A stretch of 64,000 nt of DNA from Zooshikella harenae. Its GTDB lineage: Bacteria; Pseudomonadota; Gammaproteobacteria; Pseudomonadales; Zooshikellaceae. Below the pieces are notes generated by a model, which saw nothing but the letters and a program-made list of their open reading frames with translations, was not told where the DNA came from and searched no databases. The stretch is taken from the NCBI RefSeq assembly GCF_018837975.1, contig NZ_JAGSOY010000008.1, forward strand, positions 17,164 through 81,163, read 5' to 3'. The position numbers were made by a program, and so were the translations under genes. Positions 1 to 64,000 of the stretch are shown one piece after another. Numbering within the stretch: the first letter of the stretch is position 1; the number at the start of each line of letters is the position of its first letter.

Positions 1-1
1 T

Positions 2-304
2 GATGCACAAATTGTTTATGAGGATGAGCTAACACTGGCTTTTCGAGATATAGCCCCTGCAGCACCACATCACTTATTAGTTATACCAAAAACCCACATC
101 AGTACAATTAATGAAGCAGATAATACCCATCAAGCACTACTTGGCCATATGCTACTAGTCGCTAAACGTTTAGCACAAGAAGAGAAGATTCATGAAAATG
201 GGTATCGCTTAGTGATGAATTGCAATAACCAAGGAGGTCAAACTGTTTTCCATATCCATCTTCATCTCCTGGGAGGAAGAAATATGCACTGGCCTCCCGG
301 CTGA
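2..304 (+). CDS. HIT (histidine triad) family nucleotide hydrolase, 5'-truncated at window edge
   Basis: Frame open from position 2; translation ...HHLLVIPKTHISTINE...GGQTVFHIHLHLLGG contains the HxHxHxx histidine triad; stop at about 302-304. Confidence 0.7.
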   Translation, partial: DAQIVYEDELTLAFRDIAPAAPHHLLVIPKTHISTINEADNTHQALLGHMLLVAKRLAQEEKIHENGYRLVMNCNNQGGQTVFHIHLHLLGGRNMHWPPG

Positions 305-439
305 TCAGCTCACCACATGGATAAATATAAAATGGTGAAAAAACACGTATCGGCACCATTTTTTTAAGCTATTTGTCCCCCAGCAGTATAAAAAGACTAC
401 TGGGGTAACAATAGAGGCACAAAACAGGTAAATAAGTGT

Positions 440-850
440 TTACTTACCTTTAGAGATAGGAGGATGATAAATCATCTGCACAGTGGTGCCGTCCGGATCA
501 AGACAATAAAAACTCCTGGCACCATCACGATGTGTTCGAGGCTCAGATAACATCACAACATTTTGCTTACGAAGAAATTCATACCATACATCAACCTGAT
601 CTATTTCATCGATAATAAATCCGATATGATCTAGCCTTTGTTGTAATTTATCAATTTCAGAATGACGTTTATGTAAGGCAAGATTATCATTTCCTGATGT
701 TAAAAAAACATTTTCATTATCAGGCCGCCACTCAACAGTCATTTCCAATAAATTGACATAAAAATGTTCACATGCAGCCAAATCTTCAACAAACAAGGCA
801 ACGTGACGTAAACCTGCTGTTTTTTTTGGTCTATCTAATAATGTAGTCAT
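440..850 (-). CDS. VOC (glyoxalase/bleomycin-resistance/dioxygenase) family protein
   Basis: 136-aa ORF; overall pattern (LRHVALFVEDL..., HIGFIIDEID) resembles vicinal-oxygen-chelate fold proteins; assignment from memory. Confidence 0.55.
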   Translation of the reverse strand: MTTLLDRPKKTAGLRHVALFVEDLAACEHFYVNLLEMTVEWRPDNENVFLTSGNDNLALHKRHSEIDKLQQRLDHIGFIIDEIDQVDVWYEFLRKQNVVMLSEPRTHRDGARSFYCLDPDGTTVQMIYHPPISKGK

Positions 851-853
851 ACA

Positions 854-1276
854 TTATTCCTGTTCACATATTTTATAATCATGACTAATTTCAACGCCTG
901 CTCGACCTAGCATAATTGATGCTGAACAATATTTTTCTGCAGACAAATTTACTGCTCGTTCAATATGTGATTCTTTAAGATTTTTTCCCGTTATAACAAA
1001 ATGCAAATGTATTTTTTTAAATGTAGCTGGAACCGCATCTACCCGTTCAGCACTAATTTCCACATAGCAGTCACTCACCTGTTGACGCGCCTTTTTTAGA
1101 ATAGAAATCACATCAATTGAAGAGCACCCGCCCATTCCTAGCAACAACATTTCCATTGGACGAATACCAAATTCTCGCCCCCCCTCATCAGGCGAACCTT
1201 CCATCACCACCGTATGGCCGGTACCAGACTCTCCTAGAAACATTCCATTTTCAATCCATTTAACACGTGCTTGCAT
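854..1276 (-). CDS. OsmC/Ohr family protein
   Basis: 140-aa ORF with paired Cys context (GMGGCSS ... KYCSASIML) typical of OsmC-type peroxiredoxins. Confidence 0.6.
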   Translation of the reverse strand: MQARVKWIENGMFLGESGTGHTVVMEGSPDEGGREFGIRPMEMLLLGMGGCSSIDVISILKKARQQVSDCYVEISAERVDAVPATFKKIHLHFVITGKNLKESHIERAVNLSAEKYCSASIMLGRAGVEISHDYKICEQE

Positions 1277-1525
1277 AATTATTACTCAACGAGCTATCTT
1301 GTAAGTTAATAACGAGGTATGAAGCCTAACATAGTTTTTTGAATCCTCATTATTTTACTGCGAATGTTTTCACGTTTAAATTAGCTGTCTAACGCAAAAA
1401 AAATGGACAGGCATCATAGTTTAAACACTTAACCAATTGACTAACTAGAATAAAGGGAATTTTAGGGTCATAATGAAAACTAAAAATAATAGGATGTTAT
1501 TAACATAAGTTGTTGGACCCTGTTT

Positions 1526-2170
1526 ATGGTTGCTATTACTACACCTACACCCAAAATTAAAGACTTAGACAAATTTTTGTCACTATGTCACCGTCGCCGC
1601 TATAGTGCTAAAAGCACAATTATTTATGCCGGCGATAGCAGCGACTCCCTTTACTATATTGTGAAGGGTTCAGTCACAATTTTAATTGAAGATGATGACG
1701 GTCGGGATATCATCATCGCTTATCTGAACGCAGGAGATTTCTTTGGCGAGATGGGATTGTTTCTTGACGATGAAGAAGGATCTCGTAGTGCTTGGGTAAG
1801 AGCAAAAACTGAATGTGAAGTTGCTGAAATTAGCTACAGCAAATTCAAAGAATTTTGTGAAGAAGATCCAGAAATCCTCTTTGCCCTTGGAAAGCAAATG
1901 GCTAATCGCCTTCGCAACACAACGCGCAAAGTAGGTGATTTGGCATTCCTTGATGTTACTGGCCGCGTTGCTCGTACATTGCTGGATCTATGCAAAGAAC
2001 CTGATGCCATGACTCACCCAGATGGGATGCAAATTAAAATCACCCGTCAGGAAATTGGCCGTATTGTTGGCTGTTCAAGAGAAATGGTTGGACGTGTATT
2101 AAAAACGCTAGAAGAGCAAGGACTAGTATCCGTTAAAGGAAAAACAATGGTGGTATTCGGAACTCGTTAA
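1526..2170 (+). CDS. crp: cAMP receptor protein CRP
   Basis: Near-collinear match to E. coli CRP motifs ([56 protein letters not shown]); ATG start at 1526. Confidence 0.9.
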
Positions 2171-2204
2171 TACCAACATTTAATAGATAGGCGTTCAACA
2201 AGAA

Positions 2205-2235
2205 AGGCGAAATTAATTCGCCTTTTTTGTTTTAT
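2205..2235. terminator. Rho-independent terminator between convergent crp and trpC (AGGCGAA-ATTAA-TTCGCCT followed by TTTTTTGTTTT)
   Basis: 7-bp GC-rich stem, 5-nt loop and T-run seen directly; lies between the crp stop at 2170 and the trpC stop at 2243. Confidence 0.6.
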
Positions 2236-2242
2236 ATCTTTT

Positions 2243-3046
2243 TTATAAATAACCATCAAACAAAACAGCTAATTCCTTGCCTGGATTTTGCTGCCGCATA
2301 AATGCTTCTCCTACTAGAAATGTCCAAACATTATTTGCGACCATCTTTTCAACATCTGCTGACGTTAGTATTCCACTTTCAGTAACAACAATTTTGCTTT
2401 CTGGTATAGCAGGCAGCAATCGCAAGGTTGTCTCTAATGAGACATCAAAAGTATGCAAGTCACGGTTATTAATACCTAGAAGCGGAGTGGGTAGCTTCAG
2501 AGCCGCCTCCAACTCTGTTTCATTGTGTACTTCAACCAAAACATCCAAGCCTAGTTGAATAGCTTCCTGTGATAAATCAACAAGTTGTTGATGTGACAAT
2601 GCAGCCGCTATCAACAAAATACAATCTGCACCAATATACCGAGACTCAACAATCTGATAAGCATCAATAATAAAGTCCTTGCGCAACATTGGAAGCTGAC
2701 ATGCCTCACGCGCCTGCTGCAGATAAACATCTTCCCCTTGGAAAAAGTCTTTATCTGTAAGCACCGATAAACACGTAGCACCATATTGCTGATAGTCAGC
2801 AGCATGCTCAGCTGGATGAAAATGCTCACGAATCACCCCCTTACTTGGGGAGGCTTTCTTAATTTCAGCAATAATCGCTGCTTTTTTCTTATTCAGTTGT
2901 AGCTTGATAGCAGAAGCAAACCCTCTAGTTTCAGGTAAATCAGCCACTTTCGCCAGCAACGTTGATAATGAAATTGCTTGCTTTCTTGAACTGACTTCTT
3001 CTTGTTTTCGCTGCAAAATTCGCTTTAGTACTGTTGGAGTATTCAT
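2243..3046 (-). CDS. trpC: Indole-3-glycerol phosphate synthase (monofunctional)
   Basis: 267-aa ORF with IGPS pattern ([34 protein letters not shown]); follows trpD in an operon; no fused PRAI domain. Confidence 0.85.
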
Positions 3047-3069
3047 TACGACAACTTCTTTACCTGTTG

Positions 3070-4113
3070 TTAATCATCCACTTGAGTGGCATATCGTGTG
3101 AAACTCGCCAACTCACTAATTTTTTCTTTTGCTAAACCGCTGGCAATCGCATCTTGAGCCATCGCAACACCTTGCTCCATGCTACTTGCTAAACCTGCCA
3201 CATAGACTGCTGCACCAGCATTTAATGCAATCATATCAGCTGCCTTGGTAGCATTTTCCTTTGTTTGTTTGCCTAGTGCATCACGAATTAACTCAATACT
3301 ACTTTCAGCTGAGTCCACTTTAAGTCCTGACAATGACTTCAGTTCAACTGAAAACTGCTCTGGGCTTAACTTATACTCAAGTATCTCGCCGTTTTTTAAC
3401 TCAGCAACCCAAGTGTCTGCAGCAATACTAATTTCATCCAGACCATCTCCAGCATGTACCACCATGACATGCTCTGACCCCAACCTTTGCAAAACAGTAG
3501 CAATCGGCCTAACCCACTGCCGAGCAAATACGCCCATAACCTGTCGCTTAACGGCTGCTGGATTAACTAAGGGGCCTACCAAATTAAAAAGCGTTCTTAC
3601 ACCAAGCTCTTTCCTCGGGCCAACCGCATACTTCATGGCACTGTGATGGGCTGGCGCAAACATGAAACCAACCCCTACATGCTCAATAGATCGAGCAACT
3701 TGCTCTGGTGTTAAATCCAGTTTAATCCCTGCAGCTTCAAGCACATCAGCACTACCTGTTTTGCTTGAAACAGAACGATTACCATGTTTAGCTACATGGC
3801 CACCGACAGCAGCAACCACAAATGCTGCAGCAGTCGAAACATTAAATATATTTGAGCCATCCCCCCCTGTTCCACAGGTATCAATTAGGTCAGGAAGGTT
3901 AAGATGGACAGGTTGAGCAAGTGAACGCATAACTTCTGCAGCGCCAACCAGCTCGTCAACAGTCTCTCCTTTCATTCTCAACCCAACAAGCAAACCTGCG
4001 ATTTGCGCATCAGTTGCCCGCCCTGTCATTACCTCGGTCATGACTTTGTGCATCTGCTGGGTAGTTAAATCATGTCCTTCAACAATATGCGCTATGGCTT
4101 GTTTAATATTCAT
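3070..4113 (-). CDS. trpD: Anthranilate phosphoribosyltransferase
   Basis: TrpD motifs ([25 protein letters not shown]); start moved to the internal ATG at 4113 because GGGGGAGGGAG sits 8 nt upstream and the trpG stop lies just before. Confidence 0.88.
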
Positions 4114-4131
4114 TTTCACTCCCTCCCCCAA

Positions 4132-4716
4132 TCAACAGCTCTGTCGCAAAAAGTTAGCCAGTAAGTCATGACCCTGTTCTGTTAAAATCGACTCAGGGTG
4201 AAATTGAACCCCCTCTATCGCCAATGACTTATGTCGGATCCCCATTATTTCATCCACAGACCCATCTGCTAATTCAGTCCACGCCGTAAGCTCAAAACAG
4301 TCTGGAAGTGAAGACTGCTCTAAAACAAGAGAGTGATAGCGCGTTGCTTGTAACGGGTTCTGTAGCCCAGAAAAAACGCCTTGAGAATTATGCTTAACAG
4401 GGGAAGTCTTGCCATGCATAACTTCTTTAGCCCTTATCACTCGACCACCAAAAACTTGTCCAATACTCTGATGGCCAAGACAGACACCTAAAACTGGAAT
4501 TTTTCCTGTAAATGCTTCTATAACGGCCAGTGAAATACCTGCCTCATTTGGGGTACAAGGACCAGGAGAAATAACGATATGAGAAGGTGACAGTGCTTTA
4601 ATCTTTGCTAGATCAATTTCATCATTGCGATACACTTCAACATCTGCATCTAGTTCTGCCAGATATTGCACAATGTTGTAGGTAAATGAGTCGTAATTAT
4701 CAATCATTAATAACAT
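4132..4716 (-). CDS. trpG: Anthranilate synthase component II (class I glutamine amidotransferase)
   Basis: 194 aa with GATase triad context ([10 protein letters not shown] ... HPES). Confidence 0.85.
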
Positions 4717-4835
4717 GGCGATCTCCAGAGGAAAAATACCAAATGTGAAACTAAAGAAGTTATGTATTCACTCCTAATTCACTTAGTATCTAAACCTCAA
4801 AATACTGTGTGTGGTAACTGTGCTAGTTTAATTGG

Positions 4836-6317
4836 CTAAGGAAGATCCAATTCTGTTTGAGCAAGCATGGCTGCACGCATAACTGCTCGCCCTTTATTTA
4901 GTGTTTCCTGCCACTCCATTTCAGGCTGTGAGTCAGCCACCACACCAGCACCAGCCTGGATATACAGTGTATTTTGTTTAATCACTGCTGTTCGAATAGC
5001 AATGGCCGTGTCCATATTGCCATTCCAGGAAATATAACCCACAGCACCACCATAAATGCCACGTTTAACCGGCTCTAACTGATCAATAATTTCCATAGCC
5101 CTCACCTTTGGCGCACCACTAAGTGTACCTGCAGGTAGTGTTGCTTTAAGTACATCCATTGCAGTGAGGTTATCTTTGAGCTGTGCTGTAACATTAGAAA
5201 CAATATGCATAACATGGGAGTATCTTTCGATAATCATCTGATCAGATACCGTGACAGTGCCTGTTTTTGCCACACGACCAATATCATTCCGCCCCAAATC
5301 AATCAGCATTAAGTGCTCAGCTAACTCTTTTGGATCGGCCAGCAAATCCTTTTCTAACGCTAAGTCTTCTTCTACGGTTTTCCCCCTTGGTCGTGTACCT
5401 GCAATAGGGCGCACCACAACCTCTCCATCTTCAACACGTGCTAAAATTTCTGGAGATGACCCCACAACATAGAAATCCTGCAGGTTAAAGTAGTACATGT
5501 AAGGTGAAGGATTTAAGCATCGTAATGCACGGTACAAATTGATAGGTGGATCAGAGAAAGGTGCCTGCATTTGCTGAGATAAAACGACTTGCATGGCATC
5601 CCCAGCCATTATGTAGTCCTTAATCTTATTAACACCTTCTTGAAAGGCATCCTGTCCAAATAAAGACTTAAAATCAGTTTCTGATAGTGGTGCACTACCT
5701 GCCGCATAAGGTGCATTTACTGTTGCCCTGCGCATTCTGGCAACTAATTGGCCCAGTTTTACTTGAGACTTTTGATAGGCGTCAGCCTCACTAGGGTCTA
5801 CATGAGTAATGAGTAGAATTTTTCCAGATAAGTTGTCAAAAACAACCACATCATCAGACACCATTAACAGTATATCTGGGGTGTTTAATTCATCCTTGGG
5901 GGAAGAGTTTGCAAGCTTAGACTCTATATAACGGATAGTGTCATAACTAAAATACCCCACCAAACCACCATTGAACCGTGGCAAATCATCCGGCTCATAA
6001 ACTTTAAAGCGTTTAAAGTACGTCTCAATAAACGTCAAAGGATCATCAACCGTCAGGCTTTCTAAAACAGTACCTTGTTCTTCAATGATTACCTGATGAC
6101 CAAAAACTTTAAGTACCGTGCGACAAGATAATCCAATAATGGAGTAACGCCCCCATTTCTCGCCACCATGGACAGATTCTAAAAGGTAGGTATAAGGCAG
6201 GTCTGCCAATTTAAGGTAGGTGCTAAGCGGAGTGTCGAGATCAGCTAGAAGCTCACGGGTAACTGGAATACGATTGTAGCCTTGTTCGGCTAGCTGTAAA
6301 AACTGCTCGTGTGTCAT
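4836..6317 (-). CDS. trpE: Anthranilate synthase component I
   Basis: 493 aa with chorismate-binding enzyme motifs ([37 protein letters not shown]); ATG at 6315-6317. Confidence 0.9.
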
Positions 6318-6368
6318 GCGTTTTACCTAAACAATATTGAGTCATTACAAATATCCTTTGTTTTACTA

Positions 6369-6428
6369 TCACCAAAACCAACGCCACCATCGCCAGCTAG
6401 CCGTTAAAGGTCGTTGTAAAAGACTCAT
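6369..6428 (-). CDS. trpL: trp operon leader peptide, 19 aa (MSLLQRPLTASWRWWRWFW) with five Trp codons
   Basis: Reverse complement of 6369-6428 reads ATG AGT CTT TTA CAA CGA CCT TTA ACG GCT AGC TGG CGA TGG TGG CGT TGG TTT TGG TGA; it ends about 51 nt before the trpE ATG. Confidence 0.6.
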   Translation of the reverse strand: MSLLQRPLTASWRWWRWFW

Positions 6429-6718
6429 ATATTGCTCTGTAAAAGCTAACATTTTCACAGTTTATTCCCCTACTGTTTTCCTAGATAACAGGCTTATTGT
6501 TATAAGGCCTTCTCATTTATACCCACAGCGAAGAGTATATTCAATTATATTTCTAATGCGAAGTTAACGATGCTAAATAATAAATCACTGAAACTCAAAT
6601 AATAACCATCAGCTTCACACTCCCCCCTAATTGAATAACTATGGATGGAGCAACCAATGGTTATATTAATCACAAAACCGCTTATTAACGCTATGTAGCT
6701 AACACTTGCCTAAATATT

Positions 6719-7399
6719 TCAGCACAAGAGTTCTGCCAGGGAGTCTACCACTATATCAGGGTTTGCTGTATCAATCTGCTCACCATGATTATAACCATAA
6801 CTAACCGCAACTACAGAAACGTTAGCCGACCTAGCAGCTTTCACATCATTAACGGAATCACCTACCATTAATGTTTTTTGAGGTCCTTTTGCAAAGAAAT
6901 CCATAGCATGAAGTAACGGTGCAGGGCTTGGTTTCTTCTCTGGAAGGCTGTCACCACTTAGCACCAGGTTAAAAAAGTGTGTTAAGTTTAACCTTTCCAG
7001 TAGTTGCTCAGTAAACTGGCTAGGTTTATTAGTTACAATCCCCATGCTGATATTTTGCTGATGCAGGCACTGCAAAAATGCTAAAACACCTTTATAAACA
7101 CAAGCCTGCTCACCATTGTGGTGTTCATAGTGAGCATTAAATAACTGATTAGCCTTTGTTAATAACGCATCTGTTAGCGGCTCAGCTGACTTGGCCAGCA
7201 AAGCTCGCTCAACAAGCTTTGGCGCTCCATTGCCAACCCAATGACTAACTGGTTCTTGTCCGGCAGGCTCAAATCCAAGGGCTACAAGCATAGCATCGAC
7301 AGCACTCGTTAAATCAGGAATACTGTCAACCAGCGTTCCATCCAAATCAAACAACACCAACTCAGGATCTGGTAATACTGGGAAAGCAATGACAGCCAT
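6719..7399 (-). CDS. gph: Phosphoglycolate phosphatase (HAD superfamily)
   Basis: HAD motif I FDLDGTLVDS near the N-terminus; lies directly downstream of rpe, as the conserved rpe-gph pair. Confidence 0.75.
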   Translation of the reverse strand: MAVIAFPVLPDPELVLFDLDGTLVDSIPDLTSAVDAMLVALGFEPAGQEPVSHWVGNGAPKLVERALLAKSAEPLTDALLTKANQLFNAHYEHHNGEQACVYKGVLAFLQCLHQQNISMGIVTNKPSQFTEQLLERLNLTHFFNLVLSGDSLPEKKPSPAPLLHAMDFFAKGPQKTLMVGDSVNDVKAARSANVSVVAVSYGYNHGEQIDTANPDIVVDSLAELLC

Positions 7400-8079
7400 T
7401 AATTAACCTCCGCCAAATTAGCACGCATTTGTTCAATGACAGCTCGGTAATCATCTTTACCAAAAATGGCTGACCCGGCAACAAAGGTATCCGCACCAGC
7501 AGCAGCTATCTGTGCAATATTCTCGACAGTAACACCACCATCCACTTCCAAGCGAATTGGCAAACCACTTTCATCAATGATGTTTCTGGCTCGCTGGATT
7601 TTCTTAAGTGCTTGAGGAATAAATTTTTGACCACCAAACCCAGGGTTTACAGACATGATTAACACCATATCCACTTTATCAAGCACATATTCCAATACAT
7701 CTAAAGGTGTTGCTGGGTTAAATACCAACCCTGACTTAGCACCACTTGATTTAATGAGCTGGAGTGAACGATCAATATGCTCTGATGCTTCAGGATGAAA
7801 CGTAACGTAGGTTGCACCCGCATCAATAAAGTCACCAATTATACGATCAACAGGCTTAACCATTAGGTGGACATCAATATCAGCGGTAACACCATAATTA
7901 CGTAATGCCCTACATACCATTGGCCCTACGGTTAAATTTGGTACAAAGTGATTATCCATCACATCAAAGTGAACAATATCAGCACCAGCTGCTAAAACAG
8001 CATCCACCTCTTCCCCCAGACGTGCAAAATCTGCAGATAAAATACTGGGTGCAATCAAGTAGTTTCTCATTATCACCAC
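7399..8079 (-). CDS. rpe: Ribulose-phosphate 3-epimerase
   Basis: Rpe motifs ([34 protein letters not shown]); AGGTGG sits 5 nt upstream of the ATG at 8079. Confidence 0.85.
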
Positions 8080-8217
8080 CTCTTCATTCAGGTTGGGCGC
8101 ATTTTATCTGAACTTATCTATGCTTTCAGTAGGACTAGCTCAATAAAAGCTAAGCATTGTTCTCCTAATTGCATATACGTAACGCCATTAAAATTCAGGG
8201 TCAGGACAGAATGCACC

Positions 8218-9423
8218 ATGCGTCACATTGATTTATTTATTACCTGCATCATTATTCTGCTTTCTGGCCGTATACTTCTATGGGCTGCTCAAGAAGACAA
8301 TTCAACCAATAGCCCAGCAGCTCCCACCCAGCCTTCCAACTCTGGGCAGCAAGCCCCTTCCCCAACAGATTCTGCCAACGCAACTATGCAAGAAAATACA
8401 ACTACACCACAGCAAGATAGAGCACTAGCTAACGATTTCATAAACCGGAGCCAACAAGCTCTACAACAAATCTATGCATCTGACCAACTGGTAACCCTTA
8501 ACCTGCCAAAGGATACAATATACGGGCTGTGGCAAAATGAACGTGCAGGCTCATTAAAGGGGGCTGTAATACTTCTTGCAGAACAAGGCAATCATGCAGA
8601 TTGGCCAAAGTATATGCATAAACTCCGACAGCAACTGCCATTAAAAGGCTGGAGCACGCTAGCTATAAATCCACCATCTCCATCAAAAGTTATAATGGAA
8701 GCCCGAAAAGCTTCCTCTTCAGATTCAGATAAAGCAAATGCTATTGATGCTGATACCAAGCAGAAAAACAAAAAGTTAGACAATAAAACAAACGCCAATC
8801 CTACTTCAAATAAAACTGATAATGAAAAGCAGCAAACCTCGCCTAACAATAATCAGCCAAAGACTAATACAAAAGAAAATTCTGCCCCCAAAAACCAAGA
8901 GACTGATAGTGAAAAGCATTTGCCAGTGTTTAAAGTAACACCCTCATTGCAAGAAAAATATGCAAGTAGCGTAAATGAATTAATGAAAAGTGCACATAAG
9001 TTTGGTCAAGAAAAGACAACTGATAAAGTGTTCTTGTTAGCCATTGGTAACAGCTGCCCCTTTTTACTACCCCACCTCACTAATCATCCTGATGACTACA
9101 CAGGAATCATACTCATTGACTGCAAGCCGAATAATTGGTCTCCAGCCTCAATGCCTGTTGAACCTCTAGATAAACTGAAAATTCCTGTATTAGACTTAGA
9201 AGTGAATAGTGCCCCCCTCTATTCCAGATGGGCACAACTCCGTAAGGCTGCCAGTATTAAGGCAGAAAACCCCAGCTACCGACAGCGATTACTCATTAGT
9301 ATGAGTTATGACAGTACGCTGGATAGCCGCATTTTAAAGTATGTGGGTCAATGGGTAGATGCTGTTTTAGATGCAATAAAACGTGCAGAAAAGGCAGCAG
9401 AAGAAGCTGCTAAGTTACAGTAG
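8218..9423 (+). CDS. Hypothetical secreted protein with a central low-complexity (N/K/T/Q/S-rich) insert; flanks look alpha/beta-hydrolase-like
   Basis: N-terminal hydrophobic signal-like segment (LFITCIIILLSGRILLWAAQ); roughly 150 aa of low-complexity sequence between two globular halves; no confident family. Confidence 0.45.
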   Translation: MRHIDLFITCIIILLSGRILLWAAQEDNSTNSPAAPTQPSNSGQQAPSPTDSANATMQENTTTPQQDRALANDFINRSQQALQQIYASDQLVTLNLPKDTIYGLWQNERAGSLKGAVILLAEQGNHADWPKYMHKLRQQLPLKGWSTLAINPPSPSKVIMEARKASSSDSDKANAIDADTKQKNKKLDNKTNANPTSNKTDNEKQQTSPNNNQPKTNTKENSAPKNQETDSEKHLPVFKVTPSLQEKYASSVNELMKSAHKFGQEKTTDKVFLLAIGNSCPFLLPHLTNHPDDYTGIILIDCKPNNWSPASMPVEPLDKLKIPVLDLEVNSAPLYSRWAQLRKAASIKAENPSYRQRLLISMSYDSTLDSRILKYVGQWVDAVLDAIKRAEKAAEEAAKLQ

Positions 9424-9555
9424 CAAAAAATGGGGCACTCTGGTAAACCCTCTAAATAATTTACCAAAACATCTATTCGAAAGGCCTTCTTAACTTGAGC
9501 ATGCCTATAATGAAACTCATCGAAATGACTAATAAATGCGATAGTAATTGAACGG

Positions 9556-10401
9556 CTACCTTTTATGGGCTTGGTGTTTTTTAATTAAATTATAAGCGGC
9601 TTGTATTTCCTGAGTTCTCTGTTTTGCTACAGACACCATTTCTTCAGGTAAACCTTTAGCGACTAATTTATCTGGATGGTGTTGGTTCATTAATCGACGA
9701 TACGCTTTTTTCATCTGCTGATCATCACATCCAATGGGTACACCTAACACAGCATAAGCATTACTTAGTTGATTACGACTGGCTAGGTTAGCTTGATGCC
9801 GCTGCCTCGTTTGTTCCTGATACTGATTAAAAAAAGCCCGTTGTGCTAAGTAGCGCTGCTGAATGACTTGTAAGCGAAACTGGCTAATGCCCAGCGCCAA
9901 ACACACCTCACGCAATACATTTTCAGCCTGTCGACTAATGACCCCATCAGCATAAGCAGCCTGAAGCTGTAGCTCCAAAAACATATTCATTAAGCTATGG
10001 CGGTGACGTGCAACCTGGTGAAACGAACTCAACACTGGGACCAAATCTCGAGATAGCTCTTTACCTTCGTTAAAAAGATTAATCGCTGCTTTACGCTGAC
10101 CAGGAGATAGCTTCATTGACTTCATAATTTCTGAGGCAGTCTTAATCTCCTGCTCAGAGACACGACCATCCGCTTTTGCAACACGCCCCATCACCGTAAA
10201 TGTGGCTGTGAAAAAAGCAGACTGAACCTGCTCATGATTAACCGTAAATAATCGACTCTGTAATCCACTTCCAGTAAGTAATTGCCATACAGGTCTGCGG
10301 TCTACTAGCCAAAACCCTGCTACACCTAAAATGAGAGCCCCTAAAGGACCACCACCAATAAGCAAACCAAGCAATGCACCTATTAGCGTTCCATACTTCA
10401 T
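9556..10401 (-). CDS. djlA: Co-chaperone DjlA (TM segment plus TerB-like domain plus C-terminal J-domain)
   Basis: N-terminal GLLIGGGPLGALILG; central TerB-like (MGRVAKADGRVSEQE); C-terminal J-domain YAVLGV...KKAYRRLMNQHHPDKL with canonical HPD. Confidence 0.8.
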   Translation of the reverse strand: MKYGTLIGALLGLLIGGGPLGALILGVAGFWLVDRRPVWQLLTGSGLQSRLFTVNHEQVQSAFFTATFTVMGRVAKADGRVSEQEIKTASEIMKSMKLSPGQRKAAINLFNEGKELSRDLVPVLSSFHQVARHRHSLMNMFLELQLQAAYADGVISRQAENVLREVCLALGISQFRLQVIQQRYLAQRAFFNQYQEQTRQRHQANLASRNQLSNAYAVLGVPIGCDDQQMKKAYRRLMNQHHPDKLVAKGLPEEMVSVAKQRTQEIQAAYNLIKKHQAHKR

Positions 10402-11108
10402 TATTTTGCACCTAGTGACTCACTCGCCTGAAGATGACAACATAACTGCTGTAACCGGTCAGGAGTACCAATATCTAACCATTCCCCCTGATAAAGCTCT
10501 CCAGTCACTTGGCCCTGACGAATAGCTTCTCGCAACAATGGTGCTAAAGAAAACACTCCAGGGTTACAGCCAGCAAATAAATCTGGATGGAGGATGCTAA
10601 TACCACTATAAGTAAAACGTTGTTCAGCATTACCTGATAATGCAATATGCCCTTCCTCTACCAAATAAAAATCACCTTCTGGATGATGGGGGGAGTTGGA
10701 CACTAAAACTAAATGGGCTAGTTTGTGTTCATCCTGAAGCCGCTGCTTTTGCTTTTCTAATACAGCAAAGGGGTAATTGCACCAGACATCACCATTAACG
10801 ACAAGAAAGGGATCTTGCCCTAGTAAGGGTAATGCTTTAAAAATCCCTCCTCCGGTTTCCAGTTTTTGCTGTTCTCTTGAGTATTGGATCTGTACTCCAA
10901 ATTGTTGGCCATCACCTAATGTTTGCTCAACCTTCTCTGCTAGATATGAGGTATTCATAACTACATCTGTTATACCTGACTGCGCTAAGCGTTGTAAGCT
11001 ATAAGCCACTAGCGGTTGCCCATTCACAGGAAGCAATGGTTTTGGAGTTATCAGGGTCAAAGGCCGCATACGTTGACCTTCTCCTGCAGCGAGCAACATC
11101 GCTTTCAT
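10401..11108 (-). CDS. murU: N-acetylmuramate alpha-1-phosphate uridylyltransferase (sugar nucleotidyltransferase)
   Basis: MLLAAGEGQRMRPLTLITPKPLLPV nucleotidyltransferase G-loop; paired with the upstream kinase as in the Pseudomonas amgK-murU arrangement. Confidence 0.7.
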   Translation of the reverse strand: MKAMLLAAGEGQRMRPLTLITPKPLLPVNGQPLVAYSLQRLAQSGITDVVMNTSYLAEKVEQTLGDGQQFGVQIQYSREQQKLETGGGIFKALPLLGQDPFLVVNGDVWCNYPFAVLEKQKQRLQDEHKLAHLVLVSNSPHHPEGDFYLVEEGHIALSGNAEQRFTYSGISILHPDLFAGCNPGVFSLAPLLREAIRQGQVTGELYQGEWLDIGTPDRLQQLCCHLQASESLGAK

Positions 11109-12145
11109 TATGAGTCCTTTTTAGAATGGTAATAACTTAACCAGCGAGGCTGAAGTTCATCCTGCCACCAATCGGCTATGTCCGCAAAGTCAGGCTCCGA
11201 CAGAATGACCTGTTCCACATAGTTCACCACTAATGGTAAGTCCTGCAAATATCGTGCTTTATTCTCACGCTTAAATAAACGTACAAATAGTCCCAACACT
11301 TTTAGATGACGCTGTAGGCCCACCCACTGAAACCACTGCCAAGTTTGCTCTGGCGAAAACCCTTTTAGAGCTGTTAAGCTATTTGACCAATCAAACCACC
11401 ACTGCTTCACTTGGTCAATTGGCCAGCAAATATAACAGTCTTTGAGCAGAGACACGGCATCATATGTTGCAGGTCCTTCCACTGCACCTTGAAAATCAAT
11501 CACCCGTAATGCGTTATTGGTGACCATTAAATTACGAGCATGAAAGTCTCTATGCACAACAACTTGTGGCTGTTGTAATGCACAATCGATGATTTGTTCA
11601 AACATTCCCTGTAACATTTTTTTGTGGATCGCGTTTAATTCAATTTTTAAGAATTCAACCACAAACCATTCATGAAACAAATCAAGCTCCCTTTGTAAAA
11701 AAATTTGATCATACGCTGGTAAAGAGTAATCTGTGAAAGAAGTAGACTGTTGTATTTGCTGCAAAATGTTGAACGCTTGTCCATAGTAGTACTGAGCATT
11801 ATCTTGATTGAGTAAAGGAAGTAATAATTGATCTCCTAAATCTTCGATCAATAAAAAACCCTGCTGACTGTCAGCAAAAAAAATCTCAGGAACGGGAATA
11901 CCCTGCAACTGCCATTGCCTTGCAATCGCAACAAAAGCAGTCGTATTTTCCACTTCAGGTGGCGCGTCAACGGCAATAACAGAACGCTGAGGAGTTATAT
12001 CCCAGCGAAAATATCGCCGCTGACTGGCATCGCCTTGTAGTGGTGTAAGTTGTTTTGAAAGCTCATGTTGTGTATTAGACAAAACCCTTTGGTCAACATA
12101 TTTATCGTGTAACCACAGGCATAACTTTAAATAGCGTTCATCCAT
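11108..12145 (-). CDS. amgK: Anomeric MurNAc/GlcNAc kinase (aminoglycoside-phosphotransferase-like fold)
   Basis: APH-like catalytic region (VVHRDFHARNLMV ... VIDFQGA); its stop overlaps the murU start. Confidence 0.65.
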   Translation of the reverse strand: MDERYLKLCLWLHDKYVDQRVLSNTQHELSKQLTPLQGDASQRRYFRWDITPQRSVIAVDAPPEVENTTAFVAIARQWQLQGIPVPEIFFADSQQGFLLIEDLGDQLLLPLLNQDNAQYYYGQAFNILQQIQQSTSFTDYSLPAYDQIFLQRELDLFHEWFVVEFLKIELNAIHKKMLQGMFEQIIDCALQQPQVVVHRDFHARNLMVTNNALRVIDFQGAVEGPATYDAVSLLKDCYICWPIDQVKQWWFDWSNSLTALKGFSPEQTWQWFQWVGLQRHLKVLGLFVRLFKRENKARYLQDLPLVVNYVEQVILSEPDFADIADWWQDELQPRWLSYYHSKKDS

Positions 12146-12433
12146 TTTATTTGTGCTCGACAGCGTAGTCGCTGTAATTAATGGTTAACTTGTATTCACT
12201 AATGTTTGCTTATGTTATTAGAGCTTAATACAACAACATTTAATGCATTTTTTTCCCCAAAAATGTCTCAAAAGAGGAATAAAATTGAAATGGGGTAGCT
12301 GAACATGATTGGAATAGATTATTATGCAACGTTTAGCAGTACTGGTTGCACGAGCGCTGATTCATCACTCTAAGCAAGAAAACGCTTCAGCATACAAATA
12401 GATTACCCGACAGGAAGCCTGGATTAAACCGCG

Positions 12434-15244
12434 ATGGCAGTAAACAAGTTTCCCCGCAGAATTAATATTCCCTGGATCATTGGTATTCTTACCATCCAGC
12501 CATTAATCCCCACTTGGGCCGCTAACCCTACTAGCGCCGACGAACAGTGGCACTGTGTTCCCAATGCTTCAGGGCAAGGCTGGGACTGCAATGTGAATAA
12601 CCGTGCTCCAGCCCCAATTAAACGAGCACCCCGTCCTGCACGAACGACAACAGAGCCTTCTCAAGAAGCCGCAGCAGCAACTGACACCCAACCTGTTACA
12701 GAAGACTCTGTTCAACAGGTAGCCGCAACAACGTCTTCAACCCCACCACAAGGGGTCAACAATCTCGACTGGGTGCCACGGTACCAACTTGATCCCAGCC
12801 AGCTAGCGGCTGTACCAGCACACTGCACAGGTGCTTATATCGAGCCTGGTCGCGAAGGCAAAAACTTCTCAGGTGATATGTCATTAGCCCCTATTTTTGC
12901 TACTGCAGACACCTATCGCTCTGTTGAAGGCGGCACAGCAACATTCACAGGTAATGTGCTGGTCAGGCAAGGCTATCGTCAGCTACAAAGTGATCTTGCC
13001 TTTTTATATCGTGACACTGAAACAGCAGAGTTTGAAGGTAATGTTGTCTTCAGAGAGCCCAACCTTTTACTGGTTGGTGACCAAGCCAGTGTCAATATGC
13101 AATCAGGCCGCTTTGATGCTAGCAATGTGCGGTATGTTTTCCATAATCAACACGCACGTGGTGATGCAAACCAAATCACCCGGCGTGAGGATGAACTTGT
13201 AGTCTTGCATGATGCAACATATACAACATGTCCACCTACAGAAGATACCTGGACAGTCACAGGCAATAACGTCACCTTAAACAAGTTTACTGGCTTTGGT
13301 ACTGCTACCAATGCCACTATCAGGGTCAAGGGTATACCGGTTTTTTACACGCCTTATATCTACTTTCCCATTGATGACCGGCGTCAGTCTGGTTTCCTTC
13401 CACCTACTTTGGGGTATTCAGATGACAATGGCGTAGATATTACGACCCCTTATTACTTCAATTTGGCACCTAATTATGACGCCACACTTTACCCCAGAAT
13501 TATGTCTGAACGGGGCCTACTGCTTGAAGGACAATTCCGCTACCTAACAAAAAATAGTTATGGTGAATTAGGTGGATCATACCTTAACGATGATAAGCTG
13601 AAGGATGGTAACCGAAATTACAACGAAGACCGCTGGCTCTTTGACTGGACCCATCACCAAGCACTTCAGCCACGATGGACTGCAGATGTTGACTACAATA
13701 AAGCCAGTGATCGAGATTACCTAAGAGATTTTGGTACTTCTCTAGACGTCACAGCAATCGATAACTTAAACCAAAGCTTCGTGACCACTTACAATGGTGG
13801 TAGTGACAATCATTTCTGGACGTTAAAAGGTGCTGTTCAGAAATATCAAAATATGACGTCTGATGGCAGTGACGCTTATGAAAAAGTTCCCCAAATTGAG
13901 CTAAAGGGTAACTGGTTCGCACAGAATAATGGTCTTGAGGTCAACTATCTGGCAGACAATACCTACTTTACCCGCGATAAACGTTGGAACTATAAAACCA
14001 AAGTCCGTGAAGGTGACTTTGACCGTGAGCATGAGATTGATCGCCCTGTGTACGGTGAAGGAAACTCAGAAATCACCAATGCCCATGGCAATCGTACTTA
14101 CTTGGAAACAGGTGCTAAGTATAAGTTTGAATGGCCCTATGCATTCATAACACCAGGCTTAAAGCTTAAGCATGTCCAGTACCATCTGAGTAACTTAGAT
14201 AGTGAGGACTATGGACCAAACGATCCTCAGTACAACACTAGTCCAAGTACAACTGTTCCTATATATTCACTGGATGCAGGTCTCTATTTTGACCGTAAAA
14301 CCAACCTTTTTGGCAGTAGTGAGTATACTCAAACCCTTGAACCAAGGATGCTGTACCTGTATTCACCAGAAGAAAAAGACCAACTTGAAAATCCTGTCTT
14401 CGATACAGGCAATAACTCTTTCCATTATGCACAACTTTGGCGTGATAACCGCTTCAGTGGCTATGACCGACTGGCAGACATGAACCAGCTCTCTGTTGGT
14501 TTAACCACACGTTTTCTTGAGAAAAATGGTTTTGAACGCTTCCGAGCAGGTATTGGTCAAATTTTCTACTTCTCAGATCGAAAAGTACAACTTGATCCAT
14601 ACTATTCAGAACTCCTTGGAGGCACACCTGATACTGATGTCAACCTTAATGAAAGCCAACGCCGTTATCTGGATAGTCAAAAAGCCTCTACCTCCCCCAT
14701 TGCCACAGAGCTAGTGTGGAATGCAACTGATGCACTGTCTCTAAGACAGGACTGGATTTGGAACACTAATGAAAACCATAACCAGGAATATTCTGTATCC
14801 ATGCGCTATAACCCTGACTATGATCGCGTTTTCAATGTCAGCTACCGCTATCTAGATCAGGTTGACCGGACCCGTAAAAATGAGCTAGGTAGTGTCATCC
14901 CAGGACAATTTGCTGATGGTGATATTGAGCAAACTGATATGTCCTTTATTTGGCCTGTGGTCAGCAACTGGAGTGCTCTAGGCCGTTGGAATTATGACAT
15001 TACTAACAACAGAAGCCTGGAAGCTATGTTTGGAGCCGAGTATGATAGCTGCTGCTATAAAATTCGCTTCGTTAACCGCTACTGGATAGATGGTGATGAA
15101 GACATTGATAATGCAGAAGCTGACCGCGGTATCTTCGTTCAGTTTGTCATGAAGGGTTTAGGCAACCTCTTTGGTAGCAAGGTTGATAACTTTCTTGGCG
15201 GCATTGAGGGTTACCGTGAACGCGAAGACAGAGAAGACTTTTAA
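12434..15244 (+). CDS. lptD: LPS-assembly outer-membrane protein LptD (with N-terminal Pro/Ala/Thr-rich extension)
   Basis: Signal peptide; the conserved lptD-surA-pdxA-rsmA-apaG-apaH order; 936 aa, a Pseudomonas-type long form. Confidence 0.85.
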   Translation: MAVNKFPRRINIPWIIGILTIQPLIPTWAANPTSADEQWHCVPNASGQGWDCNVNNRAPAPIKRAPRPARTTTEPSQEAAAATDTQPVTEDSVQQVAATTSSTPPQGVNNLDWVPRYQLDPSQLAAVPAHCTGAYIEPGREGKNFSGDMSLAPIFATADTYRSVEGGTATFTGNVLVRQGYRQLQSDLAFLYRDTETAEFEGNVVFREPNLLLVGDQASVNMQSGRFDASNVRYVFHNQHARGDANQITRREDELVVLHDATYTTCPPTEDTWTVTGNNVTLNKFTGFGTATNATIRVKGIPVFYTPYIYFPIDDRRQSGFLPPTLGYSDDNGVDITTPYYFNLAPNYDATLYPRIMSERGLLLEGQFRYLTKNSYGELGGSYLNDDKLKDGNRNYNEDRWLFDWTHHQALQPRWTADVDYNKASDRDYLRDFGTSLDVTAIDNLNQSFVTTYNGGSDNHFWTLKGAVQKYQNMTSDGSDAYEKVPQIELKGNWFAQNNGLEVNYLADNTYFTRDKRWNYKTKVREGDFDREHEIDRPVYGEGNSEITNAHGNRTYLETGAKYKFEWPYAFITPGLKLKHVQYHLSNLDSEDYGPNDPQYNTSPSTTVPIYSLDAGLYFDRKTNLFGSSEYTQTLEPRMLYLYSPEEKDQLENPVFDTGNNSFHYAQLWRDNRFSGYDRLADMNQLSVGLTTRFLEKNGFERFRAGIGQIFYFSDRKVQLDPYYSELLGGTPDTDVNLNESQRRYLDSQKASTSPIATELVWNATDALSLRQDWIWNTNENHNQEYSVSMRYNPDYDRVFNVSYRYLDQVDRTRKNELGSVIPGQFADGDIEQTDMSFIWPVVSNWSALGRWNYDITNNRSLEAMFGAEYDSCCYKIRFVNRYWIDGDEDIDNAEADRGIFVQFVMKGLGNLFGSKVDNFLGGIEGYREREDREDF

Positions 15245-15247
15245 TTC

Positions 15248-16531
15248 ATGAAATTAATGCAACGTTTGCTGTTAGCTGCCTGTTTAAGTACGGCAGCTAT
15301 TTTTAATGTGAGTGCAGAAGTTCAGCCACTAGATAAAATTGTTGCGGTGGTTGATAAAGATGTGATTATGCAATCACAGCTTGATGAACGCTTGGCAATG
15401 GTCCGGCTTCAATTAAGACAAAAAGGAAGTAAAGTACCTCCAGAACACAAACTAAGAGAACAGGTTACTGAGCGTCTCATTGTTGAAAGCATACAAATGC
15501 AAATGGCAGAACGCGCAGGGATAAAAATCGACGAAAAAACGTTGAATGATGCAATGGCAAAAATTGCCTCTCGTAACAACCTTTCTCTTTTGGAATTCAA
15601 GCGTGTCCTAGAGGCTGATGGTATTTCTTACAGCAAAGCACGTGCACAAATACAGCGAGAACTCACTATAAGCCGTGTTCGCAAACGTCACGTTGCAGAC
15701 CGAATTCGAGTGACTGAACAGGAAATCAAAAACTACCTACATTCTGCTCAGGGTAAATACCAACTATCTAATGACTACAGAGTTGGCCATATCCTTGTGC
15801 CCATTCCGCCACAAGCCAACAAAGAGCGTATTGCCCTCTCCAAAGAGCTTGCAGAAGATATTTACCGAACGCTACAAAAAGGTAAAGACTTTGCTCAAGT
15901 AGCAGGCGCTTATACTCATGAATACCAGGGAGTAAAAGCTGGTGATTTAGGTTGGCGTAAAGCAGATCAACTCCCTTCAATGTTTGCCTCTGTTGCCCCC
16001 AAAATGTCCGTAGGCAACATAGCCAAACCAATTCGTTCAAATAGCGGTTTTCATATCATCAAACTGCTTGCAAAAAAGGGCGAGCAAAACCACGTAATGA
16101 CCCAGTATAAAGTTCGCCACATTCTTATTAAACCTTCACAAATTCGTTCCAAAAAACAAGCCAAAGCAATTGCTGAACGTATTTATGCTCGCTTAAAAAG
16201 TGGTGAAGACTTTGCCAAGCTTGCTAAAGCAAACTCTGACGACACTGGAAGTGCACTTAATGGCGGTAGCCTGAACTGGATTAACCCTGATGATATGGTG
16301 CCAGAGTTCCGCAATAAAGTTACTGCAACCTCCAAAGGAACAATAACACCACCATTTACAACCAAGTATGGCTGGCATGTTATGCAAGTACTTGATATCC
16401 GCAAAAAAGATGTAAGCAGTGATATTCAGAAAAACGTTATTCGCAATACTATTCGCAAACAAAAATACCAGGAAGAGTTACAAGCTTGGCTTCGAAAAAT
16501 TAGAGATGAAGCGTTTGTACAAGTTAAGTAA
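15248..16531 (+). CDS. surA: Periplasmic chaperone/PPIase SurA
   Basis: Signal peptide; two parvulin-like segments (GHILVPIPP; RHILIKPS); position after lptD. Confidence 0.9.
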   Translation: MKLMQRLLLAACLSTAAIFNVSAEVQPLDKIVAVVDKDVIMQSQLDERLAMVRLQLRQKGSKVPPEHKLREQVTERLIVESIQMQMAERAGIKIDEKTLNDAMAKIASRNNLSLLEFKRVLEADGISYSKARAQIQRELTISRVRKRHVADRIRVTEQEIKNYLHSAQGKYQLSNDYRVGHILVPIPPQANKERIALSKELAEDIYRTLQKGKDFAQVAGAYTHEYQGVKAGDLGWRKADQLPSMFASVAPKMSVGNIAKPIRSNSGFHIIKLLAKKGEQNHVMTQYKVRHILIKPSQIRSKKQAKAIAERIYARLKSGEDFAKLAKANSDDTGSALNGGSLNWINPDDMVPEFRNKVTATSKGTITPPFTTKYGWHVMQVLDIRKKDVSSDIQKNVIRNTIRKQKYQEELQAWLRKIRDEAFVQVK

Positions 16532-16533
16532 AC

Positions 16534-17523
16534 ATGAGTGCTAGAACACCTCGACTTATTATTACTTCTGGAGAACCAGCAGGGATTGGCCCTGATCTCT
16601 GCATCTCCCTGATCAACCACTCTTTTCCGGCTGAACTTGTAGTAGCAATTGACCCAAACCTTTTTGCCGAGCGAGCAGCCCAACTCAATTATCCGATAAC
16701 AAAACTTATTACCAATATTGCTATTAATGAACCACCAACTCCAGGTGCATTAAAGATACTTCCTCTTAAAACACCTCACCCTGTCGTTCCTGGACAACCG
16801 ACACCAGATAATGCTTCTTATATTTTGGAGCAATTAAATACGGCTATATCGGGTTGCCAGCAAGGTATTTTTAGCGGCATGGTGACAGCCCCCATCAACA
16901 AAAGCATTATTAATGAGGCTGGTATTGCTTTTAGTGGTCACACCGAGTACCTAGCTCAACAAACCCTGTCACAACAAGTCGTTATGATGCTCGCTACTAA
17001 GGATATGAAAGTTGCTTTAGTGACTACCCATCACCCTTTACGCCAAGTAGCCAATCTCATAACACCAGCGTTGTTAGAACAAGTTATCAGAACACTAAAT
17101 AAGGATTTAACTCGCTATTTTGGCTTACAAAAGCCTACTATCTTAGTCTGTGGATTAAATCCTCATGCGGGTGAAAATGGGTATCTAGGTCGAGAAGAGT
17201 TAGACATTATCAACCCCACACTAAATAAGTTGAAAAAGGAAGGGCTAACATTAGTTGGGCCATTACCAGCTGACACCCTATTCACCCCCAAGCACCTAAA
17301 AACAGCTGATGTCGTATTAGCCATGTATCATGATCAAGGACTTCCTGTGCTAAAGTTTCATGGCTTTGGCAAAGCTGCTAACATCACCTTGGGTCTACCT
17401 ATTATTCGAACATCTGTAGATCATGGCACAGCTCTGGACTTGGCAGGCTCAGGTAAAGCCAGTTCTGGAAGCTTAATGACTGCAATCGAATATGCTATTT
17501 ATATGACTCAAAACAAGCAGTAA
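16534..17523 (+). CDS. pdxA: 4-hydroxythreonine-4-phosphate dehydrogenase
   Basis: PdxA pattern (ITSGEPAGIGPDL, HAGENGYLGREE, YHDQGLPVLK). Confidence 0.9.
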   Translation: MSARTPRLIITSGEPAGIGPDLCISLINHSFPAELVVAIDPNLFAERAAQLNYPITKLITNIAINEPPTPGALKILPLKTPHPVVPGQPTPDNASYILEQLNTAISGCQQGIFSGMVTAPINKSIINEAGIAFSGHTEYLAQQTLSQQVVMMLATKDMKVALVTTHHPLRQVANLITPALLEQVIRTLNKDLTRYFGLQKPTILVCGLNPHAGENGYLGREELDIINPTLNKLKKEGLTLVGPLPADTLFTPKHLKTADVVLAMYHDQGLPVLKFHGFGKAANITLGLPIIRTSVDHGTALDLAGSGKASSGSLMTAIEYAIYMTQNKQ

Positions 17524-17621
17524 ATAATAGGTAGCCACATCCTAGTCCTTCATCAAAGGACTACTTATCAATGTAATTCGTATATTTAACACGATCCATT
17601 TATTAGCAATAAGCAGACTAT

Positions 17622-18467
17622 ATGGCCAAAATGCCTGACTATGCTCATAAGCCTCGTAAACGCTTTGGGCAGAATTTTTTACACGATGACCAAATAATTC
17701 AGCGCATTGTGCGAGCTATTAACCCTAAGCTAAATGACCATTTGGTAGAAATCGGTCCAGGACAAGGCGCACTGACTCAGTATTTAGTAGCACAATGTGC
17801 TCATCTTGATGTTATTGAGCTTGATCGAGACCTGGTTCCACTGCTTCAAGCCATGTTCAGTAAACATCCTCACTTTTCAATCCACCAAGGTGATGCCCTT
17901 AAACTGGACTTTAACCAGCTAAAAAAAGGACAACCTTTACGTGTAGTAGGCAATCTTCCCTATAACATTTCCACACCACTTTTGTTTCACTTATTGAGTT
18001 TTCGACATTTAATAAGTGATATGTACTTTATGCTACAGAAGGAAGTTGTTGAGCGATTAGCTGCTAGCCCAGGAGAAAATGCTTATGGCCGACTAAGTGT
18101 CATGGCTCAATACTTTTGCCAGGTTGATAACTTGTTTATTGTCAAACCAGGAGCTTTTAAACCTGCCCCCAAAGTTGATTCAGCAATTGTACGGCTTATT
18201 CCTCACCAGTCCTTGCCTTACCCAGCACAAGATTCTCATGTGTTTGAACAAGTCGTTCGAAGTGCATTTAGTATGCGACGTAAAACACTTCGTAATGCAC
18301 TGAAGGGTATGATTTCTGCTGAAGCACTAACATCTTTAGGTATTGACCCAAGCATTAGAGCTGAAAAGCTAGCACTGGCTGAGTTTGTAGCCATGGCCAA
18401 CGCTATAGCATCACAACAAAGCACAAAAACAAAGGGAAATATTGATTCTCCTAGCAACAATCAATAG
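17622..18467 (+). CDS. rsmA: 16S rRNA (adenine1518/1519-N6)-dimethyltransferase
   Basis: KRFGQNFL start motif, VEIGPGQGALT SAM motif, GNLPYNISTP catalytic motif. Confidence 0.9.
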   Translation: MAKMPDYAHKPRKRFGQNFLHDDQIIQRIVRAINPKLNDHLVEIGPGQGALTQYLVAQCAHLDVIELDRDLVPLLQAMFSKHPHFSIHQGDALKLDFNQLKKGQPLRVVGNLPYNISTPLLFHLLSFRHLISDMYFMLQKEVVERLAASPGENAYGRLSVMAQYFCQVDNLFIVKPGAFKPAPKVDSAIVRLIPHQSLPYPAQDSHVFEQVVRSAFSMRRKTLRNALKGMISAEALTSLGIDPSIRAEKLALAEFVAMANAIASQQSTKTKGNIDSPSNNQ

Positions 18468-18544
18468 CAATACAAAATACAAGGAGTGCTTTAAAGCAGC
18501 CTCCTACCAAAACAATGCCATTTCATGTCAAATAGAACTTCATT

Positions 18545-18934
18545 ATGACTGAGTCCACTGTCGACCCAAGCCAAATAACGATAAAAGTTAAAACAGAGTA
18601 TCTTGATGAACAGTCAGAGCCTGAAAAACAGTGCTTTGCATTCCGCTATACCATCACCATTCACAATGCTAGTTATTCGCCTATTCAACTGCTTGCCAGA
18701 CACTGGGTTATCACTAATGCAGATGCACAGCAAGAAGAAGTCCATGGTGAAGGTGTTATTGGCGAAAAACCTTTGATTGGTACCAATGCCACTTACTCCT
18801 ACAGCAGCCACTGTGTACTCAATACTCCAGTAGGTAGTATGTCTGGCAGCTACCATATGGTGACTACAACAGGTGAAGCATTTCAAGTACCTATCCCTAG
18901 ATTTACTTTGGCAATCCCCAATGTACTTCATTAG
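18545..18934 (+). CDS. apaG: ApaG (DUF525) protein
   Basis: 129 aa; sits between rsmA and apaH; conserved ApaG core (ITNADAQQEEVHGEGVIGEKP). Confidence 0.8.
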   Translation: MTESTVDPSQITIKVKTEYLDEQSEPEKQCFAFRYTITIHNASYSPIQLLARHWVITNADAQQEEVHGEGVIGEKPLIGTNATYSYSSHCVLNTPVGSMSGSYHMVTTTGEAFQVPIPRFTLAIPNVLH

Positions 18935-18945
18935 TATTAAAAGGC

Positions 18946-19782
18946 TTGCTTATGACGACATTTGCCGTTGGTGATATTCAAGGCTGCTTCGATGAGCTAC
19001 AGAAACTGCTTACCCAAGTTGAGTTTGACCCCTTACGCGACCAGCTATGGGTCGTTGGTGATATTGTCAATCGAGGCCCCAAGTCGCTGGAAACACTACG
19101 CTATTTGTATTCTTTAGGAGACAAGTGCAAAGCCGTACTGGGTAATCATGACTTGCATTTATTGGCTATTGCTTATGGTAAGCAACAACCAAGAAAAGGC
19201 GATACACTGGACTGTATTCTAGATGCACCTGATCGAGAAGCGTTATTAACCTGGTTAAGGTTTCGCCCTTTAATTTATTATGATGAGCAATTACAGGTCA
19301 CAATGGTTCATGCAGGCATTCCACCACACTGGTCTCTTAAAAAGGCTTTACGCCGTGCCAAAGAGGTAGAAACAGTACTACAAAGTGATAACTTTGCTGA
19401 TTTTCTGGTGAATATGTATGGTAACCAGCCTAATGACTGGAATAAAAAGCTTAAAGGCTGGGATCGTTTACGCATTATCACTAATTATTTTACCCGTATG
19501 CGGTTTTGCAGCAGTGATGGTCAACTAGAACTTACCCATAAATCAGGTTCAAACCAAGCGCCTGCAGGCTTTCAGCCTTGGTATAACCATGCAAACCGAA
19601 AAACTCATGATGATTTAATTATTTTTGGACACTGGGCAGCATTAGAAGGTAAAGCTGAACATGAAAATGTGTATGCCCTTGATACGGGCTGTATTTGGGG
19701 AAATTCGCTTACCATCATGAATATAGAAGCAAAAACACTACACTCACTATCTTGTGAAGGATACAAAAAAAGTGGAGATTGA
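18946..19782 (+). CDS. apaH: Bis(5'-nucleosyl)-tetraphosphatase, symmetrical
   Basis: Metallophosphatase motifs (GDIQGC, GDIVNRG, GNHDLH). Confidence 0.85.
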   Translation: MLMTTFAVGDIQGCFDELQKLLTQVEFDPLRDQLWVVGDIVNRGPKSLETLRYLYSLGDKCKAVLGNHDLHLLAIAYGKQQPRKGDTLDCILDAPDREALLTWLRFRPLIYYDEQLQVTMVHAGIPPHWSLKKALRRAKEVETVLQSDNFADFLVNMYGNQPNDWNKKLKGWDRLRIITNYFTRMRFCSSDGQLELTHKSGSNQAPAGFQPWYNHANRKTHDDLIIFGHWAALEGKAEHENVYALDTGCIWGNSLTIMNIEAKTLHSLSCEGYKKSGD

Positions 19783-20089
19783 CAGAATCAAGCCCGAAGA
19801 GGCGCTCCATTACCTTCAGGCGGGCAATGCTTGCTTTGTTGATATTCGAGACCTGGATAGCTTTCAACAAGGGCATATTCCCACTGCTCAGCACTTAGAT
19901 AACCAAACAATTCTTGATTTTATTGAGGATACTGATGTTGAAACAACTATAGTGGTTTATTGTTTTCATGGACATAGTAGTGTTAGTGCAGCCCTTTACC
20001 TAAAGCAGAAGGGATTCAACAACATCATGAGCCTTGATGGTGGTTTTACTCTTTGGCAAGAGTACTACCCTGAAGCAGTAGATCAATAA
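19754..20089 (+). CDS. Single-domain rhodanese (GlpE-like thiosulfate sulfurtransferase)
   Basis: 111 aa; active-site Cys in VVYCFHGHSS; predicted start overlaps the 3' end of apaH by 29 nt, so the true start may lie downstream. Confidence 0.55.
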   Translation: MKDTKKVEIDRIKPEEALHYLQAGNACFVDIRDLDSFQQGHIPTAQHLDNQTILDFIEDTDVETTIVVYCFHGHSSVSAALYLKQKGFNNIMSLDGGFTLWQEYYPEAVDQ

Positions 20090-20129
20090 AGATTTTAAAG
20101 ACTAAAAGTTAATGAAGGTTGGAGTTGTT

Positions 20130-21317
20130 GTGGAAATCTACTTGGTTGGCGGAGCAGTAAGAGACCAGCTGTTGGGTATTAAAAGTCAGGACCAGGACTG
20201 GGTTGTTGTCGGAGCCACAGCCGAACAAATGATTGCTCAAGGCTATCAGCCTGTAGGTAAAGACTTTCCTGTTTTTTTACATCCCACCACACATGAAGAG
20301 TATGCCCTTGCGCGAACTGAGCGAAAATCTGGTCATGGCTATCATGGATTCACTTGTTATGCCGCGCCCGATGTCACCCTAAAAGAAGACCTACAACGTC
20401 GTGATTTAACGATTAATGCAATTGCCCAAGATAACCAGGGAGAGCTTATAGACCCGTTTAATGGTGCAGCAGATCTTGCTCAAAATTGCTTACGTCATGT
20501 GTCACCCGCCTTTGCAGAAGATCCTCTTCGCGTACTTCGAGCAGCACGCTTTGCTGCACGCTACCATCATTTAGGCTTTTATATTGCCGAAGAAACAGTA
20601 GCGTTAATGCACTCAATGGTAAACTCTGGAGAAGTAGACCATTTAGTATCAGAACGAATTTGGCAAGAAATCGTTAAAGCCATACAGACTCAAAGCCCTT
20701 GGGTTTTCTTTACGACTCTTCAGCAAGTTGGAGCCCTGGAAAGAATCCTCCCTGAACTTGCAAGAGTTTGGCAAATATCCAGTCTGCCACAGCAAGCTCT
20801 TAAACTAGCCAAGCAACAATTAGTTAATGATGAGATACTGCTTTCCTGTGCGTTCCTCCTCCAAATACAACCCGATAAGCCTTATACCTCAACAGAAGTA
20901 AAATTAGCTCAAAACAAAACAAAGCAACTCATGGAAAACTTAAAAGCTCCGAATAACGTACGGCAGCTTAGTTTGCTGGTAAACCAGTTTTGGGCTGGAC
21001 TTATACAGCCTAACCTCTCAGCAAGTGACTTATTAGATATTTTTGATCGAGTGGATGCCTGGCGAAGAAGTGAGAGGTTTATGATGTTATTGCAAAGCAT
21101 TAAATGTATAGCCGCTAATGTCCCTTACTTAAACCAGCAACAGGTCAATAAGCACATCAATACTATTCAGCAGCAATGGCAAACAGCATTGACAGTTAAA
21201 CCTGGACCTTTTTTGAATCAAGGTATAACTGGCAAAGCCTTAGGAACAGCCATCCATGAAGCACGCCTAAAGGCCATTCAAAATTTTGAAGGTGATGCTG
21301 AAAACAATCAAGGCTAG
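20130..21317 (+). CDS. cca: tRNA nucleotidyltransferase (CCA-adding enzyme)
   Basis: [11 protein letters not shown]...DRDWVVVG...[26 protein letters not shown] matches E. coli Cca; GTG at 20130 is preceded by GGAG; an in-frame upstream ATG at 20112 is the alternative start. Confidence 0.8.
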
Positions 21318-21940
21318 TCAGCACCTTCAATGTTATACACAGGTGCGCGTGATTCGTCTGCTAGCCACTGAAACACTTCAGCCTGAGTCAAGACAGAAGC
21401 TTTGTTTCCTGCCATATTAAAAGGGGATGATATCGCCAGTACTTTTGGTTGCAGGCCAACGTGTTCTCCACATACAGATATCGAAACGGTATCAAGCCTT
21501 TCATTATTCTGAGAAACAATATTCTCATCTGAGCCTGCAAGGCCAACATACGAAAGCAACTCCTCCGCGATAGTTAAATAGTAGCTATCGAGAATAACCT
21601 GATGAGTATTTATTAAGCTTCTGGGAGGTGAGTTGTGCAAAATATCTAAATCACCAGGCTGTACTGTTAAAGCAGCCCCAGGAATACGCCGGTCACGGCC
21701 AAGCGTCGTTTCCAGCTGGTTAAACCATGCTTTTAAGTGCAGGGGCTGATCTTCAGCTAAGAAGTAAACCACCATATTATAAAAGTCAGCGGCATGTTTA
21801 ATACCTACAGGAGCAGTCCTAATTAGCTGACTCATCGCCACAACACCAAAGCGATTTAACAATTGCTGCAAAATAAAAGAGATATTTACCTGGTAGTGAG
21901 TATTGCAGCCTATACCAACCAGAAATGCCTGCTGCTTCAT
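21314..21940 (-). CDS. folK: 2-amino-4-hydroxy-6-hydroxymethyldihydropteridine pyrophosphokinase (HPPK), divergent, with a C-terminal extension of about 50 aa
   Basis: Core HPPK blocks recognisable (VGIGCN, IRTAPVG, PGDLDIL); directly downstream of folB; 3' end converges on and overlaps cca by 4 nt. Confidence 0.6.
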
Positions 21941-21960
21941 TACAATCTACAAACCTTAGT

Positions 21961-22323
21961 TCAACTCATCAATGCCGCCCGAGAACGCTCACACTCTATA
22001 GCAGCCATGGCATCTCTTAATGCTTCAGGCTTACGGATTTTCAGTCGAATGTGTTCTACAGAAAAGGTTGCAAATAAGTGCTTCAACAATCCACCTGCCA
22101 GTGCTTCTAGCATTTGATATTTACTCGATGCACAAAAAGCCGTTACAGCATCAGCAACAGCCGCATAGTCTAGGGAATCTTCTAAGCTATCTGAACGCAT
22201 TGCTGGTGACAAATCATAGTACAAAACCAAGTCGATAGAGAGGGGTTGTGGCTGATCTCGCTCCCAGTCATAAACGCCAATTAAAGCATTCACATCAAGC
22301 TGCTCAATAATAACTTTATCCAC
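21961..22323 (-). CDS. folB: Dihydroneopterin aldolase
   Basis: MDKVIIEQLDVNALIGVYDWER parallels E. coli FolB MDIVFIEQLSVITTIGVYDWE. Confidence 0.8.
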   Translation of the reverse strand: MDKVIIEQLDVNALIGVYDWERDQPQPLSIDLVLYYDLSPAMRSDSLEDSLDYAAVADAVTAFCASSKYQMLEALAGGLLKHLFATFSVEHIRLKIRKPEALRDAMAAIECERSRAALMS

Positions 22324-22450
22324 ACCCTCTCCCAGTTATAAGTAAGTTAAGACCAACTGAAAAATACTACGACTATCTACAATAACATTGGATTAACTTG
22401 GCCTAAATTTATTGAGGGATTTAACTGCTTCGTTGTTAACCCCTTGATTA

Positions 22451-23476
22451 TTAGACCCTTGAAAGCTCCACCATTGGCCAACGAGGTTTTGGTTTAATAC
22501 CCAGCTTGTCAGACTGGCCTGCAAGCAAGCGTTGACAACCAGCATAGGCGATCATAGCACCATTATCTGTGCAAAACTCTGGCCTTGCATAGAATACCTG
22601 TGCCCCCAACTTAGTAGCCATGGCTTCTAGTCGTTTACGAAGTACGATATTGGCACTGACGCCACCCGCTATCACTAATGTGTCCATATTTACTTGCTTC
22701 AAAGCTCGACGACACTTTATAGCTAATGTTTCAACAACAGCTTCTTGAAACGCATATGCAATATCAGCTTGCGTCTGGAGATCAAAGGTATCTTTATCCT
22801 TCGCCCCCATAACAGTATTGAGCGTATAGGTTTTTAAGCCACTAAAACTAAAGTCCAAACCTGGTCGATCAGTCATTGGTCGTGGAAAACGATAGCGTCC
22901 AGCTGTGCCCTGGGTCGCTAATTTAGCAATGACTGGACCTCCGGGGTAACCAAGCCCCAGCATTTTGGCGGCTTTATCAAATGCTTCACCTGCCGCGTCA
23001 TCAACAGACTCACCTAATAACTCATAGTCGCCAATGCTTTTAACTGCTACCAACTGTGTATGCCCACCAGACACGAGCAATGCAACAAATGGAAAGGCAG
23101 GAGGATTTTCTTCAAGCATGGGGGCTAGCAAGTGTCCTTCCATGTGATGAACACCGATAGTTGGAACCTTCAAAACAAAAGCGAGTGCTTGGGCTACAGA
23201 AGCCCCCACCATTAACGCACCGATCAAGCCTGGACCTCGCGTATAGGCAATGGCATCAATCCCACATTTTGCTAAATCTGCGTCATTTAACACGCGTTCA
23301 ATTAAAGGTAAAATACGCCGAACGTGGTCTCTAGAGGCAAGTTCTGGCACCACACCGCCATACTCAGCATGAATATCAACTTGACTAAACAGTGCATGGG
23401 CCTGAAGACCCAAGTCACTGTCATAAACAGCAATACCCGTCTCGTCACACGACGTTTCGATTCCCAACACCTTCAT
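22451..23476 (-). CDS. tsaD: tRNA N6-adenosine threonylcarbamoyltransferase
   Basis: [19 protein letters not shown] start matches the TsaD N-terminus; an in-frame upstream ATG at 23497 is possible; sits in the conserved position opposite rpsU. Confidence 0.85.
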
Positions 23477-23762
23477 AACAACTTGAATCACGCTCATAGA
23501 AATGCAATAAGGCGCACATGATAATCTTCCGCGTCCAACAATGCACCCATTGATTGTTTTAGCACAATAAAGGTCAAGAGTAGCTTTCTACTGAGTCTTC
23601 TTCTTTTAATTATTGTTTTGCACAAAAAAACGACATTTTTTCACTTATACCTTTGCATTTATTGTCAGAACGCTTTAATATTCGCTGCCCTTGAAATGGT
23701 CTAAAATTGCAAAGCATAGTTTGCTTAATCATTAACCAAAAGAGGAAGAAGGTAAGGTCTGC

Positions 23763-23978
23763 ATGCCAGCGGTAAAAGTTAAAGATAACGAACCATTTGA
23801 CGTTGCACTACGTCGTTTCAAACGCTCTTGTGAAAAAGCCGGTGTATTGGCTGAAGTTCGCCGTCGTGAGCATTACGAAAAGCCTACATCTGTTCGTAAG
23901 CGTAAAGCAGCAGCGGCTGTTAAGCGTCTAGCTAAAAAGCTTCAACGTGAGCAACGTCGTCGCGAACGTCTCTATTAA
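23763..23978 (+). CDS. rpsU: 30S ribosomal protein S21
   Basis: 71 aa, [28 protein letters not shown]..., near-identical to enterobacterial S21. Confidence 0.95.
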
Positions 23979-24038
23979 TTTTATTGCCAGCGCTACGTAG
24001 ATCTGACTTTTCGCTCTCAACTTACGTAGAAATTCCCA

Positions 24039-24485
24039 ATGGCAACAATTAAAGAACGCCTAAATGAGGCGGTAAAGGATGCCCTGCGCGCCAAAGAAAA
24101 GCTCAAGCTATCTACGCTTCGTATGGCTCTATCTGAGCTGAAGCGAGTTGAGATTGATGAGCGAGTGGAACTCGACGACTCAAGATGTATAACCATTTTG
24201 GATAAAATGGTTAAGCAGCGTCGCGAATCACTTAAGCAATTTGATAGCGCAGGCCGCGATGACCTGGCTGAAAGAGAACGCGCCGAAATTGAAGTTTTAC
24301 AGAGCTTCCTCCCAGCCGCCTTAACTACCTCAGAACTAGAGTCTCTAGTGACGGAAGCCATAGCTCAAACCTCTGCTCAATCAATGAAAGACATGAGAGT
24401 AGTCGTCGAAAATCTGAAGCCCAAAGTACTCGGGCGAGCTGATATGGCCGAGGTTAGTAAACTTATTAAAAGTAAACTGACCTAA
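24039..24485 (+). CDS. GatB/YqeY domain protein
   Basis: 148 aa; lies between rpsU and dnaG as yqeY does in the conserved operon. Confidence 0.8.
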   Translation: MATIKERLNEAVKDALRAKEKLKLSTLRMALSELKRVEIDERVELDDSRCITILDKMVKQRRESLKQFDSAGRDDLAERERAEIEVLQSFLPAALTTSELESLVTEAIAQTSAQSMKDMRVVVENLKPKVLGRADMAEVSKLIKSKLT

Positions 24486-24569
24486 TAAAATCTTACCTCT
24501 GCTAGCTGTGATAGCGTGCTTTTCAGAGAGAGCCTATATATCACAGCTAAGGCCATTTATACTCTTGTT

Positions 24570-26408
24570 ATGAGCGGCTTAATTCCCCAAACTTTTATTG
24601 ATGATTTATTGGCAAGAACCGATATCGTTGACGTTATTGGAAGCCGTGTTCAGCTCAAAAAAACAGGTAAAAACCTCGCTGCATGCTGCCCTTTTCATCA
24701 GGAAAAAACACCATCATTTACTGTTAGCCCAGACAAACAGTTTTACTACTGCTTTGGTTGTGGTGCTGCAGGAAATGCACTGCGTTTTATCATAGAGTTT
24801 GACCAACTCGATTTTCCCCAAGCTGTTGAACAGTTAGCTCAATCGCTCGGTCTAGATGTACCTAGGGAAGCACAACAATATCAACGACAAGCTCATCGCT
24901 TTGAAGTTTTATTTGAAATAACCAAACAGTCTGCTACGTTTTTTCAGCAACAACTGTTTAAACCCTCAGGCCAATCAGCCCAGCACTACATTCAACAACG
25001 GGGACTGTCTGCTACGATATTGAAGCAGTATGCTATTGGTTACGCCCCAGCTGGATGGCAAAACCTGCTAGAACACATAGGTCAGTCACCTGAAAATACT
25101 CAACACTTGCTCACAACTGGGCTAGTCATTGAGAACCCAGAAAAACAGTCTATTTATGACCGTTTCCGTCATCGTTTGATATTTCCAATACGTGATATTA
25201 GAGGCCGATTTATTGGCTTTGGCGGCAGAGTACTCAGCCCAAATGATAAGCCCAAATACTTAAACTCGCCTGAAACACCTATTTTCCAAAAACGGCAAGA
25301 ATTATATGGATTATTCGAAGCTAGACAGCAGCGACGTCAACTGGACTTCTTGCTCGTCGTCGAAGGCTACATGGATGTCGTTGCTTTAGCTCAAAATGGC
25401 ATTCCAAATGCGGTTGCAACATTAGGGACGTCTGTCAGCCAAGAACATGTCACTCGCCTATTTAAAACAGTGAAAGAGGTTATATACTGCTTTGACGGCG
25501 ATGAAGCTGGACGAAAAGCTGCCTGGCGAGCTTTAGAGACCACACTGCCTTTCATGCAGGATGGCTACCAAGCTAAATTTTTATTTTTACCTGAAGGAGA
25601 AGATCCTGATAGTTTGGTCCGCAAAGAGGGTCAACAAGCTTTTCTAACACGCCTGAAACGCAGCAGCCAAAGTATTGCCGACTATTTCTTTCAGACACTT
25701 TGTGAGCAAGTTGATATTCAGCATATGGATGGTAAAGCAAGACTCGCAGCACTAGCGAAACCATTCATTGAGCAACTCCCCCAAGGTGTTTTTTATCAAC
25801 TAATGCTGGGACACTTAGCTGAGCTTACAGGTCTTAGTGAACAAGCACTGAGCGAACTATCACAAGTACCATCTCAACTCACTACCAAAACAAGTACTGA
25901 ATCTGTACCAAAGCAATCCACTCAATATTTAGAAAAAAAAATCACCAGGCATTCAGCTAAAAATTTTGTCAGTGCAAGCAAATTAAGTGTATCCTTAACG
26001 CCCGCTCAAGTGGCTGTATATTTACTATCTAAATATCCTGAATTTGCTGAGCAAGTTGAACATTCTGACCGACTTGCGAATGATCAAAGTGAGCATACGC
26101 GTTTACTCGCAGTGATGCTAAAACTATTAAAGGATAATCCTCAAGCATCTGTGGGACACTTAATCGGTGAGCTGTACAATACACCACTTGGTAATATTTA
26201 CGCTGCCGTTCTAAACCGTCCGCCTCCTCAAACAGGCCAAGCAAGTAAAGAAGTTTTTCTTGAAGCCTTAACAAGACTGCAACAGCAGCTAAACTTAGAG
26301 GACACTTATCAGGAATTAAGTCAGTTCAAAAATTTAAAGTCTATGGATGATTCCAAAAAAGAAGCATTCATGCGCGCTTTTGAACAGCTGCGTCAGAGTA
26401 AACGTTAA
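24570..26408 (+). CDS. dnaG: DNA primase
   Basis: MSGLIPQTFIDDLLARTDIVDVI plus zinc ribbon CCPFHQEKTPSF..CFGCG plus TOPRIM VVEGYMDVV; the ORF track starts at an upstream GTG (24516), but homology supports the ATG at 24570. Confidence 0.9.
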   Translation: MSGLIPQTFIDDLLARTDIVDVIGSRVQLKKTGKNLAACCPFHQEKTPSFTVSPDKQFYYCFGCGAAGNALRFIIEFDQLDFPQAVEQLAQSLGLDVPREAQQYQRQAHRFEVLFEITKQSATFFQQQLFKPSGQSAQHYIQQRGLSATILKQYAIGYAPAGWQNLLEHIGQSPENTQHLLTTGLVIENPEKQSIYDRFRHRLIFPIRDIRGRFIGFGGRVLSPNDKPKYLNSPETPIFQKRQELYGLFEARQQRRQLDFLLVVEGYMDVVALAQNGIPNAVATLGTSVSQEHVTRLFKTVKEVIYCFDGDEAGRKAAWRALETTLPFMQDGYQAKFLFLPEGEDPDSLVRKEGQQAFLTRLKRSSQSIADYFFQTLCEQVDIQHMDGKARLAALAKPFIEQLPQGVFYQLMLGHLAELTGLSEQALSELSQVPSQLTTKTSTESVPKQSTQYLEKKITRHSAKNFVSASKLSVSLTPAQVAVYLLSKYPEFAEQVEHSDRLANDQSEHTRLLAVMLKLLKDNPQASVGHLIGELYNTPLGNIYAAVLNRPPPQTGQASKEVFLEALTRLQQQLNLEDTYQELSQFKNLKSMDDSKKEAFMRAFEQLRQSKR

Positions 26409-26615
26409 ATGTACTGTGCTCCACTGACTTATCTACCAAAACTAAACTCTTTGATAGATAAGTTTAAAGTAGGGTTGATATCTAATGAGGCGTACCCCAT
26501 CTACATAACTGTAAAGTTCTGCAGAAGAATATCTAGAAGAAAATCGGGGGTTTAGGCTATAATGGGCGGCTTACCATTTCGTCGGCACGTCTGAGTTCGT
26601 TGTTAAAGGGTTACT

Positions 26616-28463
26616 ATGTCCGGAAATTCGCAGCAACAGTCTCGCTTGAAAGAGCTTATTTCTAAAGGTAAGGAGCAAGGCTACCTTACTTATGCCGAGG
26701 TAAATGATCATTTACCAGAGGATATCTCAGATCCGGATCAGGTTGAAGATATTATCCGCATGATTAATGACATGGGAATTGCAGTTTATGAGGCAGCTCC
26801 TGATGTCGACACCTTACTTCTCAATGAAGCTGATACGGATGAAGCCGCTGCTGAAGAAGCTGCTGCTGCATTAGCCGCAGTAGAACAAGAAGCTGGGCGT
26901 ACCACAGACCCTGTCCGCATGTATATGCGAGAAATGGGAACAGTAGAGCTTCTCACACGCGAAGGTGAAATCTCTATTGCCAAGCGGATAGAAGAAGGTA
27001 TTAGGGAAGTAATGTCTGCCCTCTCATACTTTCCTGGATCAGTTGAAATCGTGCTGTCTGAGTATGACCGTATTGTTACTGAAGAAGGTCGTTTAAGCGA
27101 CTTAATCAGCGGTTATATAGATCCTGATAGCAATGAGCCTACGGCGATTAAAAATGAAGAATTCAATCCTGAGAAGGATGAAGAAATTCTCAGGGATCTT
27201 GATGATGAAGACGAAGAATCATCCGACGACGACGATGATGAAAAAGATACTGGACCAGATCCAGAAGAAGCAAGACTTCGTTTTACTGCTCTATATGAGC
27301 GTTTTCGTGAAGCATTAAAAATCGTTGAAGCGGATGGCCGCCACACTAAAGAAGCGGGTCAGGCTCTTGCGGCTGTTGCTGAATACTTCATGCCTTTGAA
27401 GCTTGTTCCTAGACAGTTTGATTTACTCGTTTTTCGAGTTCGTCACGCTCTAGAAAACATTCGTCGGAACGAACGCGCCATCATGCAAAACTGCGTTCGA
27501 TTAGCCAAAATGCCCAGAAAGGTTTTCTTGAAAGAATTCCCTGGCAACGAGACTAATCAAGAATGGGCGCCAGAACTTATTGCTCGAAACGAAAAATATT
27601 CACCAGCACTCGCTGAGCACCTTGAAGATATCCAGCGCGCTCAACGAAAACTGGCCGCTATTGCTGAAAACTTCCTGTTAAGCATTCAAGAGATCAAAGA
27701 AATTAATCGACGTATGTCAATCGGTGAAGCCCGTGCACGTCGAGCGAAAAAAGAAATGGTTGAAGCCAACTTACGTTTGGTTATTTCCATCGCAAAGAAA
27801 TACACCAACCGTGGCCTGCAATTTCTTGATCTCATACAGGAAGGTAATATTGGCTTGATGAAGGCAGTCGATAAGTTTGAGTATCGCAGAGGTTACAAAT
27901 TTTCGACTTATGCTACCTGGTGGATTCGACAAGCAATTACCCGCTCTATTGCTGACCAGGCCAGAACAATTCGTATCCCTGTCCATATGATTGAAACGAT
28001 TAACAAACTCAATCGTATATCTCGTCAGATGTTACAGGAAATGGGACGCGAAGCTACGCCTGAAGAGTTAGCTGAGCGTATGGACATGCCTGAAGATAAA
28101 ATTCGTAAAGTACTCAAAATCGCTAAAGAACCCATATCCATGGAGACTCCAATTGGCGATGATGAAGACTCTCATTTAGGTGACTTTATTGAAGATATCG
28201 CCATACAGTCACCTATAGACTCTGCTACGATCGAGGGCCTCCGTGAAGCGACCCGTGAAGTACTATCTGGACTAACAGCACGCGAAGCGAAGGTACTGCG
28301 TATGCGTTTTGGTATTGATATGAATACTGACCATACGTTAGAGGAAGTCGGTAAGCAGTTTGATGTAACCCGTGAGCGTATCCGGCAAATTGAAGCCAAA
28401 GCCTTACGTAAGTTGCGTCATCCTACCCGTTCTGACCACTTACGCAGCTTCTTAGACGAATAA
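26616..28463 (+). CDS. rpoD: RNA polymerase sigma-70
   Basis: 615 aa; acidic region 1.1/NCR; region 2 ([24 protein letters not shown]) and region 4 ([28 protein letters not shown]). Confidence 0.95.
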
Positions 28464-28470
28464 CTTATTG

Positions 28471-28503
28471 GGTGAAAGTGATTCATTCACTTTCACCTTT
28501 TCT
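28471..28503 (+). terminator. Rho-independent terminator after rpoD (GGTGAAAGTGA-TTCAT-TCACTTTCACC + TTTTCTCC)
   Basis: Perfect 11-bp stem, 5-nt loop and T-rich tail read directly from the sequence. Confidence 0.7.
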
Positions 28504-28630
28504 CCCCCTCCCTTTCACAAAATATCTCCATTCTCTATTTTTAATTCAGATAAACACCTCTTACCAGTTGCATTTGACATAATATGTCATTTTTGCCATT
28601 ATGCATATATCATTGCATCGCGGAGGTAAT

Positions 28631-29038
28631 ATGCACATTCAAGATCTTGCTCTGCGCTTTAATAATATACGTCAACATGAAGGCTATGAGTTTGACTGTC
28701 AGCCAATACCTGGTTGCCCAGACGTACTCCAAATAACTGCAACCAATTTAGATCCATTACCCATTTTTGTAACCATCACAGAGCAGCAAATCCTCTGCAT
28801 TGCCTACTTATGGACAGAGGAGCAAATACTTGAGGAACATCGCTTATCATTATTAGAAGCACTGTTAGAACTCAATGTACCCATGCCTCTTTCATCATTT
28901 TCTAAAACTGCTGATAAATATTTAATTTTTGGTGCATTATCAATCCACTCCTCTTTTGATGACATTATTCATGAAATAATCACATTACATGAAAATGCAC
29001 TAGAAGCGACCAAAGCACTACAACCGTTCTTAAAGTAG
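28631..29038 (+). CDS. YjfI-like (DUF2170) protein
   Basis: About 135 aa; ATG at 28631 preceded by GCGGAGG; a PspA-family gene immediately downstream reproduces the E. coli yjfI-yjfJ pairing; family call from memory. Confidence 0.45.
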   Translation: MHIQDLALRFNNIRQHEGYEFDCQPIPGCPDVLQITATNLDPLPIFVTITEQQILCIAYLWTEEQILEEHRLSLLEALLELNVPMPLSSFSKTADKYLIFGALSIHSSFDDIIHEIITLHENALEATKALQPFLK

Positions 29039-29056
29039 GTTTCAGGAGTAATTACT

Positions 29057-29749
29057 ATGAATGTCATGCAAAAATTACTTACCGCCTTACGTAGCAGTGC
29101 CCGTGAGCTTGGTGATGCTATTATTGATGCTAACAGTACGCGCATCTTTGAACAGGAAATGTCAGAGGCAGAGCATCACCTTCAAGAAGCTAAGCAAGAA
29201 CTGACTTCACTACTTGCCAAACAGCTACACTCTGAAGATGAGCTGAAAAAAATTCAGCTTGAAATTAAAAAACATGAAAATTATGTAAAAGAAGCATTAA
29301 ATAACAAAAATGAATCACTCGCATTAGAAATTGCAGAAAAAATTGCAAGCCTTGAAAATGAACATGCTCAAGTAAAACAAACGGTTATTGACTACCAAAG
29401 CAATACCAAACAGTTAAAAACGTTAATCCAAAAAACAGAACGACAGTTGCGTGATTATCAACGCCAACTGGCTATGGTAAAAACAACTGAAAAAGTACAA
29501 CAAACAACATCGACTATTTCCGCTAATTTTTCAGCAAGCAACTCAAAATTGGTAACAGCAAAAGAAACTCTTGACCGTATAGCTAAACAACAAGAGGAAG
29601 AAAAATACAAACAACAAGCTGCAGATCAGCTTGCCGAAGAATCAGAAGATCAGCAACTGGAAAAAAAGTTAACTGCAGCGGGAATCATTAAAAACAACCG
29701 AGCAGAAGACATTTTAGCGAAAATAAAACAAAGTCAACAAAATGACTAA
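29057..29749 (+). CDS. PspA/IM30 (phage-shock protein A / ESCRT-III-like) family protein
   Basis: 230 aa, predicted all-helical coiled coil, with a PspA-like N-terminus (MNVMQKLLTALRSSARELGDAIIDANSTRIFEQEM...); AGGAG at -8. Confidence 0.7.
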   Translation: MNVMQKLLTALRSSARELGDAIIDANSTRIFEQEMSEAEHHLQEAKQELTSLLAKQLHSEDELKKIQLEIKKHENYVKEALNNKNESLALEIAEKIASLENEHAQVKQTVIDYQSNTKQLKTLIQKTERQLRDYQRQLAMVKTTEKVQQTTSTISANFSASNSKLVTAKETLDRIAKQQEEEKYKQQAADQLAEESEDQQLEKKLTAAGIIKNNRAEDILAKIKQSQQND

Positions 29750-29794
29750 TTTTAGTTATTTAACTTTACATTAACTTAATAATTGTAACTGGAT

Positions 29795-30145
29795 ATGGCT
29801 AAAAAAAAGGCTATATTGCCTGAAAAGTGGCAACAGGAAAAAAAAGCACTTAAAGCAGTCCAAGTCGCATTTGACTTAGGTGAAGAAATTCATTTATCTA
29901 TTCGCCGAGAGGCAGTAGATAAGCACTTAAATCCTTCAGATCTTATCAGAGAGATTCTTGGACTGCCTATTAACAAAAAGCCTCAACGGCCACGCTTATC
30001 TATCTCATTGTCACCCGATGACTTTACTTTTCTTGCTGAAAAGTTTGATCTGGCACCAGATGATAAAGTACAGATTAAACATAAAGCAGCCGAAGCACTA
30101 GTTGAATATGCTTTAGGTAAACCCCAACAACGGACAGATGAATAA
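29795..30145 (+). CDS. Small hypothetical protein with two ribbon-helix-helix-like segments
   Basis: VQVAFDLGEEIHLSIRREAVDKHLNPSDLIREIL and PRLSISLSPDDFTFLAEKF each fit a beta-strand/helix RHH pattern; its stop overlaps the next ATG (TAATG). Confidence 0.4.
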   Translation: MAKKKAILPEKWQQEKKALKAVQVAFDLGEEIHLSIRREAVDKHLNPSDLIREILGLPINKKPQRPRLSISLSPDDFTFLAEKFDLAPDDKVQIKHKAAEALVEYALGKPQQRTDE

Positions 30146-30774
30146 TGGTAGCGTTTCTTAACATCATTACTTCTTTTCCAACTATCGTATACTCTGTACT
30201 GTTAGCTTTTGTTTTAGCTTATTGGCTACTATCCTTAATTGGCTTACTTGATATTGATATCCTGGACTTAGACCTTGATATTGATGGTGATGTTGAGTTT
30301 ACAGGATTGACAGGATCAATCAGTGGTCTATTAATTTCTTGTGGGCTTACAGGTGTGCCTTTAACAATTGTCGTAAGCTTGCTAGTTATATTTAGCTGGA
30401 TTTTTACCTACTTTACAGACTTCTTTCTATTACAATTACTTGAACCAAACTGGATTCGCAGCCTTCTAGGACTTGCTTCTATTATTGCTAGCTTCCTCAT
30501 TTCTGTACCTATTACAGCGCGCCTCATTCAACCTCTAAAGCCTTTATTTCAAACGCATGACAGTCGATTAGGCTCCATTGTAGGCACCACCTGCATCGTC
30601 ACTAGCAGTAAAGTGAATGAGCATTTTGGTCGCGCAGAAATAAAAAAAGACCATGATGCGATTATCATTTATATTCGATCAAACGAACCAAACACGATTC
30701 GTAAGGGAGATAATGTGCTTATCATTGACTGTGACGCAGAAAAAAATATATATAAAGTTGCTAGCATTGATTAA
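30145..30774 (+). CDS. YqiJ/NfeD-like inner-membrane protein (N-terminal TM helices plus C-terminal OB-like beta domain)
   Basis: 209 aa (the same length as E. coli YqiJ); about 4 hydrophobic helices, then a soluble tail (GSIVGTTCIVTSSKVNEHFGRAEIK...GDNVLIIDCD); a flotillin gene follows. Confidence 0.55.
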   Translation: MVAFLNIITSFPTIVYSVLLAFVLAYWLLSLIGLLDIDILDLDLDIDGDVEFTGLTGSISGLLISCGLTGVPLTIVVSLLVIFSWIFTYFTDFFLLQLLEPNWIRSLLGLASIIASFLISVPITARLIQPLKPLFQTHDSRLGSIVGTTCIVTSSKVNEHFGRAEIKKDHDAIIIYIRSNEPNTIRKGDNVLIIDCDAEKNIYKVASID

Positions 30775-31063
30775 AAGTCAGACCTAGTCTTATATTCGCT
30801 ACGTGTAGGCATTTCCTATGCTGACCCCAAGAGATATACCCAAACCTATAGAAATAGGTATTAAACTGATGACTATTACAAAGTAAACTTTGCCAACGAA
30901 TTGCAAAAATATGAGCAAATTATTTCAAGTAATATCCTTTGTTAATAAATTATTTTAGACACTTTATAATTAACTATGGCTAAACGTGACGAGTAAACCA
31001 TAAAAAAGGTGTGTGATAAGTATAATTCCAGCACTTAAACGAATTCATCCCAAGGAGTATTTT

Positions 31064-32938
31064 ATGCACGGTGAAGGCGATATATTGTCTAGCTTAATGC
31101 CTTTTATTGTAGGCATAGGCATTACATTATTTATAATTTTTGTATTTGTCCTTTTAATCAATAAATTTTATGTCAAAGTCGATCAAGGCAAAGCGCTTAT
31201 CGTTAATACTTTAAAAAAAGACCCCATTGTAAGTTTTACCGGCAAATTAGTGCTACCCGTTATCCATAAAAAAGAAATTATGGATATTTCTCAAAAAAAG
31301 ATTGAGATTAATCGAAAAGGTAAAGAAGGACTGATTTGTAAAGACAATATTCGTGCTGATATTGATGTTGCCTTTTTCGTACGTATAAATAAGACTGCCG
31401 AAGATGTATTACAGGTTGCATCCCGCATTGGGTGTGAGCGCGCTTCCACTAGAGAAACTCTGGAAGAATTATTCACCGCAAAGTTTTCTGAAGCGTTAAA
31501 AACTGTAGGTAAGCAGCTGGATTTTGAAGATCTATACCGTGAGCGAGCTTTGTTCCGAGACAAAATACAGGAGCAAATTGATGCCAGCTCAAATGATCTG
31601 GATGGTTATAAACTAACTGATGTTGCCATTGACTATCTAGAGCAAACACCAATAAGTTTACTAGATAACGATAATATTCTAGATGCCCAAGGTATTCGCA
31701 AAATAACAGAACTCACTGCCGCTCAAAATGTTAATACCAATAACTTAAAGCGCGAAGAAGAACTTCAAATCAAAAAGAAAAATGTCGAATCACGGGAAAT
31801 GATTCTGGAATTTGAGCGCCAGGAAGCTGATGCCGAGGCCCGACAACAGCGTGAAATTGCCAATATTCAATCGCGAGAAACAGCTGAGTCCGACCGCGTT
31901 GCCACAGAAGAAAACCTCAAAGCAGAGCAAGCTAGAATCCAAGCCGATCAAGAGATTGAGGTGCTTCAACAAAATAAACACCGTGAAATTGAAGTTGCAG
32001 AAAAGAATCGTGAGCGTGCTGTTGCTATTGAAACAGAAAAAGTTGAGCGTGTTCGTCAACTAGAAATTATTGCCAGAGAAAAAGAAGTTGAATTACAACG
32101 CATTGCTAAAGAAAAAGCGTTAGAAGAAGAACGTAAAGCGATCGCAGATGTAACTCGTGAGCGAGTAGCCGTTGACCGAACAGTGGCTGAAGAAGAAGAA
32201 AACATCAAAAGAGTACGTGTACTGTCTGAAGCCGAGCGGGCCAAAGACGTACGTGTTATGGAAGCTGAAGCTGAAGCTAAAGTCTTGCAAGAAAAAATGC
32301 GTGCTGAAGCCTTGGGCATTGAACAAAAAGGCTTGGCTGAAGCCAAAGCTTCTGCAGAAAAAATGCAATCTGAAGCGCAAGGTAAAGAACAACTGGGTAT
32401 GGCAGAAGTCCGTATCAAAGAAGCTGATGCAATCAGTCAAGAAAAACAAGCACTGGTTGATATCAAAGTCAAAATTGCTGAAGCTGAAGCAATTGAAAAA
32501 CAAGGACTTGCTGAAGCAGCAGCGATCAAAGAGAAATTCAAAGCAGAAGCCGATGGCTTACGTGAAAAATTTGCTGCAATGGGTGAAATCAGCGATGTGG
32601 CAAGAGAGCATGAAGAATTCCGCATGAAGCTAGATACTAAACATGTTGAAAACATGTCCTCAATTGCCGCTAATAAAGACATTGCCCACGAGCAAGCCAA
32701 AGTACTAGCAGAAGCTTTAAAACAAGCCAATATCGATATTGTAAGTGGAGATGGGCAGTACTTTGATCGGTTTGCCAGTGCCCTTTCGGTAGGAAAAGCT
32801 ATTGATGGTGCTGTTGATAAGTCAGTAACGTTGCAATCCATTGCTACCATGCTCAGTCAATTTATGGGCAAATCTAATAATGGAGAAGCATCAGTGAATA
32901 CCATAGATCAAGTTTCCTCTAAAGAAGAAAAAGCTTGA
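31064..32938 (+). CDS. Flotillin-like SPFH/band-7 protein (YqiK-like) with a long Glu/Ala/Lys-rich coiled-coil tail
   Basis: N-terminal TM segment then SPFH core (KALIVNTLKKDPIVSFTGKLVLPVIHKKEIMDISQKKIEI...DIDVAFFVRI); EA-repeat coiled coil; ATG at 31064 has AAGGAG at -9 (the track starts at an upstream GTG). Confidence 0.8.
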   Translation: MHGEGDILSSLMPFIVGIGITLFIIFVFVLLINKFYVKVDQGKALIVNTLKKDPIVSFTGKLVLPVIHKKEIMDISQKKIEINRKGKEGLICKDNIRADIDVAFFVRINKTAEDVLQVASRIGCERASTRETLEELFTAKFSEALKTVGKQLDFEDLYRERALFRDKIQEQIDASSNDLDGYKLTDVAIDYLEQTPISLLDNDNILDAQGIRKITELTAAQNVNTNNLKREEELQIKKKNVESREMILEFERQEADAEARQQREIANIQSRETAESDRVATEENLKAEQARIQADQEIEVLQQNKHREIEVAEKNRERAVAIETEKVERVRQLEIIAREKEVELQRIAKEKALEEERKAIADVTRERVAVDRTVAEEEENIKRVRVLSEAERAKDVRVMEAEAEAKVLQEKMRAEALGIEQKGLAEAKASAEKMQSEAQGKEQLGMAEVRIKEADAISQEKQALVDIKVKIAEAEAIEKQGLAEAAAIKEKFKAEADGLREKFAAMGEISDVAREHEEFRMKLDTKHVENMSSIAANKDIAHEQAKVLAEALKQANIDIVSGDGQYFDRFASALSVGKAIDGAVDKSVTLQSIATMLSQFMGKSNNGEASVNTIDQVSSKEEKA

Positions 32939-32942
32939 TGAC

Positions 32943-32968
32943 TATATACCCATAGTAAAGGGTATATA
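32943..32968 (+). other. Perfect 9-bp hairpin (TATATACCC-N8-GGGTATATA) just after the flotillin stop; no T-run
   Basis: Read directly; may be an RNA processing or stability element rather than an intrinsic terminator. Confidence 0.3.
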
Positions 32969-33275
32969 AACTAAAAAAACATAAAGATGCTTAAACCAAT
33001 GCTGGCTGTATTGCAGTCAGCATTAACGTCTTCGTGTACTACAGGCTCAGGAAAGTAATGGTTCAAGATGAAGCTGGACACATACCAAAGACTCCATCGC
33101 TACGAAGACAAAAATTAATGAGTTCAACCATTCCTCAAATTAACAGATTACCAAACTCAGCTAACGATCATTACCCTACATCACTTTTGTACAACAAAAA
33201 TGACCTTTTTATTTCTACTGCAAAGCGGTATTAAATTGATGATTTCTTTAGCTGTTTCAGTAAGAGGTTGTAACC

Positions 33276-36200
33276 GTGTCTAATAATACAGAACAAGTAT
33301 TGGAACAAGCTGTCCATCAAGAGGGAACTTACGAAGTTTTAAGGAAACGCCTCCAACAGCAGGCATCAGCCTTAAATGAAAAAATCGCTCAGCTAAATGA
33401 ACAACGCATTACAGCCTTTGGTAAAACAGAAACCTCAATTATTAACCGTGTTCGAGCTAGAACAGAAAATAATTGTGTTGCACGCGATATTGTCAGAATA
33501 GGCAATCAGCTGCTGTTTGGTTTTAATGTTTTCATGGGGCTAAAGAAAGAGCACTCTATTAATGATGTTTTTGCGCTTTACCAGCTTTCAGAAGAAAGCT
33601 CAAATGAATTACAAATTACGCCTATCGAACTCAAAACCAGCTTTCTTAATGAACAAAAGTTTCTAGATGACTTTAAAGAGCTTTACACTTATTACAAACA
33701 TGCCAAATTAATTCAACTTCGGGTCACCAATAATAAACTCCTTGCCGCATTCCAAATCGGTCAAAAAGTAGGTGACATTCGTGTCTTTCGCTGGTCACTA
33801 GACAATGCTATTCCCAGCTATATTGATAATCGTGGAGAACGCGATATCACCCTACCAGCAACCCATGACTTCGAGTGGATTCCCACATCAAGAGACAATC
33901 ATGTACTAGGTGAACATCCACATATCAATATACTCGATAAGGTGTTTATTGAGACGATTAATGGCGACCTCACCATTAAGATTGAAAATAATACGACTGA
34001 TGGTCAAGGCATTTATAGTGAACCAGTGGACGATTTACACCAATCACTTGATGATGCAGAAGTCTACTATGCTGACCTTATTGATCTGATTTTGCTCAAA
34101 GTAAAACCTTACCGCGAAGAATCTTACCGTTACTTAATTTTTAATACACTGCTCAATACAGTCACGCGCATCGATGAATTAGGTTCATCGTGTCAACAGT
34201 TGCCCGAAAATCACGGAATAATTTATCCTGGAGGTTACTACCTCACAACAGGTGAACACAAAACATTTTCAACCATTAATACCAAAAATTTAGTCTATAA
34301 ACGAACAATCAAGTCTCCCAATGGGGAAGATATACTTTATGTATATTATGAACCCATTGCAGGACGTTTTGTATTATGTGCATATAACCTCATTACCAAA
34401 ACTTTAAATAATCCTATCGAAGGCCATGGTTATGCATTGTACCCTGATGGGAAAATGATCATTTTCTCTGATAGTGGTGAAGAACCAACACATATTCACC
34501 CTATGCAAATCTGGCAAACACCTTTCGTCAGTGACGAATTTGCTAGCGCCCAGGAAACAGCTACTGGTTTATTCGCAACATTAGGTAATGCAGAACTTGT
34601 CCGGGCAATTTCGGACTTATACAGCATTAGTAAAGCAATTTTACAGTTACAGCCAAGCACTCAAGTTTATACATCTCTTATCAACCAGTGTAATACATTA
34701 TTTGATAGTTATTATTGGTTGGATCAACGTGAAGCCGGTGAGTTAGCACCCTTTGTTAAAGAAATTGTCAAAAATGCTGAGTTAGTACTTGATGAATTCG
34801 AAAAAGTTCAACATTTACAAAGTCGTGCAGAAGCCGCATTAAAAAAAGCTGGACAACAACAGAAAGAATTATTAAGTGGACTAACTCCTGAACGCTGGGA
34901 TAACCCAGAACAATTTGTTAACGCACTAAACAGCTTTAAAAAACAGAAAGGTCATCTTCTTACCTTACAAGACACACGCTATATTAATGAAGAACACTTA
35001 GCTGAGCTTAACAAAAAAGTTGATGAAACGATTGATAAAATCAGCCAAGCAACAATCGCTTTTATTAGTAAAGATGAGTCGCTTACCCCCTACCAGCAAA
35101 GACTTGAAACATTTGAAGACGCTATTACAAGCGCAGAGGACTCAAAGTCACTCAAAGTAATTCAAGATGATATTGAACAAACAGCAGAAGGCCTTGATTT
35201 ACTTACGACGATTCTTTCTACACTCGATGTCGAAGACGCTCCAGAGAGAACGCTCATTCTCGAAAAAGTTGCAGAGATATATGCACAAATAAACCAAGTA
35301 AAAGCCAAGTCTCGAAATAAACTAAAGTCAATTAAAGCAACAGAGTCTATTGCTGAGTTTGGGGCCCAATTTAAGCTATTCTCACTCAGTATTACTAATG
35401 CCGTCAGTGTCTGTGATACCCCAGAGCGCTGTGATGAAGAGCTCACTAAGCTAACCGTTCAACTTGAAGAAATTGAAAGCCAATTTGCAGATAATGAGCA
35501 ATATCTTGGCGAAATTCTCAATAAACGTGAAGAGTTATATGACACGTTCCAAAATCTCAAGCAAACACTGCTTGATGAAAGGCAACGCCGAGCACAGCAT
35601 CTATATGAATCAGCAATACGTGTATTAAAAAGCATCGAACGACGTAGCCAAAGCTTTTCCAGCGTTGATGACCTTAATACCTATTTTGCGTCAGATGCTA
35701 TGGTACTGAAAATTCAATCGTTTTCAGACCAGCTTATTACACTGTCAGAAAGCGTTAAAGCTGACGATATTCAATCCCACTTAAAAGGTATAAAAGACCA
35801 GGCTATCAAGTCACTGCGGGATAAATCAGAAATATACTCTGATCAAGGTAAAACATTAAAGCTTGGCAAACACTTATTTAATGTCAATACTCAACAACTA
35901 GATACCAGTTTAATACATAAAGATAATCAGCTTTATATACATTTAAGTGGCACAAATTTCTACCAACTTATAGATAATGAAGAGCTAGCAAATTTAAACG
36001 ATTATTGGAAACAAACGATTTTATCGGAAAATCAATATGTTTACCGTGCAGAATACTTAGCGTATCAAATCATAAAAACAGCCGAAAACCAACAACAAGG
36101 CTGGTCAATAGCAAAACTTCAAGAACTCAAATATGATAATGAACAGCTAATTAAAGCTATTCGTGAATATATGACACCTCGTTATCAAGAAGGTTACCAA

Positions 36201-38642
36201 AAAGGTATTCACGACCATGATTGCGCTAAAATACTAACTGCTTACTTAACATCTCTGGAAACGCAGGGTTTACTAAAATATTCAGGCCTGTCAAGGTGTT
36301 GTGCTGCGTATTTTTGGATATCAGTCCAAGGTAACTCATCTCAGGTAAATGTGCTATCAGGTAAAGCACAAGGCGCCTTTTTACTTGCGAATCAAATGGG
36401 TGAAAGCAAAGCATTAAATGCTCTTACTCATGAGTTGGAAGATTATCTAAAAGCATTTTATCATGAGAAATCACCCAGTTTAGTTATAGACTTTACCAGT
36501 ACTGCTAAGTATTTAATCGAAGTGCTAGCAGTATCTCCCACCCAGTTTATGGTTAGTGTACAGGGGCAGCAATTAGCAGAACAATTTGAGAAAACCCTTC
36601 ACAACTTAAATTATTACAACATATTCGAAAAAACGCTAAGGGAATTAAGCGATAATTTTCAATCACAATGGGAGTTACTGCAACATTGGCTAAGCGCACT
36701 ATCAAAAGAGATACCTGAGAATATACTTAATACTGTTATTGCTGATGCAGTTACTGTCATTTTAACAAATAAAAAACTTTCCCTTAAAGCACTTTCACTT
36801 CCAGAAAGTAATAGCATTCCAGGTCTGTTAGGAGATCATCCTCGAATCCAACAAAGTGAATTAACCTTCTCTCTAGCTGAATTCAATAATCGTTTGCAGC
36901 ACTTTACCCATACTGACACTGTTAACTTTGAAAAACTAGTCAGCATCAAGCAAAAGTTACTTGAAAAAGAACGCAAACGACTACGTCTTGACGACTTCAC
37001 TCCAAAACCTCTAACATCTTTTGTCCGAAACAAACTAATCAATGATGTATACTTTAAAATCATTGGTGACAACCTTGCAAAACAAATGGGAGCTGCAGGT
37101 AACCAGAAACGCTCAGATTTAATGGGCTTATTATTGCTTATTTCACCACCTGGTTATGGTAAAACAACATTAATGGAGTATATCGCCAACCGACTGGGCC
37201 TCGTCTTTGTCAAAGTAAACTGCCCCTCGCTAGGTCATCAAGTCATCTCTCTTGACCCAGAAGAAGCTCCTAATGCAACAGCAAGACAAGAACTTATTAA
37301 ATTAAATTTAAGTTTTGAAATGGGCAATAATGTCATGTTGTATTTGGATGATATACAACACACGCACCCTGAGTTTTTACAAAAGTTTATTTCTTTGTGT
37401 GATGGTACGCGACGCGTGGAAGGTGTTTGGGATGGAGAAACCAAAACTTATGACTTAAGAGGTAAAAAGTTTTGCATTGCAATGGCAGGAAACCCTTATA
37501 CTGAATCAGGCGAAGTTTTCAAGATTCCTGACATGTTAGCTAACCGGGCCGATATTTATAATCTTGGGGATATACTCAGTGGTTCAGAAGAAACGTTTGA
37601 GTTGAGTTACATTGAAAACAGCTTAACCTCTAATTCTGTATTGGCACCATTAGCAACTCGCAACTTAGCTGATGTTTACCATCTGATTAATATGGCTAAA
37701 GGCAAACAGTCGACAAATGGACAATTAGAATACGACTATTCAAGTGCAGAGCTTGAAGAAATATTAAGCGTTATACGAAAGCTTCTCTATATTCAAGAAT
37801 TTGTCCTTAAGGTTAATCAAGCTTACATAAAATCTGCTGCTACAGCAGATGCCTACCGGACCGAACCTCCTTTTAAACTACAAGGAAGTTACCGGAATAT
37901 GAATAAAATGGCTGAAAAAGTGGTTGCCATTATGAATGATGAGGAGCTAAACAACCTGATACTTGACCACTATGTAGGAGAAGCTCAAACATTAACTTTT
38001 GGGGCAGAAGAAAACCTGCTTAAACTTAAAGAGATAATGCAATTTTTGACTGAAGAAGAGTCTGTTCGTTGGCAAAAGATCAAAGATGAGTTTAGTAAAC
38101 GGATTGCACTAGGCGGAGATGAGCAGGATACACTAGCCAAAATAGCTTATCAAATTGCTAGCTTAAATCAAGGTTTAACTGGTATCGAAAAAAGCTTAAG
38201 TCATTCAACATCAACACAAACCTGGTCAGAGCATCTTACTCATTTTCAGCAAACAGTACGCCAGACACTTGGACAGCAACAAAAGCAATCTCTTGCCGCC
38301 AGTAAAATGCTTCAGCATCAATTGGGTAATATCAATAATGCAATGGCAATGATTGGAGAAAACCTGGTAGAAAGTAGTCATGGTTTACAACACATTACGG
38401 CGTTAAGTGAAGCCTGCCAGCAAATCCAGAAAAGCCTTGAAACTATCGACTTTTCTATCAATGTTGTTAACCAGCCAAGTCCAGTATTAGAACAATCACT
38501 GAGCGCACTTGCAAATACCGTAGAGTCATCGCTAATGCCTGTAGTTACGACTATGAATCATAAAATAGGGCTGGATCAAAATATATTGCGTAAAGTTAAT
38601 GAACTCTCAGATCAACTTAAAGCTATTTCGGATCGTCAATAA
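33276..38642 (+). CDS. Giant (1788 aa) multidomain protein: N-terminal beta-rich region, about 750 aa of coiled coil, and a C-proximal AAA+ ATPase of MoxR/dynein (AAA_5)-like type
   Basis: Single uninterrupted ORF; GTG start with AAGAGG at -8; Walker A LLISPPGYGKTTL at about aa 1290; Walker B VMLYLDDIQH; sensor-1 FCIAMAGNPY; ARADIYNLGD; no family recognised. Confidence 0.7.
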   Translation: MSNNTEQVLEQAVHQEGTYEVLRKRLQQQASALNEKIAQLNEQRITAFGKTETSIINRVRARTENNCVARDIVRIGNQLLFGFNVFMGLKKEHSINDVFALYQLSEESSNELQITPIELKTSFLNEQKFLDDFKELYTYYKHAKLIQLRVTNNKLLAAFQIGQKVGDIRVFRWSLDNAIPSYIDNRGERDITLPATHDFEWIPTSRDNHVLGEHPHINILDKVFIETINGDLTIKIENNTTDGQGIYSEPVDDLHQSLDDAEVYYADLIDLILLKVKPYREESYRYLIFNTLLNTVTRIDELGSSCQQLPENHGIIYPGGYYLTTGEHKTFSTINTKNLVYKRTIKSPNGEDILYVYYEPIAGRFVLCAYNLITKTLNNPIEGHGYALYPDGKMIIFSDSGEEPTHIHPMQIWQTPFVSDEFASAQETATGLFATLGNAELVRAISDLYSISKAILQLQPSTQVYTSLINQCNTLFDSYYWLDQREAGELAPFVKEIVKNAELVLDEFEKVQHLQSRAEAALKKAGQQQKELLSGLTPERWDNPEQFVNALNSFKKQKGHLLTLQDTRYINEEHLAELNKKVDETIDKISQATIAFISKDESLTPYQQRLETFEDAITSAEDSKSLKVIQDDIEQTAEGLDLLTTILSTLDVEDAPERTLILEKVAEIYAQINQVKAKSRNKLKSIKATESIAEFGAQFKLFSLSITNAVSVCDTPERCDEELTKLTVQLEEIESQFADNEQYLGEILNKREELYDTFQNLKQTLLDERQRRAQHLYESAIRVLKSIERRSQSFSSVDDLNTYFASDAMVLKIQSFSDQLITLSESVKADDIQSHLKGIKDQAIKSLRDKSEIYSDQGKTLKLGKHLFNVNTQQLDTSLIHKDNQLYIHLSGTNFYQLIDNEELANLNDYWKQTILSENQYVYRAEYLAYQIIKTAENQQQGWSIAKLQELKYDNEQLIKAIREYMTPRYQEGYQKGIHDHDCAKILTAYLTSLETQGLLKYSGLSRCCAAYFWISVQGNSSQVNVLSGKAQGAFLLANQMGESKALNALTHELEDYLKAFYHEKSPSLVIDFTSTAKYLIEVLAVSPTQFMVSVQGQQLAEQFEKTLHNLNYYNIFEKTLRELSDNFQSQWELLQHWLSALSKEIPENILNTVIADAVTVILTNKKLSLKALSLPESNSIPGLLGDHPRIQQSELTFSLAEFNNRLQHFTHTDTVNFEKLVSIKQKLLEKERKRLRLDDFTPKPLTSFVRNKLINDVYFKIIGDNLAKQMGAAGNQKRSDLMGLLLLISPPGYGKTTLMEYIANRLGLVFVKVNCPSLGHQVISLDPEEAPNATARQELIKLNLSFEMGNNVMLYLDDIQHTHPEFLQKFISLCDGTRRVEGVWDGETKTYDLRGKKFCIAMAGNPYTESGEVFKIPDMLANRADIYNLGDILSGSEETFELSYIENSLTSNSVLAPLATRNLADVYHLINMAKGKQSTNGQLEYDYSSAELEEILSVIRKLLYIQEFVLKVNQAYIKSAATADAYRTEPPFKLQGSYRNMNKMAEKVVAIMNDEELNNLILDHYVGEAQTLTFGAEENLLKLKEIMQFLTEEESVRWQKIKDEFSKRIALGGDEQDTLAKIAYQIASLNQGLTGIEKSLSHSTSTQTWSEHLTHFQQTVRQTLGQQQKQSLAASKMLQHQLGNINNAMAMIGENLVESSHGLQHITALSEACQQIQKSLETIDFSINVVNQPSPVLEQSLSALANTVESSLMPVVTTMNHKIGLDQNILRKVNELSDQLKAISDRQ

Positions 38643-38657
38643 AATATATTTTTCACT

Positions 38658-39239
38658 ATGATTAATTCAAAGATTACTAATATTTCCCGCTGGAAGTGTG
38701 TAATAGGTTTACTAGGTTTCATGTGGATACTACACATGGTAAACCTACTACTCGGCTATCAGCTCAATCAATTTGGGTTAGTGCCTCGTACCACAAGTCA
38801 TTTTACTGCAATATTTTATTGGAGCTTTTTGCATGGTAGTCTTGACCACTTACTTACCAATAGCATCCCTTTCACAATTTTAGGACTATTGGTAGCTGTA
38901 CGCGGGAGCTACTACTTCTTTTTAACAACTCTGTTTATTAGTATTACATCTGGTATCGTCGTATGGCTGTTTGGTAGAACAGCCATACACATTGGAGCCA
39001 GTGTATTAATTTATGGCTATTTTGGCTTTCTAATAAGTCGAGCTTGGTTTGACCGGCAACCTCTCTCACTTATCATTGCTCTTATTGTCGTTATCACCTA
39101 TAGCGGCTTAATTTTTGGGCTATTTCCAAGCACACAACAGATCTCATGGGAAGGCCATTTAGCAGGATTAATAAGTGGCAGCCTCATGGCATGGCTTTTG
39201 TGTAAACAAAAACCTACTAAAAAGCAATTACAGGAGTAA
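38658..39239 (+). CDS. Rhomboid-family intramembrane serine protease-like protein
   Basis: 193 aa, six hydrophobic helices; candidate catalytic Ser in HIGASVLIYGYFG and His in WEGHLAGLISG; starts 16 nt after the giant gene. Confidence 0.55.
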   Translation: MINSKITNISRWKCVIGLLGFMWILHMVNLLLGYQLNQFGLVPRTTSHFTAIFYWSFLHGSLDHLLTNSIPFTILGLLVAVRGSYYFFLTTLFISITSGIVVWLFGRTAIHIGASVLIYGYFGFLISRAWFDRQPLSLIIALIVVITYSGLIFGLFPSTQQISWEGHLAGLISGSLMAWLLCKQKPTKKQLQE

Positions 39240-39244
39240 TAACT

Positions 39245-39487
39245 ATGAGTACAACAACACACGACTACATCAAGCTGGCAACCTACGCAGTAAACATTTT
39301 TGCGAGTGATGGTAAGCTAAATGCACACGAGTTTGACCAATTAATGACTATTGCTCTTCGCGATGGTGTTGTTGATGACGATGAAAAAAGAGTGTTAACA
39401 AACATTCTCAATAAAGTAAGAGCAGAAGAAATGACGGATGACTTACAAGCGAAAATTACCCAAGTTAGAGAAAAGTATAATTTCTAA
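39245..39487 (+). CDS. Small TerB-like (tellurite-resistance TerB / DjlA N-domain-like) protein
   Basis: 80 aa; IFASDGKLNAHEFDQLMTIALRDGVVDDDEKRVL matches the ADG-x-L...E...L TerB pattern; AGGAG at -9; starts 6 nt after the rhomboid gene. Confidence 0.45.
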   Translation: MSTTTHDYIKLATYAVNIFASDGKLNAHEFDQLMTIALRDGVVDDDEKRVLTNILNKVRAEEMTDDLQAKITQVREKYNF

Positions 39488-39548
39488 AGCTAACGTCGTT
39501 TTATAGCTGAGTTATTTTATACCAATCTATATAAAAATTATTCACCCA

Positions 39549-39587
39549 AGCAATATTGCTATACTAATCTTTAATAAGTATAGCAAT
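39549..39587. promoter_or_regulatory. Nested palindromes upstream of the methyltransferase gene: AGCAATATTGCT (12-bp perfect palindrome) and ATTGCTATACT / AGTATAGCAAT (11-bp inverted repeat, 11-nt spacer)
   Basis: Read directly; lies 55-95 nt upstream of the MTase start, a typical operator position. Confidence 0.4.
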
Positions 39588-39643
39588 TTCACTATGAGAT
39601 GAATTTTGTTACTCTAAAATTTACCTGCATTCAGTGAGTGATC

Positions 39644-40339
39644 ATGACAATATTACAAGAACAACAAATTATCGAGTCTTGGTATAAAAACGCTAAATCA
39701 TGGACTGATGCTATTAAAAATAAACAAATTGCAAGTAGAGAACATACTACTAATCAGGCCGTTATTGATGCTATTCTCACCTATTCACCTAAGACTGTTC
39801 TCGACATTGGCTGTGGTGAAGGTTGGTTAACACGAACTTTAACAAGCCATAACATCAATACTTATGGCATTGATACAGTACCAGAACTCATTGCTTATGC
39901 TCAACATCAGGGACAGGGAAAATTCAGCTTGATGTCATATGATAATATTAATCCTAATACAATTCAGGATAAATTTGATATTGCTGTGTGCAATTTTTCA
40001 CTCTTTGGTAAACACTCAGTTAATAATCTGATAAAGAAAATACCCCGCCTATTGAATGATAAAGGGTATTTTATTTTACAAACACTTCACCCACTTATTG
40101 AGCACAACAATAGAGTGTATCAAGATGGCTGGAGGGAAGGATCTTGGTGTAGTTGTGGTAACAGCTTTTCTGATCCGGCTCCATGGTACTTTCGCACGCT
40201 TGCCTCATGGGTCGACCTTTTAGCTGATTGTCATTTTTTAGTAACAAGTATCAAAGAGCCAAAACCTCAGGACACCCCTCATCCATTATCTATCATATTT
40301 ATATGTCAAAAAACTGAGATTGACCACCATACTTCATAA
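39644..40339 (+). CDS. Class I SAM-dependent methyltransferase
   Basis: Motif I VLDIGCGEGWLT; the post-I acidic residue and motif II (DIAVCNF) are present; the ORF track starts at GTG 39638. Confidence 0.7.
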   Translation: MTILQEQQIIESWYKNAKSWTDAIKNKQIASREHTTNQAVIDAILTYSPKTVLDIGCGEGWLTRTLTSHNINTYGIDTVPELIAYAQHQGQGKFSLMSYDNINPNTIQDKFDIAVCNFSLFGKHSVNNLIKKIPRLLNDKGYFILQTLHPLIEHNNRVYQDGWREGSWCSCGNSFSDPAPWYFRTLASWVDLLADCHFLVTSIKEPKPQDTPHPLSIIFICQKTEIDHHTS

Positions 40340-40353
40340 AACAAGTAAAATAA

Positions 40354-41508
40354 CTACTTTTCTACATCTTGCATAATATGAAATATGTGTTTTTTTAGAT
40401 CCAGCAACTTTTCCGCTTCCAAAATACAAAGCCCCATTAACCTTGCACGTTCTTTATTATGTACATTAAAGTTTCCAAATGATGCGATGACGCCACAAGC
40501 ATTTTTACCACCTAATCGATGTAATAATGCTTCCATTTTATATATTGTATTAATTCCACTCTTTCTTTGAGCCAAAAAATTCCTAGCTTTACACTCAATA
40601 ATAAATAACTGATTATTTGCTAAAAATACAACATCTAACTCATTTCTAACGGTACTATTTCCATAGTCCCAGACAACTTCAACTCCTCTGGCAACATCTT
40701 GAATATACTCACTTTCTCTCGCTATTTTATCTAACTCAGAAAAAACATATTCCTCTAACCAAAAACCATTACAGAATGCCCTATCCTCTTCACTAGAAAA
40801 AATTAAACGCTTTTTCTCTAACGTAACCAAGTGGTAGAACTCCAAAGAACCCACAAGCTCTTGAAGCTGAGCATTATAATACTCCTGGCTGGATAGCCGC
40901 CTAGAACATAACTTTAGGTTATTCGCTGTTGAGGCTAAATGATTTAGTAGTGCCAACCCTTTGGTCAAGTGCCTAGCACGTTTAACCCATCGTTTACCTA
41001 AACGTTGAGCTTCTTGGGAAATCTTACTCGTTTGCTGGTGCGTAACTGCAACGCCCTGTAGCTGAAAATAGCGCTCAATTGAGAGATGATCTTCTAGGTT
41101 TATAACCCCTTTATTTGCAGGGTTATTTAGCCAAACAACTACATCACTTGTTTGATTGACCTGAAAAATACCCAAATTTTCCTGTTTAAAAACCTCATAA
41201 GCTGCAATCGCTAAAACTTTATTTCCTCCTGAAATATTTAGCTCATAGTCAACTTTATCTGGATACTGCAATAACGCACTAATTGTAATTAAAAGATCAT
41301 TGAAGTTCCAAGCATCATCTATAAAAACTGTTTTAGTAGTAATTCCTATTTCTTCTATGAAAGCCGATGCACTATTAACAGCTTGCTGTAAACGTGTTAT
41401 AGCAACAAAAACAACTTCATTTGGTTGCATTCTAGAATCAAGAATAGGGGTCACATTTGCACTTACAGATTCACTAAATAAAATAATTTGTACTCTTTTT
41501 TTAGCCAT
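40354..41508 (-). CDS. Card1/Can2-like protein: N-terminal Rossmann/CARF-like domain plus C-terminal PD-(D/E)xK nuclease (DUF1887-like)
   Basis: C-terminal ELDVVFLANNQLFIIECKARN gives D...(13)...E-x-K; the N-terminal half is predicted alpha/beta with an ISGGNK loop; about 384 aa, matching Card1/Can2 size; the first ATG is the fifth codon after the track's TTG start. Confidence 0.55.
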   Translation of the reverse strand: MAKKRVQIILFSESVSANVTPILDSRMQPNEVVFVAITRLQQAVNSASAFIEEIGITTKTVFIDDAWNFNDLLITISALLQYPDKVDYELNISGGNKVLAIAAYEVFKQENLGIFQVNQTSDVVVWLNNPANKGVINLEDHLSIERYFQLQGVAVTHQQTSKISQEAQRLGKRWVKRARHLTKGLALLNHLASTANNLKLCSRRLSSQEYYNAQLQELVGSLEFYHLVTLEKKRLIFSSEEDRAFCNGFWLEEYVFSELDKIARESEYIQDVARGVEVVWDYGNSTVRNELDVVFLANNQLFIIECKARNFLAQRKSGINTIYKMEALLHRLGGKNACGVIASFGNFNVHNKERARLMGLCILEAEKLLDLKKHIFHIMQDVEK

Positions 41509-41736
41509 CACAGTACTCGTCAAGTAAGCGAAAGTCTTATCTTTTCATTGCTAAATGTAAAATACCATACGCACTGTAACTTTTTGCAAAACATGACCAA
41601 TAAAATAATTAGAACAACTCAAGCATTACACTTAAAAAGTGAATCAGAAACGGGGTACTGAATAGACATCAGATAACACAATGATCGTATCTGATACAGA
41701 CTCATACAATCTTATTCAAAAGGATAAATCATGAAA

Positions 41737-41767
41737 TAAAAAAACCACCTAACGGTGGTTTTTTTAT
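41737..41767. terminator. Bidirectional rho-independent terminator (AAAAAAACCACC-TAAC-GGTGGTTTTTTTATT)
   Basis: 7-bp stem flanked by an A-run on one side and a T-run on the other; sits between the Card1-like gene start and the stop of the HTH gene. Confidence 0.65.
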
Positions 41768-41782
41768 TGAAAGAGTATATAC

Positions 41783-42265
41783 CTAGTGGCAACCAAGCTT
41801 ATGTAACTCTACTGCATTCTCAAGCCATTCTACTAACTGAGAGAGAGAATACTTTTGGCTTTGCATCCGCTCTGTGCATTCTTCCACAATATGATCAGGT
41901 GCATCAGTTAATAGTTTAATAAGTTGTCTTGCCTGGTCCCTCATCTCTTTAGGGAGACATGTAAAAACTGAAAGAAAGTGCCTTTCATCAGGCATAAGAG
42001 TGCCTGGAGACTCTTCAACCCCCAGTAGATAATCCATCGGAACTAACAATACATGGGTTAATTTGCGAAGTATATCACTATACAGACTGACAGATTCACT
42101 AGTAGGTATACCTTGCACAAGTAACTGCTCAATAACAGAGACATCAACACCAGAGCGCGTTGCAAGCTCATCTACATCGATTTCTATATCAATCATTGCT
42201 TGCCGCAAACGCGTTGAAAGCTGCTGACTTAACCCTACGTCAGCCATCATAAAAGGAATTTCCAT
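41783..42265 (-). CDS. Hypothetical protein with an XRE-like helix-turn-helix
   Basis: 160 aa; IDVDELATRSGVDVSVIEQLLVQG resembles an HTH_XRE recognition region; followed by the bidirectional terminator. Confidence 0.45.
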   Translation of the reverse strand: MEIPFMMADVGLSQQLSTRLRQAMIDIEIDVDELATRSGVDVSVIEQLLVQGIPTSESVSLYSDILRKLTHVLLVPMDYLLGVEESPGTLMPDERHFLSVFTCLPKEMRDQARQLIKLLTDAPDHIVEECTERMQSQKYSLSQLVEWLENAVELHKLGCH

Positions 42266-42684
42266 ATATGTTCTTCCGCTATCTTAAATTCATTTTAGCA
42301 AGCCTACGACAACCACTACATTACTGCCGTGCACTACATCACAGTGTTAAGCAAGAAGACTTAATATTCTTTTCTATTATTTTCTTATAGCGATTTAGAA
42401 TAATCTCTGGATAAATAAGTTTTAAACTGAACTTATTAGTCTTGTCAGACACTTACGACTTCTGTCGTAATAACTTAGCAATTAACTAACTAAACGTAAC
42501 TATACTCTGTTTACACGCTATGTGCAAAAATATTCTAACAGAGAAATACTTTACTCATATCAAAGATATAATTAATTCCATACGCCTAAAAAGTACCTTA
42601 AAATTTTACGAGAAATAAATATTGACTCATTAGAACTGAAGGCTTTGAAGTAGTTTATAGAAAACTAAAGCACTCTTATCCTCT

Positions 42685-43365
42685 TTACCCTATCACGTTC
42701 AATTTATTGTGCCAGTAAAACGTGTTTACTGGACTATCGTTAGTAGTCAATAATGTTTTCCAACAACAATAAATGTCCAAAATGCTATTTACAGTAAACT
42801 CTTTTTTCCAAAACTGTCGACCATAAAGAAAACTCAAGGCAAATTCGCGCCAACTTAAAAAACAAGAAAAAGCTAAATCAGCAGCTTCGAATATACATTC
42901 CCAAGCTTTTTCTTCACTGATATAACCCACGAAGGCCCCTCGCCTAAACAGATGAATACATGTAGCAATATCCCATGCTTTAATTCCCATATGAGTTAAT
43001 TCTGGAAGACTACGTTTTACAAACTGGAGAACCTGGTACTCTTCTTGCTCCTGTTTATAGGTATCAATATACGATAATTGCCTTTTACTATCGATTGTAT
43101 TCAAAAACCTTGCTCTTGCACTAAAGGCAGCATTATACCCCCCCTGCTCAATTAACCAGTTTTTTAATTCAATGAGAGAGCTTCCACAAGTTACTTTCCA
43201 ATCTCTTTGCAACTGGGTTCGCCAATGGTTTTTATATTCTTCACTATCATCACAGCCAAATAATGTTTGGTTAGCGTCTTCCAGAAGAACATCATGAAGA
43301 CAGGCCAGTCCGATAGCCCTCATCTGTTGAGATGTGTGTTGAGGGGGGTAATTAAACTTCATCAT
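42685..43365 (-). CDS. DUF1266 (YbeU-like) protein
   Basis: 226 aa; last gene of an hscC/djlC/ybeU-like trio that mirrors the E. coli ybeU-djlC-hscC locus; family call from memory. Confidence 0.55.
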   Translation of the reverse strand: MMKFNYPPQHTSQQMRAIGLACLHDVLLEDANQTLFGCDDSEEYKNHWRTQLQRDWKVTCGSSLIELKNWLIEQGGYNAAFSARARFLNTIDSKRQLSYIDTYKQEQEEYQVLQFVKRSLPELTHMGIKAWDIATCIHLFRRGAFVGYISEEKAWECIFEAADLAFSCFLSWREFALSFLYGRQFWKKEFTVNSILDIYCCWKTLLTTNDSPVNTFYWHNKLNVIG

Positions 43366-43378
43366 CTAGTTTTTGACC

Positions 43379-45751
43379 TTATGGACAAATATTTAAGCTA
43401 CTTGGCTCTTCATCAGAAACTAAGGCAAAATCAGCCCAATTAATTACATCCAAAAGTGAATATATATTAATGAATATTTTTTGATACTCTTTTTCATCAA
43501 CACACATCGTGTTTTGCATATTTGTTGATTCAGACGCCAGTACAATCCAATGATTAATCAATAAAAGCCATTGTTCATAGTCTTCACTAAACACATTAAG
43601 TAGTCTTTTTGCTTTAACCCAATGACGCATTGCAGCAACAAAATTTTGCATACCAAATTCAGCCAATCCTAATAAAACTTGACTAGCTGCAGATTGCTCT
43701 TCTTTTACAGTCATCGCCCCAGTTGCTTTACTGGGATTACATTCCCAAATATACAGTAAGCTTGAAAAAAAACTGTGAATACTTACAGCTAAAACTGGGG
43801 GAAAGTGACCATTAGACTCAATACTTTTTAATAAATCAAAGGCAGAAGAATATTGTTTTTGCAAAAATAGAATAATAAGTTTATGCCAAAGCCACCAAGT
43901 ACTCACTGATGCAGCCTTATCAAAAACCTCAAATAAATCAACTAGTTGATCAATTTTTTTATAGGTTATACATAAATAAATACATCGTCGAACCAGACTT
44001 TGACATGTAAATACTTCCCAAGCTTGTACAGCATAATCTAGAGCATCTTTTGTGCGATTCAGGCCAAAGCTTGCTTCAGTTAATATCCATAAAAGCCGTA
44101 GTGAAAATCTCACACGATATAAATCATTTTTATTAATATAATTCACTACCTTTTGATATTCATTTAAGGCTAATAAGCAAGCAGCAATCTCCACTTTTGC
44201 ATTGATATTTGCATTATCTATGTGAACACATTTACGGAAACTGGTTAACGCCTGCTGGTAATTTTTTACTAGATAGTAACATTGTCCTAATCGAAACCAA
44301 TCATTCGCGGATATATCAAGCTGTGTTAATACTGATTGGTAATCCTTAATCGCATCACTGTAATTTGCCAATTCAAAATTACAGCGAGCACGACATGATA
44401 AGTAAATATGATTATCATCATTGATATCAATATTAATCAAATTCAGTGCATGCAGGTAATAACCCAACTCTAAATAACAGACCACTAGTTCTTTTTTAGC
44501 TTCAGTACATACCTCCTCACACTGCTGTATGTACGTAATATAATGTTTAGCATCAGCATGTCTGTTTAAGTTTGTACAAACTTTAATTTTGAATAAAATA
44601 CTCCATACAGCAAGCCGATAATCCTGTATTGCAGGCAACTGATTTAAAGTAGTTAGTGCTTCATTCGCTTTTCCTAAAGCTAAGGATACCTTTACCTTAA
44701 GTAAGGCAGTTACAACTTTAAGCACATGACTCTCAAACTCTTGAAAATCAATTTCAGCAAGTAATATTAGCATTCTCTCATTAATAGGTGCCTCAAGCAG
44801 CCTCACTAACGCACTTTCGATTTCATCAGAAGGTATTTGGTTTGAGTTTAAAAGTGATGTATAAAGCCCATGGATGGCCTCATGATTCTGAGGATCAATA
44901 TTAAAAATCAAAGTGTAAATATTTAAAGACTGGCTCCAGTTTTTTTGTTTTACTTCTATTGTTGCAATTCTTAATAAGAAATCAAGATCATTATCTAACT
45001 GATAACCAGCATAAAAACAGTCTTTAGCTCGTTCCAACAAATTAGCTAGCTCAAATGAACACCCTAGCAATCTCAGGAGCACAGGATCTGCATCATAGAT
45101 TGCGTATGCAGACATCAAATGCTCAATTGCAGACCTAATATCATTACAGATTAAAGCATGACGCCCTTCAAGTCTCCGTTGTAAATACTCATCAGCATTG
45201 ACTGATGGTAGCCCTTGCAGTCCATCATAAGTTAAAAATCCAGGGCCATCTTTAAAACTTCCAAAAAAACGATCAACTAAGCTTTCAGGATACTGGCGAT
45301 AAAAAATCCACTGATTAGCTATCCAGTCAAAGTGACAACTTAAGCGTTTTAAAATAGTTGGGGGAACAAAAGGGTGATCTAAAAAAAACCGTAATAATTG
45401 TACAGAAAGCTCTTCTTTCGCTTCTTTGTTCAGACCATTTATACTTAATAACCAGTTATCCCAAACAATACTCTGTACTCTTTGTGAAAAGTCAGAATAA
45501 ATCATCTCAACAGCGTACAGTGCTTGTTCTACACCAGTCATCCCTACGTTATGCTGATGAAGCCGGTAACCATCAACATCTAACTTATTATGCTTAGCGC
45601 TTAACAGAGCTTGCTCATAAGCCTCTCTTAAACCCTGAAATGCGGACACATCATCTAAATGACCAAGTGCTTTTAGCTGCTTAGCATAAGCTTTCTTAAT
45701 TGCCTGCACATCACTTGTAGGCTTAATCCTTAATTGTTCCCAACAGTCCAT
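43379..45751 (-). CDS. DjlC-like co-chaperone: N-terminal J-like domain (HLD in place of HPD) plus a long TPR-repeat region
   Basis: MDCWEQLRIKPTSDVQAIKKAYAKQLKALGHLDD aligns to a J-domain helix II-loop with HPD replaced by HLD; many TPR-like repeats follow; the track starts at GTG 45760. Confidence 0.6.
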   Translation of the reverse strand: MDCWEQLRIKPTSDVQAIKKAYAKQLKALGHLDDVSAFQGLREAYEQALLSAKHNKLDVDGYRLHQHNVGMTGVEQALYAVEMIYSDFSQRVQSIVWDNWLLSINGLNKEAKEELSVQLLRFFLDHPFVPPTILKRLSCHFDWIANQWIFYRQYPESLVDRFFGSFKDGPGFLTYDGLQGLPSVNADEYLQRRLEGRHALICNDIRSAIEHLMSAYAIYDADPVLLRLLGCSFELANLLERAKDCFYAGYQLDNDLDFLLRIATIEVKQKNWSQSLNIYTLIFNIDPQNHEAIHGLYTSLLNSNQIPSDEIESALVRLLEAPINERMLILLAEIDFQEFESHVLKVVTALLKVKVSLALGKANEALTTLNQLPAIQDYRLAVWSILFKIKVCTNLNRHADAKHYITYIQQCEEVCTEAKKELVVCYLELGYYLHALNLINIDINDDNHIYLSCRARCNFELANYSDAIKDYQSVLTQLDISANDWFRLGQCYYLVKNYQQALTSFRKCVHIDNANINAKVEIAACLLALNEYQKVVNYINKNDLYRVRFSLRLLWILTEASFGLNRTKDALDYAVQAWEVFTCQSLVRRCIYLCITYKKIDQLVDLFEVFDKAASVSTWWLWHKLIILFLQKQYSSAFDLLKSIESNGHFPPVLAVSIHSFFSSLLYIWECNPSKATGAMTVKEEQSAASQVLLGLAEFGMQNFVAAMRHWVKAKRLLNVFSEDYEQWLLLINHWIVLASESTNMQNTMCVDEKEYQKIFINIYSLLDVINWADFALVSDEEPSSLNICP

Positions 45752-45777
45752 AGCGATCACTTTTAGTTAACTTAAAA

Positions 45778-47466
45778 CTACATTTCTGCTTCCAAGTGGT
45801 CTAACAAAGCACTTACTTCATGGTAAGCTTCCGCAATATAGTGCTGATCCTGACGAGCTAAAGCCGTTTCAAAGTCAACAATGAGCTGTCCTATTAATAT
45901 TCTCTTTTCACCTAAAGCTTGTTCAAAGAGGCGCTCACCTCTTGCCAGTAAAAAACGATTTGGCAAGTGTTCTCGAGGATGAATTTTCAAACGGCTTAAT
46001 GCTTGTAGTCGTTGAGTAATTTCTTCTGCTGAAAACTGCCCAGGATTTTTTTCAATAACTGTTGAAAAAGTTTCTGTGGTTGATAGCACAGTTACTTCAA
46101 CCTCAAGCAATCCATTTACATCATAGGTAAAACGAACATCAACCGCTTCTTGACCAGCTTGTGCCGTAGGAACATCAACGGAAATATCTCCTAATTTTAT
46201 ATTATTCTTAACCCGCCGACTTTCTCCTTGATAAATTTGAATACATACTTTTGATTGTCGGTCTGCTGTAGTATAAAAACGTTCCACACGTGAAATCGGA
46301 ATAATACAATTTCTTTCTAATATTGGCTGATAAAGTCCTGTTTCTGTGTATTTACCTCGTGATGCTGCCACCTCAACCCCTAATGAATAAGGACAAACAT
46401 CGGTCATTACCACTTCTTCAAGTGCTTTATCCTGTACAAGCAGTCCAGCCTGTATTGCTGCCCCCATTGCAATAACCTGATCCGGATCTATCCCAGTAAC
46501 GGGAAATCGTGAAAATATCTTGGTCGCCATCGTTTTGACCATCGGCATGCGTGTAGCCCCACCGACTAAAATTAACTGATCGATATCTGTTGGCAGAAAA
46601 CCAGCGTCTTTTAGCACCCTTTCCACAGGTTTACGTAAACGATCCAATAAGTTTGCAGCTACTTGCTCAAACTCTGATCGTTTAATATCCATTTCTATCG
46701 AGGCAGATGCTAATACTACTTTCAAAGTAGTCTGCTGTTTCGTACTTAATTCATGTAAAACACGTTTCACTGCTTGCCGTAGTGTCGTACGCTCTGTTTG
46801 TGTCAGTGACTCCAAAATAATCGCCTGCTTTGCACAACAGTAACGTACCAACTGCTCTAAAAAGTCCTCTCCACCTAAATGGTTGTCACCTGCACTGGCA
46901 TTGACTTCTATAACACCGTCAAACAGTTCAAGTAGTGATACATCGAAAGTCCCGCCACCTAAGTCAAGTACTATCACCCGTTGCTCACGCTGTTCCTGAA
47001 TACCATAAGCAAGTGCCGCTGCAGTTGGCTCATTAACCAAACGAGTTACCTTCAATCCTGCTATTTCACCTGCCAAGCGCGTCATTCTGCGCTGATGCTC
47101 GCTAAAATAAGCTGGTACACTAATCACTGCTTCGGAAATATGCTGTCCAGTGTAGTTTTCCGCATCTTCTTTCAAGGCCCGTAAGACAAACGAGGCAAGT
47201 TCATGAGGTAAGAACTGTTGCGCACCCAGACCAATCTCACGTTGACTTCCCATATATCGCTTAAATACTTCAAAGGTATGAAGAGGGTGGGTAAACAGAC
47301 GCTCCTGTGCCACACGACCAACGACTATATCACCGTTATCGTCAAGACCAACGACAGAAGGTGTAAGCTTTTCACCTAAAGCATTGGGAATAACATCTGT
47401 CTTACCGTTTTGCCAAATAGCGATAAGCGAATGTGTAGTGCCAAGATCGATGCCTACAATACTCAT
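45778..47466 (-). CDS. hscC: Hsp70-family chaperone HscC (Hsc62-like)
   Basis: 562 aa; MSIVGIDLGTTHSLIAIWQNG...PSVVG; DLGGGTFDVSLL; shorter than DnaK with a truncated lid, as in HscC. Confidence 0.85.
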   Translation of the reverse strand: MSIVGIDLGTTHSLIAIWQNGKTDVIPNALGEKLTPSVVGLDDNGDIVVGRVAQERLFTHPLHTFEVFKRYMGSQREIGLGAQQFLPHELASFVLRALKEDAENYTGQHISEAVISVPAYFSEHQRRMTRLAGEIAGLKVTRLVNEPTAAALAYGIQEQREQRVIVLDLGGGTFDVSLLELFDGVIEVNASAGDNHLGGEDFLEQLVRYCCAKQAIILESLTQTERTTLRQAVKRVLHELSTKQQTTLKVVLASASIEMDIKRSEFEQVAANLLDRLRKPVERVLKDAGFLPTDIDQLILVGGATRMPMVKTMATKIFSRFPVTGIDPDQVIAMGAAIQAGLLVQDKALEEVVMTDVCPYSLGVEVAASRGKYTETGLYQPILERNCIIPISRVERFYTTADRQSKVCIQIYQGESRRVKNNIKLGDISVDVPTAQAGQEAVDVRFTYDVNGLLEVEVTVLSTTETFSTVIEKNPGQFSAEEITQRLQALSRLKIHPREHLPNRFLLARGERLFEQALGEKRILIGQLIVDFETALARQDQHYIAEAYHEVSALLDHLEAEM

Positions 47467-47969
47467 GGCAACTCCATTGCAGATAATGATTGGTAAATTC
47501 AGGCTCAGTTAACAAAATCTTTTTGTTATCAGATAGTTTAATTTGATAACAATTATAAAGATAAAAGACTAAATAAAGTGCGAAATGTACCAAGCTAGTA
47601 AATACCATTTGTCGGCTTATAGAGCAGCAACAGTAAAGTTGTATTTAGCTGTGAGGAATATCTATTTTATAAAGTGAACAGTGTAACTTTTATAATCCTT
47701 TTTTGTTTTATAGTCTGTTCAGACTGACCAAACTACACAACGAATTATGAGAAATAACATAGATATACTCTACGCGAATAAATTTTAAGCTTTGTTGCCT
47801 GCACGCTTGACCAGCAAGGATGTTGGGAATGCAGTTCATGCAGGCGCTTTTAACTGTCACTCCAGTCGCTTATAGAAACCTCTGGAGTTTCTTCACTTGA
47901 CGGCCGCACCCTTGTGCCCTAGGGGTATAAAAATCCTCCATTATGGATATATTCTTTAGCTAGCAATAT

Positions 47970-49580
47970 TTAATTGTGAATGCCATAACGTTGTATTTTT
48001 TCTACTAACGTGCGCCTTGGCATTTTCAATACTTTTGCAGTTTGGGTCTGATTCCAGTTATTTGCTCGTAAATGTGATTCAAGTAGTTTTTTCTCATAGT
48101 GTTGCACCATTTCCTTCAAAGGCAACCCATTTTGAGGATAAACAACTAATTCATCAGGCATTTCTGAGGAAGCACCATTCTCCAAGAGAATTTGCTCTGG
48201 CATATGCTGTGGTAATAGGACTGTTTCCCTATCACAAAGTAATACTGCTCGCTCAATAATATTTTGTAACTGTCGCACATTTCCAGGAAAGTTATATCGC
48301 ATAAGTATATCCATCACTGCAGGCGAAACCTGAATTTCCTTGCGGTCATAGCTTTGGCAATACCCCTTAATAAAGTGATTAACCAGTGCAGGAATATCTT
48401 CCTTACGTTCTCGCAAGGGGGGTAAAACAATTGGAAAAACACTTAACCGATAGTATAAATCCTCTCTAAACTCCCCTTTGGTAATTTTATCTTCCAGATT
48501 ACAGTGAGTAGCAGCAATAATCCTGACATCAACTTTATGTGCCTTATTTTCACCTATTGGCTTAACTTCCCCGTCCTGCAGCACTCGTAGAAGCTTGGTC
48601 TGTAAATTCAGTGGCATGTCACCAATTTCATCTAAAAACAGCGTGCCACGATGAGCTTCATCAAGTAGCCCTTTTCGATCACTGCTCGCCCCCGTAAAGC
48701 TACCTTTTTTATAGCCAAACAACTCACTTTCCAGCAATTGTTCCGGGACTGCTGCACAATTTTGAGTGACAAAGAGTTTATCATTTCGGTCGCTGTGCTG
48801 ATGAATTGTTCGTGCAAAAACTTCCTTACCTGTTCCCGTCTCTCCACGCAATAGCACAGTGACATTTGAACTCAACACTTTATCCATCAGTGCATAAACT
48901 TGCTGCATCGGTTCGCTTTCACCGATAATTTCGTAATTCTGTGATGATTTCCGTTGCAGCCGAAGTTGTTTATTTTCTGCTTCAAGTTGACGGTTTGAGG
49001 CATCAAGTACTTGAATCAAATGTCGATTCATTGCCATCAACATCGCATTATCTAGCGCTACAGCAGCTTGGAGAGCAAAGGCTTGGGCAATTTTTTCAAC
49101 CGACCGAAAAGAGGCAGAAATATGCCCATTTTGTACTTTAAATAGCTCCAACACTCCTAGCGTTTGCTGATTACAATCTCGAAGCGGCATCACCAATAGT
49201 GTTTCAGTCTTACATTTTAAAACCTGGTCACGCAGATAAATTTCTGTCAGTTCAAACCCAGCAAACTGATAGGCACTATCAATGTAGGTTTGCAGGCCAG
49301 TAAAAGCGACATAGCTATATATATTCTGCGTATTAAACTGTCCATGCGCACGTAGAGGAACATCTGCTGCATAATCGAAAGCAGTTGGCGTTCCTCGCCA
49401 AATAGCTGCTTTGGGTTCCAGACGAGACTTAGTGATGTCCAGCGTATATAACGATCCTCCATCAGCCATACAAAGCTTACAGCCCAGCAAAACAATTTGC
49501 TGAGCTAGGCGATCTATATCACGCTCCGTGGCTAAGGCAACACTGGTTGCTAAAAGCTCTTCAACAGAAATTGCTGACAT
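47970..49580 (-). CDS. Sigma-54-dependent transcriptional activator (GAF plus AAA+ sigma-54 activation plus Fis-type HTH), VasH-like
   Basis: GESEPMQQVYALMDKV...VLLRGETGTGKEVFA...GAFTGA-like region (GSFTGAS); ESELFGY; C-terminal QTQTAKVLKMPRRTLVEKIQRYGI HTH; immediately downstream of clpV. Confidence 0.8.
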   Translation of the reverse strand: MSAISVEELLATSVALATERDIDRLAQQIVLLGCKLCMADGGSLYTLDITKSRLEPKAAIWRGTPTAFDYAADVPLRAHGQFNTQNIYSYVAFTGLQTYIDSAYQFAGFELTEIYLRDQVLKCKTETLLVMPLRDCNQQTLGVLELFKVQNGHISASFRSVEKIAQAFALQAAVALDNAMLMAMNRHLIQVLDASNRQLEAENKQLRLQRKSSQNYEIIGESEPMQQVYALMDKVLSSNVTVLLRGETGTGKEVFARTIHQHSDRNDKLFVTQNCAAVPEQLLESELFGYKKGSFTGASSDRKGLLDEAHRGTLFLDEIGDMPLNLQTKLLRVLQDGEVKPIGENKAHKVDVRIIAATHCNLEDKITKGEFREDLYYRLSVFPIVLPPLRERKEDIPALVNHFIKGYCQSYDRKEIQVSPAVMDILMRYNFPGNVRQLQNIIERAVLLCDRETVLLPQHMPEQILLENGASSEMPDELVVYPQNGLPLKEMVQHYEKKLLESHLRANNWNQTQTAKVLKMPRRTLVEKIQRYGIHN

Positions 49581-49590
49581 CCTTTTCCTA

Positions 49591-52302
49591 CTACGCAGGT
49601 GTTACCACAAAAGCAAGATCCTGATTCAAACTCACATGCAGTTTTGTATAAGCATGCTGATCTGAATCCATACGTAAAATACAATCAGATATTTTTGGCA
49701 ATAACCCACCATTAATCAGCTGATCAATGTTACGCGCTCCCGCTTCAACTTCAGTGCACCTTGCAGCCATTTGCGCTAATAATTCAGGATCATAACTTAA
49801 AGCCAGTTTTTGCTGTTGTATTATACGTTTATTGAGTTTACTTAATTTCAACTCAACCAGCTCAGCCATGACATCACTTGCAATTGGAAAGAATGGCACT
49901 ATTTTCATTCTGGCGAGTAATGCAGGTTTAAAATGAGCACTGAGTACAGGGCGTACTGCTTTGGCGAGTTCATCTTGTGAAGGGTACTTTCCATCCTGAC
50001 ATAAATCACAAATAATATCTGATGCTAAATTACTGGTCATAAACACTAAGGTATTTTTAAAATCGATTTCCCGACCTTCACCATCAGATAACGTACCTTT
50101 ATCAAATACTTGATAAAATAAATTCATCACTTCCAAATCAGCTTTTTCAACTTCATCTAATAACACAACAGAGTATGGTCGCTGACGAACGGCTTCAGTG
50201 AGCACACCGCCTTCACCATATCCCACATAGCCAGGTGGCGAGCCAACCAAACGTGATACGGTATGCTTTTCTTGAAATTCAGACATGTTGATGGTCGTCA
50301 TGAAACGTTCACCACCAAAACATAGGTCAGCCACATTAAGGGCTGTCTCGGTCTTACCTACTCCACTAGGGCCAACCAATAAAAACACACCCATTGGCGT
50401 ATCAGGGTTATTCAAGCCAACCTTAGCCGCTTTAAGTGCTTTATCAATCTCAGCAACGGCATGATCCTGACCTTTAACCCGGCTTGTCATTTCAGAGACA
50501 AAATCAACACCTCCCTGAACAGCGGTTGCCAGCATTTTAGATGCAGGTATGCCTGTCCAAGCAGAAATTACTTGTGCTATGACTTCCGGATCTACTTCAA
50601 AGCTGACTAATACATGCTCTTCCTGCATAACCCCTAACTTTTGCTCTGCCTCTTCAAGGGCTAATAACAGTTGGCTAACATCTTCACTAGGCTCAGCTAC
50701 AGCATCTTCTATCGTTAATGGCACATCTTCTTCAGTGCGATCTTCGCTGCCAGTCTCGTTTTGACTCGCTTGTTCCTCTTGACCTTCTGATTGCATTCCT
50801 TCGGGATGATGTTGGATATCCCGTAGCTTTTGCCTTAATTCAAGAATCTCCGTAACCTGCTGCTGTTGTTCCTGCCATTGTTGCTCAACAATTACCAATG
50901 ACTCAGCGACTTCATCTAATAACGCTTGTAGCTCTTGATAACGCTCACTGTCATATTTGACGCCGAGCTTTTTATCCCGCTCTAAACCTGCAAACTCACG
51001 TTGTAAACAAGCTTGTTTAAATAGCTGATCCTCTACCTGAGCAGGTTTTGCAGCCATACTCACTTTGACCCGAGCACAGGCTGTATCGATCACATCAATC
51101 GCTTTATCAGGCAGTTGGCGACCTGAAATATAACGCTCTGACAACTGAGCTGCAGCGACAACGGCATCATCACGGATATAAACACCGTGATTTTTTTCAT
51201 AAATACCTTTCAAGCCTCGTAGAATAATCGCCGCTTGCTCTGCATTAGGTTCCTCTAGCTTAACTAACTGAAAACGCCGAGCTAAAGCAGGATCTTTTTC
51301 AAAATACTTTTTATATTCTGACCAAGTTGTTGCTGCTATCGTGCGCAAATCACCTCGCGCGAGCGCTGGTTTCAATAAATTTGCCGCATCACCTCCACCC
51401 GCTTGATTACCCGCACCAATTAACGTATGCGCTTCATCAATAAACAAAATAATGGGTTTTACTGATGATTGAATAGCTTCAATAACGCCTTTTAAACGTT
51501 TTTCAAACTCTCCTTTTACACTAGCTCCTGCTTGCAATAAGCCCATATCCAAACCTAAGAGCGTAACATCTTTTAAAATGGCCGGAACATCTCCTTCAAC
51601 TATTTTTAATGCCAGTCCTTCCACTACGGCAGATTTACCTACACCTGGTTCACCGACAATTATGGGATTATTTTTTCTTCGGCGAGATAACACATCAACC
51701 ATTTGTCGTATTTCGTTTTCCCGACAGAAAACCGGATCAATTTTTCCCTGTTTAGCATGCTCTGTAAAATTAATGGTATATTTTTCTAAAACAGATTGCT
51801 GATCCCCTGCTGAAGATAAAGGTTTGGAAACAGGTGATTTATTCTCTTCATCCGCACCTTGTAATAATTGCTTTAACTCATCGGTTGGAATCGTACTTAG
51901 CACTTTATAATAAGCCAATCGCGAGAAGCGTAACTCATTATCAAGTACCGTACATAACAAAATGCCTGGAGAGATAAAGTCCATTTTTAATTCGACAGTT
52001 GCTAATAAAAATGCTTCCTGCAGCCAATCCTGTAAAAACTGAGAAAACACCGGTCGGCCATTATGGCCTCCTCGCATATCCTGCTCGTGCTGCAATGCTT
52101 TTTCTAACCGACTGCTCTCAATTTCATAATGCTTCAATACTTTTTGAATTTCACCTTCTTCAACAGCTAAAAGCTCTAATAAAACATCTTCTACTGTTAT
52201 TTCAAAGCCTTGCCTCGCTACACAGCGACTGGCAGCAGACTCTATTGCTGTTCGGCTTTCTGGATTTAAATGGGAAATAAGTAAATTAAGATCAAGCTTC
52301 AT
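49591..52302 (-). CDS. tssH: T6SS AAA+ ATPase ClpV (TssH)
   Basis: 903 aa; two AAA modules (GEPGVGKSAVVEG; LLVGPSGVGKTETA); ClpV-type N-domain; T6SS context. Confidence 0.9.
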   Translation of the reverse strand: MKLDLNLLISHLNPESRTAIESAASRCVARQGFEITVEDVLLELLAVEEGEIQKVLKHYEIESSRLEKALQHEQDMRGGHNGRPVFSQFLQDWLQEAFLLATVELKMDFISPGILLCTVLDNELRFSRLAYYKVLSTIPTDELKQLLQGADEENKSPVSKPLSSAGDQQSVLEKYTINFTEHAKQGKIDPVFCRENEIRQMVDVLSRRRKNNPIIVGEPGVGKSAVVEGLALKIVEGDVPAILKDVTLLGLDMGLLQAGASVKGEFEKRLKGVIEAIQSSVKPIILFIDEAHTLIGAGNQAGGGDAANLLKPALARGDLRTIAATTWSEYKKYFEKDPALARRFQLVKLEEPNAEQAAIILRGLKGIYEKNHGVYIRDDAVVAAAQLSERYISGRQLPDKAIDVIDTACARVKVSMAAKPAQVEDQLFKQACLQREFAGLERDKKLGVKYDSERYQELQALLDEVAESLVIVEQQWQEQQQQVTEILELRQKLRDIQHHPEGMQSEGQEEQASQNETGSEDRTEEDVPLTIEDAVAEPSEDVSQLLLALEEAEQKLGVMQEEHVLVSFEVDPEVIAQVISAWTGIPASKMLATAVQGGVDFVSEMTSRVKGQDHAVAEIDKALKAAKVGLNNPDTPMGVFLLVGPSGVGKTETALNVADLCFGGERFMTTINMSEFQEKHTVSRLVGSPPGYVGYGEGGVLTEAVRQRPYSVVLLDEVEKADLEVMNLFYQVFDKGTLSDGEGREIDFKNTLVFMTSNLASDIICDLCQDGKYPSQDELAKAVRPVLSAHFKPALLARMKIVPFFPIASDVMAELVELKLSKLNKRIIQQQKLALSYDPELLAQMAARCTEVEAGARNIDQLINGGLLPKISDCILRMDSDQHAYTKLHVSLNQDLAFVVTPA

Positions 52303-53314
52303 GTGTCACGATATCCTGTTGCTGTTGATCCGCAGAAAACCAGTGATAGCTTGGCAATACCACTTCATGATGATTTTTTAAGGACTGGTGTTCACCCAAC
52401 CATGTTGTCCAACCTAACCGGCAACGACTGGTTTGTTTTAACTCCAGTTTAGGCGCTTCATAAGGCCTAAGACCCAACTTGATGTCATATTCAAGTTGAT
52501 CGCGTTGAATAAATTTAATTAACTCATGTAATGGACGATAATCATCCCCAGAAGGAAGAAACCGTTCAAAACGTGAAAAATCCAAGTCATCAATGACTAC
52601 TCTGAACTTACCAGAACGATCTCTGACAGAGGCACCTAATACTAAGTTAATTCCCATTTCACAGTTTGCCGCCCCAAGCCGGTTACGCTGTTCCTCTGGG
52701 ATTGGTACCACACGTAACATACACTGCTGAATTGAAATGGCTTTATGCTGAAAATAATGCCGCATAATTCCTGACAATACCCCCGCAGAATGAATACGCA
52801 TACTCAATAAGCCTAAATAAGGCAGCAACCGATGCCAATGTAAGTGAGTACTTTTTCTAAGGTTAAGCTCACCTAATCCTATCAGCGAAAACATGTGCTG
52901 AGAGAACTCATCTAACGCTTCTTCTTGATAGTTAAGGTAGTATCGATATTTTTTCCAACCGTGATACAGTAGCTCAATATATCGGTGGTTAAATAAATCC
53001 ATGAAATCACGTATTGGATGATTTTCTGGATCATTTTGTACAATTCGTTCTGTATAAAAAGCAGGTAATGGGGAAGCTGGTCCGTACAGTCCCATAAAAT
53101 TAACTGTCAGCAAGTAATCTTGCCTTGCTTCTAACTGCCTTATTTCAAGCGAAGCAATATCACTCGGAGGAAATGCAAGCGAGGCATTTGCCCGATAACG
53201 CATGTTAATTGGCTGGTCATCAAACTTAGCAGATACAGGAATATAGTATGATGTTAGTAAATGAACCGCTTGATAAAAGCTATATTGCCTGCTGTTGACC
53301 AGCAAATCATACAT
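52292..53314 (-). CDS. tssG: T6SS baseplate protein TssG
   Basis: Begins MYDLLVNSRQYSFYQAVHLL (a TssG hallmark); its start overlaps the tssF stop (TAATG); the track reports an upstream GTG at 53350. Confidence 0.8.
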   Translation of the reverse strand: MYDLLVNSRQYSFYQAVHLLTSYYIPVSAKFDDQPINMRYRANASLAFPPSDIASLEIRQLEARQDYLLTVNFMGLYGPASPLPAFYTERIVQNDPENHPIRDFMDLFNHRYIELLYHGWKKYRYYLNYQEEALDEFSQHMFSLIGLGELNLRKSTHLHWHRLLPYLGLLSMRIHSAGVLSGIMRHYFQHKAISIQQCMLRVVPIPEEQRNRLGAANCEMGINLVLGASVRDRSGKFRVVIDDLDFSRFERFLPSGDDYRPLHELIKFIQRDQLEYDIKLGLRPYEAPKLELKQTSRCRLGWTTWLGEHQSLKNHHEVVLPSYHWFSADQQQQDIVTHEA

Positions 53315-55098
53315 TAAAGCACTGGCTGCTGACCTATGCGAGGCTCCCACGTATAAATCTCCCCATTTTCAATACCAACCACTTCAAGAATATGGAATGA
53401 GTTCAATGATACATATAAAGCAAAAAACTCATTTAATACTGAAGCAAACAAGAACATTTCACCTTCATTCGCAAACTTGCTTATTCTCACCTGTAATCGT
53501 GTTTTGATGCCTCTTATTGGCAAGCCTTTATATAATCGATCAATATTTTCATGCTCAATTTTTTCAATGCCTTCAAGTCTATTTTTGCTTATTCGGGCAT
53601 ATTGACGATCATAGTAACTACGATAATCATAGGTTGATAAAATAATTCTTAGCGCTTCAGTATTGACTAATGACACATAATTCAACGACATATTGGATAT
53701 AACACGCCAATGAAAACCTTTATCTAATGGAGGTGTGAATGATTGTGTTACCTTCGTTATATTTTCAAAATCCACATACTCGGGAGTATCACCTGTTTCG
53801 ACATTAATATCACCTATTGATAATTTACTCGGCAAATTACGATTACTACAGGTTAACTCAACAGAAATAGTTTCTGCTTGCGGTGCTAAGTCTTCATCAT
53901 TAAATGAAACAAAAGATAAATAAGTATCTACGCCTTGTTGAACAACAGAATCTTTTAGACGTGTACGGTAATAAATATTTTTTTGGCTACCACCAATTGA
54001 AATAGCGTGATCGAACGACTCAAAGGGTTTATACGCTCTTTTTAGCTGGTCACCATGCCCCCACCCTATAACATTATCAATACTGTAAATTTCATAGTGT
54101 GAAGGACTTTCACCTGCAGGTAAAACCCGGTATTCAGTACGGCGTTGATCCATCCGAATGGGGGTGGCTTCATGTTCAAATAAATTAACAACTGGAGTGC
54201 AAAACAAGCGAACATTTTCTAATTTAGGTATATCTTGACGTTCAATGGGTCGATCAAACTCAATAACTAAGTTAAATTCACCAGCTGTTTGCAAAATCTC
54301 TTTAAGTGTTTCTTTTTGATAGATTTTATCCAGACCTTCAATATCAACAAACAAATATTTTTCTGGTAAAGCAAAATACTCCTGAATATAGCGATACCCC
54401 ATAAAAGTATTATCTGAATAGGGTAATAAGCTTTCATTATCAGCAAAGCCAACCGGCTTTACATGGTTGGGAGTTAACCTATATAAATCAATTGACTCTC
54501 CTTCAACAGAAGTAGTCACCATTATTTTTTTAACATGTCTGCTCAAAAAGTAATAAAGCGTTTGAGAAATATTAAATTGACCGTGTAAAAAAAGCCGCAA
54601 ATTCTGCAGCGATATATCTTGTAAAGTTGTAAAGTTTTGCAAAGAAAAGTGTAATCGTAAGCTACTACCTGTTGCTTGAAGGGTATACTCAAGATCATCT
54701 AAAGTAATAGGATAAATATCCACATCGTAACATGTATGAAACTTACAACGCGTCCCATCAACAGGTAGTGATTGAACTTCAACACCGCGTTCAATTGTTT
54801 GCTTCTCTGATAACCCACCTTGTATTGTATATTCCAAAATACTCATCGAAGGAACGGGTTTTAAATAGTTTGGCCAGAGTAAACTCATTACCGAATGAGA
54901 TAACTCTGGTAACTCATCTTCTAGCTTTTGCCGTAACCGCCCCGTAAGAAATGAAAAACCTTCAACTAAACGCTCAACATCAGGGTCTTGTTCCTGCACT
55001 GATAAATAAGGTGCCAGCCTTGGATTTTTTTCTGCAAACTCTTTACCCAACTCACGAACGGCATTAAGTTCATCCTGAAAATACTTATTGAAAGACAC
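53314..55098 (-). CDS. tssF: T6SS baseplate protein TssF
   Basis: 594 aa; N-terminus YFQDELNAVRELGKEFAEKNPRLAPYL...DPDVERLVEGFSFLTGRLRQKLEDE matches the TssF/ImpG family. Confidence 0.85.
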   Translation of the reverse strand: MSFNKYFQDELNAVRELGKEFAEKNPRLAPYLSVQEQDPDVERLVEGFSFLTGRLRQKLEDELPELSHSVMSLLWPNYLKPVPSMSILEYTIQGGLSEKQTIERGVEVQSLPVDGTRCKFHTCYDVDIYPITLDDLEYTLQATGSSLRLHFSLQNFTTLQDISLQNLRLFLHGQFNISQTLYYFLSRHVKKIMVTTSVEGESIDLYRLTPNHVKPVGFADNESLLPYSDNTFMGYRYIQEYFALPEKYLFVDIEGLDKIYQKETLKEILQTAGEFNLVIEFDRPIERQDIPKLENVRLFCTPVVNLFEHEATPIRMDQRRTEYRVLPAGESPSHYEIYSIDNVIGWGHGDQLKRAYKPFESFDHAISIGGSQKNIYYRTRLKDSVVQQGVDTYLSFVSFNDEDLAPQAETISVELTCSNRNLPSKLSIGDINVETGDTPEYVDFENITKVTQSFTPPLDKGFHWRVISNMSLNYVSLVNTEALRIILSTYDYRSYYDRQYARISKNRLEGIEKIEHENIDRLYKGLPIRGIKTRLQVRISKFANEGEMFLFASVLNEFFALYVSLNSFHILEVVGIENGEIYTWEPRIGQQPVL

Positions 55099-55114
55099 CG
55101 CACTTTTCCCCTTA

Positions 55115-55531
55115 TCAACCTTTTACCCGCGCTTGACCAGAACCAGCTAACTCAGTTTCAAATGAAATACGTGAACGTTGATTTTCCGTTACGACTTCTG
55201 CAGTAATACCAAACTTAAGCACTAATGGATTATCTGCATCTTCATAGTGTTCAACACGTATCGTAGATAGCCTGGGCTCATATAAACTCAGGTATTCTTT
55301 AATAGCTTGTTTTATTTGAATAATGGCATCAGGAAATTGAGACACTAAATCATTAAAGTCAGGCATGCCATAATCAGGTAAAGCCATCACACTACCCTGA
55401 CGCACATTTAACATATCTTGTACGTGGGATAGGATCGACTTTTGTAGTTTATGCTCATCAAATGCTAATGTTCTTTGGTTAACTGTTTCTGCATTGATGA
55501 TTCGTTCAAATAAACAACGCTCTGCAGTCAT
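55115..55531 (-). CDS. tssE: T6SS baseplate protein TssE (gp25-like)
   Basis: 138 aa; ...SILSHVQDMLNVRQGSVMALPDYGMPDF fits the gp25/TssE family. Confidence 0.8.
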   Translation of the reverse strand: MTAERCLFERIINAETVNQRTLAFDEHKLQKSILSHVQDMLNVRQGSVMALPDYGMPDFNDLVSQFPDAIIQIKQAIKEYLSLYEPRLSTIRVEHYEDADNPLVLKFGITAEVVTENQRSRISFETELAGSGQARVKG

Positions 55532-55640
55532 GCGCTCTCTTTATTAAATCAGTTGGAGTTAAACCCATTGATAAGAAATATACCTTTTACTAAAAAAGTA
55601 TATTTCTAGCTAAAGAATAGACTTATAGAAAGAGATCCAG

Positions 55641-55709
55641 GTTGTTGGTATTGCTAGATCCATACTGGCGAACTTTTGCCTTTCATATAAGTTCAGCAAT
55701 ACCAACAAC
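55641..55709. promoter_or_regulatory. Perfect 14-bp inverted repeat GTTGTTGGTATTGC ... GCAATACCAACAAC (41-nt spacer) inside the 212-nt tssC-tssE intergenic gap
   Basis: Read directly; it is the only long non-coding gap inside the T6SS structural operon. Confidence 0.5.
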
Positions 55710-55743
55710 ACTGATAAGCTCAATCAAGTATATTCACTACCAC

Positions 55744-57228
55744 CTATGATTTATCAAGCTTACCTACGAGTGACAGCGTAAAATCAGCCCCCATATATTT
55801 GAAGTGAGGGCGCACAGATAAGTTGACTCGATACCAGCCTGGTTCACCCTCAACATCCGAAACAATTACTTTTGCCGCTCGTAGAGGTCGACGACTTCGA
55901 ACCTCTGGAGAAGGGTTTTCCTGATCAGCAATATACTGTCTGATCCATGTATTTAGTTCCCGCTCAAGGTCTGAGCGCTCTTTCCAGCTACCAATATGCT
56001 CTCGCTGGAGAACTTTTAAATAATGCGCTAGCCGGTTAATAATAAACATATAAGGCAGTTGCGTACCTAGTTTATAATTGACTTCAGCCGCTTTGCCTTC
56101 AGGATTATTAGAAAACTTCTTCGGTTTTTGAACTGAGTTTGCAGAGAAAAAGGCCGCATTATCACTTCCCTTACGCATTGTTAAAGGTATGAAGCCTTCG
56201 TCTGACAACTCATATTCTCTCCGGTCAGAGACAAGGATTTCTGTGGGAATTTTCATTTCCACATCACCCATAGAATCAAATAAATGCACGGGAAGATCTT
56301 CTACCGCACCACCACTTTGTGGTCCAATAATATTTGGGCACCAACGGTACTTTGCAAAGCTGTCTGTTAATCGAGAGGCAAATGTAAATGCTGTATTTCC
56401 CCATAAATAGTCTTCATGACTGGAAGACACATCTTCTCTATACTCAAATGCACGAACCGGATTTTCCTCTGGATCATAAGGTTGGCGTAGTAAGAAACGA
56501 GGCATGGTTAATCCAACGTAGCGGGAATCTTCTGATTGCCGGAAACTATGCCACTTCGCGTACTGAGGACCTTCAAAAATTGCTTTCAGATCTTTTAGGT
56601 TCGGTAACCCTTCAAATGATTCTAAGCCAAAGAATTTTGGCCCTGCTGCAGCAATAAATGGAGCATGAGACATTGTAGAAACACTGGCTACATTCTGTAA
56701 TAATTTCACATCTGCTGCTGCTGGTGAGAAGTCATAATCGCCAATAATGGCACCAAAAGGTTGTCCACCAAACTGGCCATATTCTGCGGTATATACCGTT
56801 TTATAAAGACCTGACTTGGTTATTTCAGGCGCATCTTCAAAATCTTCATACAGGTCTTGCTTTGATGCATTTAATATTTCGACTTTAATATTTTCCCGAA
56901 AGTCTGTCCGATCAACAAGCACTTTTAAGCCACGCCAAGTCGACTCCAGTTGCTGGAATGTTTTGTTATGTAAAACCTGGTCAACTTGTTTACTAATACG
57001 CCCATCAATTTCAGCGATCATTTTATCAACAAGGCTTTTGTTGATGCGCTCTTCTTGATTTTGGGGCTTCAGTAATTCAGCAATAAATGCAGTTACACCC
57101 TTTTTAGCAACATCATAGCCCTCTTCTTGAGGCGCTATTTTTGTCTGTTGCACTATTTCATCTAAGAGTGAACTGCTTTCAGTAGCCTGCTCATTTGTTT
57201 GTTGATTCATTTCTGGTGAATCAGACAT
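55744..57228 (-). CDS. tssC: T6SS contractile sheath large subunit TssC (VipB)
   Basis: 494 aa; typical TssC start, with an acidic N-terminus then LLDEIV; paired with the upstream tssB. Confidence 0.9.
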   Translation of the reverse strand: MSDSPEMNQQTNEQATESSSLLDEIVQQTKIAPQEEGYDVAKKGVTAFIAELLKPQNQEERINKSLVDKMIAEIDGRISKQVDQVLHNKTFQQLESTWRGLKVLVDRTDFRENIKVEILNASKQDLYEDFEDAPEITKSGLYKTVYTAEYGQFGGQPFGAIIGDYDFSPAAADVKLLQNVASVSTMSHAPFIAAAGPKFFGLESFEGLPNLKDLKAIFEGPQYAKWHSFRQSEDSRYVGLTMPRFLLRQPYDPEENPVRAFEYREDVSSSHEDYLWGNTAFTFASRLTDSFAKYRWCPNIIGPQSGGAVEDLPVHLFDSMGDVEMKIPTEILVSDRREYELSDEGFIPLTMRKGSDNAAFFSANSVQKPKKFSNNPEGKAAEVNYKLGTQLPYMFIINRLAHYLKVLQREHIGSWKERSDLERELNTWIRQYIADQENPSPEVRSRRPLRAAKVIVSDVEGEPGWYRVNLSVRPHFKYMGADFTLSLVGKLDKS

Positions 57229-57257
57229 AACGCTCTCCTACTTAAATACTTTAAGGA

Positions 57258-57758
57258 TTATTCGCCAGAATGTTCTTTATCTAACCCTAATTCTTGCAGT
57301 AGCTTCTCTCTAGATTCAGTATCATTCAATACATTTTGAATGGCTTTTCTAAACGCAGGAGCGTTACCCAATGGGCCTTTAAGTGCTACTAAAGCATTTC
57401 TTAATTCCAGTAATTGATTCAGTTCAGGCACCTGCTGAACAATACTTTCAGGTTCAAAATCACGAATATTTTCAAATTTTAACGATAGCCCCATATCATC
57501 ATCTTCGTTATCAGATAGCGTATTGGGCACAGCAATATCAATGGCAAGGTTTTGCTTTTTCAACACTTCATTGAAGTTGTCTTTATCAACGCTAATTGTT
57601 TTGCGCTCTTCAATTAAACGGTCATCTTCCCTTAAGGTAAAGTCACTGACCACTAACATTTTAAGTGGTAATTCAACATCTTCCTGTGCACCACCTGTTT
57701 CAGGCTTATAAGAAATGTTGATACGTTCTTTAGGTGCTACAGAACCTTCTTTTGCCAT
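57258..57758 (-). CDS. tssB: T6SS contractile sheath small subunit TssB (VipA)
   Basis: 166 aa; KERINISYKPETGG...VELPLKMLVVSDFT is the canonical TssB N-terminus. Confidence 0.9.
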   Translation of the reverse strand: MAKEGSVAPKERINISYKPETGGAQEDVELPLKMLVVSDFTLREDDRLIEERKTISVDKDNFNEVLKKQNLAIDIAVPNTLSDNEDDDMGLSLKFENIRDFEPESIVQQVPELNQLLELRNALVALKGPLGNAPAFRKAIQNVLNDTESREKLLQELGLDKEHSGE

Positions 57759-57783
57759 TTTCTATCCCTCTATTCAATAAACG

Positions 57784-59448
57784 TTATAACTCAAGTGCTG
57801 CTGCAACATCAAAACAACATAGCCTTGCATGCAAACTTTCTATAGTTTCAGGTGCTACTTTTTTATTGGGTAGTCGTTTATAACTTCGTAATAAAAGTGA
57901 CAGCACCTGAATACATAATTCGGGTTCCCACTGATCTAAATGATGTGCTACCAAATAGCGATCCATCTCTTCTAGAATAGGACAAGCCAATTCATACTTT
58001 TTTACATCAAAGCAAAACTGTGCCTGTTGTAATTTCCAGTACATTGACTCTCTTAACGATGCAGATCGTAATCCTTGTCTAAAAAGGCATAATGCTTCCT
58101 GTAATTGTTTTTTACTTGCTAATGCTTTTGCCTCTTTAAATGCTTCTACCCACGGCTGGTTCTCATCTTGTAAGTGACTTGATGATGACTGATTGCTGCT
58201 TGCTAACACAGTAGACTTAACCCAGTCTTTTGTTTCCTCATCAGCAAAAGGAGACTGATCAAAAAATGTTAATTCGAGTAACTCCGGAAACTTTCGTAAA
58301 AAACTAGCTGTTTGTGTTATTACAGCCTCATAGGCTTCTTGTAAACCCAACTGAAGTAATGCTTCAGCCACTAAACGATGGCCATCTAACCAAAAAGGGG
58401 CTTTTGAAATACTGTTTTCAACTTCATCAACAAGCTGTTGATATTGACCATTAGCCATAAGATTTTCATAGGCTAATCGCTTGTCTTTTGGAATAGGTCT
58501 TAAATCTGTTTTACCTTGCTGGTGACGAGGCAGCTGAAAAACATTCAACCATGTCGCATAACGATTAATTTCATAGGCAAATGCATCACTTAATTGCTGC
58601 TCACGCTTATAAGCGGCAATTTGTCTCAAATAGTCCTGACAGGTTCGTAAAGCCTTATTGCACTCTCGGTCATCTGTTAGATCACCTTCTAAAGGTTTTA
58701 TATCCGTCTTAACTGGACTCGAAACAGGTTTAGCCTCTGTTTTTTGTGCTTGCGGCTTTGTACTTGTAGCTTGTTTTTCTTCTTGAGCTTTTACTGGCTC
58801 TGCTGACGATTTGCTCAGTAAAGTTTCTGCTTCCTGTGGCTTGTTACTTTCAGGTTGTGGATTAACAGCCTCAGCAGGCATTGATAACTCAATGTCCTCA
58901 ATAAACCCCACCAATAAGCGACGAAATGGTCCCAGCGCAGGCGCATGGTCTCCCATAATATCATTTACTAGCTGTTCTAAAGCTTTTACTCCCTCAGTTG
59001 CTTTAGACAACGTCGCGTGATCATCCTGCACAGGTTTATAGTTTTCAATTTTTTCCTGGAGTTCTTCAACCAACCACTCCAAAGCACTAACTCGTGCTCT
59101 TATCCGCTTTTTTGGGGGAAAAATAATATCCCAACAATGCTCAATAAAATGTCTCAGCATTTGAAAGCCTGCATACAACCCTTCAAAGCCATACATTTCA
59201 TAAAGCGCTCGACAAAGATAACAAGCGACTAAAATATCTTTTGATTGCTGCTGTAAATGCTCTTCTGCTTGAGCAACAACCTTTTTCCAGGTGACAGAAC
59301 CTTGGTCAGTAAGCGCTGTAAGCTTGGCAAACTCAGCTTCCAGCGTTTCATAAGTAGAAGCATAGCGAGCATCGGACCCAGATGGAGCATCTTCAGGTAA
59401 TTGAGCCGTCGCGACTTGCTGAAAATAACTGACATCTAACTCACTCAT
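57784..59448 (-). CDS. tssA: T6SS protein TssA (ImpA N-terminal domain)
   Basis: ATG at 59448 with GAGGGG at -8; ImpA_N-like N-terminal region (MSELDVSYFQQVATAQLPEDAPSGSDARYASTYETL); the track starts at an upstream TTG. Confidence 0.75.
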   Translation of the reverse strand: MSELDVSYFQQVATAQLPEDAPSGSDARYASTYETLEAEFAKLTALTDQGSVTWKKVVAQAEEHLQQQSKDILVACYLCRALYEMYGFEGLYAGFQMLRHFIEHCWDIIFPPKKRIRARVSALEWLVEELQEKIENYKPVQDDHATLSKATEGVKALEQLVNDIMGDHAPALGPFRRLLVGFIEDIELSMPAEAVNPQPESNKPQEAETLLSKSSAEPVKAQEEKQATSTKPQAQKTEAKPVSSPVKTDIKPLEGDLTDDRECNKALRTCQDYLRQIAAYKREQQLSDAFAYEINRYATWLNVFQLPRHQQGKTDLRPIPKDKRLAYENLMANGQYQQLVDEVENSISKAPFWLDGHRLVAEALLQLGLQEAYEAVITQTASFLRKFPELLELTFFDQSPFADEETKDWVKSTVLASSNQSSSSHLQDENQPWVEAFKEAKALASKKQLQEALCLFRQGLRSASLRESMYWKLQQAQFCFDVKKYELACPILEEMDRYLVAHHLDQWEPELCIQVLSLLLRSYKRLPNKKVAPETIESLHARLCCFDVAAALEL

Positions 59449-60190
59449 AACTGCTTTGCCCCTCAATAATCCTTTGTGCCGCTATTTTATCCACGAGTAC
59501 CGAAAAATTAGTTAATGACGATAGGTGTTCATAAAGGAGCATCATATAATCGTTTGTAATAAGTTCCTTCAACTGTTTTTCTGTTAGTTTTTGCAATTGT
59601 GCCTTACTAATCACCATAAAACCTGTGACGGATAAATCATCTCCCTTATTCATTTTAATTTGAGCATTCATAGGCTCCAATAAATTAAGTGCTTTTATAT
59701 GCTTACAAAAGGTATTTGTGTCCTCACTTGCCTGTTGAAAAGTCTTTAAAAAATTAATTTTACTTTTTGTATACTCGCTCACGCTACCTGAATGAAATAG
59801 ATCAACGCCTTGTTCTTTATTTAATACGGCTGATTGATCATCAATACAAACAATCCAGTCTTGTTCAGGCTGCTGAACTTCGGCCAATATGAACGGATAT
59901 CGTCTTATATAGGCAGGAATATATTTAGCTGTCCAACTTCCTCTGTCAGTCACAAATACATTATGGTGTTTTTCTAACCCAAGGACAGCCGCAGGCTGAA
60001 TCTGATCATCTTGTTCAACAAAGACAATAGGAAAAACTTTTGAAGCCTGACTAAACTCTGTGGAAGTTAAATAAACAGCGCTGGTGTCAGCAGCAAATTT
60101 ATAGTTCGCATTTTCGAGAATTTTACACTCAGCATGGTCTTCCATGCTGAGTGGTACAATATGCTTATAAAACGCGTTGTTCGTATTCAT
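59441..60190 (-). CDS. SapC-family-like protein
   Basis: 249 aa; KVFPIVFVEQDD...PAAVLGL...YIPAYIRRYPFIL resembles the SapC family; its stop lies a few nt from the tssA start. Confidence 0.45.
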   Translation of the reverse strand: MNTNNAFYKHIVPLSMEDHAECKILENANYKFAADTSAVYLTSTEFSQASKVFPIVFVEQDDQIQPAAVLGLEKHHNVFVTDRGSWTAKYIPAYIRRYPFILAEVQQPEQDWIVCIDDQSAVLNKEQGVDLFHSGSVSEYTKSKINFLKTFQQASEDTNTFCKHIKALNLLEPMNAQIKMNKGDDLSVTGFMVISKAQLQKLTEKQLKELITNDYMMLLYEHLSSLTNFSVLVDKIAAQRIIEGQSSYE

Positions 60191-60211
60191 CTGCTTACAA
60201 CATCATACTAT

Positions 60212-63200
60212 TTATTCCTTCATAGTAGTCATTGACTCCAATCTTTCCACTTGAAGCAGATCTTCATCGCTATAGCTAAACAGTGTTACCCCATCAAGAA
60301 AGATACTACTATCAAAATAGCGTGTATCCTCAAGTGTTATTAGCGCTGTTTTGGCCGCATCCTTAGAGACTTTAGGTAACATAACTGTTGTCGTTTCAGA
60401 CGTATTTACCAACGTTGGTTTATTAAATAATCCCTCTAATACCGCCTTACGTGCATTATAAATTAGCAGGTCTTTGCTCACGAGTAAGTTAACAGGTTGA
60501 TAGTTGCTGCCAATTTCACCACGTGTATTTAATTCAACCCTACGCGCGATAATATTGCGTCTATACGGATTAGGCAATGTATAAATATCACCCACTTTAG
60601 AGGTGATTCGCACATCGTCAGCTTTAATATGTGAAATATTTACACCAGAATACCCATTGAGTACCGCATTTCCAACAGTACTCAATGAGCGATTGCTAAA
60701 CATATTAACCTGTCCCTTGTTACTTATGATGGATACAGCCTGAGCATTAACATTTCCATTTAGATTAATATCTTTCTGTGCCAGCACATTTAAATAGTTG
60801 CTATTCACAGCTCCAAGCACAATTCCCTGACCACTGTGAATATTCACATTTGCTGCTGTAAGCGAACGCGCATTAACATTTCCCGCAGCTTTTGCTAAAA
60901 AGCTATAACCATTACCAACAACGTTAGGTAGTAGAATTTCTCCCGTATCGCTATAAAAAATTCCATTGTTATACAGGTAAACTGCTGGTGTTTTTTCCAG
61001 ATTAATGCCTCTTTTTGCTGATACAGAGTGAAAGACATCAACACCACTTTGATTTTCGATAATTAGCTGACCATCAAGCGACACCTGTCCAAGGCGTATT
61101 CTTCCTAATCCACTGTATAATGCCAGGTTACCTGCCCCCTCAACCAACGTTTGAGACAGGTTAATATTTCCTGCATTCTGTTGCGTCTTCAAGCTAACAT
61201 GCTTAGCGATATCTAACGTTCCAACCTGGCTAAAATCCAAGCCACCTTGCTTAGCACTTATATCACCCTCTAATTCGACTCGAGGAGCTGTAATACCTAG
61301 TGAAGCTATATGGGCAGAAGCTAATTTGATTATGCCATTAGGAGCTGTAAGTGATAATGCATAATTACCTTGCACATATTTATCTGCAGCTAAAATATCA
61401 CCAGCGCTGGAAACAATAGATGTATCATTAGCTAACTGCCACAAACCTGTACCATTAAAACGTACATCATTAAAAGCTTGTATCTTGCCATCAGTTGTTA
61501 ATGATCCAGTATTAAACACTGTAAGACCGTTAACAGAAACATCAGATAAGCTTACATCGCCTCCGTTGGCATTTATGGTTAAACCATCACCTTTAACCTT
61601 AGCATTAGAAAAGTTAATAGCACCATGCTGGGTTGATACAACAACTTTATTTTCTAAAGCAATCAGATCAGCACCTACAGCATTTAAGCCATCATAAGTA
61701 GCAATATTTCCGGCCAAATTAAGTTTTTGTGCTTTTACATCAAACCGCCGTGCAGAAGTATTATCTAAAGACACAGTATTGCCAGATAATGTGACATTAC
61801 CATTGATCGTAGCTTTACTGACATAAATTTGACCATTTAATGCATTAAAAATCGTATTTTGGTGGACATTAATTGCTTTGTTATTATTAAAAAATATCCC
61901 TTGTTCAGTCGTAATATCATGATAAATATCGACTAAACCAGCATTACTTATTGATAATGTATTAATGAGCGAATTATTAGAAAATTTACCCAATCTAACA
62001 GTATCTGCATTAAGGTTTATCGCATAGTTACCTGCAAGTGTTTTATGTGACAAATCCAACTCATTATTTGGAGAACTTAATAATATATCCTGTTTCAGGA
62101 CAATATTACCTTCATTTCTAAAATCAAAACCTTGTTCTGCGGTTAGGTTTGCATAAAGATTAATCGTTTCAGAAGGGTTCGTCTGAGTACCACCAACAGT
62201 TAAACGGCCATCAATATTCACCTGACCAAGATTCATATCCCCTGTCTCATTAATGAGATTCAAGCTTCCACTACCTTGGACAAAGGTATTTTTTAAATCA
62301 ATAGCTGCTTGTGAAGGACTAACGTTATCTACTATTAGTGAACGATTACCATCAACATTCAAAACACCAACACGTGTTAAATCTAGAGAGCTATTACCAA
62401 CCTCAATATCACCCTGTAAATAAACGGTACGAGCAGAAGCATCTAAATTATTTACATCAGCATCAGCTAAATAAATATTACCTCGGTCAGCTGACAAGTT
62501 TAAACCATAATTACCTGATATATTCTTATCATCAACAGATATAGAACCATTATTAACGTTGATACCTGTATCACCCGCTAATAGCCAGTTTCCGGTTCCA
62601 TCAAAATAAATACCACTTTCAGCATCAATATTACCAACTGTAGAGAATTGTCCCGTATTATTTACAGCAAGTTCTTTGACTGATAGCGTCCCTAACAGCA
62701 CATCACCTTGTCCAGCTTCAATATAAAGATTGTCACCTTGTACTAAGCTATCTTCTAAACTGACATTAGCATTACCAAGGTGTGTATCAATAATCGTCTT
62801 TCCAATAATCTCAACTGTATCTACCCTTTCTGTGTTAAAAGTAGAATGAGTTTGGATGTTATCATTAAGCGTTAAAGATTGTGCCTGAAAGCCTAGCTTA
62901 TCAACTGTTAATGCGCCTAAAGTAATGTTTTTGGCATCAATATTTAATTCAGAACCATAGAGCTTACTGTTTTCTAGCAGCACATCACCTTGCAAAGCAT
63001 GAATTTCAATAGGTTGACCTAGCTTAATTCGACCATTGTCAGTTAAATCAACTCGCTCAGAAACAACAATATTATCATTGAGTAGCACATTTTTAGCGTG
63101 GTTGATCGTCAATGTTTTAAGTGGGTTAAAAGTATCCAGTTTACCTAGCGTTATATTTTCTGCATTTAGTGTTAACCCATAATTACCAGATAATGTATTC

Positions 63201-64000
63201 GCCGCTAAATCTAAATAAGAATCTTTACTATTTATAGCAATATCATCCATCAAGGTAACAGAGCCATGCCCTTTAAAGTAAACACCATTATCAGCCGTTA
63301 TATCATCAACGAGTGAAATATCTCCAATAGTACTAACGGTTAGTTTTCCAGCACCTAAATTGATGGAACCGAAATTTATATCTCCATTGCTATAAATGCC
63401 TAACTGATGGCTACCTGAAATTACAGTATCAGCGAGGTTTAAACCACTACTTAAATACTTCAGCTGAAGATCATTCTGAATGTGAATACGGTCTGTATTA
63501 TTAAATATAATATTCTTAGCATTTACAGAATCATTAAGAAATACATCTTTTGCAGAAATGTCTAAATCGCCAATATTGATGTTAGCGCCAATACTAGAAA
63601 GTTTGATGTCTCCATGACTACTTATAAGAGATAAATTACGTTGCCCATAAATATCACTAACCATCGATAAGTCAATATCGTCACGAGCACTGACAACTGC
63701 ATTTTGTTTTAAAAAAATGTAATCACTATTTAATTGTACTTTGCCAATATTCGAAGTTATATCGTTATTAATAGAGGTTAAATAAACACCATTTGAGATA
63801 AAATCTCCATCAATGTTAATCAGTCCAGTTGAAAGATTACCTCGATTGAGGTTAAACGTAAGGTCTCCAATACCACTTATCTCTGTATTGATTAAGTCTA
63901 ATGATGAATACCATCTATCAACATTAATTGCAGTATCATATTCTAGGGATAACTTTTCAATATGATTAAAATCGATTGCATTATAAACATAGATATCACC
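60212..64000 (-). CDS. Very large beta-helical repeat protein (more than 1260 aa in window; N-terminus beyond the window edge), adhesin/hemagglutinin-like
   Basis: The frame stays open on the minus strand from 63665 to 64000 (checked codon by codon); periodic ~200-aa repeats (GNYGLTLNAENITLG / GNYGLNLSADRGNIYLA / GNYAINLNADTVRLG / GNYALSLTAPNGIIKLA); Asn/Gly/Ser/Thr-rich, a typical parallel beta-helix composition. Confidence 0.6.
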   Translation of the reverse strand, partial: GDIYVYNAIDFNHIEKLSLEYDTAINVDRWYSSLDLINTEISGIGDLTFNLNRGNLSTGLINIDGDFISNGVYLTSINNDITSNIGKVQLNSDYIFLKQNAVVSARDDIDLSMVSDIYGQRNLSLISSHGDIKLSSIGANINIGDLDISAKDVFLNDSVNAKNIIFNNTDRIHIQNDLQLKYLSSGLNLADTVISGSHQLGIYSNGDINFGSINLGAGKLTVSTIGDISLVDDITADNGVYFKGHGSVTLMDDIAINSKDSYLDLAANTLSGNYGLTLNAENITLGKLDTFNPLKTLTINHAKNVLLNDNIVVSERVDLTDNGRIKLGQPIEIHALQGDVLLENSKLYGSELNIDAKNITLGALTVDKLGFQAQSLTLNDNIQTHSTFNTERVDTVEIIGKTIIDTHLGNANVSLEDSLVQGDNLYIEAGQGDVLLGTLSVKELAVNNTGQFSTVGNIDAESGIYFDGTGNWLLAGDTGINVNNGSISVDDKNISGNYGLNLSADRGNIYLADADVNNLDASARTVYLQGDIEVGNSSLDLTRVGVLNVDGNRSLIVDNVSPSQAAIDLKNTFVQGSGSLNLINETGDMNLGQVNIDGRLTVGGTQTNPSETINLYANLTAEQGFDFRNEGNIVLKQDILLSSPNNELDLSHKTLAGNYAINLNADTVRLGKFSNNSLINTLSISNAGLVDIYHDITTEQGIFFNNNKAINVHQNTIFNALNGQIYVSKATINGNVTLSGNTVSLDNTSARRFDVKAQKLNLAGNIATYDGLNAVGADLIALENKVVVSTQHGAINFSNAKVKGDGLTINANGGDVSLSDVSVNGLTVFNTGSLTTDGKIQAFNDVRFNGTGLWQLANDTSIVSSAGDILAADKYVQGNYALSLTAPNGIIKLASAHIASLGITAPRVELEGDISAKQGGLDFSQVGTLDIAKHVSLKTQQNAGNINLSQTLVEGAGNLALYSGLGRIRLGQVSLDGQLIIENQSGVDVFHSVSAKRGINLEKTPAVYLYNNGIFYSDTGEILLPNVVGNGYSFLAKAAGNVNARSLTAANVNIHSGQGIVLGAVNSNYLNVLAQKDINLNGNVNAQAVSIISNKGQVNMFSNRSLSTVGNAVLNGYSGVNISHIKADDVRITSKVGDIYTLPNPYRRNIIARRVELNTRGEIGSNYQPVNLLVSKDLLIYNARKAVLEGLFNKPTLVNTSETTTVMLPKVSKDAAKTALITLEDTRYFDSSIFLDGVTLFSYSDEDLLQVERLESMTTMKE

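Follow-up and report, generated by a model that had tools for sequence, protein, structure and literature searches.

An eight-gene PspA, flotillin and AAA+ ATPase cluster downstream of rpoD in Zooshikella harenae, probably a version of a known modular envelope-stress cluster

Genes and junctions of the locus

The window analyzed, a 64,000-nt stretch of Zooshikella harenae DNA (GCF_018837975.1 NZ_JAGSOY010000008.1:17164-81163), contains a cluster of genes at positions 28631-39487. The initial annotation had described eight co-oriented genes on the plus strand that begin right after a strong rpoD terminator, and both statements were borne out. All eight open reading frames were found at these positions, and rpoD, the upstream neighbor, ends at 28463, followed by a hairpin on the plus strand (28470-28498) with a 12-bp stem and a downstream UUUUCU. 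The folding energy of the hairpin was -18.2 kcal/mol (z = -6.06), a value equaled by none of 200 shuffled sequences, and the same inverted repeat was picked up independently by blastn. The hairpin is a convincing rpoD terminator and forms the upstream boundary of the cluster.

The best-scoring promoter-like site of the region (28574-28602, plus strand) was of the sigma-70 type, with TTGACA and CATTAT separated by 17 nt and a TG upstream of the -10 hexamer; it is a consensus match only, with 10 of 12 positions matching in addition to the TG. No sigma-54 -24/-12 motif was found in 28464-28630 when up to two mismatches were allowed. The -35 hexamer is overlapped by a 15-bp palindrome, TGACATAATATGTCA (28575-28589), a perfect inverted repeat with the core GACAT-N3-ATGTC.

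The first gene (28631-29038, plus strand), with a GGAGG 4 nt ahead of its ATG, encodes a short-form YjfI/DUF2170 protein of 135 residues with a CesT/Tir-like chaperone fold (Pfam PF09938, 2.8e-32). The second (29057-29749), 18 nt further on and on the same strand, encodes a PspA/IM30-family protein of 230 residues (Pfam PF04012, 3.1e-31), which is of the YjfJ type and aligned over its full length with E. coli YjfJ in BLASTP (3e-24, 31% identity).

The third gene (29795-30145, plus strand) encodes a 116-residue protein of an uncharacterized family, described in the initial annotation as having two ribbon-helix-helix (RHH)-like segments. The predicted secondary structure fits this description in that the AlphaFold model (pLDDT 75) has the extended-helix-helix pattern twice, as expected of a tandem RHH protein with two strand-helix-helix segments, and a GLNPSD turn is present. 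Statistical support did not follow. The hhalign matches, to CopG at P = 0.009 and to Arc at P = 0.059, were in register and weak; the PDB match to AvtR (0.85) was weak as well; Pfam gave no hit, with a weak FitA-like_RHH match only at 0.2; and Foldseek found no significant hit for the model, with nothing below 0.18. None of the 130 homologues has a name. The protein is best described as a putative RHH DNA-binding regulator, the fold being statistically not established.

The stop codon of the RHH-like gene and the start codon of the fourth gene (30145-30774, plus strand) share the sequence TAATG, an overlap that was correctly reported before. The product is a YqiJ-like short NfeD membrane protein with transmembrane helices at its N-terminus and an OB-like domain at its C-terminus. 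It had no Pfam hit, and its family profile matched E. coli YqiJ with an hhalign probability of 92% (E = 5.9e-7). The fifth gene (31064-32938, plus strand) most plausibly starts at ATG 31064, with AAGGAG as the Shine-Dalgarno sequence ahead of it, and encodes a YqiK-like flotillin of 624 residues, in which an N-terminal membrane segment and an SPFH domain precede a long Glu/Ala/Lys-rich coiled coil. BLASTP aligned it with E. coli YqiK (8e-37) at 28% identity over 487 residues from the N-terminus (residue 6 on). The protein also matched the NCBIfam FloT model (1e-5) and had no Pfam hit, the Band_7 model included.

Two long spacers flank the flotillin gene. The first, between nfeD and the flotillin gene (289 nt, 30775-31063), was aligned with that of a relative (L086) with about 88-89% protein identity to the window, and high conservation was confined to the 3' ~90 nt. 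A perfect TATAAT at 31021-31026 lies within this conserved segment and is a possible internal promoter; the spacer had no Rfam match. The second spacer, between the flotillin gene and the giant ATPase gene (337 nt, 32939-33275), contains an AU-rich hairpin (32943-32968) and an ORF of 58-66 codons. The ORF is not conserved: in a relative whose giant ATPase is 89% identical in protein (L083), it is broken by frame-shifting indels and has lost its ATG. The hairpin, which has no U run after it, is missing from the same relative as the result of a 30-nt indel. In other genomes this position is occupied by Zn-ribbon or TerB genes, no trace of which was seen in the second spacer, and neither spacer contains an intrinsic terminator or terminator-like site. 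The two spacers, one with a conserved TATAAT, would allow three separate transcripts, a point against a single unit.

The sixth gene (33276-38642, plus strand) encodes a giant AAA+ ATPase of 1788 residues, composed of DUF3686 (residues 33-480; Pfam 2e-191), DUF7902, a long helical middle part and a single AAA+ module at about residues 1280-1420. The DUF3686 region has been called a beta-propeller (Ravi et al. 2024, PMC11237479). The protein has more than 4400 homologues, carries the NCBI name 'DNA repair ATPase' and is 44-59% identical to the orthologues located in operons of this kind. The invariant motifs are Walker A GYGKTT, Walker B LYLDDIQH, MAGNPY and MLANRAD; Walker A and B, sensor 1 and the box VII arginine are present, together with Pfam AAA and AAA_5 matches, and the invariant Walker B residues are DD, not DE. 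Pfam detected no MIT domain and no nucleic-acid-binding or nuclease domain, and there is no protease domain. The model of the AAA part (pLDDT 69) matched AAA+ hexamers in fold, best of all Skd3/ClpB, NorQ/CbbQ (MoxR-type), ClpA and RuvB (TM-scores 0.2-0.3), and the sequence matches to Rix7/NVL were marginal (0.005-0.009). Since the model is mediocre and the matches are mixed, assignment of the AAA+ module to a clade was not possible, and a Vps4-like role is consequently an analogy only.

The last two genes follow closely. The rhomboid gene (38658-39239, plus strand) begins 15 nt after the giant gene and the TerB-like gene (39245-39487, plus strand) 5 nt after the rhomboid gene, so that the short gaps on which translational coupling had been proposed are real, their sizes having been given as 16 and 6 nt. 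The 193-residue rhomboid intramembrane serine protease (Pfam PF01694, 1.5e-22) scored 80.8 bits (cut-off 22.6) and shows the HxxxxHxxxN motif of the family together with its catalytic residues, Ser (GxSx) and His. His59, His64, Asn68, the Gly113-x-Ser115 motif and His167 were invariant in 11 operon-linked members and, with the catalytic residues intact, the protein is predicted to be an active protease. The 80-residue product of the eighth gene has two DG...D/E motifs, and the proposed likeness to TerB held as a weak resemblance but not as family membership: the match to PF05099 (0.0058, 17.3 bits) was below the gathering score of 24.4. Six of 10 family members matched TerB weakly, the best with 23.8 bits, there were weak EF-hand-like matches as well, and no PDB sequence match to TerB was found. 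The motifs F..DG.L...E and RDG..D..E.RVL are invariant in the family, and the TerB resemblance, resting on these paired DG...E motifs, may serve as a lead.

Distribution of the modules in related genomes

Co-occurrence of the genes was profiled in 80 related loci, the counts being uncorrected for shared ancestry. The linkage was recurrent, with a near-universal NfeD-flotillin-ATPase core and accessory genes in 9-13 loci. A flotillin gene was present in 76 loci, an NfeD gene, immediately preceding that of the flotillin, in 73, and YjfI and PspA genes in 40 each, and the order and strand were always the same. The complete order YjfI-PspA-NfeD-flotillin-ATPase was found in 40 of the 80, in Gamma-, Beta- and Deltaproteobacteria-type genomes, a recurrence far beyond chance. 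The accessory genes encode the RHH-like protein (13 loci), the rhomboid (10-11), the TerB-like protein (9), PLD-family proteins (10) and a Zn-ribbon protein (9). In 10 of the 80 loci the rhomboid gene comes after the giant gene, frequently with a 4-nt overlap with the stop codon of the latter, while the position of the TerB-like gene varies.

The cluster is a mosaic of three modules, namely YjfI, PspA and the RHH-like protein (module 1), YqiJ, YqiK and the giant ATPase (module 2) and the rhomboid and TerB-like proteins (module 3), with three extras, the RHH-like regulator, the rhomboid and the TerB-like protein. The modules occur independently in many genomes, a point against one unit. NfeD-flotillin-ATPase stands alone in 29 loci, Oceanimonas has YjfI-PspA-RHH without the rest, the same rhomboid family occurs in a spermine-synthase-type PspA operon that has no giant gene, and a TerB-like gene lies behind a canonical YqiJ-YqiK pair, also without the giant gene. 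All eight genes in the order of the window were found only in close Zooshikella relatives; one relative, with about 88-89% protein identity, retains everything from PspA through TerB, and another (L091) has seven of the eight genes in unchanged order. The idea of a single functional unit was thus sustained as functional linkage, on the evidence of the order in 40 of 80 loci, the co-transcription in P. aeruginosa described below and a predicted operator in front of nfeD, but not as a fixed eight-gene unit. The eight genes belong together, and their core is an already described membrane-stress cluster.

The RHH-like gene and the palindrome go with one form of YjfI. All 12 loci with short-form YjfI had the gene, and none of the 28 with the long form did. 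Each of the 19 RHH-bearing loci examined has the 13-bp palindrome GACAT-N3-ATGTC ahead of its short-form yjfI, 17 of them as an exact copy; it was absent from all 28 long-form loci and from the region upstream of E. coli yjfI. There were 23 exact matches to the core in about 2 Mb, where about 2 were expected. On the strength of this co-occurrence only, the RHH-like protein is predicted to use the palindrome as its operator. In two genomes (L079 and L050) the palindrome adjoins nfeD, in front of nfeD-flotillin-ATPase, which ties the YjfI-PspA-RHH and nfeD-flotillin-giant modules into one regulon. The restriction of the RHH-like gene to loci with short YjfI, together with the conserved palindrome upstream of the operon, is new here.

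The description of the cluster as an island became doubtful. Comparison of the rpoD 3' end with related genomes showed that the sister genus Spartinivicinus has a six-gene core after rpoD, at the same site as in the window, so the core is not a recent insertion. The Spartinivicinus counterparts of the two long spacers are 39 nt (nfeD/flotillin) and 80 nt (flotillin/giant). The G+C content of the cluster (0.36-0.40; the ORFs average 0.41 and range from 0.35 to 0.47) is a mild dip common to both genera, and there was no mobility flank: the window has no tRNA gene, and the neighboring genes scanned gave no integrase-type Pfam hit. The rhomboid, TerB-like, methyltransferase and Card1-like genes are Zooshikella-specific additions.

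Relation to described systems

Ravi et al. 2024 (PMC11237479) described an operon of CesT/Tir-PspA, band-7/flotillin, beta-propeller AAA+ and YqiJ/YuaF components. The window has all four, co-linear, as the DUF2170-pspA pair, the YqiK-type flotillin, the YqiJ-type protein and the large AAA+ ATPase with DUF3686. The optional extra of the published class is a PLD hydrolase, whereas the window has the rhomboid, TerB-like and RHH-like genes; the main text of Ravi et al. has no occurrence of rhomboid and mentions an RHH factor only for the spermine-synthase operon type. Because this operon type had been described and its P. aeruginosa subtype, bacABCDEF, had been studied, the central idea of the initial annotation, that of a fused block, is not new.

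The bac operon (PA3732-PA3727; PMC2587700, PMC10948618) is co-transcribed as determined by RT-PCR (PMC10948618), and in Pseudomonas-type loci the published primers map to the genes for NfeD, the flotillin and the giant ATPase, with the reverse one on the TENNCIA motif of the giant. In a bacA mutant, BacB-F were up 6- to 13-fold, and the operon has been characterized by de-repression on loss of bacA, osmotic induction, and biofilm, swarming and virulence phenotypes (PMC2587700, PMC10948618). The gene order is that of the window (DUF2170/YjfI, PspA-like, short NfeD, SPFH/flotillin, giant ATPase), PA14_16160 being the short NfeD and PA14_16180 the SPFH protein, and TerB-like and rhomboid genes are also present in related Pseudomonas genomes. 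Moreover, the BacA structure (PDB 8q8o, 'DUF2170 family protein') matched the window YjfI at 2.5e-8. However, the window YjfI lacks the ~45-residue N-terminal extension of BacA; it scored 62 bits against the BacA equivalog model NF050185 (206 residues, cut-off 300), covering only residues 91-203, and is not assigned to the equivalog. In addition, two features of the window, the separate RHH-like gene and the predicted palindromic operator, are absent from long-form loci, and the promoter-like site of the window is sigma-70-like, with no sigma-54 motif of the kind looked for as a mark of strict bac orthology.

Four of the window genes have their nearest named homologues in E. coli, namely YjfI, YjfJ, YqiJ and YqiK of the yjfIJKLMC and yqiJK loci. 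That these are separate in E. coli was confirmed in K-12, where yjfIJ is at 4.41 Mb and yqiJK at 3.19 Mb, 1.2 Mb apart, with no giant ATPase, rhomboid or RHH-like gene beside them. The classical Psp system (pspF, pspABCDE) resembles the cluster in having a PspA-family effector under negative control by a partner protein. It differs in that no pspB/pspC-type gene or pspF-type activator was found in the cluster or its immediate neighbors, the nearest sigma-54 activator, with a GAF domain, being 8 kb away on the opposite strand; the window has no sigma-54 promoter, and control is predicted to be exerted through the RHH-like protein and YjfI.

Three other systems offer analogies only. A gene for a PspA/ESCRT-III-fold polymer beside one for an AAA+ ATPase recalls ESCRT-III/Vps4, which may serve as a working analogy for lattice disassembly (Ravi et al., PMC11237479), but the giant AAA+ protein is not demonstrably of the Vps4/classical clade and no MIT domain was detected in it. 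In the mitochondrial SPY hub (PMC10818064) the SLP2 scaffold, the PARL rhomboid and the YME1L AAA protease combine an SPFH scaffold, an intramembrane protease and an AAA+ protein, as in the window; the comparison implies no orthology, and the giant has no protease domain. A comparable case is the archaeal stomatin-NfeD protease pair (PMC2636767), although the short NfeD of the window lacks the ClpP-like protease domain.

Alternative readings and proposed working

The cluster probably represents a Zooshikella form of an envelope-stress cluster that is modular, widespread and already known, with a YjfJ-type PspA at its center. It could instead be a juxtaposition of YjfI-PspA-RHH-YqiJ, flotillin alone and giant-rhomboid-TerB, separate transcription units with separate jobs that happen to lie side by side after rpoD. 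The long spacers ahead of the flotillin gene (289 nt) and the giant gene (337 nt), the TATAAT conserved in a close relative in the first of these, the occurrence of the modules alone elsewhere and the finding of no second operator copy within the cluster, as searched in the window, agree with such an arrangement. It is nevertheless unlikely, given the identical order in half of the loci and in distant lineages, the much shorter Spartinivicinus spacers, the co-transcription of the P. aeruginosa counterpart, the operator before nfeD-flotillin-giant in L079 and L050 and the lack of an intrinsic terminator in either spacer; moreover, juxtaposition would split NfeD from flotillin, an established pair (PMC2636767).

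The RHH-like family, the operator and the rhomboid family are shared with YjfI-PspA operons that contain DUF350, spermine synthase and Ion_trans_2 genes, a link also made by Ravi et al. (PMC11237479), and YjfI-PspA-RHH might accordingly monitor solute or polyamine status in a polyamine- or ion-linked membrane homeostasis to which the flotillin-ATPase is an add-on. No polyamine or channel gene was found in or beside the window cluster, however, and the RHH-type module is joined to NfeD-flotillin-giant in the window and in 12 other loci, which makes this improbable. An anti-phage or conflict system, in which the giant 'DNA repair ATPase' and PLD or protease effectors act on invading DNA or trigger membrane-linked abortive infection within a defense island, has very little to recommend it. 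Its attraction lies in a Card1-like CARF nuclease gene and a methyltransferase gene (PADLOC mad2 match) directly downstream of the cluster, in the PLD-family genes that follow the giant gene in 10 loci, in a cluster G+C slightly below that of the neighbors and in the NCBI and Pfam names that link the ATPase to DNA repair. Yet none of the eight proteins had a meaningful PADLOC match, the marginal ones (E = 7e-4 to 2e-3) falling in coiled-coil or P-loop stretches, and no nucleic-acid-binding or nuclease domain was found in the giant. The core is stable beside rpoD in two genera, in Spartinivicinus without an adjacent Card1-like nuclease or methyltransferase gene, and neither of these genes was found in any of the 80 loci. 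Furthermore, the partner proteins are membrane scaffold proteins and the phenotypes known from P. aeruginosa relate to osmotic stress, biofilm and swarming.

Under the preferred reading, that of a modular envelope-stress cluster, the protein families involved make it reasonable to propose a role in sensing or repairing membrane damage or in scaffolding. We infer the physical interactions, the binding of the palindrome by the RHH-like protein, what the ATPase and the protease act on and how many transcripts cover the cluster in Zooshikella. The RHH-like protein would bind the palindrome GACATAATATGTC over the -35 hexamer before yjfI, so that the operon would stay low until membrane stress lifted the repression. 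YjfI, a CesT-like chaperone or regulator, may hold or deliver PspA, and the flotillin and YqiJ would form a membrane-anchored scaffold. PspA, as an ESCRT-III-fold membrane-binding polymer, would polymerize on the damaged or remodeled bilayer, and the giant ATPase, using ATP, could assemble or take apart such lattices. The rhomboid may cleave a membrane anchor in the assembly, and the TerB-like protein is possibly a small metal-binding adaptor. A point against this reading is that mutation of the flotillin paFlo3 in P. aeruginosa resulted in a biofilm loss of just ~20%.

Gene content, junctions and spacers

Eight plus-strand open reading frames were present between 28631 and 39487, just after the rpoD terminator, as the initial annotation had described. 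The giant protein was 100% identical to an NCBI protein of the gammaproteobacterium Zooshikella harenae, the source of the window. The upstream neighbours of the cluster were yqeY, dnaG and rpoD. The rpoD gene ended at 28463, and its terminator, a 12-bp hairpin ahead of a U-rich stretch, lay at 28470-28498 (dG -18.2 kcal/mol, z = -6). At 28574-28602 there was a sigma-70-like promoter-like site (TTGACA, 17 nt, CATTAT, with TG upstream), and yjfI started at 28631 with GGAGG ahead of it.

Five of the labels proposed for the products were firmly confirmed: DUF2170/YjfI (Pfam 2.8e-32; PDB 8q8o 2.5e-8), PspA/IM30 (Pfam 3.1e-31; 31% full-length identity to E. coli YjfJ), the YqiK-like flotillin (BLASTP 8e-37 against E. 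coli YqiK; no Pfam match), the rhomboid (Pfam 1.5e-22) and the giant ATPase, in which Pfam recognized DUF3686 (2e-191), DUF7902 and one AAA+ module. Profile comparison supported the YqiJ/NfeD label (hhalign probability 92%, E = 6e-7 against E. coli YqiJ). The TerB-like product fell below the Pfam threshold, but TerB was the commonest match among the family members (6/10) and paired DG...E motifs were present. Two ribbon-helix-helix (RHH)-like segments are plausible in the 116-aa protein, since its AlphaFold model (pLDDT 75) showed the extended-helix-helix arrangement twice; Foldseek, however, returned no significant match for it, and the in-register hhalign alignments of its first unit to CopG and Arc had weak P-values.

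Three junctions had been described as translationally coupled. The TAATG overlap of the RHH-like gene and nfeD was found as stated, but the giant-rhomboid and rhomboid-TerB gaps measured 15 nt (16 stated) and 5 nt (6 stated). Two long spacers that had not been mentioned precede the flotillin gene (289 nt) and the giant gene (337 nt), and no terminator-like site was found in either. There were no repeats in the window that would make the spacers repeats or mobile elements, and a six-frame HMM search for leftovers of Zn-ribbon, TerB, RHH or rhomboid genes, the occupants elsewhere, was negative. An Rfam search of the spacers gave sub-threshold noise alone, with no family matched. The last ~90 nt of the spacer before the flotillin gene were conserved in a close relative and contained a perfect TATAAT, so that an internal promoter is possible at this point. 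A sigma-54 motif, as in P. aeruginosa, was sought for the window operon and not found.

A small ORF in the flotillin-giant spacer (33034/33058-33234) had no Pfam match and no homologues in the 80 related loci. It was rejected as a gene because its ATG was gone and indels broke the frame in locus L083, whose giant protein is 89% identical to that of the window. An AU-rich 9-bp hairpin (32943-32968; z = -3.6) directly followed the flotillin stop codon, with no U run behind it, and was missing from L083 as a clean 30-nt indel.

Modular occurrence and known counterparts

A pattern scan based on 20 aligned giant homologues yielded 80 related loci, which came from Gamma-, Beta- and Zetaproteobacteria, Myxococcota and other lineages. 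The genes were counted by searches with the window proteins and iterated HMMs, and the counts are lower bounds because some contigs were cut. Flotillin was present in at least 76 of the 80 loci, NfeD in at least 73, YjfI and PspA in at least 40 each, the RHH-like gene in at least 13, the rhomboid in at least 10-11 and the TerB-like gene in at least 9; rpoD lay within 10 kb in at least one. The commonest layout was NfeD-flotillin-giant alone (29 loci), followed by YjfI-PspA-NfeD-flotillin-giant (14 loci) and the latter with the RHH-like gene (9 loci). Further accessories also recurred: PLD-family genes in 10 loci, a Zn-ribbon gene in 9, frequently placed between flotillin and giant, and, in Xanthomonadales, a gene for a coiled-coil protein; a trypsin-like protease occurred in one further locus. 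The position of the TerB-like gene varied, being between flotillin and giant in Pseudomonas-type loci and after giant elsewhere, and in L089 it stood behind a canonical YqiJ-YqiK pair that lacked a giant gene. All eight genes in the window order were found only in a Zooshikella relative, with a protein identity of about 88-89%, while L091 had seven of the eight. The cluster is thus modular, not a fixed eight-gene unit. The proposal of one functional system was partly supported by the recurrent linkage, is already in the literature, and did not hold as a fixed set of eight.

In L088 (10001-14479), giant-TerB was followed by two genes of unknown product and then by genes for a trypsin-like serine protease and a Zn-ribbon protein, so that a different protease occupied the position of the window's rhomboid.

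The core of the cluster is already known from Ravi et al. 2024 and from work on the P. aeruginosa BAC operon, and is not a discovery. The fusion of yjfIJ and yqiJK with a giant ATPase had been correctly recognized but was already published. In some genomes a PLD hydrolase is added to this operon type (Ravi et al. 2024, PMC11237479), of which P. aeruginosa bacABCDEF is a subtype. RT-PCR showed that bacABCDEF is co-transcribed, BacB-F were up 6- to 13-fold in a bacA mutant, osmotic shock induced PA3731, and bac mutants were impaired in biofilm, swarming, rhamnolipid production and virulence (PMC2587700, PMC10948618). A 2026 paper described PA14_16160 as a short NfeD and PA14_16180 as an SPFH protein, and PA3728 is listed as an ATPase. 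When mapped on Pseudomonas-type loci, the published bac RT-PCR primers matched the genes for NfeD, flotillin and the giant. For the amplicon running from flotillin into the next gene, the reverse primer sat on the conserved TENNCIA motif of the giant, and BacE is therefore the giant ATPase. The mapping did not show which gene is BacF.

Two YjfI forms, a conserved palindrome and a proposed working

Two forms of YjfI were distinguished. The short form, that of the window and of E. coli, had about 135-170 aa in ORF calls, while the long BacA-type form had about 205-225 aa with a conserved N-terminal extension, KSSAHYQRxYRxRLREQGLVKKEVWILPE. The RHH-like gene was present in 12/12 short-form loci as against 0/28 long-form loci (Fisher 2e-10, uncorrected for phylogeny). 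It also accompanied YjfI-PspA on its own, in Oceanimonas as well as in operons of the spermine-synthase type.

The window contains a perfect 15-bp palindrome, TGACATAATATGTCA, at 28575-28589, overlapping the -35 hexamer. All of the 19 RHH-bearing loci inspected had the 13-bp core of this palindrome, GACAT-N3-ATGTC, ahead of the short-form yjfI, as an exact match in 17 and frequently with two to four copies; none of the 28 long-form loci had it. By our own calculation, 23 exact matches in about 2 Mb compare with about 2 expected. All but one of the 23 were directly upstream of these operons, either before the short-form yjfI or, for two sites in L079, beside nfeD; in this locus yjfI and nfeD are divergent and two of the four palindrome sites adjoin nfeD. 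In Pseudoalteromonas ardens (L050), an exact palindrome, TTGACATAATATGTC, at 6782-6796 lay about 300 nt upstream of nfeD-flotillin-giant; control in trans is suggested by the absence of YjfI-PspA-RHH genes from the 10 kb around this locus. From its co-occurrence with the gene, we take the palindrome to be the predicted operator of the RHH-like protein, and its positions suggest, likewise by co-occurrence only, that the YjfI-PspA-RHH and nfeD-flotillin-giant modules belong to one regulon. Such a predicted regulator-operator pair, which is conserved in both Gamma- and Betaproteobacteria, makes the operon family testable, and the two subtypes, short YjfI with the RHH-like protein and long BacA-type, may explain the negative-regulator behaviour of BacA.

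The extension of the long-form proteins (encoded at L007 5403-6032, L002 5659-6294 and in 26 other loci) was basic, about 45 aa long and without a Pfam match, and was found in precisely those loci that lack a separate RHH-like gene and the palindrome. Neither hhalign nor Pfam detected homology between the extension and the RHH-like protein. Extra palindromes were seen before the DUF350/spermine-synthase genes that precede YjfI-PspA-RHH in two loci (L092 3338, L093 4359).

The giant has more than 4400 homologues, which NCBI labels 'DNA repair ATPase', a name taken from the Pfam description. Neither domain content nor genomic context supported a DNA function, so the database name of this DUF3686 protein has no backing from its surroundings; a literature search for DUF3686 found no paper. 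Walker A, Walker B (DD), sensor 1 and the box VII arginine of the AAA+ module were all invariant. The model of the AAA+ part (pLDDT 69) resembled Skd3/ClpB, the MoxR-type NorQ/CbbQ, ClpA and RuvB, and sequence comparison with solved structures gave marginal matches (Rix7/NVL). Because the model was of too low confidence and its matches disagreed, no clade was assigned to the module, and the comparison with Vps4 is by analogy only. Walker B had Asp-Asp (LYLDDIQH) rather than Asp-Glu in 20/20 aligned orthologues of the giant (window 33276-38642).

The rhomboid gene usually overlapped the stop codon of the giant gene by 4 nt in the related loci, and its catalytic residues were invariant. The same family also ends a spermine-synthase-type YjfI-PspA-RHH operon in which both the flotillin and the giant gene are missing. 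To our knowledge, the bacterial substrates of rhomboid proteases are mostly unknown, and the linkage of a family with intact catalytic residues to PspA/flotillin operons narrows the search for them.

The observations proper comprise the parts themselves, their conserved linkage and the conservation of the palindrome. Beyond these, the RHH-like protein and YjfI would most likely control a membrane-maintenance system built on PspA, whose partners would be a flotillin-NfeD scaffold, the giant as AAA+ remodeller, the rhomboid protease and the TerB-like protein as adaptor. A broader proposal, which we consider rather improbable, is that short YjfI, PspA, the tandem RHH-like protein and the GACAT-N3-ATGTC operator form an undescribed PspF-independent Psp control circuit, that the BacA N-terminal extension replaces the RHH-like protein in long-form systems, and that the circuit governs a membrane-repair hub where a dedicated rhomboid family cleaves some part of the PspA/flotillin/AAA+ machinery. 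If true, the hub would correspond in bacteria to the mitochondrial SLP2-PARL-AAA hub, and the rhomboid family would gain a defined physiological context.

Genomic setting of the cluster

The description of the block as an island just after rpoD is doubtful. The sister genus Spartinivicinus has the order rpsU-yqeY-dnaG-rpoD-YjfI-PspA-RHH-NfeD-flotillin-giant, with spacers of 39 and 80 nt before flotillin and giant, and the six-gene core is therefore old at the rpoD site. No rhomboid, TerB-like, methyltransferase or Card1-like gene was found behind giant in Spartinivicinus; the rhomboid and TerB-like genes that close the cluster, and what lies beyond them, are Zooshikella-specific additions. The G+C content of the cluster (0.36-0.40) was mildly under the window ORF mean of 0.41 (range 0.35-0.47), and Spartinivicinus has the same dip. 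There were no tRNA genes in the window and no integrase-type Pfam matches among the neighbouring genes scanned. The cluster is not a recent island. A reading as a defence system was dismissed, PADLOC being negative for the cluster.

A SAM-dependent methyltransferase gene (39638-40339, plus strand; PADLOC mad2 5e-16) begins 150 nt past the TerB-like gene, with no terminator-like site between them. It was present in none of the 80 related loci and so lies outside the system. On the minus strand, 40354-41523 encodes a Card1-like protein with CARF and PD-(D/E)xK nuclease domains (Pfam Card1_endonuc 1.7e-26; PADLOC CARF4--CARF_PDDEXK 2.8e-100). No CRISPR-Cas or cyclase gene was seen in the annotated parts of the window, and from its domains the nuclease looks like an orphan effector responding to cyclic-oligoadenylate signals. 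A row of genes for a DUF1266 protein, a 793-aa TPR protein and a non-canonical Hsp70 followed (42685-47466, minus strand); in the corresponding place in Spartinivicinus (L082 15463-17948), directly after the giant gene, were a DjlB_C protein and an Hsp70. Further on, at 47970-52302 (minus strand), a sigma-54 enhancer-binding protein with a GAF domain adjoined a ClpV/ClpB-like double AAA+ ATPase; another system, perhaps type VI secretion, probably begins here.

Follow-up and report, generated by a model that had tools for sequence, protein, structure and literature searches.

A giant DUF3686-DUF7902-AAA+ ATPase encoded with YqiJ-like and flotillin-like membrane proteins in Zooshikella harenae

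The locus and the ATPase gene

The DNA analysed here is a 64,000-nucleotide stretch of the Zooshikella harenae genome, hereafter the window. Directly after dnaG-rpoD lies an operon that includes a core triad of genes, the third of which encodes a giant ATPase. The genes are as follows.

28601-29038, forward strand: DUF2170/YjfI-like (CesT/Tir-type) protein, a PspA partner (PF09938, E 3e-32)
29057-29749, forward strand: PspA/IM30, of the ESCRT-III superfamily (PF04012, E 3.1e-31)
29795-30145, forward strand: soluble protein of 116 aa (no Pfam match, no TM segment)
30145-30774, forward strand: core gene 1, YqiJ/YuaF-like membrane protein of 209 aa (three TM segments and a C-terminal soluble beta-rich domain)
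31013-32938, forward strand: core gene 2, divergent SPFH/flotillin-like protein of 641 aa (N-terminal TM segment, SPFH-like region, long Glu/Ala-rich helical region)
33276-38642, forward strand: core gene 3, giant DUF3686-DUF7902-AAA+ ATPase of 1788 aa (no TM segment)
38658-39239, forward strand: short rhomboid-family intramembrane protease (PF01694, E 1.5e-22)
39245-39487, forward strand: TerB-like protein of 80 aa (TerB, E 0.0058, under threshold)

The ATPase gene is a single unbroken open reading frame with a GTG start codon and, a few bases 5' of it, the Shine-Dalgarno-like motif AAGAGG. Since the open frame extends for 5.4 kb in DNA of ~37% GC, it is not a chance occurrence. Full-length homologues align over 99-100% of its length, and the protein is 100% identical to the NCBI entry "DNA repair ATPase [Zooshikella harenae]". 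Thus, the gene reported in an earlier note on this DNA is real and uninterrupted. The spacings given there were also right: the rhomboid gene starts 16 nt past the ATPase stop codon, and the TerB-like gene 6 nt past the rhomboid gene. The spacer between the flotillin-like and ATPase genes is unusually long, at 337 nt. A search of this spacer for the remains of a TerB-like gene found none.

A Card1-type CARF nuclease is encoded 1.7 kb downstream, on the opposite strand. This gene and a downstream methyltransferase gene were considered as members of the system and rejected, each being found in none of 80 related loci. GC content drops at 28-46 kb relative to the flank upstream of it.

Domain architecture and the AAA+ module

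The ATPase matches PF12458 (DUF3686) end to end (E 2.2e-191, model positions 2-448 of 448) and, in its helical region, PF25472 (DUF7902; E 4.5e-22). The order of domains is fixed across the family: DUF3686, DUF7902 and one C-proximal AAA+ module. The parts of the protein, all encoded on the forward strand, are listed below.

33372-34715, forward strand: DUF3686 domain, aa 33-480, with an N-terminal helix and then a beta-rich, beta-propeller-like domain (aa 54-414)
34533-35828, forward strand: elongated helical rod, aa 420-851, containing DUF7902 (aa 602-684)
35838-36770, forward strand: small beta unit (aa 860-898 within 855-900), then a helical domain (aa 924-1165), from the AF2 model and conservation
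37023-37565, forward strand: AAA+ core, aa 1250-1430, with Walker A, Walker B, sensor-1, candidate Arg finger and a predicted beta-hairpin
37566-38135, forward strand: conserved helical region, presumed lid, aa 1431-1620, with the conserved motif R1528..P..F..QGSYR1540.M
38136-38639, forward strand: variable helical C-terminal tail, aa 1621-1788 (low pLDDT)

The AlphaFold model places a helix at residues 3-48, beta-rich structure at 54-414 and long helices at 420-851 (mean pLDDT 81). Further along, the same model has a small beta unit (860-898), a helical domain (924-1165) and a second small beta unit (1170-1198). The earlier note had predicted ~750 residues of coiled coil; in the model, this middle part is not one coiled coil. 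A scan for TM segments found none in the ATPase.

The helical domain at aa 924-1165 carries a near-invariant Y..G.HD.D motif (G977, H979, D980 and D982). An HD-phosphohydrolase was considered and rejected because HDxD has no conserved His upstream of it. In a permissive Pfam scan, neither the aa 850-1205 domain nor the C-terminal tail had a match, even at E 1. The tail has a gap fraction of 0.5-0.8 in an alignment of 67 representatives; in most distant relatives it is missing or cannot be aligned.

The ATPase motifs are where they were first claimed to be: ISPPGYGKTT at aa 1289-1298, LYLDDIQH at aa 1355-1362 and AGNPY at aa 1404-1408. We assign K1296 to Walker A, D1358-D1359 to Walker B and N1406 to sensor-1, with R1424 as a candidate Arg finger. 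Across 67 diverse full-length relatives, each of these five residues shows at least 95% conservation, and conservation in the family is highest in the AAA+ core, not the arm. In the 67 representatives Walker B is an invariant Asp-Asp, not Asp-Glu. Such a site might belong to a slow switch and not to a motor.

The class of AAA+ protein is less easily assigned. The AAA_5 model scores 23.4 bits with the whole ATPase protein, against a gathering score of 22, and 23.7-35.9 bits in five diverse family members. The AAA_5-like call thus depends on marginal scores (23-36 bits). The structure model predicts a beta-hairpin at aa 1380-1393, preceding the sensor-1 strand. The AAA_5 group takes in MoxR/RavA, CbbQ/NorQ, dynein and midasin; structural hallmarks of MoxR/dynein-type proteins are a helix-2 insert, a pre-sensor-1 hairpin and a pre-sensor-II insert by which the lid is repositioned. 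Assignment to the MoxR/dynein group is only weakly supported. MoxR systems typically have a VWA-domain partner protein; no VWA domain was found in the 16 window neighbours scanned. A classic-clade AAA protein (Vps4, Cdc48, FtsH) was rejected: PF00004 covers just the stretch 1-40 of its 131 positions, and neither an MIT nor a lid model matches. To our knowledge, a hairpin before sensor-1 is absent from the classic Vps4 clade. An ABC-type ATPase of the SMC, RecN or SbcC kind had been excluded previously, and rightly so. There is no SMC_N or ABC match, and the sole P-loop (aa 1293-1298) is followed by Walker B 60 residues on. Searches of PDB sequences, with the single protein and with a family profile, returned only P-loop-level or coiled-coil noise. 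The model of the AAA+ region is weak (mean pLDDT 67, and below 50 around Walker A); therefore, ring formation and clade are not firm.

Gene linkage, accessory genes and the family

Linkage was assessed in the 80 related loci, with 10 kb examined upstream of the ATPase gene. In each of the 76 informative loci, a flotillin-like gene on the same strand immediately precedes the ATPase gene; contig ends truncate the other four. A YqiJ-like gene was detected in 71 loci, always two genes upstream of the ATPase gene. The remaining nine loci are cut off upstream, and five of these carry the flotillin-like gene. Median gaps within the triad are 46 nt and 90 nt, and the pairwise-identity matrices of the ATPase and flotillin-like proteins correlate with r = 0.91. 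The triad is also present in Flavobacterium, in Deinococcus and on an unclassified metagenome contig. Relatives from Bacteroidota and Deinococcota, at 31-44% identity, keep the link to YqiJ-like and flotillin-like genes. These data bear out the proposal that the context points to membrane function. Constant adjacency, raised previously for flotillin/NfeD or rhomboid genes, was found for the flotillin-like gene, but not for rhomboid (9 of the 80 loci). Gene linkage is a sign of functional association, and not of mechanism or physical contact.

Both membrane partners are divergent. For the flotillin-like protein, the NCBIfam model FloT matches at E 1.1e-5, far below its cut-off, and Band_7 matches 3 of 23 orthologues (best E 1.2e-7). 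The PGAP label of the orthologue in pQBR103 is SPFH domain-containing protein. These findings favour the flotillin call; against it, the window copy has no Pfam match. A profile search of PDB sequences also found nothing. The YqiJ call draws on layout (three TM segments and a C-terminal soluble domain) and on a YqiJ_N match that spans the whole model, but only at E 0.68. None of 22 orthologues matches a relevant Pfam model, and a PDB sequence search was empty.

The rhomboid, PspA and DUF2170 calls rest on solid Pfam matches (see the E values above), and the rhomboid motifs GASV, GHLAGL and HxxxN are all present by eye. The TerB call is less secure; the model does match, but at 17.3 bits against a Pfam threshold of 24.4. 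The DUF2170 and PspA genes, 18 nt apart on one strand, belong to the PspA-CesT/Tir operon class of PMC11237479, where the pair is named the CesT/Tir-PspA dyad. This pair occurs in 31 of the 80 loci, with Bacteroidota among the lineages concerned. Homologues of the 116-aa protein, which by eye may be ribbon-helix-helix-like, were found in 12 of 80 loci. Seven lie directly after PspA on the ATPase strand and four in divergently oriented PspA units.

The rhomboid gene mostly lies directly after the ATPase gene, overlapping it or separated by a short gap; in pQBR103 it adjoins PspA. TerB-like genes (7 of 80 loci) vary in position and fall between the flotillin-like and ATPase genes in loci L004, L021 and L061. 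TelA is encoded in 13 and PLD in 10 of the 80 loci. Thus, rhomboid and TerB-like genes do not define the neighbourhood, as had been supposed. The rhomboid, TerB-like, TelA and PLD genes are interchangeable, lineage-specific add-ons. Together with PspA and DUF2170, all have a membrane, lipid or stress theme.

The family is large. Clustered at 50% identity, it comprises 732 representative clusters at E <= 1e-3, and its full-length members span 1504-2036 aa. At 90% identity there are more than 4,400 clusters with shared architecture, and the family occurs in at least 598 species genomes from at least six phyla. All 120 proteins among the matches listed have the DUF3686-DUF7902-AAA+ architecture. 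The three core proteins are ~50% identical across orders, and gene order and the 1.6-2.0 kaa architecture are fixed in every phylum sampled. Some copies are on megaplasmids, and one orthologue is encoded on the plasmid pQBR103. One relative, of 1040 aa, has no AAA module and lies outside any flotillin context.

The protein had been put forward as the best candidate for a previously undescribed system, and as one that could not be placed in a characterised family. The second part stands, as only DUF models match. The first does not: the exact protein is in NCBI, Pfam holds PF12458 and PF25472, and the operon was described in 2024 and assigned to PspA-linked membrane dynamics (PMC11237479, section 19). 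That operon has the identical gene order of DUF2170, PspA, 3-TM YqiJ-like protein, TM-SPFH-coiled-coil protein and giant ATPase. PMC11237479 also notes a shorter flotillin-YqiJ-ATPase form and a PLD variant, and we recovered both among the related loci. Beyond the published operon, the Z. harenae locus and a minority of relatives carry the rhomboid and TerB-like tail genes and the 116-aa gene that follows PspA; the word rhomboid occurs nowhere in the paper. ANH61663.1, an accession cited there, maps to a different context. The paper gives neither a mechanism nor an experiment for the ATPase. Our full-text literature search returned no other study of the DUF3686 family, and no experimental study or solved structure. 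Hence, the ATPase is a member of a widespread, catalogued family that is mislabelled "DNA repair ATPase".

Proposed role of the ATPase

On balance, we favour a reading in which the protein is the soluble, cytoplasmic and ring-forming ATPase of a three-gene membrane module (YqiJ-like, SPFH/flotillin-like and DUF3686-AAA+ proteins) and remodels the flotillin/YqiJ scaffold, with PspA where present, under envelope stress. This role is the most likely because the ATPase is always encoded directly after the membrane flotillin-like gene pair. Work cited in PMC10936438 and PMC7619361 fits this role as well: an SPFH protein of B. subtilis draws PspA to the membrane, and closed cages are built by SPFH proteins. 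Direct observations cover membership of the family, the order of domains, conserved catalytic residues, the lack of TM segments and strict linkage; the steps that follow are a model. Given the invariant residues at Walker A, sensor-1 and the candidate Arg finger, the single AAA+ module would assemble into a ring. The long helical arm and N-terminal propeller-like domain may extend to the flotillin/YqiJ assembly on its cytoplasmic side and, where PspA is present, could contact PspA polymers. ATP turnover would then assemble, disassemble or reshape the scaffold, or pass clients to it, under envelope or membrane stress. With no aromatic pore loop and a dynein/MoxR-like sensor-1 region, the protein is in our view more plausibly a non-threading remodeller than an unfoldase. 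In Z. harenae the module is extended by YjfI(DUF2170)-PspA upstream, and by the rhomboid protease and small TerB-like protein downstream.

Known systems offer partial parallels. In yqiJ-yqiK of E. coli and yuaF-floT of B. subtilis, a gene for a 3-TM protein with a soluble domain also immediately precedes a TM-SPFH-coiled-coil gene (PMC2636767). The SPFH protein of the window differs in being so divergent that Pfam Band_7 misses it. We know of no ATPase gene in the yqiJ-yqiK and yuaF-floT operons. HflK/HflC-FtsH likewise pairs an SPFH scaffold with an AAA+ machine, a pairing that gene linkage suggests here; unlike FtsH, the ATPase has no TM segment or protease domain and is not an FtsH homologue. 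Mitochondrial prohibitin-m-AAA and SLP2-PARL-YME1L also combine an SPFH scaffold with an AAA+ machine. The SLP2 complex includes a rhomboid protease, and the Z. harenae locus carries a rhomboid gene. A bolder proposal, which we offer tentatively, is that the ATPase could be the missing energy source of bacterial SPFH/flotillin scaffolds and, where present, of PspA polymers. It would be an AAA+ remodeller, neither Vps4 nor a protease, that opens, closes or recycles flotillin assemblies. Rhomboid, PLD or TelA would be interchangeable membrane effectors, and this gammaproteobacterial subclade would have an SPFH-AAA+-rhomboid hub comparable to SLP2-PARL-YME1L.

Might the ATPase instead act mainly on PspA, as a bacterial functional analogue of Vps4, with flotillin/YqiJ as a mere PspA-recruiting platform? 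As with Vps4 and ESCRT-III, an AAA+ ATPase is encoded beside an ESCRT-III-superfamily protein, and PspA and DUF2170 share the operon here and in 31 of the 80 loci, Bacteroidota included. Bacteria appear to have no Vps4-like ATPase for PspA, according to a review (PMC7619361). The cited recruitment of PspA by a B. subtilis SPFH protein would also suit this reading. However, no PspA gene lies within the 10 kb examined upstream in 49 of the 80 loci; for flotillin, the informative loci show no exception. With PspA in only 31 of the 80 loci, it cannot be the obligate substrate. The missing MIT domain, the partial PF00004 alignment (the first 40 of 131 positions) and the predicted pre-sensor-1 hairpin also set the ATPase apart from Vps4. 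We consider this explanation unlikely.

The earlier note also raised a membrane-anchored conflict or defence system. In such an anti-phage or conflict role, the ATPase would sense infection, and rhomboid, PLD or TelA would be membrane-damaging or abortive effectors. The swapping of these downstream genes between lineages, the nearby Card1-type nuclease, the megaplasmid copies and the lower GC at 28-46 kb would all suit such a system. Conversely, the only match in PADLOC-DB 2.0 was to mad8 (E 6.5e-4) and spanned just the 58 residues surrounding the P-loop, which gives no defence assignment, and none of 50,697 phage records holds a copy of the ATPase. Core proteins that are ~50% identical across orders, with fixed order and architecture, are in our judgement unlike fast-evolving defence genes. 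The position of the operon directly after dnaG-rpoD, and the absence of Card1 and methyltransferase genes from the 80 loci, also count against defence, which we regard as improbable.

More doubtful still is a chiefly structural protein, the propeller and rod of which would build, together with flotillin, a lattice or coat close to the membrane, with an AAA+ module that only regulates assembly. Global TM-scores are ~0.1, so overall structural resemblance is not meaningful, and conservation peaks in the ATPase core, not the arm. A DNA-repair ATPase is very improbable: the Pfam PF12458 label propagated by NCBI and weak P-loop matches to RuvB speak for it, but the RuvB similarity is limited to ~45 residues around Walker A, Pfam scans found no nuclease, helicase or DNA-binding domain, and the 80 neighbourhoods contain no recurrent repair genes, the conserved partners being membrane proteins. 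The "DNA repair ATPase" label is misleading and deserves correction.

An ATPase of 1,600-2,000 residues that accompanies a flotillin/YqiJ pair in every informative locus, and that is known from at least 598 species in at least six phyla, would be an obvious handle on the role of bacterial flotillins and on SPFH assembly and disassembly. The same family may be a handle on the apparent lack of a Vps4-like ATPase for PspA in bacteria (PMC7619361). The Z. harenae window, of limited practical value, adds one orthologue and the observation that rhomboid and TerB-like genes have joined the module in one subclade.

The giant ATPase and its domains

The giant open reading frame reported in the earlier note is real. 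The frame (33276-38642, + strand) has 1788 codons and starts with GTG, a few bases downstream of an AAGAGG motif. Its product is 100% identical to the NCBI entry "DNA repair ATPase [Zooshikella harenae]". Relatives in more than 4,400 clusters (90% identity) align with it; the best 120 are all ~1,750 aa long, with identical Pfam architecture. Hence, the aligned clusters, uniform length and common architecture rule out an assembly artefact or chance ORF. With aa 1-520 as query, a search of 1.84 billion representative proteins gave 732 clusters at E ≤ 1e-3, of which 247 also passed E ≤ 1e-30; the full-length members are 1504-2036 aa. Two ~1040 aa relatives (P0309 and P0310; locus L082, 8001-11123) have DUF3686 and DUF7902 without the AAA+ module. 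The P0309 gene is surrounded by genes for Por-secretion-tail proteins; neither a flotillin nor a YqiJ gene is close by. Such AAA-less proteins may be a truncated, or an independently working, N-terminal half.

Sequence searches for a related solved structure found none, whether the query was the protein itself or a profile of 23 members. We used an AlphaFold2 model of aa 1-1200 (mean pLDDT 81), together with Pfam, to map the protein.

Features of the giant ATPase outside the AAA+ core
aa 3-48: N-terminal helix (AlphaFold2)
aa 33-480: DUF3686 (PF12458), full-length Pfam match, E 2e-191
aa 54-414: beta-rich domain (AlphaFold2)
aa 420-851: long helices (AlphaFold2)
aa 602-684: DUF7902, Pfam, E 4.5e-22
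aa 860-898: small beta unit (AlphaFold2)
aa 924-1165 (window 36045-36770): separate helical domain (AlphaFold2)
aa 1170-1198: second small beta unit (AlphaFold2)

Of the ~750 aa of coiled coil proposed earlier, the model retains a helical rod of ~430 aa; the other ~350 aa form a separate domain, for which no family model matched even at E 1. The helical domain at aa 924-1165 carries a near-invariant Y..G.HD.D motif (Y974, G977, H979, D980 and D982, plus R1007) and may bind a metal or ligand. As a Foldseek query, the beta domain hit 7-bladed propellers (Sec12, clathrin terminal domain, EED and prolyl oligopeptidase) at a probability of ~1, with target-normalised TM-scores ≤0.37.

The motifs listed in the earlier note, ISPPGYGKTT (aa 1289-1298), LYLDDIQH (aa 1355-1362) and AGNPY (aa 1404-1408), were all found. 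Among 67 diverse full-length representatives (31-49% identity), conservation peaks at aa 1250-1450. Residues K1296, D1358-D1359, N1406 and R1424 are ≥95% conserved, as is an R1528...QGSYR1540 motif C-terminal of the core; the final ~150 residues vary or are missing. Weak Pfam matches to AAA, AAA_5, AAA_22 and RuvB_N cover aa ~1274-1413, and the sole NCBIfam match was RuvB, at P-loop level. In five diverse members AAA_5 was the only Pfam model reaching across the core as far as sensor 1 (E 5e-5 to 9e-9); the PF00004 match was often partial. The aa 1201-1788 model is of mediocre quality (pLDDT 67, Walker A strand <50); it places a predicted beta-hairpin after helix 3, ahead of the sensor-1 strand. 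Taken together, these results make the AAA+ fold certain. The MoxR/dynein-like placement made in the earlier note is no more than plausible. Direct reading of the sequence revealed no evident aromatic pore-loop motif between strand 2 and helix 2, and the protein has no TM segment.

Gene neighbourhood

The operon block follows dnaG-rpoD. On the + strand the order is DUF2170/YjfI, PspA, a 116-aa ORF, a 209-aa 3-TM protein, a 641-aa TM-plus-helical protein, the ATPase, a rhomboid and an 80-aa TerB-like protein. The spacings given in the earlier note for the rhomboid-like (38658) and TerB-like (39245) genes are correct. A one-genome-per-species scan found ATPase relatives in at least 598 species. 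We sampled the best 80 loci, from Gamma-, Beta- and Zetaproteobacteria, Myxococcota, Actinomycetota and one Clostridia MAG, using purpose-made ORF calls and HMMs built from the window's neighbour genes.

A homologue of the 641-aa protein lies directly upstream of the ATPase, on the same strand, in 76/80 loci; the ATPase gene of the remaining four begins <400 nt from a contig end. The 209-aa homologue was found in 71/80 loci, the others being cut short upstream. Thus, in these loci the ATPase homologues lie beside flotillin-like and YqiJ-like genes, with exceptions only at contig ends, and the proposed membrane function is strongly reinforced. Median gaps within the triad are 46 and 90 nt, and pairwise identities of the ATPase and flotillin-like proteins correlate (r = 0.91). 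Distant members also keep the triad: it is present in Deinococcus, on the P. fluorescens megaplasmid pQBR103, in Flavobacterium litorale, where CesT/Tir and PspA genes precede it, and on an unclassified metagenome contig, where TelA follows.

No Pfam model matches the 641-aa protein. A weak match to NCBIfam FloT (E 1e-5), Band_7 matches in 3/23 orthologues, the PGAP label of the pQBR103 orthologue (SPFH domain-containing protein) and the published operon description favour a divergent SPFH/flotillin-like identity. For the 209-aa protein, only the layout speaks for a YqiJ-like identity.

Between the flotillin-like and ATPase genes lies a 337-nt spacer (window 32939-33275); the median across the 76 loci is 90 nt. 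It holds no ORF or TerB-like remnant; three loci (L004, L021 and L061) have a TerB-like gene there. The Bacteroidota version of the operon in F. litorale (L081, 6228-7988) has an additional gene at this position, encoding a 586-aa protein, probably a coiled coil, with a weak SMC_N match (E 2.9e-6).

Genes downstream of the ATPase differ by lineage: TelA (13/80 loci; PF05816, E 6e-72), an unassigned 254-aa gene overlapping the ATPase stop (12/80), PLD (10/80; PF13091, E 4e-29) and rhomboid, which at 9/80 is no constant neighbour. A TerB-like gene occurs in 7/80 loci. In pQBR103 the rhomboid gene adjoins PspA, so the rhomboid-module link recurs at different positions. The 116-aa soluble ORF (window 29795-30145, + strand) matches no family and looks ribbon-helix-helix-like by eye. 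Homologues occur in 12/80 loci, seven directly after PspA on the ATPase strand; hence, it could be an operon regulator.

Possible function and alternatives

The best-supported reading, held with moderate confidence, is that the giant ATPase is the soluble ATP-driven part of a YqiJ-flotillin-ATPase membrane module. Linkage, architecture and residue conservation are observed; we infer partner contact, oligomeric state and physiology. The AAA+ domain would probably mediate ring assembly, and the long arm and propeller-like head would probably remodel the flotillin/YqiJ scaffold during envelope stress. PspA, where present, would probably be remodelled likewise. Two papers (PMC10936438, PMC7619361) cite closed cages formed by SPFH proteins and, in B. 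subtilis, recruitment of PspA to the membrane by an SPFH protein.

A Vps4-like ATPase for PspA is seemingly missing from bacteria, according to one review (PMC7619361). That the giant ATPase is such a PspA-directed Vps4 analogue is unlikely, since PspA is optional; the DUF2170-PspA pair occurs in 31/80 loci.

A defence or conflict role was also considered.

Window genes downstream of the module
39638-40339, +: SAM-dependent methyltransferase between operon and Card1; PADLOC mad2, E 5e-16
40354-41523, -: Card1-like CARF and PD-(D/E)xK nuclease; Card1_endonuc, E 1.7e-26; PADLOC CARF4--CARF_PDDEXK, E 2.8e-100
42685-47466, -: cluster of DUF1266 (226 aa), TPR (793 aa) and Hsp70-like (562 aa) genes

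The nearby Card1, the variable tail genes and the megaplasmid copies would suit a defence system. Conversely, the module core is conserved, the window operon follows housekeeping genes, the ATPase has no PADLOC match beyond the P-loop and no copy was found in 50,697 phage records. We consider this role improbable. Neither the methyltransferase nor the Card1 gene is conserved with the module in the 80 loci, Card1 being present in none. The mad2 match is probably generic methyltransferase-domain similarity. There is no CRISPR-like tandem array anywhere in the 64-kb window, so Card1 may be an orphan cyclic-oligoadenylate effector. GC content is 0.35-0.40 at window 28001-46000 (operon and later genes); the flank at 2-28 kb has 0.41-0.45. 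The window's far end is similarly low, so this is no clear evidence of an island.

A mainly structural, coat-like protein is quite improbable, since no global fold match is meaningful. The annotated DNA-repair function, for which we found no supporting domain or neighbour gene, is very hard to credit.

Comparison with the published operon

The earlier note saw in the protein the window's best candidate for a previously undescribed system. Exactly this operon was described by Ravi et al. (mSystems 2024; bioRxiv 2020; PMC11237479, section 19), sometimes with a PLD hydrolase; the same authors note that shorter flotillin-YqiJ(-ATPase) operons have a wider distribution (PMC11237479). The protein is thus an orthologue in a catalogued, computationally described and experimentally untouched family; no experimental study of the ATPase turned up in full-text searches. 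Our additions are modest. The linkage to the flotillin/YqiJ pair is quantified and exceptionless among informative loci, and the corrected domain map now shows a domain lacking annotation that bears a conserved HDxD motif. In the 67 representatives, Walker B invariably reads Asp-Asp. Rhomboid and TerB-like genes extend the module in one subclade; the window operon has a rhomboid, whereas the published description mentions none. On plasmid pQBR103 of P. fluorescens SBW25 (locus L084, NC_009444.1, 85-98 kb), one long operon runs PspA, rhomboid, DUF2491, DUF350, DUF1190, glutathionylspermidine-synthase-like, YqiJ-like, SPFH and giant ATPase, uniting both PspA-operon classes of PMC11237479.

Follow-up and report, generated by a model that had tools for sequence, protein, structure and literature searches.

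The gene at positions 40354..41508 (minus strand) of the 64-kb stretch of Zooshikella harenae DNA analysed here (the window) encodes a complete protein of 384 aa. It is a member of the Can2/Card1/VC1899 family, in which a CARF sensor domain of the CARF4 clade (PF23400) is combined with a DUF1887 PD-(D/E)xK nuclease domain (PF09002). Its closest characterised relative is VC1899 of Vibrio cholerae (1XMX), neither Card1 nor Can2. The gene belongs to the core chromosome of Zooshikella, within which it has been passed on vertically, and its pocket signature, its position in the family tree and its genomic context point away from canonical cA4 signalling. We lean, by a little, towards a selected, stand-alone, ligand-gated nuclease of the VC1899 branch with a non-canonical ligand, which would be some signal other than cA4, made elsewhere and probably derived from a nucleotide.

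The identity of the gene product was established from the ORF list, PADLOC, an identical NCBI protein, an AlphaFold2 model and Foldseek searches. The CDS opens with an ATG and ends with a stop codon at 40354..40356. An alternative TTG start at 41523, 15 nt upstream of the ATG, would give a product of 389 aa; the five extra residues are poorly conserved, and the family profile alignment with VC1899, Can2 and Card1 begins at residue 4. The PADLOC model PDLC01880 (CARF4--CARF_PDDEXK) matches the 384-aa protein end to end (2.6e-100). The NCBI protein with 100% identity is entered as 'Card1-like endonuclease domain-containing protein [Zooshikella harenae]' and as 'DUF1887 family CARF protein'. The identity as a Card1-like CARF nuclease is, in other words, already the public annotation, and orphans of this sort are known, VC1899 being one. 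In phmmer searches against solved structures, VC1899 was the best match over the full length (2.9e-45), followed by Can2 (7BDV; 5.4e-25) and Card1 (2e-7). A family profile lifted these matches to 4e-115, 2e-85 and 4e-40, respectively.

The AlphaFold2 model, for which 141 family representatives served as input, has a mean pLDDT of 96.3 and a pTM of 0.93, and its N-terminal domain displays a Rossmann-like beta-alpha pattern. The best fold match retrieved with Foldseek was again 1XMX (TM 0.90, rmsd 2.4 A), while cA4-bound Can2 (7BDV) scored 0.80-0.89, Cdn1 0.79 and Card1 0.67-0.72 (6XL1, 0.72). The Can1 modules are homologous as well. The proposal of a Card1/Can2-like protein, made in an earlier reading of the DNA from sequence alone (the sequence-only reading), is thereby borne out by family profiles, solved-structure matches, predicted fold and catalytic residues. 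The Can2/Card1/VC1899 group was reportedly placed in clade CARF4 in the 2020 CARF classification of Makarova and colleagues. The structure of VC1899, the founding member of DUF1887/PF09002, was solved in 2004, but the protein has no known ligand or role. Orphan CARF proteins in general are a recognised loose end. The CARF4 label is confirmed for Can2 (PMC12825302).

The nuclease domain (Card1_endonuc, PF09002) spans residues 240-377 (40378..40791, minus strand) and is recognised by Pfam with 92.9 bits against a gathering threshold of 26.4 (1.7e-26). The translation places its catalytic core, E290-L-D292-x12-E305-C-K307, in the segment ELDVVFLANNQLFIIECK, which covers residues 290-307 (40588..40641, minus strand). 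The sequence-only reading had described this motif as D-x13-E-C-K; the motif is present, with a spacing of 12 residues rather than 13. D292, E305 and K307 are invariant among 141 family representatives, 140 of which also have E290. All the catalytic residues (E252, E290, D292, E305 and K307) are present in the window protein, where E290/D292 and E305/K307 correspond to SthCan2 E276/D278 and TsuCan2 E302/K304, the residues mutated in a previous study (PMC7969007).

Residues 6-147 (41068..41493, minus strand) form a Card1-type CARF domain, which bears out the Rossmann-like fold and the Gly-rich loop that the sequence-only reading had assigned to the N-terminal part of the protein. Pfam detects the domain as CARF_Card1 (PF23400) with 28.0 bits against a gathering threshold of 24.6, and the match covers profile positions 1-146 of 146. 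Residues 93-97, SGGNK, make up the Gly-rich loop. According to the translation and the alignment, its GGNK portion (residues 94-97; 41218..41229, minus strand) is the counterpart of the GGTK ligand-phosphate loop of Can2/Card1, with Lys97 equivalent to Lys99 of Can2.

Nine residues line the pocket: Ser12, Glu13, Ser14, Ala17, Ile37, Asn96, Lys97, Gln116 and Gln119. They were mapped by alignment onto S19/T42/K99/Y118 of SthCan2 and D9/D34/R96/V115 of VC1899. In SthCan2, Ser19, Thr42, Lys99 and Tyr118 are the cA4 contacts conserved in Can1 and Can2 (PMC7969007). The corresponding four-position signature in the window protein is S-I-K-Q, compared with the canonical S-[S/T]-K-Y. Ile37 is found in the window protein and one orthologue, while the Zooshikella orthologue with 82% identity has Thr at this position (S-T-K-Q). 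Accordingly, two to three of the four canonical residues are kept, among them Ser12 and Lys97, and the Tyr is replaced by Gln116. Relative to the consensus of 28 cas-linked family members, six of the nine pocket positions are changed (Q14S, P17A, S/T37I, T96N, Y116Q and P119Q), all of them positions that are 89-100% conserved in those members. The pocket also departs from that of the VC1899 clade, in which D-Q-D-R...L-R-V-P stands where Zooshikella has S-E-S-A...N-K-Q-Q; unlike the pocket described for VC1899, it is not acidic. Judged from these residues, the Zooshikella pocket is of a type intermediate between canonical Can2 and VC1899. As the Ser/Lys pair is kept and the acidic residues of VC1899 are absent, cA4, another cyclic oligoadenylate or some other nucleotide is still conceivable as the ligand.

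A conventional cA4-activated Can2, served in trans by a type III CRISPR-Cas system that Zooshikella encodes at some other locus, would account for the full-length Can2/Card1 architecture with its intact active site, for the retention of Ser12, Lys97 and the GG-x-K loop, and for the purifying selection on the gene described below. The six altered pocket positions do not fit this explanation: with its CARF pocket changed in this way, the protein is less likely to be simply activated in trans by cA4. Among the options raised in the sequence-only reading, this favours a ligand-gated nuclease that stands alone or has been repurposed.

The family survey bears on the same question. A search of 1.84 billion representatives at the 50%-identity level returned 1685 relatives (E <= 1e-3), none of which, outside Zooshikella, is more than about 36% identical along its entire length. 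Ranked by raw identity, the closest relatives beyond the genus (34%) are two cas-linked Can2s, one with RAMPs/Cas_VVA1548 as neighbours (L005) and the other with Cas10/Cmr3/Csm6 and a CRISPR array (L010), a proximity that speaks for a Can2 acting in trans. We fetched 80 genomic loci from a genome-collection scan that did not return Zooshikella itself, called their ORFs, clustered the neighbouring genes and annotated the recurrent clusters. These comprised Cas10/Csm1, Cas10/Cmr2, Cmr3, RAMPs, Csm6, NE0113 and Cas1, and CRISPR arrays were found in 13 of the 80 loci. The pocket could be tabulated against cas linkage in 79 loci. The canonical signature S-[S/T]-K-Y was cas-linked in 28 out of 34 cases, compared with 2 out of 45 for all other, various signatures. 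A Fisher test uncorrected for phylogeny gave p = 2e-13, with linkage scored over the 10 kb on either side of the gene and frequently on short metagenomic contigs. Of the six canonical-pocket 'orphans', several lie on short contigs. Pocket signatures split cas-linked members from orphans almost cleanly. The Zooshikella gene has a non-canonical pocket and sits in a conserved housekeeping synteny, whereas canonical members nearly always lie less than 10 kb from cas genes; it is unlikely to be a conventional Can2 served by a distant type III locus.

The phylogeny weighs in the same direction, as it groups the Zooshikella gene with the cA4-unresponsive VC1899 lineage. In a distance-based NJ tree with long branches, Zooshikella (bootstrap 100) was recovered as sister to the VC1899-type orphans of Vibrio, Photobacterium, Shewanella and Pseudoalteromonas (the Vibrio-type clade, bootstrap 91), a grouping that is moderately supported (75/100). 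The 27 genes examined from Vibrionaceae, Shewanella and Pseudoalteromonas all carry the D-x-R-V/M signature of VC1899 and are all located amid housekeeping genes. Their neighbours vary by genus: MCP/FadR/HIT in Vibrio, LacI in Photobacterium, SPFH/DUF599 in Shewanella and phytase/tRNA_edit in Pseudoalteromonas. The neighbour clusters of the surveyed loci revealed no partner gene conserved across the orphan family members.

The pocket residues D, R, V/M and P are common to Vibrio-type genera whose proteins are only ~35% identical overall. The remodelled pocket of this clade is more conserved than its CARF domain on average (mean top-residue frequency of 0.88 versus 0.75), in a sample composed mostly of closely related vibrios, which weakens the inference drawn from it. 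This difference suggests, from residue frequencies, that the orphan-clade pocket was retuned rather than having decayed or drifted.

The surroundings of the nuclease gene are those of an ordinary core chromosome. Along the window come first the trp operon, crp, rpe, djlA, lptD-surA-pdxA-rsmA-apaG-apaH, folK/folB, tsaD and dnaG-rpoD, and then a somewhat AT-richer stretch encoding DUF2170/PspA, a 1788-aa DUF3686 ATPase, a rhomboid protease, an 80-aa TerB-like protein and a methyltransferase. Beyond the nuclease gene lie genes for a 160-aa protein, a DUF1266 protein, a DjlB-like J/TPR protein and an HscC-type Hsp70, followed by those for a sigma-54 activator, ClpV and type VI secretion. The sequence-only reading had seen no cas10/csm, CRISPR array or CD-NTase in these 64 kb, and our searches concur. 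Neither tandem repeats nor a CRISPR array nor Rfam matches were present in the window. Pfam and PADLOC, run on most ORFs of >=100 aa and also on ORFs that lack a Pfam match, detected no cas gene, no CD-NTase/SMODS and no other defence cyclase, and gave housekeeping, stress and T6SS genes only; an ORF at 24017..24361 and six within the T6SS region (52292..57758) lay outside this set. The features of CBASS are likewise missing, the sensor being a CARF rather than a SAVED domain and the scanned ORFs containing no CD-NTase. There was no cas gene or CRISPR array within 10 kb of the orthologue in two other Zooshikella genomes, and a literature search for CRISPR in Zooshikella returned nothing relevant.

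The gene had been described as lying between an XRE-like HTH gene and a methyltransferase gene with a palindromic operator. On the downstream side, the methyltransferase is confirmed: it is encoded at 39638..40339 (plus strand) and is a class-I SAM-dependent enzyme of the small-molecule type (Pfam Methyltransf_23/11/25). Its best NCBIfam matches are BioC/UbiG/TehB-like and far under the cut-offs, and neither Pfam nor NCBIfam gave a DNA-methylase family match. A repeat search located the palindrome, with 14-nt arms, upstream of this gene (39555..39587); nothing ties it to the nuclease. The adjacency of a PD-(D/E)xK nuclease and a methyltransferase could be taken for a restriction-modification pair, and a weak NCBIfam match of the nuclease to the type II restriction enzyme family UpaP162 (E 0.014, 15 bits versus a cut-off of 100) points the same way. 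Such a pairing is effectively refuted by the small-molecule type of the methyltransferase, which has no DNA-methylase family match, and by the orientation of the two genes, which are convergent, with their 3' ends 14 nt apart. In addition, the N-terminal domain of the nuclease is a CARF, not a DNA-recognition domain, and other family members do not have such a methyltransferase as a conserved partner. We regard the chance of a restriction-modification endonuclease as negligible.

On the other side, the assignment of the 160-aa upstream neighbour (41783..42265, minus strand) as a possible XRE/CapH-like HTH protein relies on weak matches to PADLOC capH (1.4e-3) and to the NCBIfam ECH_1013 transcription factor (0.015). 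Its homologues were found in the Zooshikella cluster only; it is syntenic at two loci (L001 and L002) and has a dN/dS of 0.04. This Zooshikella-specific gene is tied to the nuclease gene by position only. A repeat search and RNA folding identified, between the two genes, a perfect 15-nt inverted repeat (41735..41768, minus strand) with an A-run, a GC stem and a T-run. Its fold has a free energy of -18.8 kcal/mol (z -5.8), and 0 out of 200 shuffles were as stable. It is probably a bidirectional intrinsic terminator insulating the nuclease gene from the 160-aa gene. Given this hairpin with its A and T runs, the nuclease gene looks monocistronic, and an operon with the upstream HTH-like gene, from which it is separated by the hairpin and then the T-run, is unlikely. 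A scan for consensus promoters gave matches no more frequent than in shuffled sequence, and none at 41509-41735 on the strand of the gene.

The locus is maintained across the genus. The orthologue in Zooshikella sp. RANM57 (GCA_050749885.1) is 91% identical and lies in the same gene order, from ClpV to the DUF3686 ATPase. In a third Zooshikella assembly (82% identity), the same order extends up to the contig end just past the nuclease gene. The reading frame is intact in the three Zooshikella species. Whole-gene dN/dS ratios among the three genomes (Nei-Gojobori) are 0.13 and 0.08, compared with 0.03-0.20 for the neighbouring genes. By domain, they are 0.06-0.25 for the CARF domain, 0.04-0.11 for the middle helical region and 0.04-0.07 for the nuclease domain. 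All three domains are under purifying selection and, given the synteny in three genomes, the low dN/dS and the intact catalytic residues, the gene is not a relic.

These data bear directly on the fate suggested for VC1899. This protein is an orphan CARF protein, unassociated with type III CRISPR; in vitro it did not nick DNA and its RNase activity was weak and unregulated by cA4, and it lacks the cA4 contacts of Can2. The authors of that work propose that VC1899 is possibly degenerate, an enzyme 'cast adrift' (PMC7969007). Were the Zooshikella gene a functionless remnant of a lost type III system in the same sense, the lack of partner genes in the 64-kb view, the altered CARF pocket and the weak, unregulated activity of VC1899 itself would be readily understood. 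It is hard to reconcile such a remnant with the selection acting on the gene, where dN/dS stays below 0.26 in every domain, with its intact frame, kept catalytic residues and conserved locus in three species, or with a sister orphan clade in which conservation is higher in the pocket than elsewhere in the domain. We, thus, consider degeneration highly improbable.

A selected, stand-alone nuclease of the VC1899 branch is in keeping with what the Zooshikella protein shares with its characterised relatives. It has the domain order, size and intact nuclease residues of VC1899 and is, like it, an orphan in housekeeping synteny with no type III CRISPR neighbour; the two proteins are, however, ~30% identical and their genomic neighbours are entirely different. 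Can2 of Sulfobacillus thermosulfidooxidans (7BDV) and Thermoanaerobacter brockii (8Q3Y) and Card1 of Treponema succinifaciens (6WXW) have the same CARF4 plus PD-(D/E)xK architecture and an identical catalytic constellation, and the equivalents of Ser19 and Lys99 are kept in Zooshikella. The genes for Can2 and Card1 lie within type III CRISPR loci and their products are activated by cA4, whereas the Zooshikella gene has no cas context in 64 kb. Moreover, in comparison with Can2, Zooshikella has Ile at the equivalent of Thr42 (Thr in the 82% orthologue), Gln at that of Tyr118 and GGNK in place of GGTK. Another CARF4 nuclease, Cdn1 (8Z4I/9U49), can be switched on by more than one cOA (PMC12825302). 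It belongs to the same clade, has the same fold and shows that CARF4 pockets can shift their ligand range, although it is CRISPR-associated and only 15% identical to the Zooshikella protein. The CARF and nuclease modules of Can1 from Thermus thermophilus (6SCE) are also homologous, but Can1 is a fused, monomeric, duplicated protein of 638 aa, whereas the Zooshikella protein is a single-copy and presumably dimeric form.

By analogy with these enzymes, the dimerisation, ligand gating and substrates of the Zooshikella protein can be outlined. A homodimer would form through the CARF domains, as expected from the homology with Can2/Card1, and a small ligand would bind a composite pocket at the dimer interface to which each protomer would contribute Ser12 and Lys97. 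Binding would then shift the PD-(D/E)xK domains of the dimer into a catalytically productive arrangement, in which the metal sites formed by E290, D292, E305 and K307 would cut RNA and/or nick DNA. The physiological role could be defence or another stress response.

More tentatively, and with the chances somewhat against it, the Zooshikella gene and the VC1899-type orphans might together represent an old Can2-like lineage domesticated from CRISPR, in which the pockets, rather than degrading, would have adapted to one or more ligands other than cA4, giving a chromosomal, CRISPR-independent, ligand-gated nuclease pathway. The S-E-S...N-K-Q-Q arrangement of Zooshikella would be a distinct pocket variant and possibly answers to a different ligand from that of the Vibrio type.

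The existence of CARF proteins outside CRISPR is not in itself new. A 2014 paper had already pointed out that all CARF families include members with no link to CRISPR-Cas, and gave the VC1899 family (PF09002) as an example (PMC4012209). The present analysis reveals no new kind of system, and the gene was already correctly annotated in public databases. What it adds is that orphan CARF proteins can be under clear purifying selection, and that pocket residue signatures separate the cas-linked members of this family almost cleanly from the orphans. With its different pocket, the Zooshikella protein offers a reasonable second case in which to ask what orphan CARF nucleases of the VC1899 type sense.

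G+C content falls to 0.34-0.38 across window positions ~28000..46000, compared with 0.41-0.44 in the flanks. This stretch holds PspA/DUF2170 genes, a DUF3686 ATPase, the Card1/Can2-like nuclease gene and an HscC cluster. Its synteny is kept in Zooshikella sp. RANM57 and, up to the contig end, in a third Zooshikella assembly that carries an orthologue of the nuclease; it is therefore not a recent island. Also kept in RANM57 is a gene run on the forward strand (31013..39487), consisting of a 641-aa ORF without a match in Pfam and PADLOC scans, a DUF3686/DUF7902/AAA protein of 1788 aa ('ATPase involved in DNA repair'), a rhomboid protease and a small protein (80 aa) with weak similarity to TerB. 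About 50 bp 5' of the start of the methyltransferase gene lies a palindrome (39555..39587), with 14-nt arms ATTGCTATACTAAT and ATAAGTATAGCAAT separated by a 5-nt spacer, which is a plausible candidate operator.

The upstream neighbour of the nuclease gene (41783..42265, reverse strand) encodes a 160-aa protein with only weak family matches, to XRE/CapH-like HTH proteins, and its homologues were found in Zooshikella only. In comparisons within this genus, it is unusually conserved, with an amino acid identity of 95-98% and a dN/dS of 0.04, and its dS is approximately half that of its neighbours (0.19 versus 0.34-0.50 and 0.55 versus 1.0-1.4). A three-gene triad on the same strand (42685..47466) encodes an HscC-type Hsp70 (562 aa), a DjlB-like TPR protein (793 aa), in whose orthologues PF27158 (DjlB_C_2nd) was matched, and a DUF1266 protein (226 aa), an arrangement resembling the ybeU-djlB/djlC-hscC cluster of E. 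coli. A 1150-aa ORF at the margin of the T6SS cluster (60212..63664, reverse strand), adjoining SapC, TssA/VasJ and ClpV, had no match in Pfam (E <= 1e-6) or PADLOC.

Among the loci retrieved around related family members, 12 contain a protein of ~213 aa (L007, at 617-1258 on the forward strand, L006, L008, L015, L017, L020, L026, L031, L034, L038, L040 and L056), the majority of them type III-linked. This protein combines a hydrophobic N-terminal segment with a CARF-like 'VDVTGGKTPMSLGAF' motif and has no Pfam match. In the three loci inspected (L006-L008), its gene lies directly 5' of the Can2 gene and overlaps it. Such a protein could serve as a membrane-bound effector or regulator of the CARF type, partnered with Can2.

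A metagenomic family member, found in two further loci (L003:8442-9587 and L004:3056-4201), has a fully canonical S-S-K-Y pocket. Its gene lies between those for alanine racemase and for ZipA, and within ~8-10 kb there is no cas gene. Orphans with a canonical pocket therefore exist too, and these may act in trans.

What the first reader, a model, noticed from the sequence alone, without database searches (positions are those of the whole stretch)
42685..47466. HscC (Hsp70) / DjlC-like J-TPR / DUF1266 chaperone trio placed directly downstream of the T6SS regulator
The trio reproduces the poorly understood E. coli hscC-djlC-ybeU locus. Here the co-chaperone is 793 aa long with an extensive TPR array.

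The trio sits between an AT-rich accessory region and the vasH end of the T6SS cluster. The function of HscC-type Hsp70 systems is still essentially unknown. In E. coli, Hsc62 has been reported to interact with sigma-70.

The placement next to a secretion system and a defence-like island raises the possibility of a specialised role, for example effector handling or stress and conflict sensing.
Basis: partly seen in the sequence, partly recalled or inferred. Interest (0 to 1): 0.6.

Follow-up and report, generated by a model that had tools for sequence, protein, structure and literature searches.

The report
HscC chaperone cassette with degenerate co-chaperone
The three genes are a real, intact copy of a widespread, self-contained HscC-type Hsp70 chaperone cassette; it sits beside the type VI secretion genes only in this bacterial family, and its one unusual feature is a co-chaperone that has lost the catalytic J-domain motif and the membrane anchor.

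Summary
On the minus strand of this Zooshikella harenae window lie an HscC-type Hsp70 (45778-47466), a 790/793-aa DjlB/DjlC-family protein with a long TPR solenoid (43379-45751/45760), and a DUF1266 protein (42685-43365). They lie between the vasH end of a T6SS cluster and a lower-GC region.

The proposed link to T6SS or defence is not supported.
- In 80 HscC loci from other species (25 proteobacterial, 55 Bacillota; up to 10 kb of flank each side), none carries any T6SS gene tested.
- None carries a Card1, DUF3686 or PspA homologue.
- All 80 carry a DjlB/C-like J protein next to hscC, and 33 carry DUF1266.
- Adjacency to T6SS is confined to Zooshikellaceae.
- In Spartinivicinus about 6 kb of unrelated genes intervene. 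In one strain the co-chaperone is truncated and DUF1266 is deleted, while clpV and vasH remain.

One feature is new. The J-like domain reads GHL/GNL where 83 of 88 HscC-linked J domains read xP[D/E], and it has no tail anchor. All three genes are nevertheless under purifying selection (dN/dS 0.05-0.2). It therefore looks like a bacterial "type IV" pseudo-J protein encoded in the same cassette as a dedicated Hsp70.

This is a new variant of a known kind and of modest interest.

The parts
45778..47466 (-). hscC: HscC-type Hsp70, 562 aa
   Evidence: Pfam HSP70, E 4e-135. It is 44.6% identical (479 bits) to E. coli HscC, against 311 bits to DnaK and 265 bits to HscA. It shares all HscC-specific insertions and deletions. 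It falls in the HscC clade of an NJ tree. A GGAG ribosome-binding site lies 7 nt before the ATG.
43379..45751 (-). DjlB/DjlC-family co-chaperone-like protein, 790 aa (793 aa if the GTG at 45760 is used), with no predicted transmembrane segment
   Evidence: BLASTP to E. coli DjlB and DjlC gives E 9e-10 and 9e-9 over about aa 2-115. PF27158 (DjlB_C_2nd) is on record for P0001 and named in the orthologue loci. TPR Pfam hits. AlphaFold2 model, mean pLDDT 70.7. The highest Kyte-Doolittle 19-residue window scores 1.48, against 1.99 and 2.39 for the DjlC and DjlB tail anchors.
45587..45751 (-). J-like domain (aa 1-55) lacking the HP[D/E] triad; it reads G30-H31-L32
   Evidence: Alignments. Model helices at 3-7, 15-28 and 35-55. 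Pfam DnaJ scores 13.2 bits, below the cut-off. dN/dS 0.11.
45257..45535 (-). DjlB_C_2nd-type helical domain (about aa 73-165)
   Evidence: Precomputed PF27158 hits. Sequence block conserved with distant homologues. pLDDT 80-87. dN/dS is 0.07-0.15 for aa 59-200.
43922..45196 (-). TPR-like alpha-solenoid (about aa 186-610), followed by a low-confidence helical C-terminal region that evolves faster
   Evidence: AlphaFold2 secondary structure and pLDDT. Foldseek matches only generic TPR superhelices, with TM-scores of 0.15-0.46. PDB sequence hits are to consensus TPR proteins. dN/dS is 0.18-0.20, rising to 0.27-0.35 after aa 560.
42685..43365 (-). DUF1266 protein, 226 aa (a YbeU/YbeR-like third subunit)
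   Evidence: Pfam DUF1266, E 7e-30. BLASTP to YbeR gives 2e-8 and to YbeU 1e-5. dN/dS 0.13-0.16. Predicted all-alpha, but the model is weak, with pLDDT 54.
47523..47619 (-). Conserved non-coding block with a TATAAT box upstream of hscC; a candidate promoter or operator of the trio
   Evidence: Alignment of the vasH-hscC intergenic regions of three Zooshikella species. No sigma-54 consensus lies on this strand. No terminator-like site was found in the gap.

Best explanation
This is an autonomous three-gene HscC chaperone cassette. It is the Zooshikellaceae version of the E. coli hscC-djlC-ybeU module and is not a part of the T6SS.

Proposed working model:
- HscC is an ATP-driven Hsp70 clamp that needs no GrpE-type exchange factor.
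- The 790-aa protein is its dedicated targeting subunit. An N-terminal J-like hairpin and the DjlB_C_2nd domain would dock on HscC. A solenoid of more than 400 residues would act as the platform that binds clients or partners.
- DUF1266 is a third, all-alpha accessory subunit that works with the TPR scaffold.

In this lineage the co-chaperone is cytosolic because the tail anchor is lost. Its J-like domain has lost the xP[D/E] triad. It most likely recruits or holds HscC at its target without the canonical J-stimulated ATPase step, or it stimulates HscC in a non-canonical way. This is the behaviour proposed for type IV pseudo-J proteins.

Shown here: the family identities, the autonomy of the cassette from its genomic context, the loss of the motif and the anchor, and purifying selection on all three genes.

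Inferred: the docking geometry, the role of DUF1266, and the lack of ATPase stimulation. The clients are unknown.
For: HscC identity:
- Higher BLAST scores to HscC than to DnaK or HscA.
- All HscC hallmark insertions and deletions listed by Mayer 2021 (PMC8215388) are present.
- Catalytic and J-interface residues K70, R71, R167, E171, T173 and D393 (DnaK numbering) are retained.
- Clades with HscC in the NJ tree.
- Most of the named proteins among the top 120 homologues are called HscC.

Autonomy of the cassette:
- 80 of 80 HscC loci have a DjlB/C-like J protein adjacent, and 33 of 80 have DUF1266 right after it.
- Two loci (L078, L086) fuse J, TPR and DUF1266 in one protein.
- No other neighbour family recurs beyond generic ABC transporters, histidine kinases, LysR regulators and chemoreceptors.
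- There are no T6SS, Card1, DUF3686 or PspA hits.
- The same long, anchor-less J-TPR plus DUF1266 architecture occurs in a gammaproteobacterial MAG (metagenome-assembled genome; L013) and in Paenibacillus (L030, L032, L037).

DUF1266:
- It is often fused to TPR, Sel1 or ankyrin scaffolds.
- In E. coli the locus carries separate Sel1-repeat genes, ybeQ and ybeT.

Motif and anchor:
- 83 of 88 HscC-linked J domains have xP[D/E].
- Zooshikella has GHL or GNL and Spartinivicinus has DLA.
- No transmembrane segment is predicted.

Functionality: dN/dS is 0.05 for HscC, 0.11 for the J-like domain, 0.2 for the whole co-chaperone and 0.13-0.16 for DUF1266.

Literature: changes to the HPD motif abolish ATPase stimulation. 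HPE is the only replacement that review regards as tolerated, and it is found in DjlB and DjlC. The role of type IV pseudo-J proteins remains open (PMC13254874).
Against: - No biochemical data exist for this protein. A one-residue shift of the alignment would place H-L-D at the triad, and only in Z. harenae, so some residual activity cannot be excluded. One de novo designed J analogue without HPD has been reported to work (PMC13254874).
- The trio has stayed near the T6SS end and next to the PspA/DUF3686 cluster in two genera. A lineage-specific functional link is therefore not excluded.
- No terminator was detected between vasH and hscC, so read-through from vasH is possible.
- The AlphaFold2 model of DUF1266 was too poor to test its role.
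- The sample of 80 loci is the best-scoring subset of more than 600 pattern matches, not a random draw.
Confidence: 0.75

Rival explanations
1. The trio is a T6SS accessory chaperone system. It would load, stabilise or disassemble T6SS effectors or components and be controlled by the adjacent VasH regulator.
For: - hscC starts 503 nt downstream of vasH on the same strand, and no terminator-like site lies between them.
- The adjacency is kept in three Zooshikella species, and proximity (about 6 kb) is kept in Spartinivicinus.
- TPR proteins serve as secretion chaperones elsewhere. There is a weak LcrH/SycD-type match of 49.8 bits.
- In Ralstonia an orphan vgrG-DUF2875-PAAR island lies 3-10 kb from hscC.
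Against: - 0 of 80 other HscC loci, 25 of them proteobacterial, carry any T6SS core gene, VgrG or PAAR.
- Most HscC cassettes are in Bacillota.
- No sigma-54 promoter is found; instead the trio has its own conserved promoter-like block.
- In Spartinivicinus, PilZ, LprI, ankyrin and transposase genes separate the trio from the T6SS end.
- In strain SM1973 the co-chaperone is cut to 262 aa and DUF1266 is deleted, while clpV and vasH persist.
- The LcrH match is far below its cut-off of 104.8 bits.
Confidence: 0.07
2. The trio is an Hsp70-based conflict or anti-phage sensor, in which the TPR array senses an invader. It would belong to a defence island together with the Card1-like nuclease.
For: - A Card1-like CARF/PD-(D/E)xK nuclease and a small HTH-like gene lie just downstream.
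- The region has lower GC.
- The C-terminal part of the TPR protein evolves fastest, with dN/dS 0.27-0.35.
Against: - PADLOC finds nothing for the TPR and DUF1266 proteins and only an 18.6-bit hit for HscC.
- The Card1 and 160-aa genes are absent from the syntenic Spartinivicinus loci and from all 80 other loci.
- HscC homologues in plasmid records are mainly on Ralstonia megaplasmids. Phage records hold only DnaK-like hits at 42% identity or less.
- The full-text library holds no paper linking HscC to phage defence.
Confidence: 0.04
3. The trio works with the neighbouring PspA/DUF2170/DUF3686-AAA/rhomboid cluster in membrane or envelope stress, or in metal stress.
For: - The trio abuts the DUF3686 cluster, convergently, in both Zooshikella and Spartinivicinus.
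- E. coli DjlB and DjlC are predicted tail-anchored proteins (membrane insertion shown for DjlC), and an hscC deletion is Cd2+-sensitive (PMC8215388).
- The Ralstonia hscC sits among mntH and CzcA-type metal efflux genes.
- RND pumps lie near hscC in 5 of 80 loci.
Against: - DUF3686, PspA and the 641-aa protein are found in 0 of 80 other HscC loci.
- The Zooshikella co-chaperone has lost its membrane anchor.
- In Zooshikella, Card1, methyltransferase and other genes are inserted between the two clusters.
Confidence: 0.1
4. The cassette is a decaying remnant whose co-chaperone is already non-functional.
For: - The catalytic triad and the anchor are lost.
- In Spartinivicinus the co-chaperone is truncated in one strain, and DUF1266 is split into 160 and 95 aa in another.
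Against: - All three Zooshikella genes are intact in three species.
- dN/dS is 0.05-0.2 at dS up to about 1.
- The J-like and DjlB_C_2nd parts are the most constrained regions of the co-chaperone.
Confidence: 0.04

Closest known systems
E. coli hscC-djlC-ybeU (plus djlB-ybeR, ybeQ and ybeT) locus
   Same: - An HscC-type Hsp70 with the same insertions and deletions.
- A DjlB/C-family partner with an N-terminal J-type hairpin and the DjlB_C_2nd domain.
- A DUF1266 protein.
- TPR-like repeats take part in both systems; in E. coli they are encoded by separate Sel1-repeat genes.
   Different: - In E. coli djlC and ybeU are transcribed convergently with hscC. Here the three genes are co-directional.
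- The E. coli partners are 475-483 aa, have HPE and a C-terminal tail anchor.
- The partner here is 790 aa, carries its own TPR solenoid, has GHL in place of HPE and has no anchor.
Long, anchor-less J-TPR plus DUF1266 HscC cassettes in Paenibacillus (L030, L032, L037) and a gammaproteobacterial MAG (L013)
   Same: - Same gene order.
- An anchor-less J-TPR protein of about 850-960 aa.
- Homology over about 500-560 residues.
- DUF1266 lies downstream.
- The HscC of L013 is sister to the Zooshikellaceae clade.
   Different: These relatives keep HPE or NPE at the triad.
Type IV 'pseudo' J-domain proteins (Pam16, DNAJB13)
   Same: A recognisable J fold with a non-conservative replacement of HPD, retained by selection (PMC13254874).
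   Different: - Those are eukaryotic. Pam16 acts by pairing with a true J protein, Pam18.
- Here the pseudo-J protein is the only J-type gene in an operon with a dedicated bacterial Hsp70.
- No paired true J protein is seen in the locus.
TPR secretion chaperones (LcrH/SycD, class II T3SS chaperones)
   Same: A short stretch of TPR similarity at aa 461-537 (TIGR02552, 49.8 bits).
   Different: - The score is far below the cut-off of 104.8 bits.
- The size (790 versus about 160 aa) and the architecture differ.
- There is no secretion-system co-occurrence outside this family.

Membership tests
HscC subfamily of Hsp70 | Length of 550-580 aa and closer to HscC than to DnaK or HscA | tested here: met
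   562 aa. 479 bits to E. coli HscC, against 311 to DnaK and 265 to HscA. HscC clade in the NJ tree. Criterion taken from PMC8215388.
HscC subfamily of Hsp70 | Deletion of the DnaK 76-101 region, loss of the GrpE signature loop (DnaK 290-295), and a small deletion near D211 | tested here: met
   The gaps are shared with E. coli HscC in alignment A1, columns 92-120, 311-316 and 225-228. DnaK residues 208-211 are absent in all 80 HscC sequences.
HscC subfamily of Hsp70 | An insertion of 4-8 residues in loop L1,2 of SBD-beta and a deletion of about 9 residues in lid helix B | tested here: met
   Insertion 'AASRG-KYTE' at A1 columns 428-436 and an 8-residue gap at columns 586-593, as in E. coli HscC.
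HscC subfamily of Hsp70 | ATPase stimulated only by a DjlC-type partner; no need for GrpE | not testable with these tools
   This needs biochemistry. Catalytic and J-interface residues are conserved.
DjlB/DjlC-type J-domain co-chaperone | N-terminal J-type helical hairpin homologous to DjlB/DjlC, encoded next to hscC | tested here: met
   BLASTP E 9e-10 and 9e-9. Predicted helices II and III. The gene starts 26 nt after the hscC stop codon (17 nt if the GTG start is used). Pfam DnaJ is sub-threshold, as it also is for DjlC itself (13.2 versus 19.3 bits).
DjlB/DjlC-type J-domain co-chaperone | HPD or HPE (more broadly xP[D/E]) triad in the loop between helices II and III | tested here: not met
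   GHL in Z. harenae, GNL in two other Zooshikella species and DLA in Spartinivicinus, against xP[D/E] in 83 of 88 HscC-linked J domains.
DjlB/DjlC-type J-domain co-chaperone | DjlB_C_2nd middle domain (PF27158) | tested here: met
   A precomputed PF27158 hit is on record for P0001, the 100% identical protein, and for all orthologues. The local Pfam copy lacks this model, so no score was obtained here.
DjlB/DjlC-type J-domain co-chaperone | C-terminal tail-anchor transmembrane helix | tested here: not met
   The highest 19-residue hydropathy window scores 1.48, equal to soluble HscC, against 1.99 and 2.39 at the C-termini of DjlC and DjlB. Many relatives, but not all, have the anchor.
DUF1266 (YbeU/YbeR family) | Pfam PF06889 above the gathering score | tested here: met
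   104.9 bits against a cut-off of 27, covering profile positions 1-175.
T6SS accessory component | Recurrent co-location with T6SS genes across lineages, and/or sigma-54/VasH-dependent promoter | tested here: not met
   0 of 80 loci with T6SS genes. No sigma-54 consensus upstream of hscC.
Known or candidate anti-phage defence system (PADLOC) | Match to a defence-system protein model | tested here: not met
   No hit for the TPR and DUF1266 proteins. HscC gives only PDC-M61B at 18.6 bits, E 1.5e-4.

The most novel reading that the evidence does not exclude
The Zooshikellaceae co-chaperone would be a selected bacterial pseudo-J (type IV) protein. It would control a dedicated Hsp70 without the canonical HPD-triggered ATPase step. 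The triad has been lost repeatedly in proteobacterial HscC partners (DLA, DPA, DQA and DQR variants), possibly compensated by a Leu-to-Met change in the HscC interdomain linker. That pattern would mean HscC machines can switch to a J-independent mode in which they are tethered to a TPR scaffold.
Probability: 0.3. Interest if true: 0.5.

Novelty: new variant of a known kind. Interest (0 to 1): 0.3.

Why it matters
What HscC systems do has been an open question since 2002.

This analysis shows that the conserved unit is hscC plus a DjlB/C-type partner, often with DUF1266. The unit is independent of its genomic context. Searching for its function through its T6SS or defence neighbours is therefore unlikely to pay off.

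The analysis also identifies a natural, selectively maintained HscC partner without the HPD/HPE triad. That is a convenient bacterial system for testing what type IV pseudo-J proteins do to their Hsp70.

The J-TPR-DUF1266 fusions, and the fusions of DUF1266 to TPR, Sel1 and ankyrin repeats, point to DUF1266 as a scaffold-associated subunit. This is a testable lead for a domain of unknown function.

Tried and rejected
- Exact-sequence look-up of the window HscC and of P0017 found no contig.
- The word-indexed homologue search for DUF1266 returned only 3 proteins. The resulting AlphaFold2 model was too poor (pLDDT 54), so no fold search was run on it.
- Foldseek of the co-chaperone model returned only generic TPR superhelices such as CTR9, APC3, OGT and Tom70/71. 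A Tom70/Hop-like clamp on the acidic HscC tail remains pure speculation.
- The PDB sequence search gave nothing for DUF1266.
- Rfam and tRNA scans of the window were empty.
- A sigma-54 promoter search gave no site in the right place and orientation. The GG-N8-GC element in the conserved block has the wrong spacing.
- The sigma-70 and terminator scans were not above the shuffled expectation.
- A weak Pfam DUF488-N3i overlap with DUF1266 in one homologue (26.4 bits) led nowhere in the literature.
- Literature searches found no paper on DUF1266 function or on HscC in defence.
- The excess of Met at the DnaK L391 position in loci with motif-less J domains (8 of 9 against 7 of 71) is confounded by phylogeny. 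It is not used as evidence.
Full report
**Source and anatomy**

The window comes from Zooshikella harenae. The three proteins have 100%-identical NCBI entries (P0012, P0001 and P0132). On the minus strand lie three genes:
- a 562-aa Hsp70 at 45778-47466;
- a 793-aa ORF at 43379-45760, annotated as 790 aa from the ATG at 45751;
- a 226-aa ORF at 42685-43365.

They are separated by 17-26 nt and 13 nt. Pfam gives HSP70 (E 4e-135), TPR families, and DUF1266 (E 7e-30).

**The Hsp70 is an HscC**

- It scores 479 bits (44.6% identity, full length) against E. coli HscC, 311 bits against DnaK and 265 bits against HscA.
- Mayer (PMC8215388) lists the HscC hallmarks: a length of 550-580 aa, deletion of DnaK 76-101, loss of the GrpE signature loop, a small deletion near D211, a 4-8 residue insertion in SBD-beta loop L1,2, and a deletion of about 9 residues in lid helix B. 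All are present.
- The catalytic and J-interface residues are conserved.
- Most of the named proteins among the best 120 database homologues are called HscC.
- In an NJ tree of 82 sequences it falls inside the HscC clade, away from DnaK and HscA. The tree has no bootstrap support values.

**The middle protein is a DjlB/DjlC relative with a degenerate J domain**

- BLASTP links residues 2-115 to DjlB and DjlC (E 9e-10 and 9e-9).
- The precomputed Pfam family PF27158 (DjlB_C_2nd) is on record for P0001 and its orthologues and is named in their loci.
- An AlphaFold2 model (mean pLDDT 70.7) shows a J-type hairpin with helices at 3-7, 15-28 and 35-55, a helical domain at 73-165, a confident TPR-like solenoid at 186-610, and a poorly predicted helical tail.
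- At the position of the HPD triad, E. coli DnaJ and HscB have HPD, and DjlB and DjlC have HPE. Z. harenae has G-H-L, two other Zooshikella species have G-N-L, and Spartinivicinus has D-L-A.
- Among 88 J domains encoded next to hscC in 80 other species, 83 keep xP[D/E]: HPE 47, RPD 13, NPE 8, SPE 8, RPE 4, and KPE, HPD and DPD once each. Five proteobacterial ones do not.
- A 2026 review states that even conservative changes to HPD abolish ATPase stimulation, that HPE (found in DjlB and DjlC) seems to be the only replacement tolerated, and that proteins with non-conservative replacements ('type IV' or pseudo-J proteins) remain enigmatic (PMC13254874).
- The protein also lacks the C-terminal tail anchor of DjlB and DjlC.

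Two defining features of a DjlC-type co-chaperone, the triad and the anchor, are therefore tested and not met. The homology and the operon position are met.

**The genes are not decaying in Zooshikella**

Pairwise dN/dS values among the three species:

| Gene or region | dN/dS |
|---|---|
| HscC | 0.05-0.06 |
| Co-chaperone, whole | 0.19-0.23 |
| J-like domain | 0.11 |
| Residues 59-200 | 0.07-0.15 |
| Residues 560 to end | 0.27-0.35 |
| DUF1266 | 0.13-0.16 |

dS reaches about 1, so the comparison has power.

**Test of the T6SS and defence idea**

- In the three Zooshikella species the order is the same: T6SS, vasH, hscC, J-TPR, DUF1266, a 160-aa gene, Card1 and, in two of the species, a methyltransferase, then an 80-aa gene, a rhomboid and DUF3686.
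- In the sister genus Spartinivicinus (HscC about 60% identical) the trio lies about 6 kb from vasH. PilZ, LprI and ankyrin-repeat genes, and in strain SM1973 also a transposase gene, lie between them. The trio directly abuts the DUF3686 cluster, and the Card1 and 160-aa genes are absent.
- In strain SM1973 the co-chaperone is cut to 262 aa and DUF1266 is gone, although clpV and vasH remain. In S. poritis DUF1266 is split into 160 and 95 aa.
- A scan of one genome per species with HscC-specific motifs gave more than 600 matches. The best 80 loci were kept, 25 proteobacterial and 55 Bacillota, each with up to 10 kb of flank on each side.
- phmmer with the window's TssA, B, C, E, F, G, H, VasH, DUF3686, Card1, 160-aa, PspA and related proteins, and with Ralstonia VgrG, PAAR and DUF2875, hit none of these 80 loci.
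- All 80 loci carry a DjlB/C-like J protein beside hscC, and 33 carry DUF1266 just after it. Two encode J-TPR-DUF1266 fusions.
- Clustering all flanking ORFs found no other recurrent family apart from abundant generic ones.
- The closest architecture (a long anchor-less J-TPR plus DUF1266) occurs in a gammaproteobacterial MAG and in Paenibacillus, with an intact triad.
- Upstream of hscC there is no sigma-54 consensus in the right orientation. There is a block of about 100 nt with a TATAAT box, conserved in all three species.
- PADLOC has no model matching the trio.
- HscC homologues in plasmid records are mostly on Ralstonia megaplasmids. Phage records hold only DnaK-like sequences.
- The single counter-example is Ralstonia, where an orphan vgrG-DUF2875-PAAR island lies 3-10 kb from hscC. 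The immediate neighbours there are mntH and metal-efflux genes.

**What the 'accessory region' is**

After dnaG and rpoD come DUF2170, a PspA/IM30 protein, two unknown proteins (209 and 641 aa), a 1788-aa DUF3686/DUF7902/AAA protein, a rhomboid and a small TerB-like protein. This is a Psp-type cluster, not a defence island. Only the Card1-like nuclease (PADLOC CARF4--CARF_PDDEXK, E 2.8e-100) and the small 160-aa gene are defence-like, and they are insertions specific to Zooshikella.

**DUF1266**

- An exhaustive search found 1125 representative clusters at E 1e-3 or better.
- Longer members fuse DUF1266 to TPR, Sel1, ankyrin or beta-helix repeats.
- Together with the J-TPR-DUF1266 fusions and the separate Sel1-repeat genes of the E. 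coli locus, this suggests that DUF1266 acts with a repeat scaffold.
- Its fold could not be modelled reliably.

**Conclusion**

The trio is an intact, autonomous HscC cassette. Its position next to the T6SS is family-level synteny without comparative support for a functional link. Its notable feature is a selectively maintained, cytosolic DjlB/C-family partner that has lost the xP[D/E] triad.

The most likely mechanism is TPR-mediated targeting of HscC, with the pseudo-J domain and the DjlB_C_2nd domain acting as a docking module rather than an ATPase trigger. That mechanism is inferred, not shown.

Noticed in passing
window 28601-39487 (+): Directly after dnaG-rpoD lies a cluster of DUF2170, PspA/IM30, 209-aa and 641-aa proteins with no Pfam match, a 1788-aa DUF3686/DUF7902/AAA protein, a rhomboid and an 80-aa TerB-like protein. 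It is kept next to the HscC trio in Zooshikella and Spartinivicinus but is absent from 80 other HscC loci. It looks like an uncharacterised Psp-linked giant-ATPase system.
   Followed up: partly
window 40354-42265 (-): An orphan Card1-like CARF plus PD-(D/E)xK nuclease (389 aa) is preceded by a 160-aa protein with no Pfam match. That protein has a weak capH-like HTH match. It is unusually conserved, with 94-98% amino-acid identity and dN/dS 0.04. No cyclic-oligoadenylate source is visible in the window. Both genes are missing in Spartinivicinus.
   Followed up: partly
loci L010-L089 (J proteins next to hscC): The His of the 'HPD' triad is often not His in HscC partners: RPD in Pseudomonas and Ralstonia, NPE or SPE in clostridia, and RPE in Chitinimonas. 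Only P-[D/E] is near-universal, in 83 of 88. Five proteobacterial partners (L038, L043, L068, L080, L087) lack the motif altogether.
   Followed up: partly
HscC alignment, DnaK position 391 (window HscC 'VVMTD' linker): The interdomain-linker residue equivalent to DnaK L391 is Met in 8 of 9 loci whose J partner lacks the triad, against 7 of 71 others (Fisher p about 2e-6). The test is not corrected for shared ancestry.
   Followed up: partly
L090/L091 (Ralstonia solanacearum megaplasmid CP047137.1, 645-710 kb): hscC and a multi-TM RPD J protein sit between mntH and a response regulator, histidine kinase, TolC and CzcA-type metal efflux set. An orphan vgrG-DUF2875-PAAR island lies 3-10 kb away. 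The metal context echoes the Cd2+ phenotype of the E. coli hscC deletion.
   Followed up: no
L008 7076-9646 and L009 79-2700 (Spartinivicinus): A large ankyrin-repeat protein (856-873 aa) lies directly upstream of hscC. DUF1266-ankyrin fusion proteins exist elsewhere, for example P0190. The ankyrin protein could be an extra scaffold of the module in that genus.
   Followed up: no
window 47523-47619 (-): A non-coding block of about 100 nt with a TATAAT box and a partial TTATCA-N12-TGATAA inverted repeat is conserved upstream of hscC in three Zooshikella species. The rest of the intergenic region is not alignable.
   Followed up: partly
window 60212-63664 (-) and 59441-60190 (-): At the far end of the T6SS cluster, a 1150-aa ORF has no Pfam match at E 1e-5 and sits next to a SapC-family gene. 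It has no homologue in the other loci examined.
   Followed up: no
window 39638-40339 (+): A SAM-dependent methyltransferase (PADLOC mad2-like, E 5e-16) is present in Z. harenae and Zooshikella sp. RANM57 but absent in Z. ganghwensis. This marks the spot as variable.
   Followed up: no
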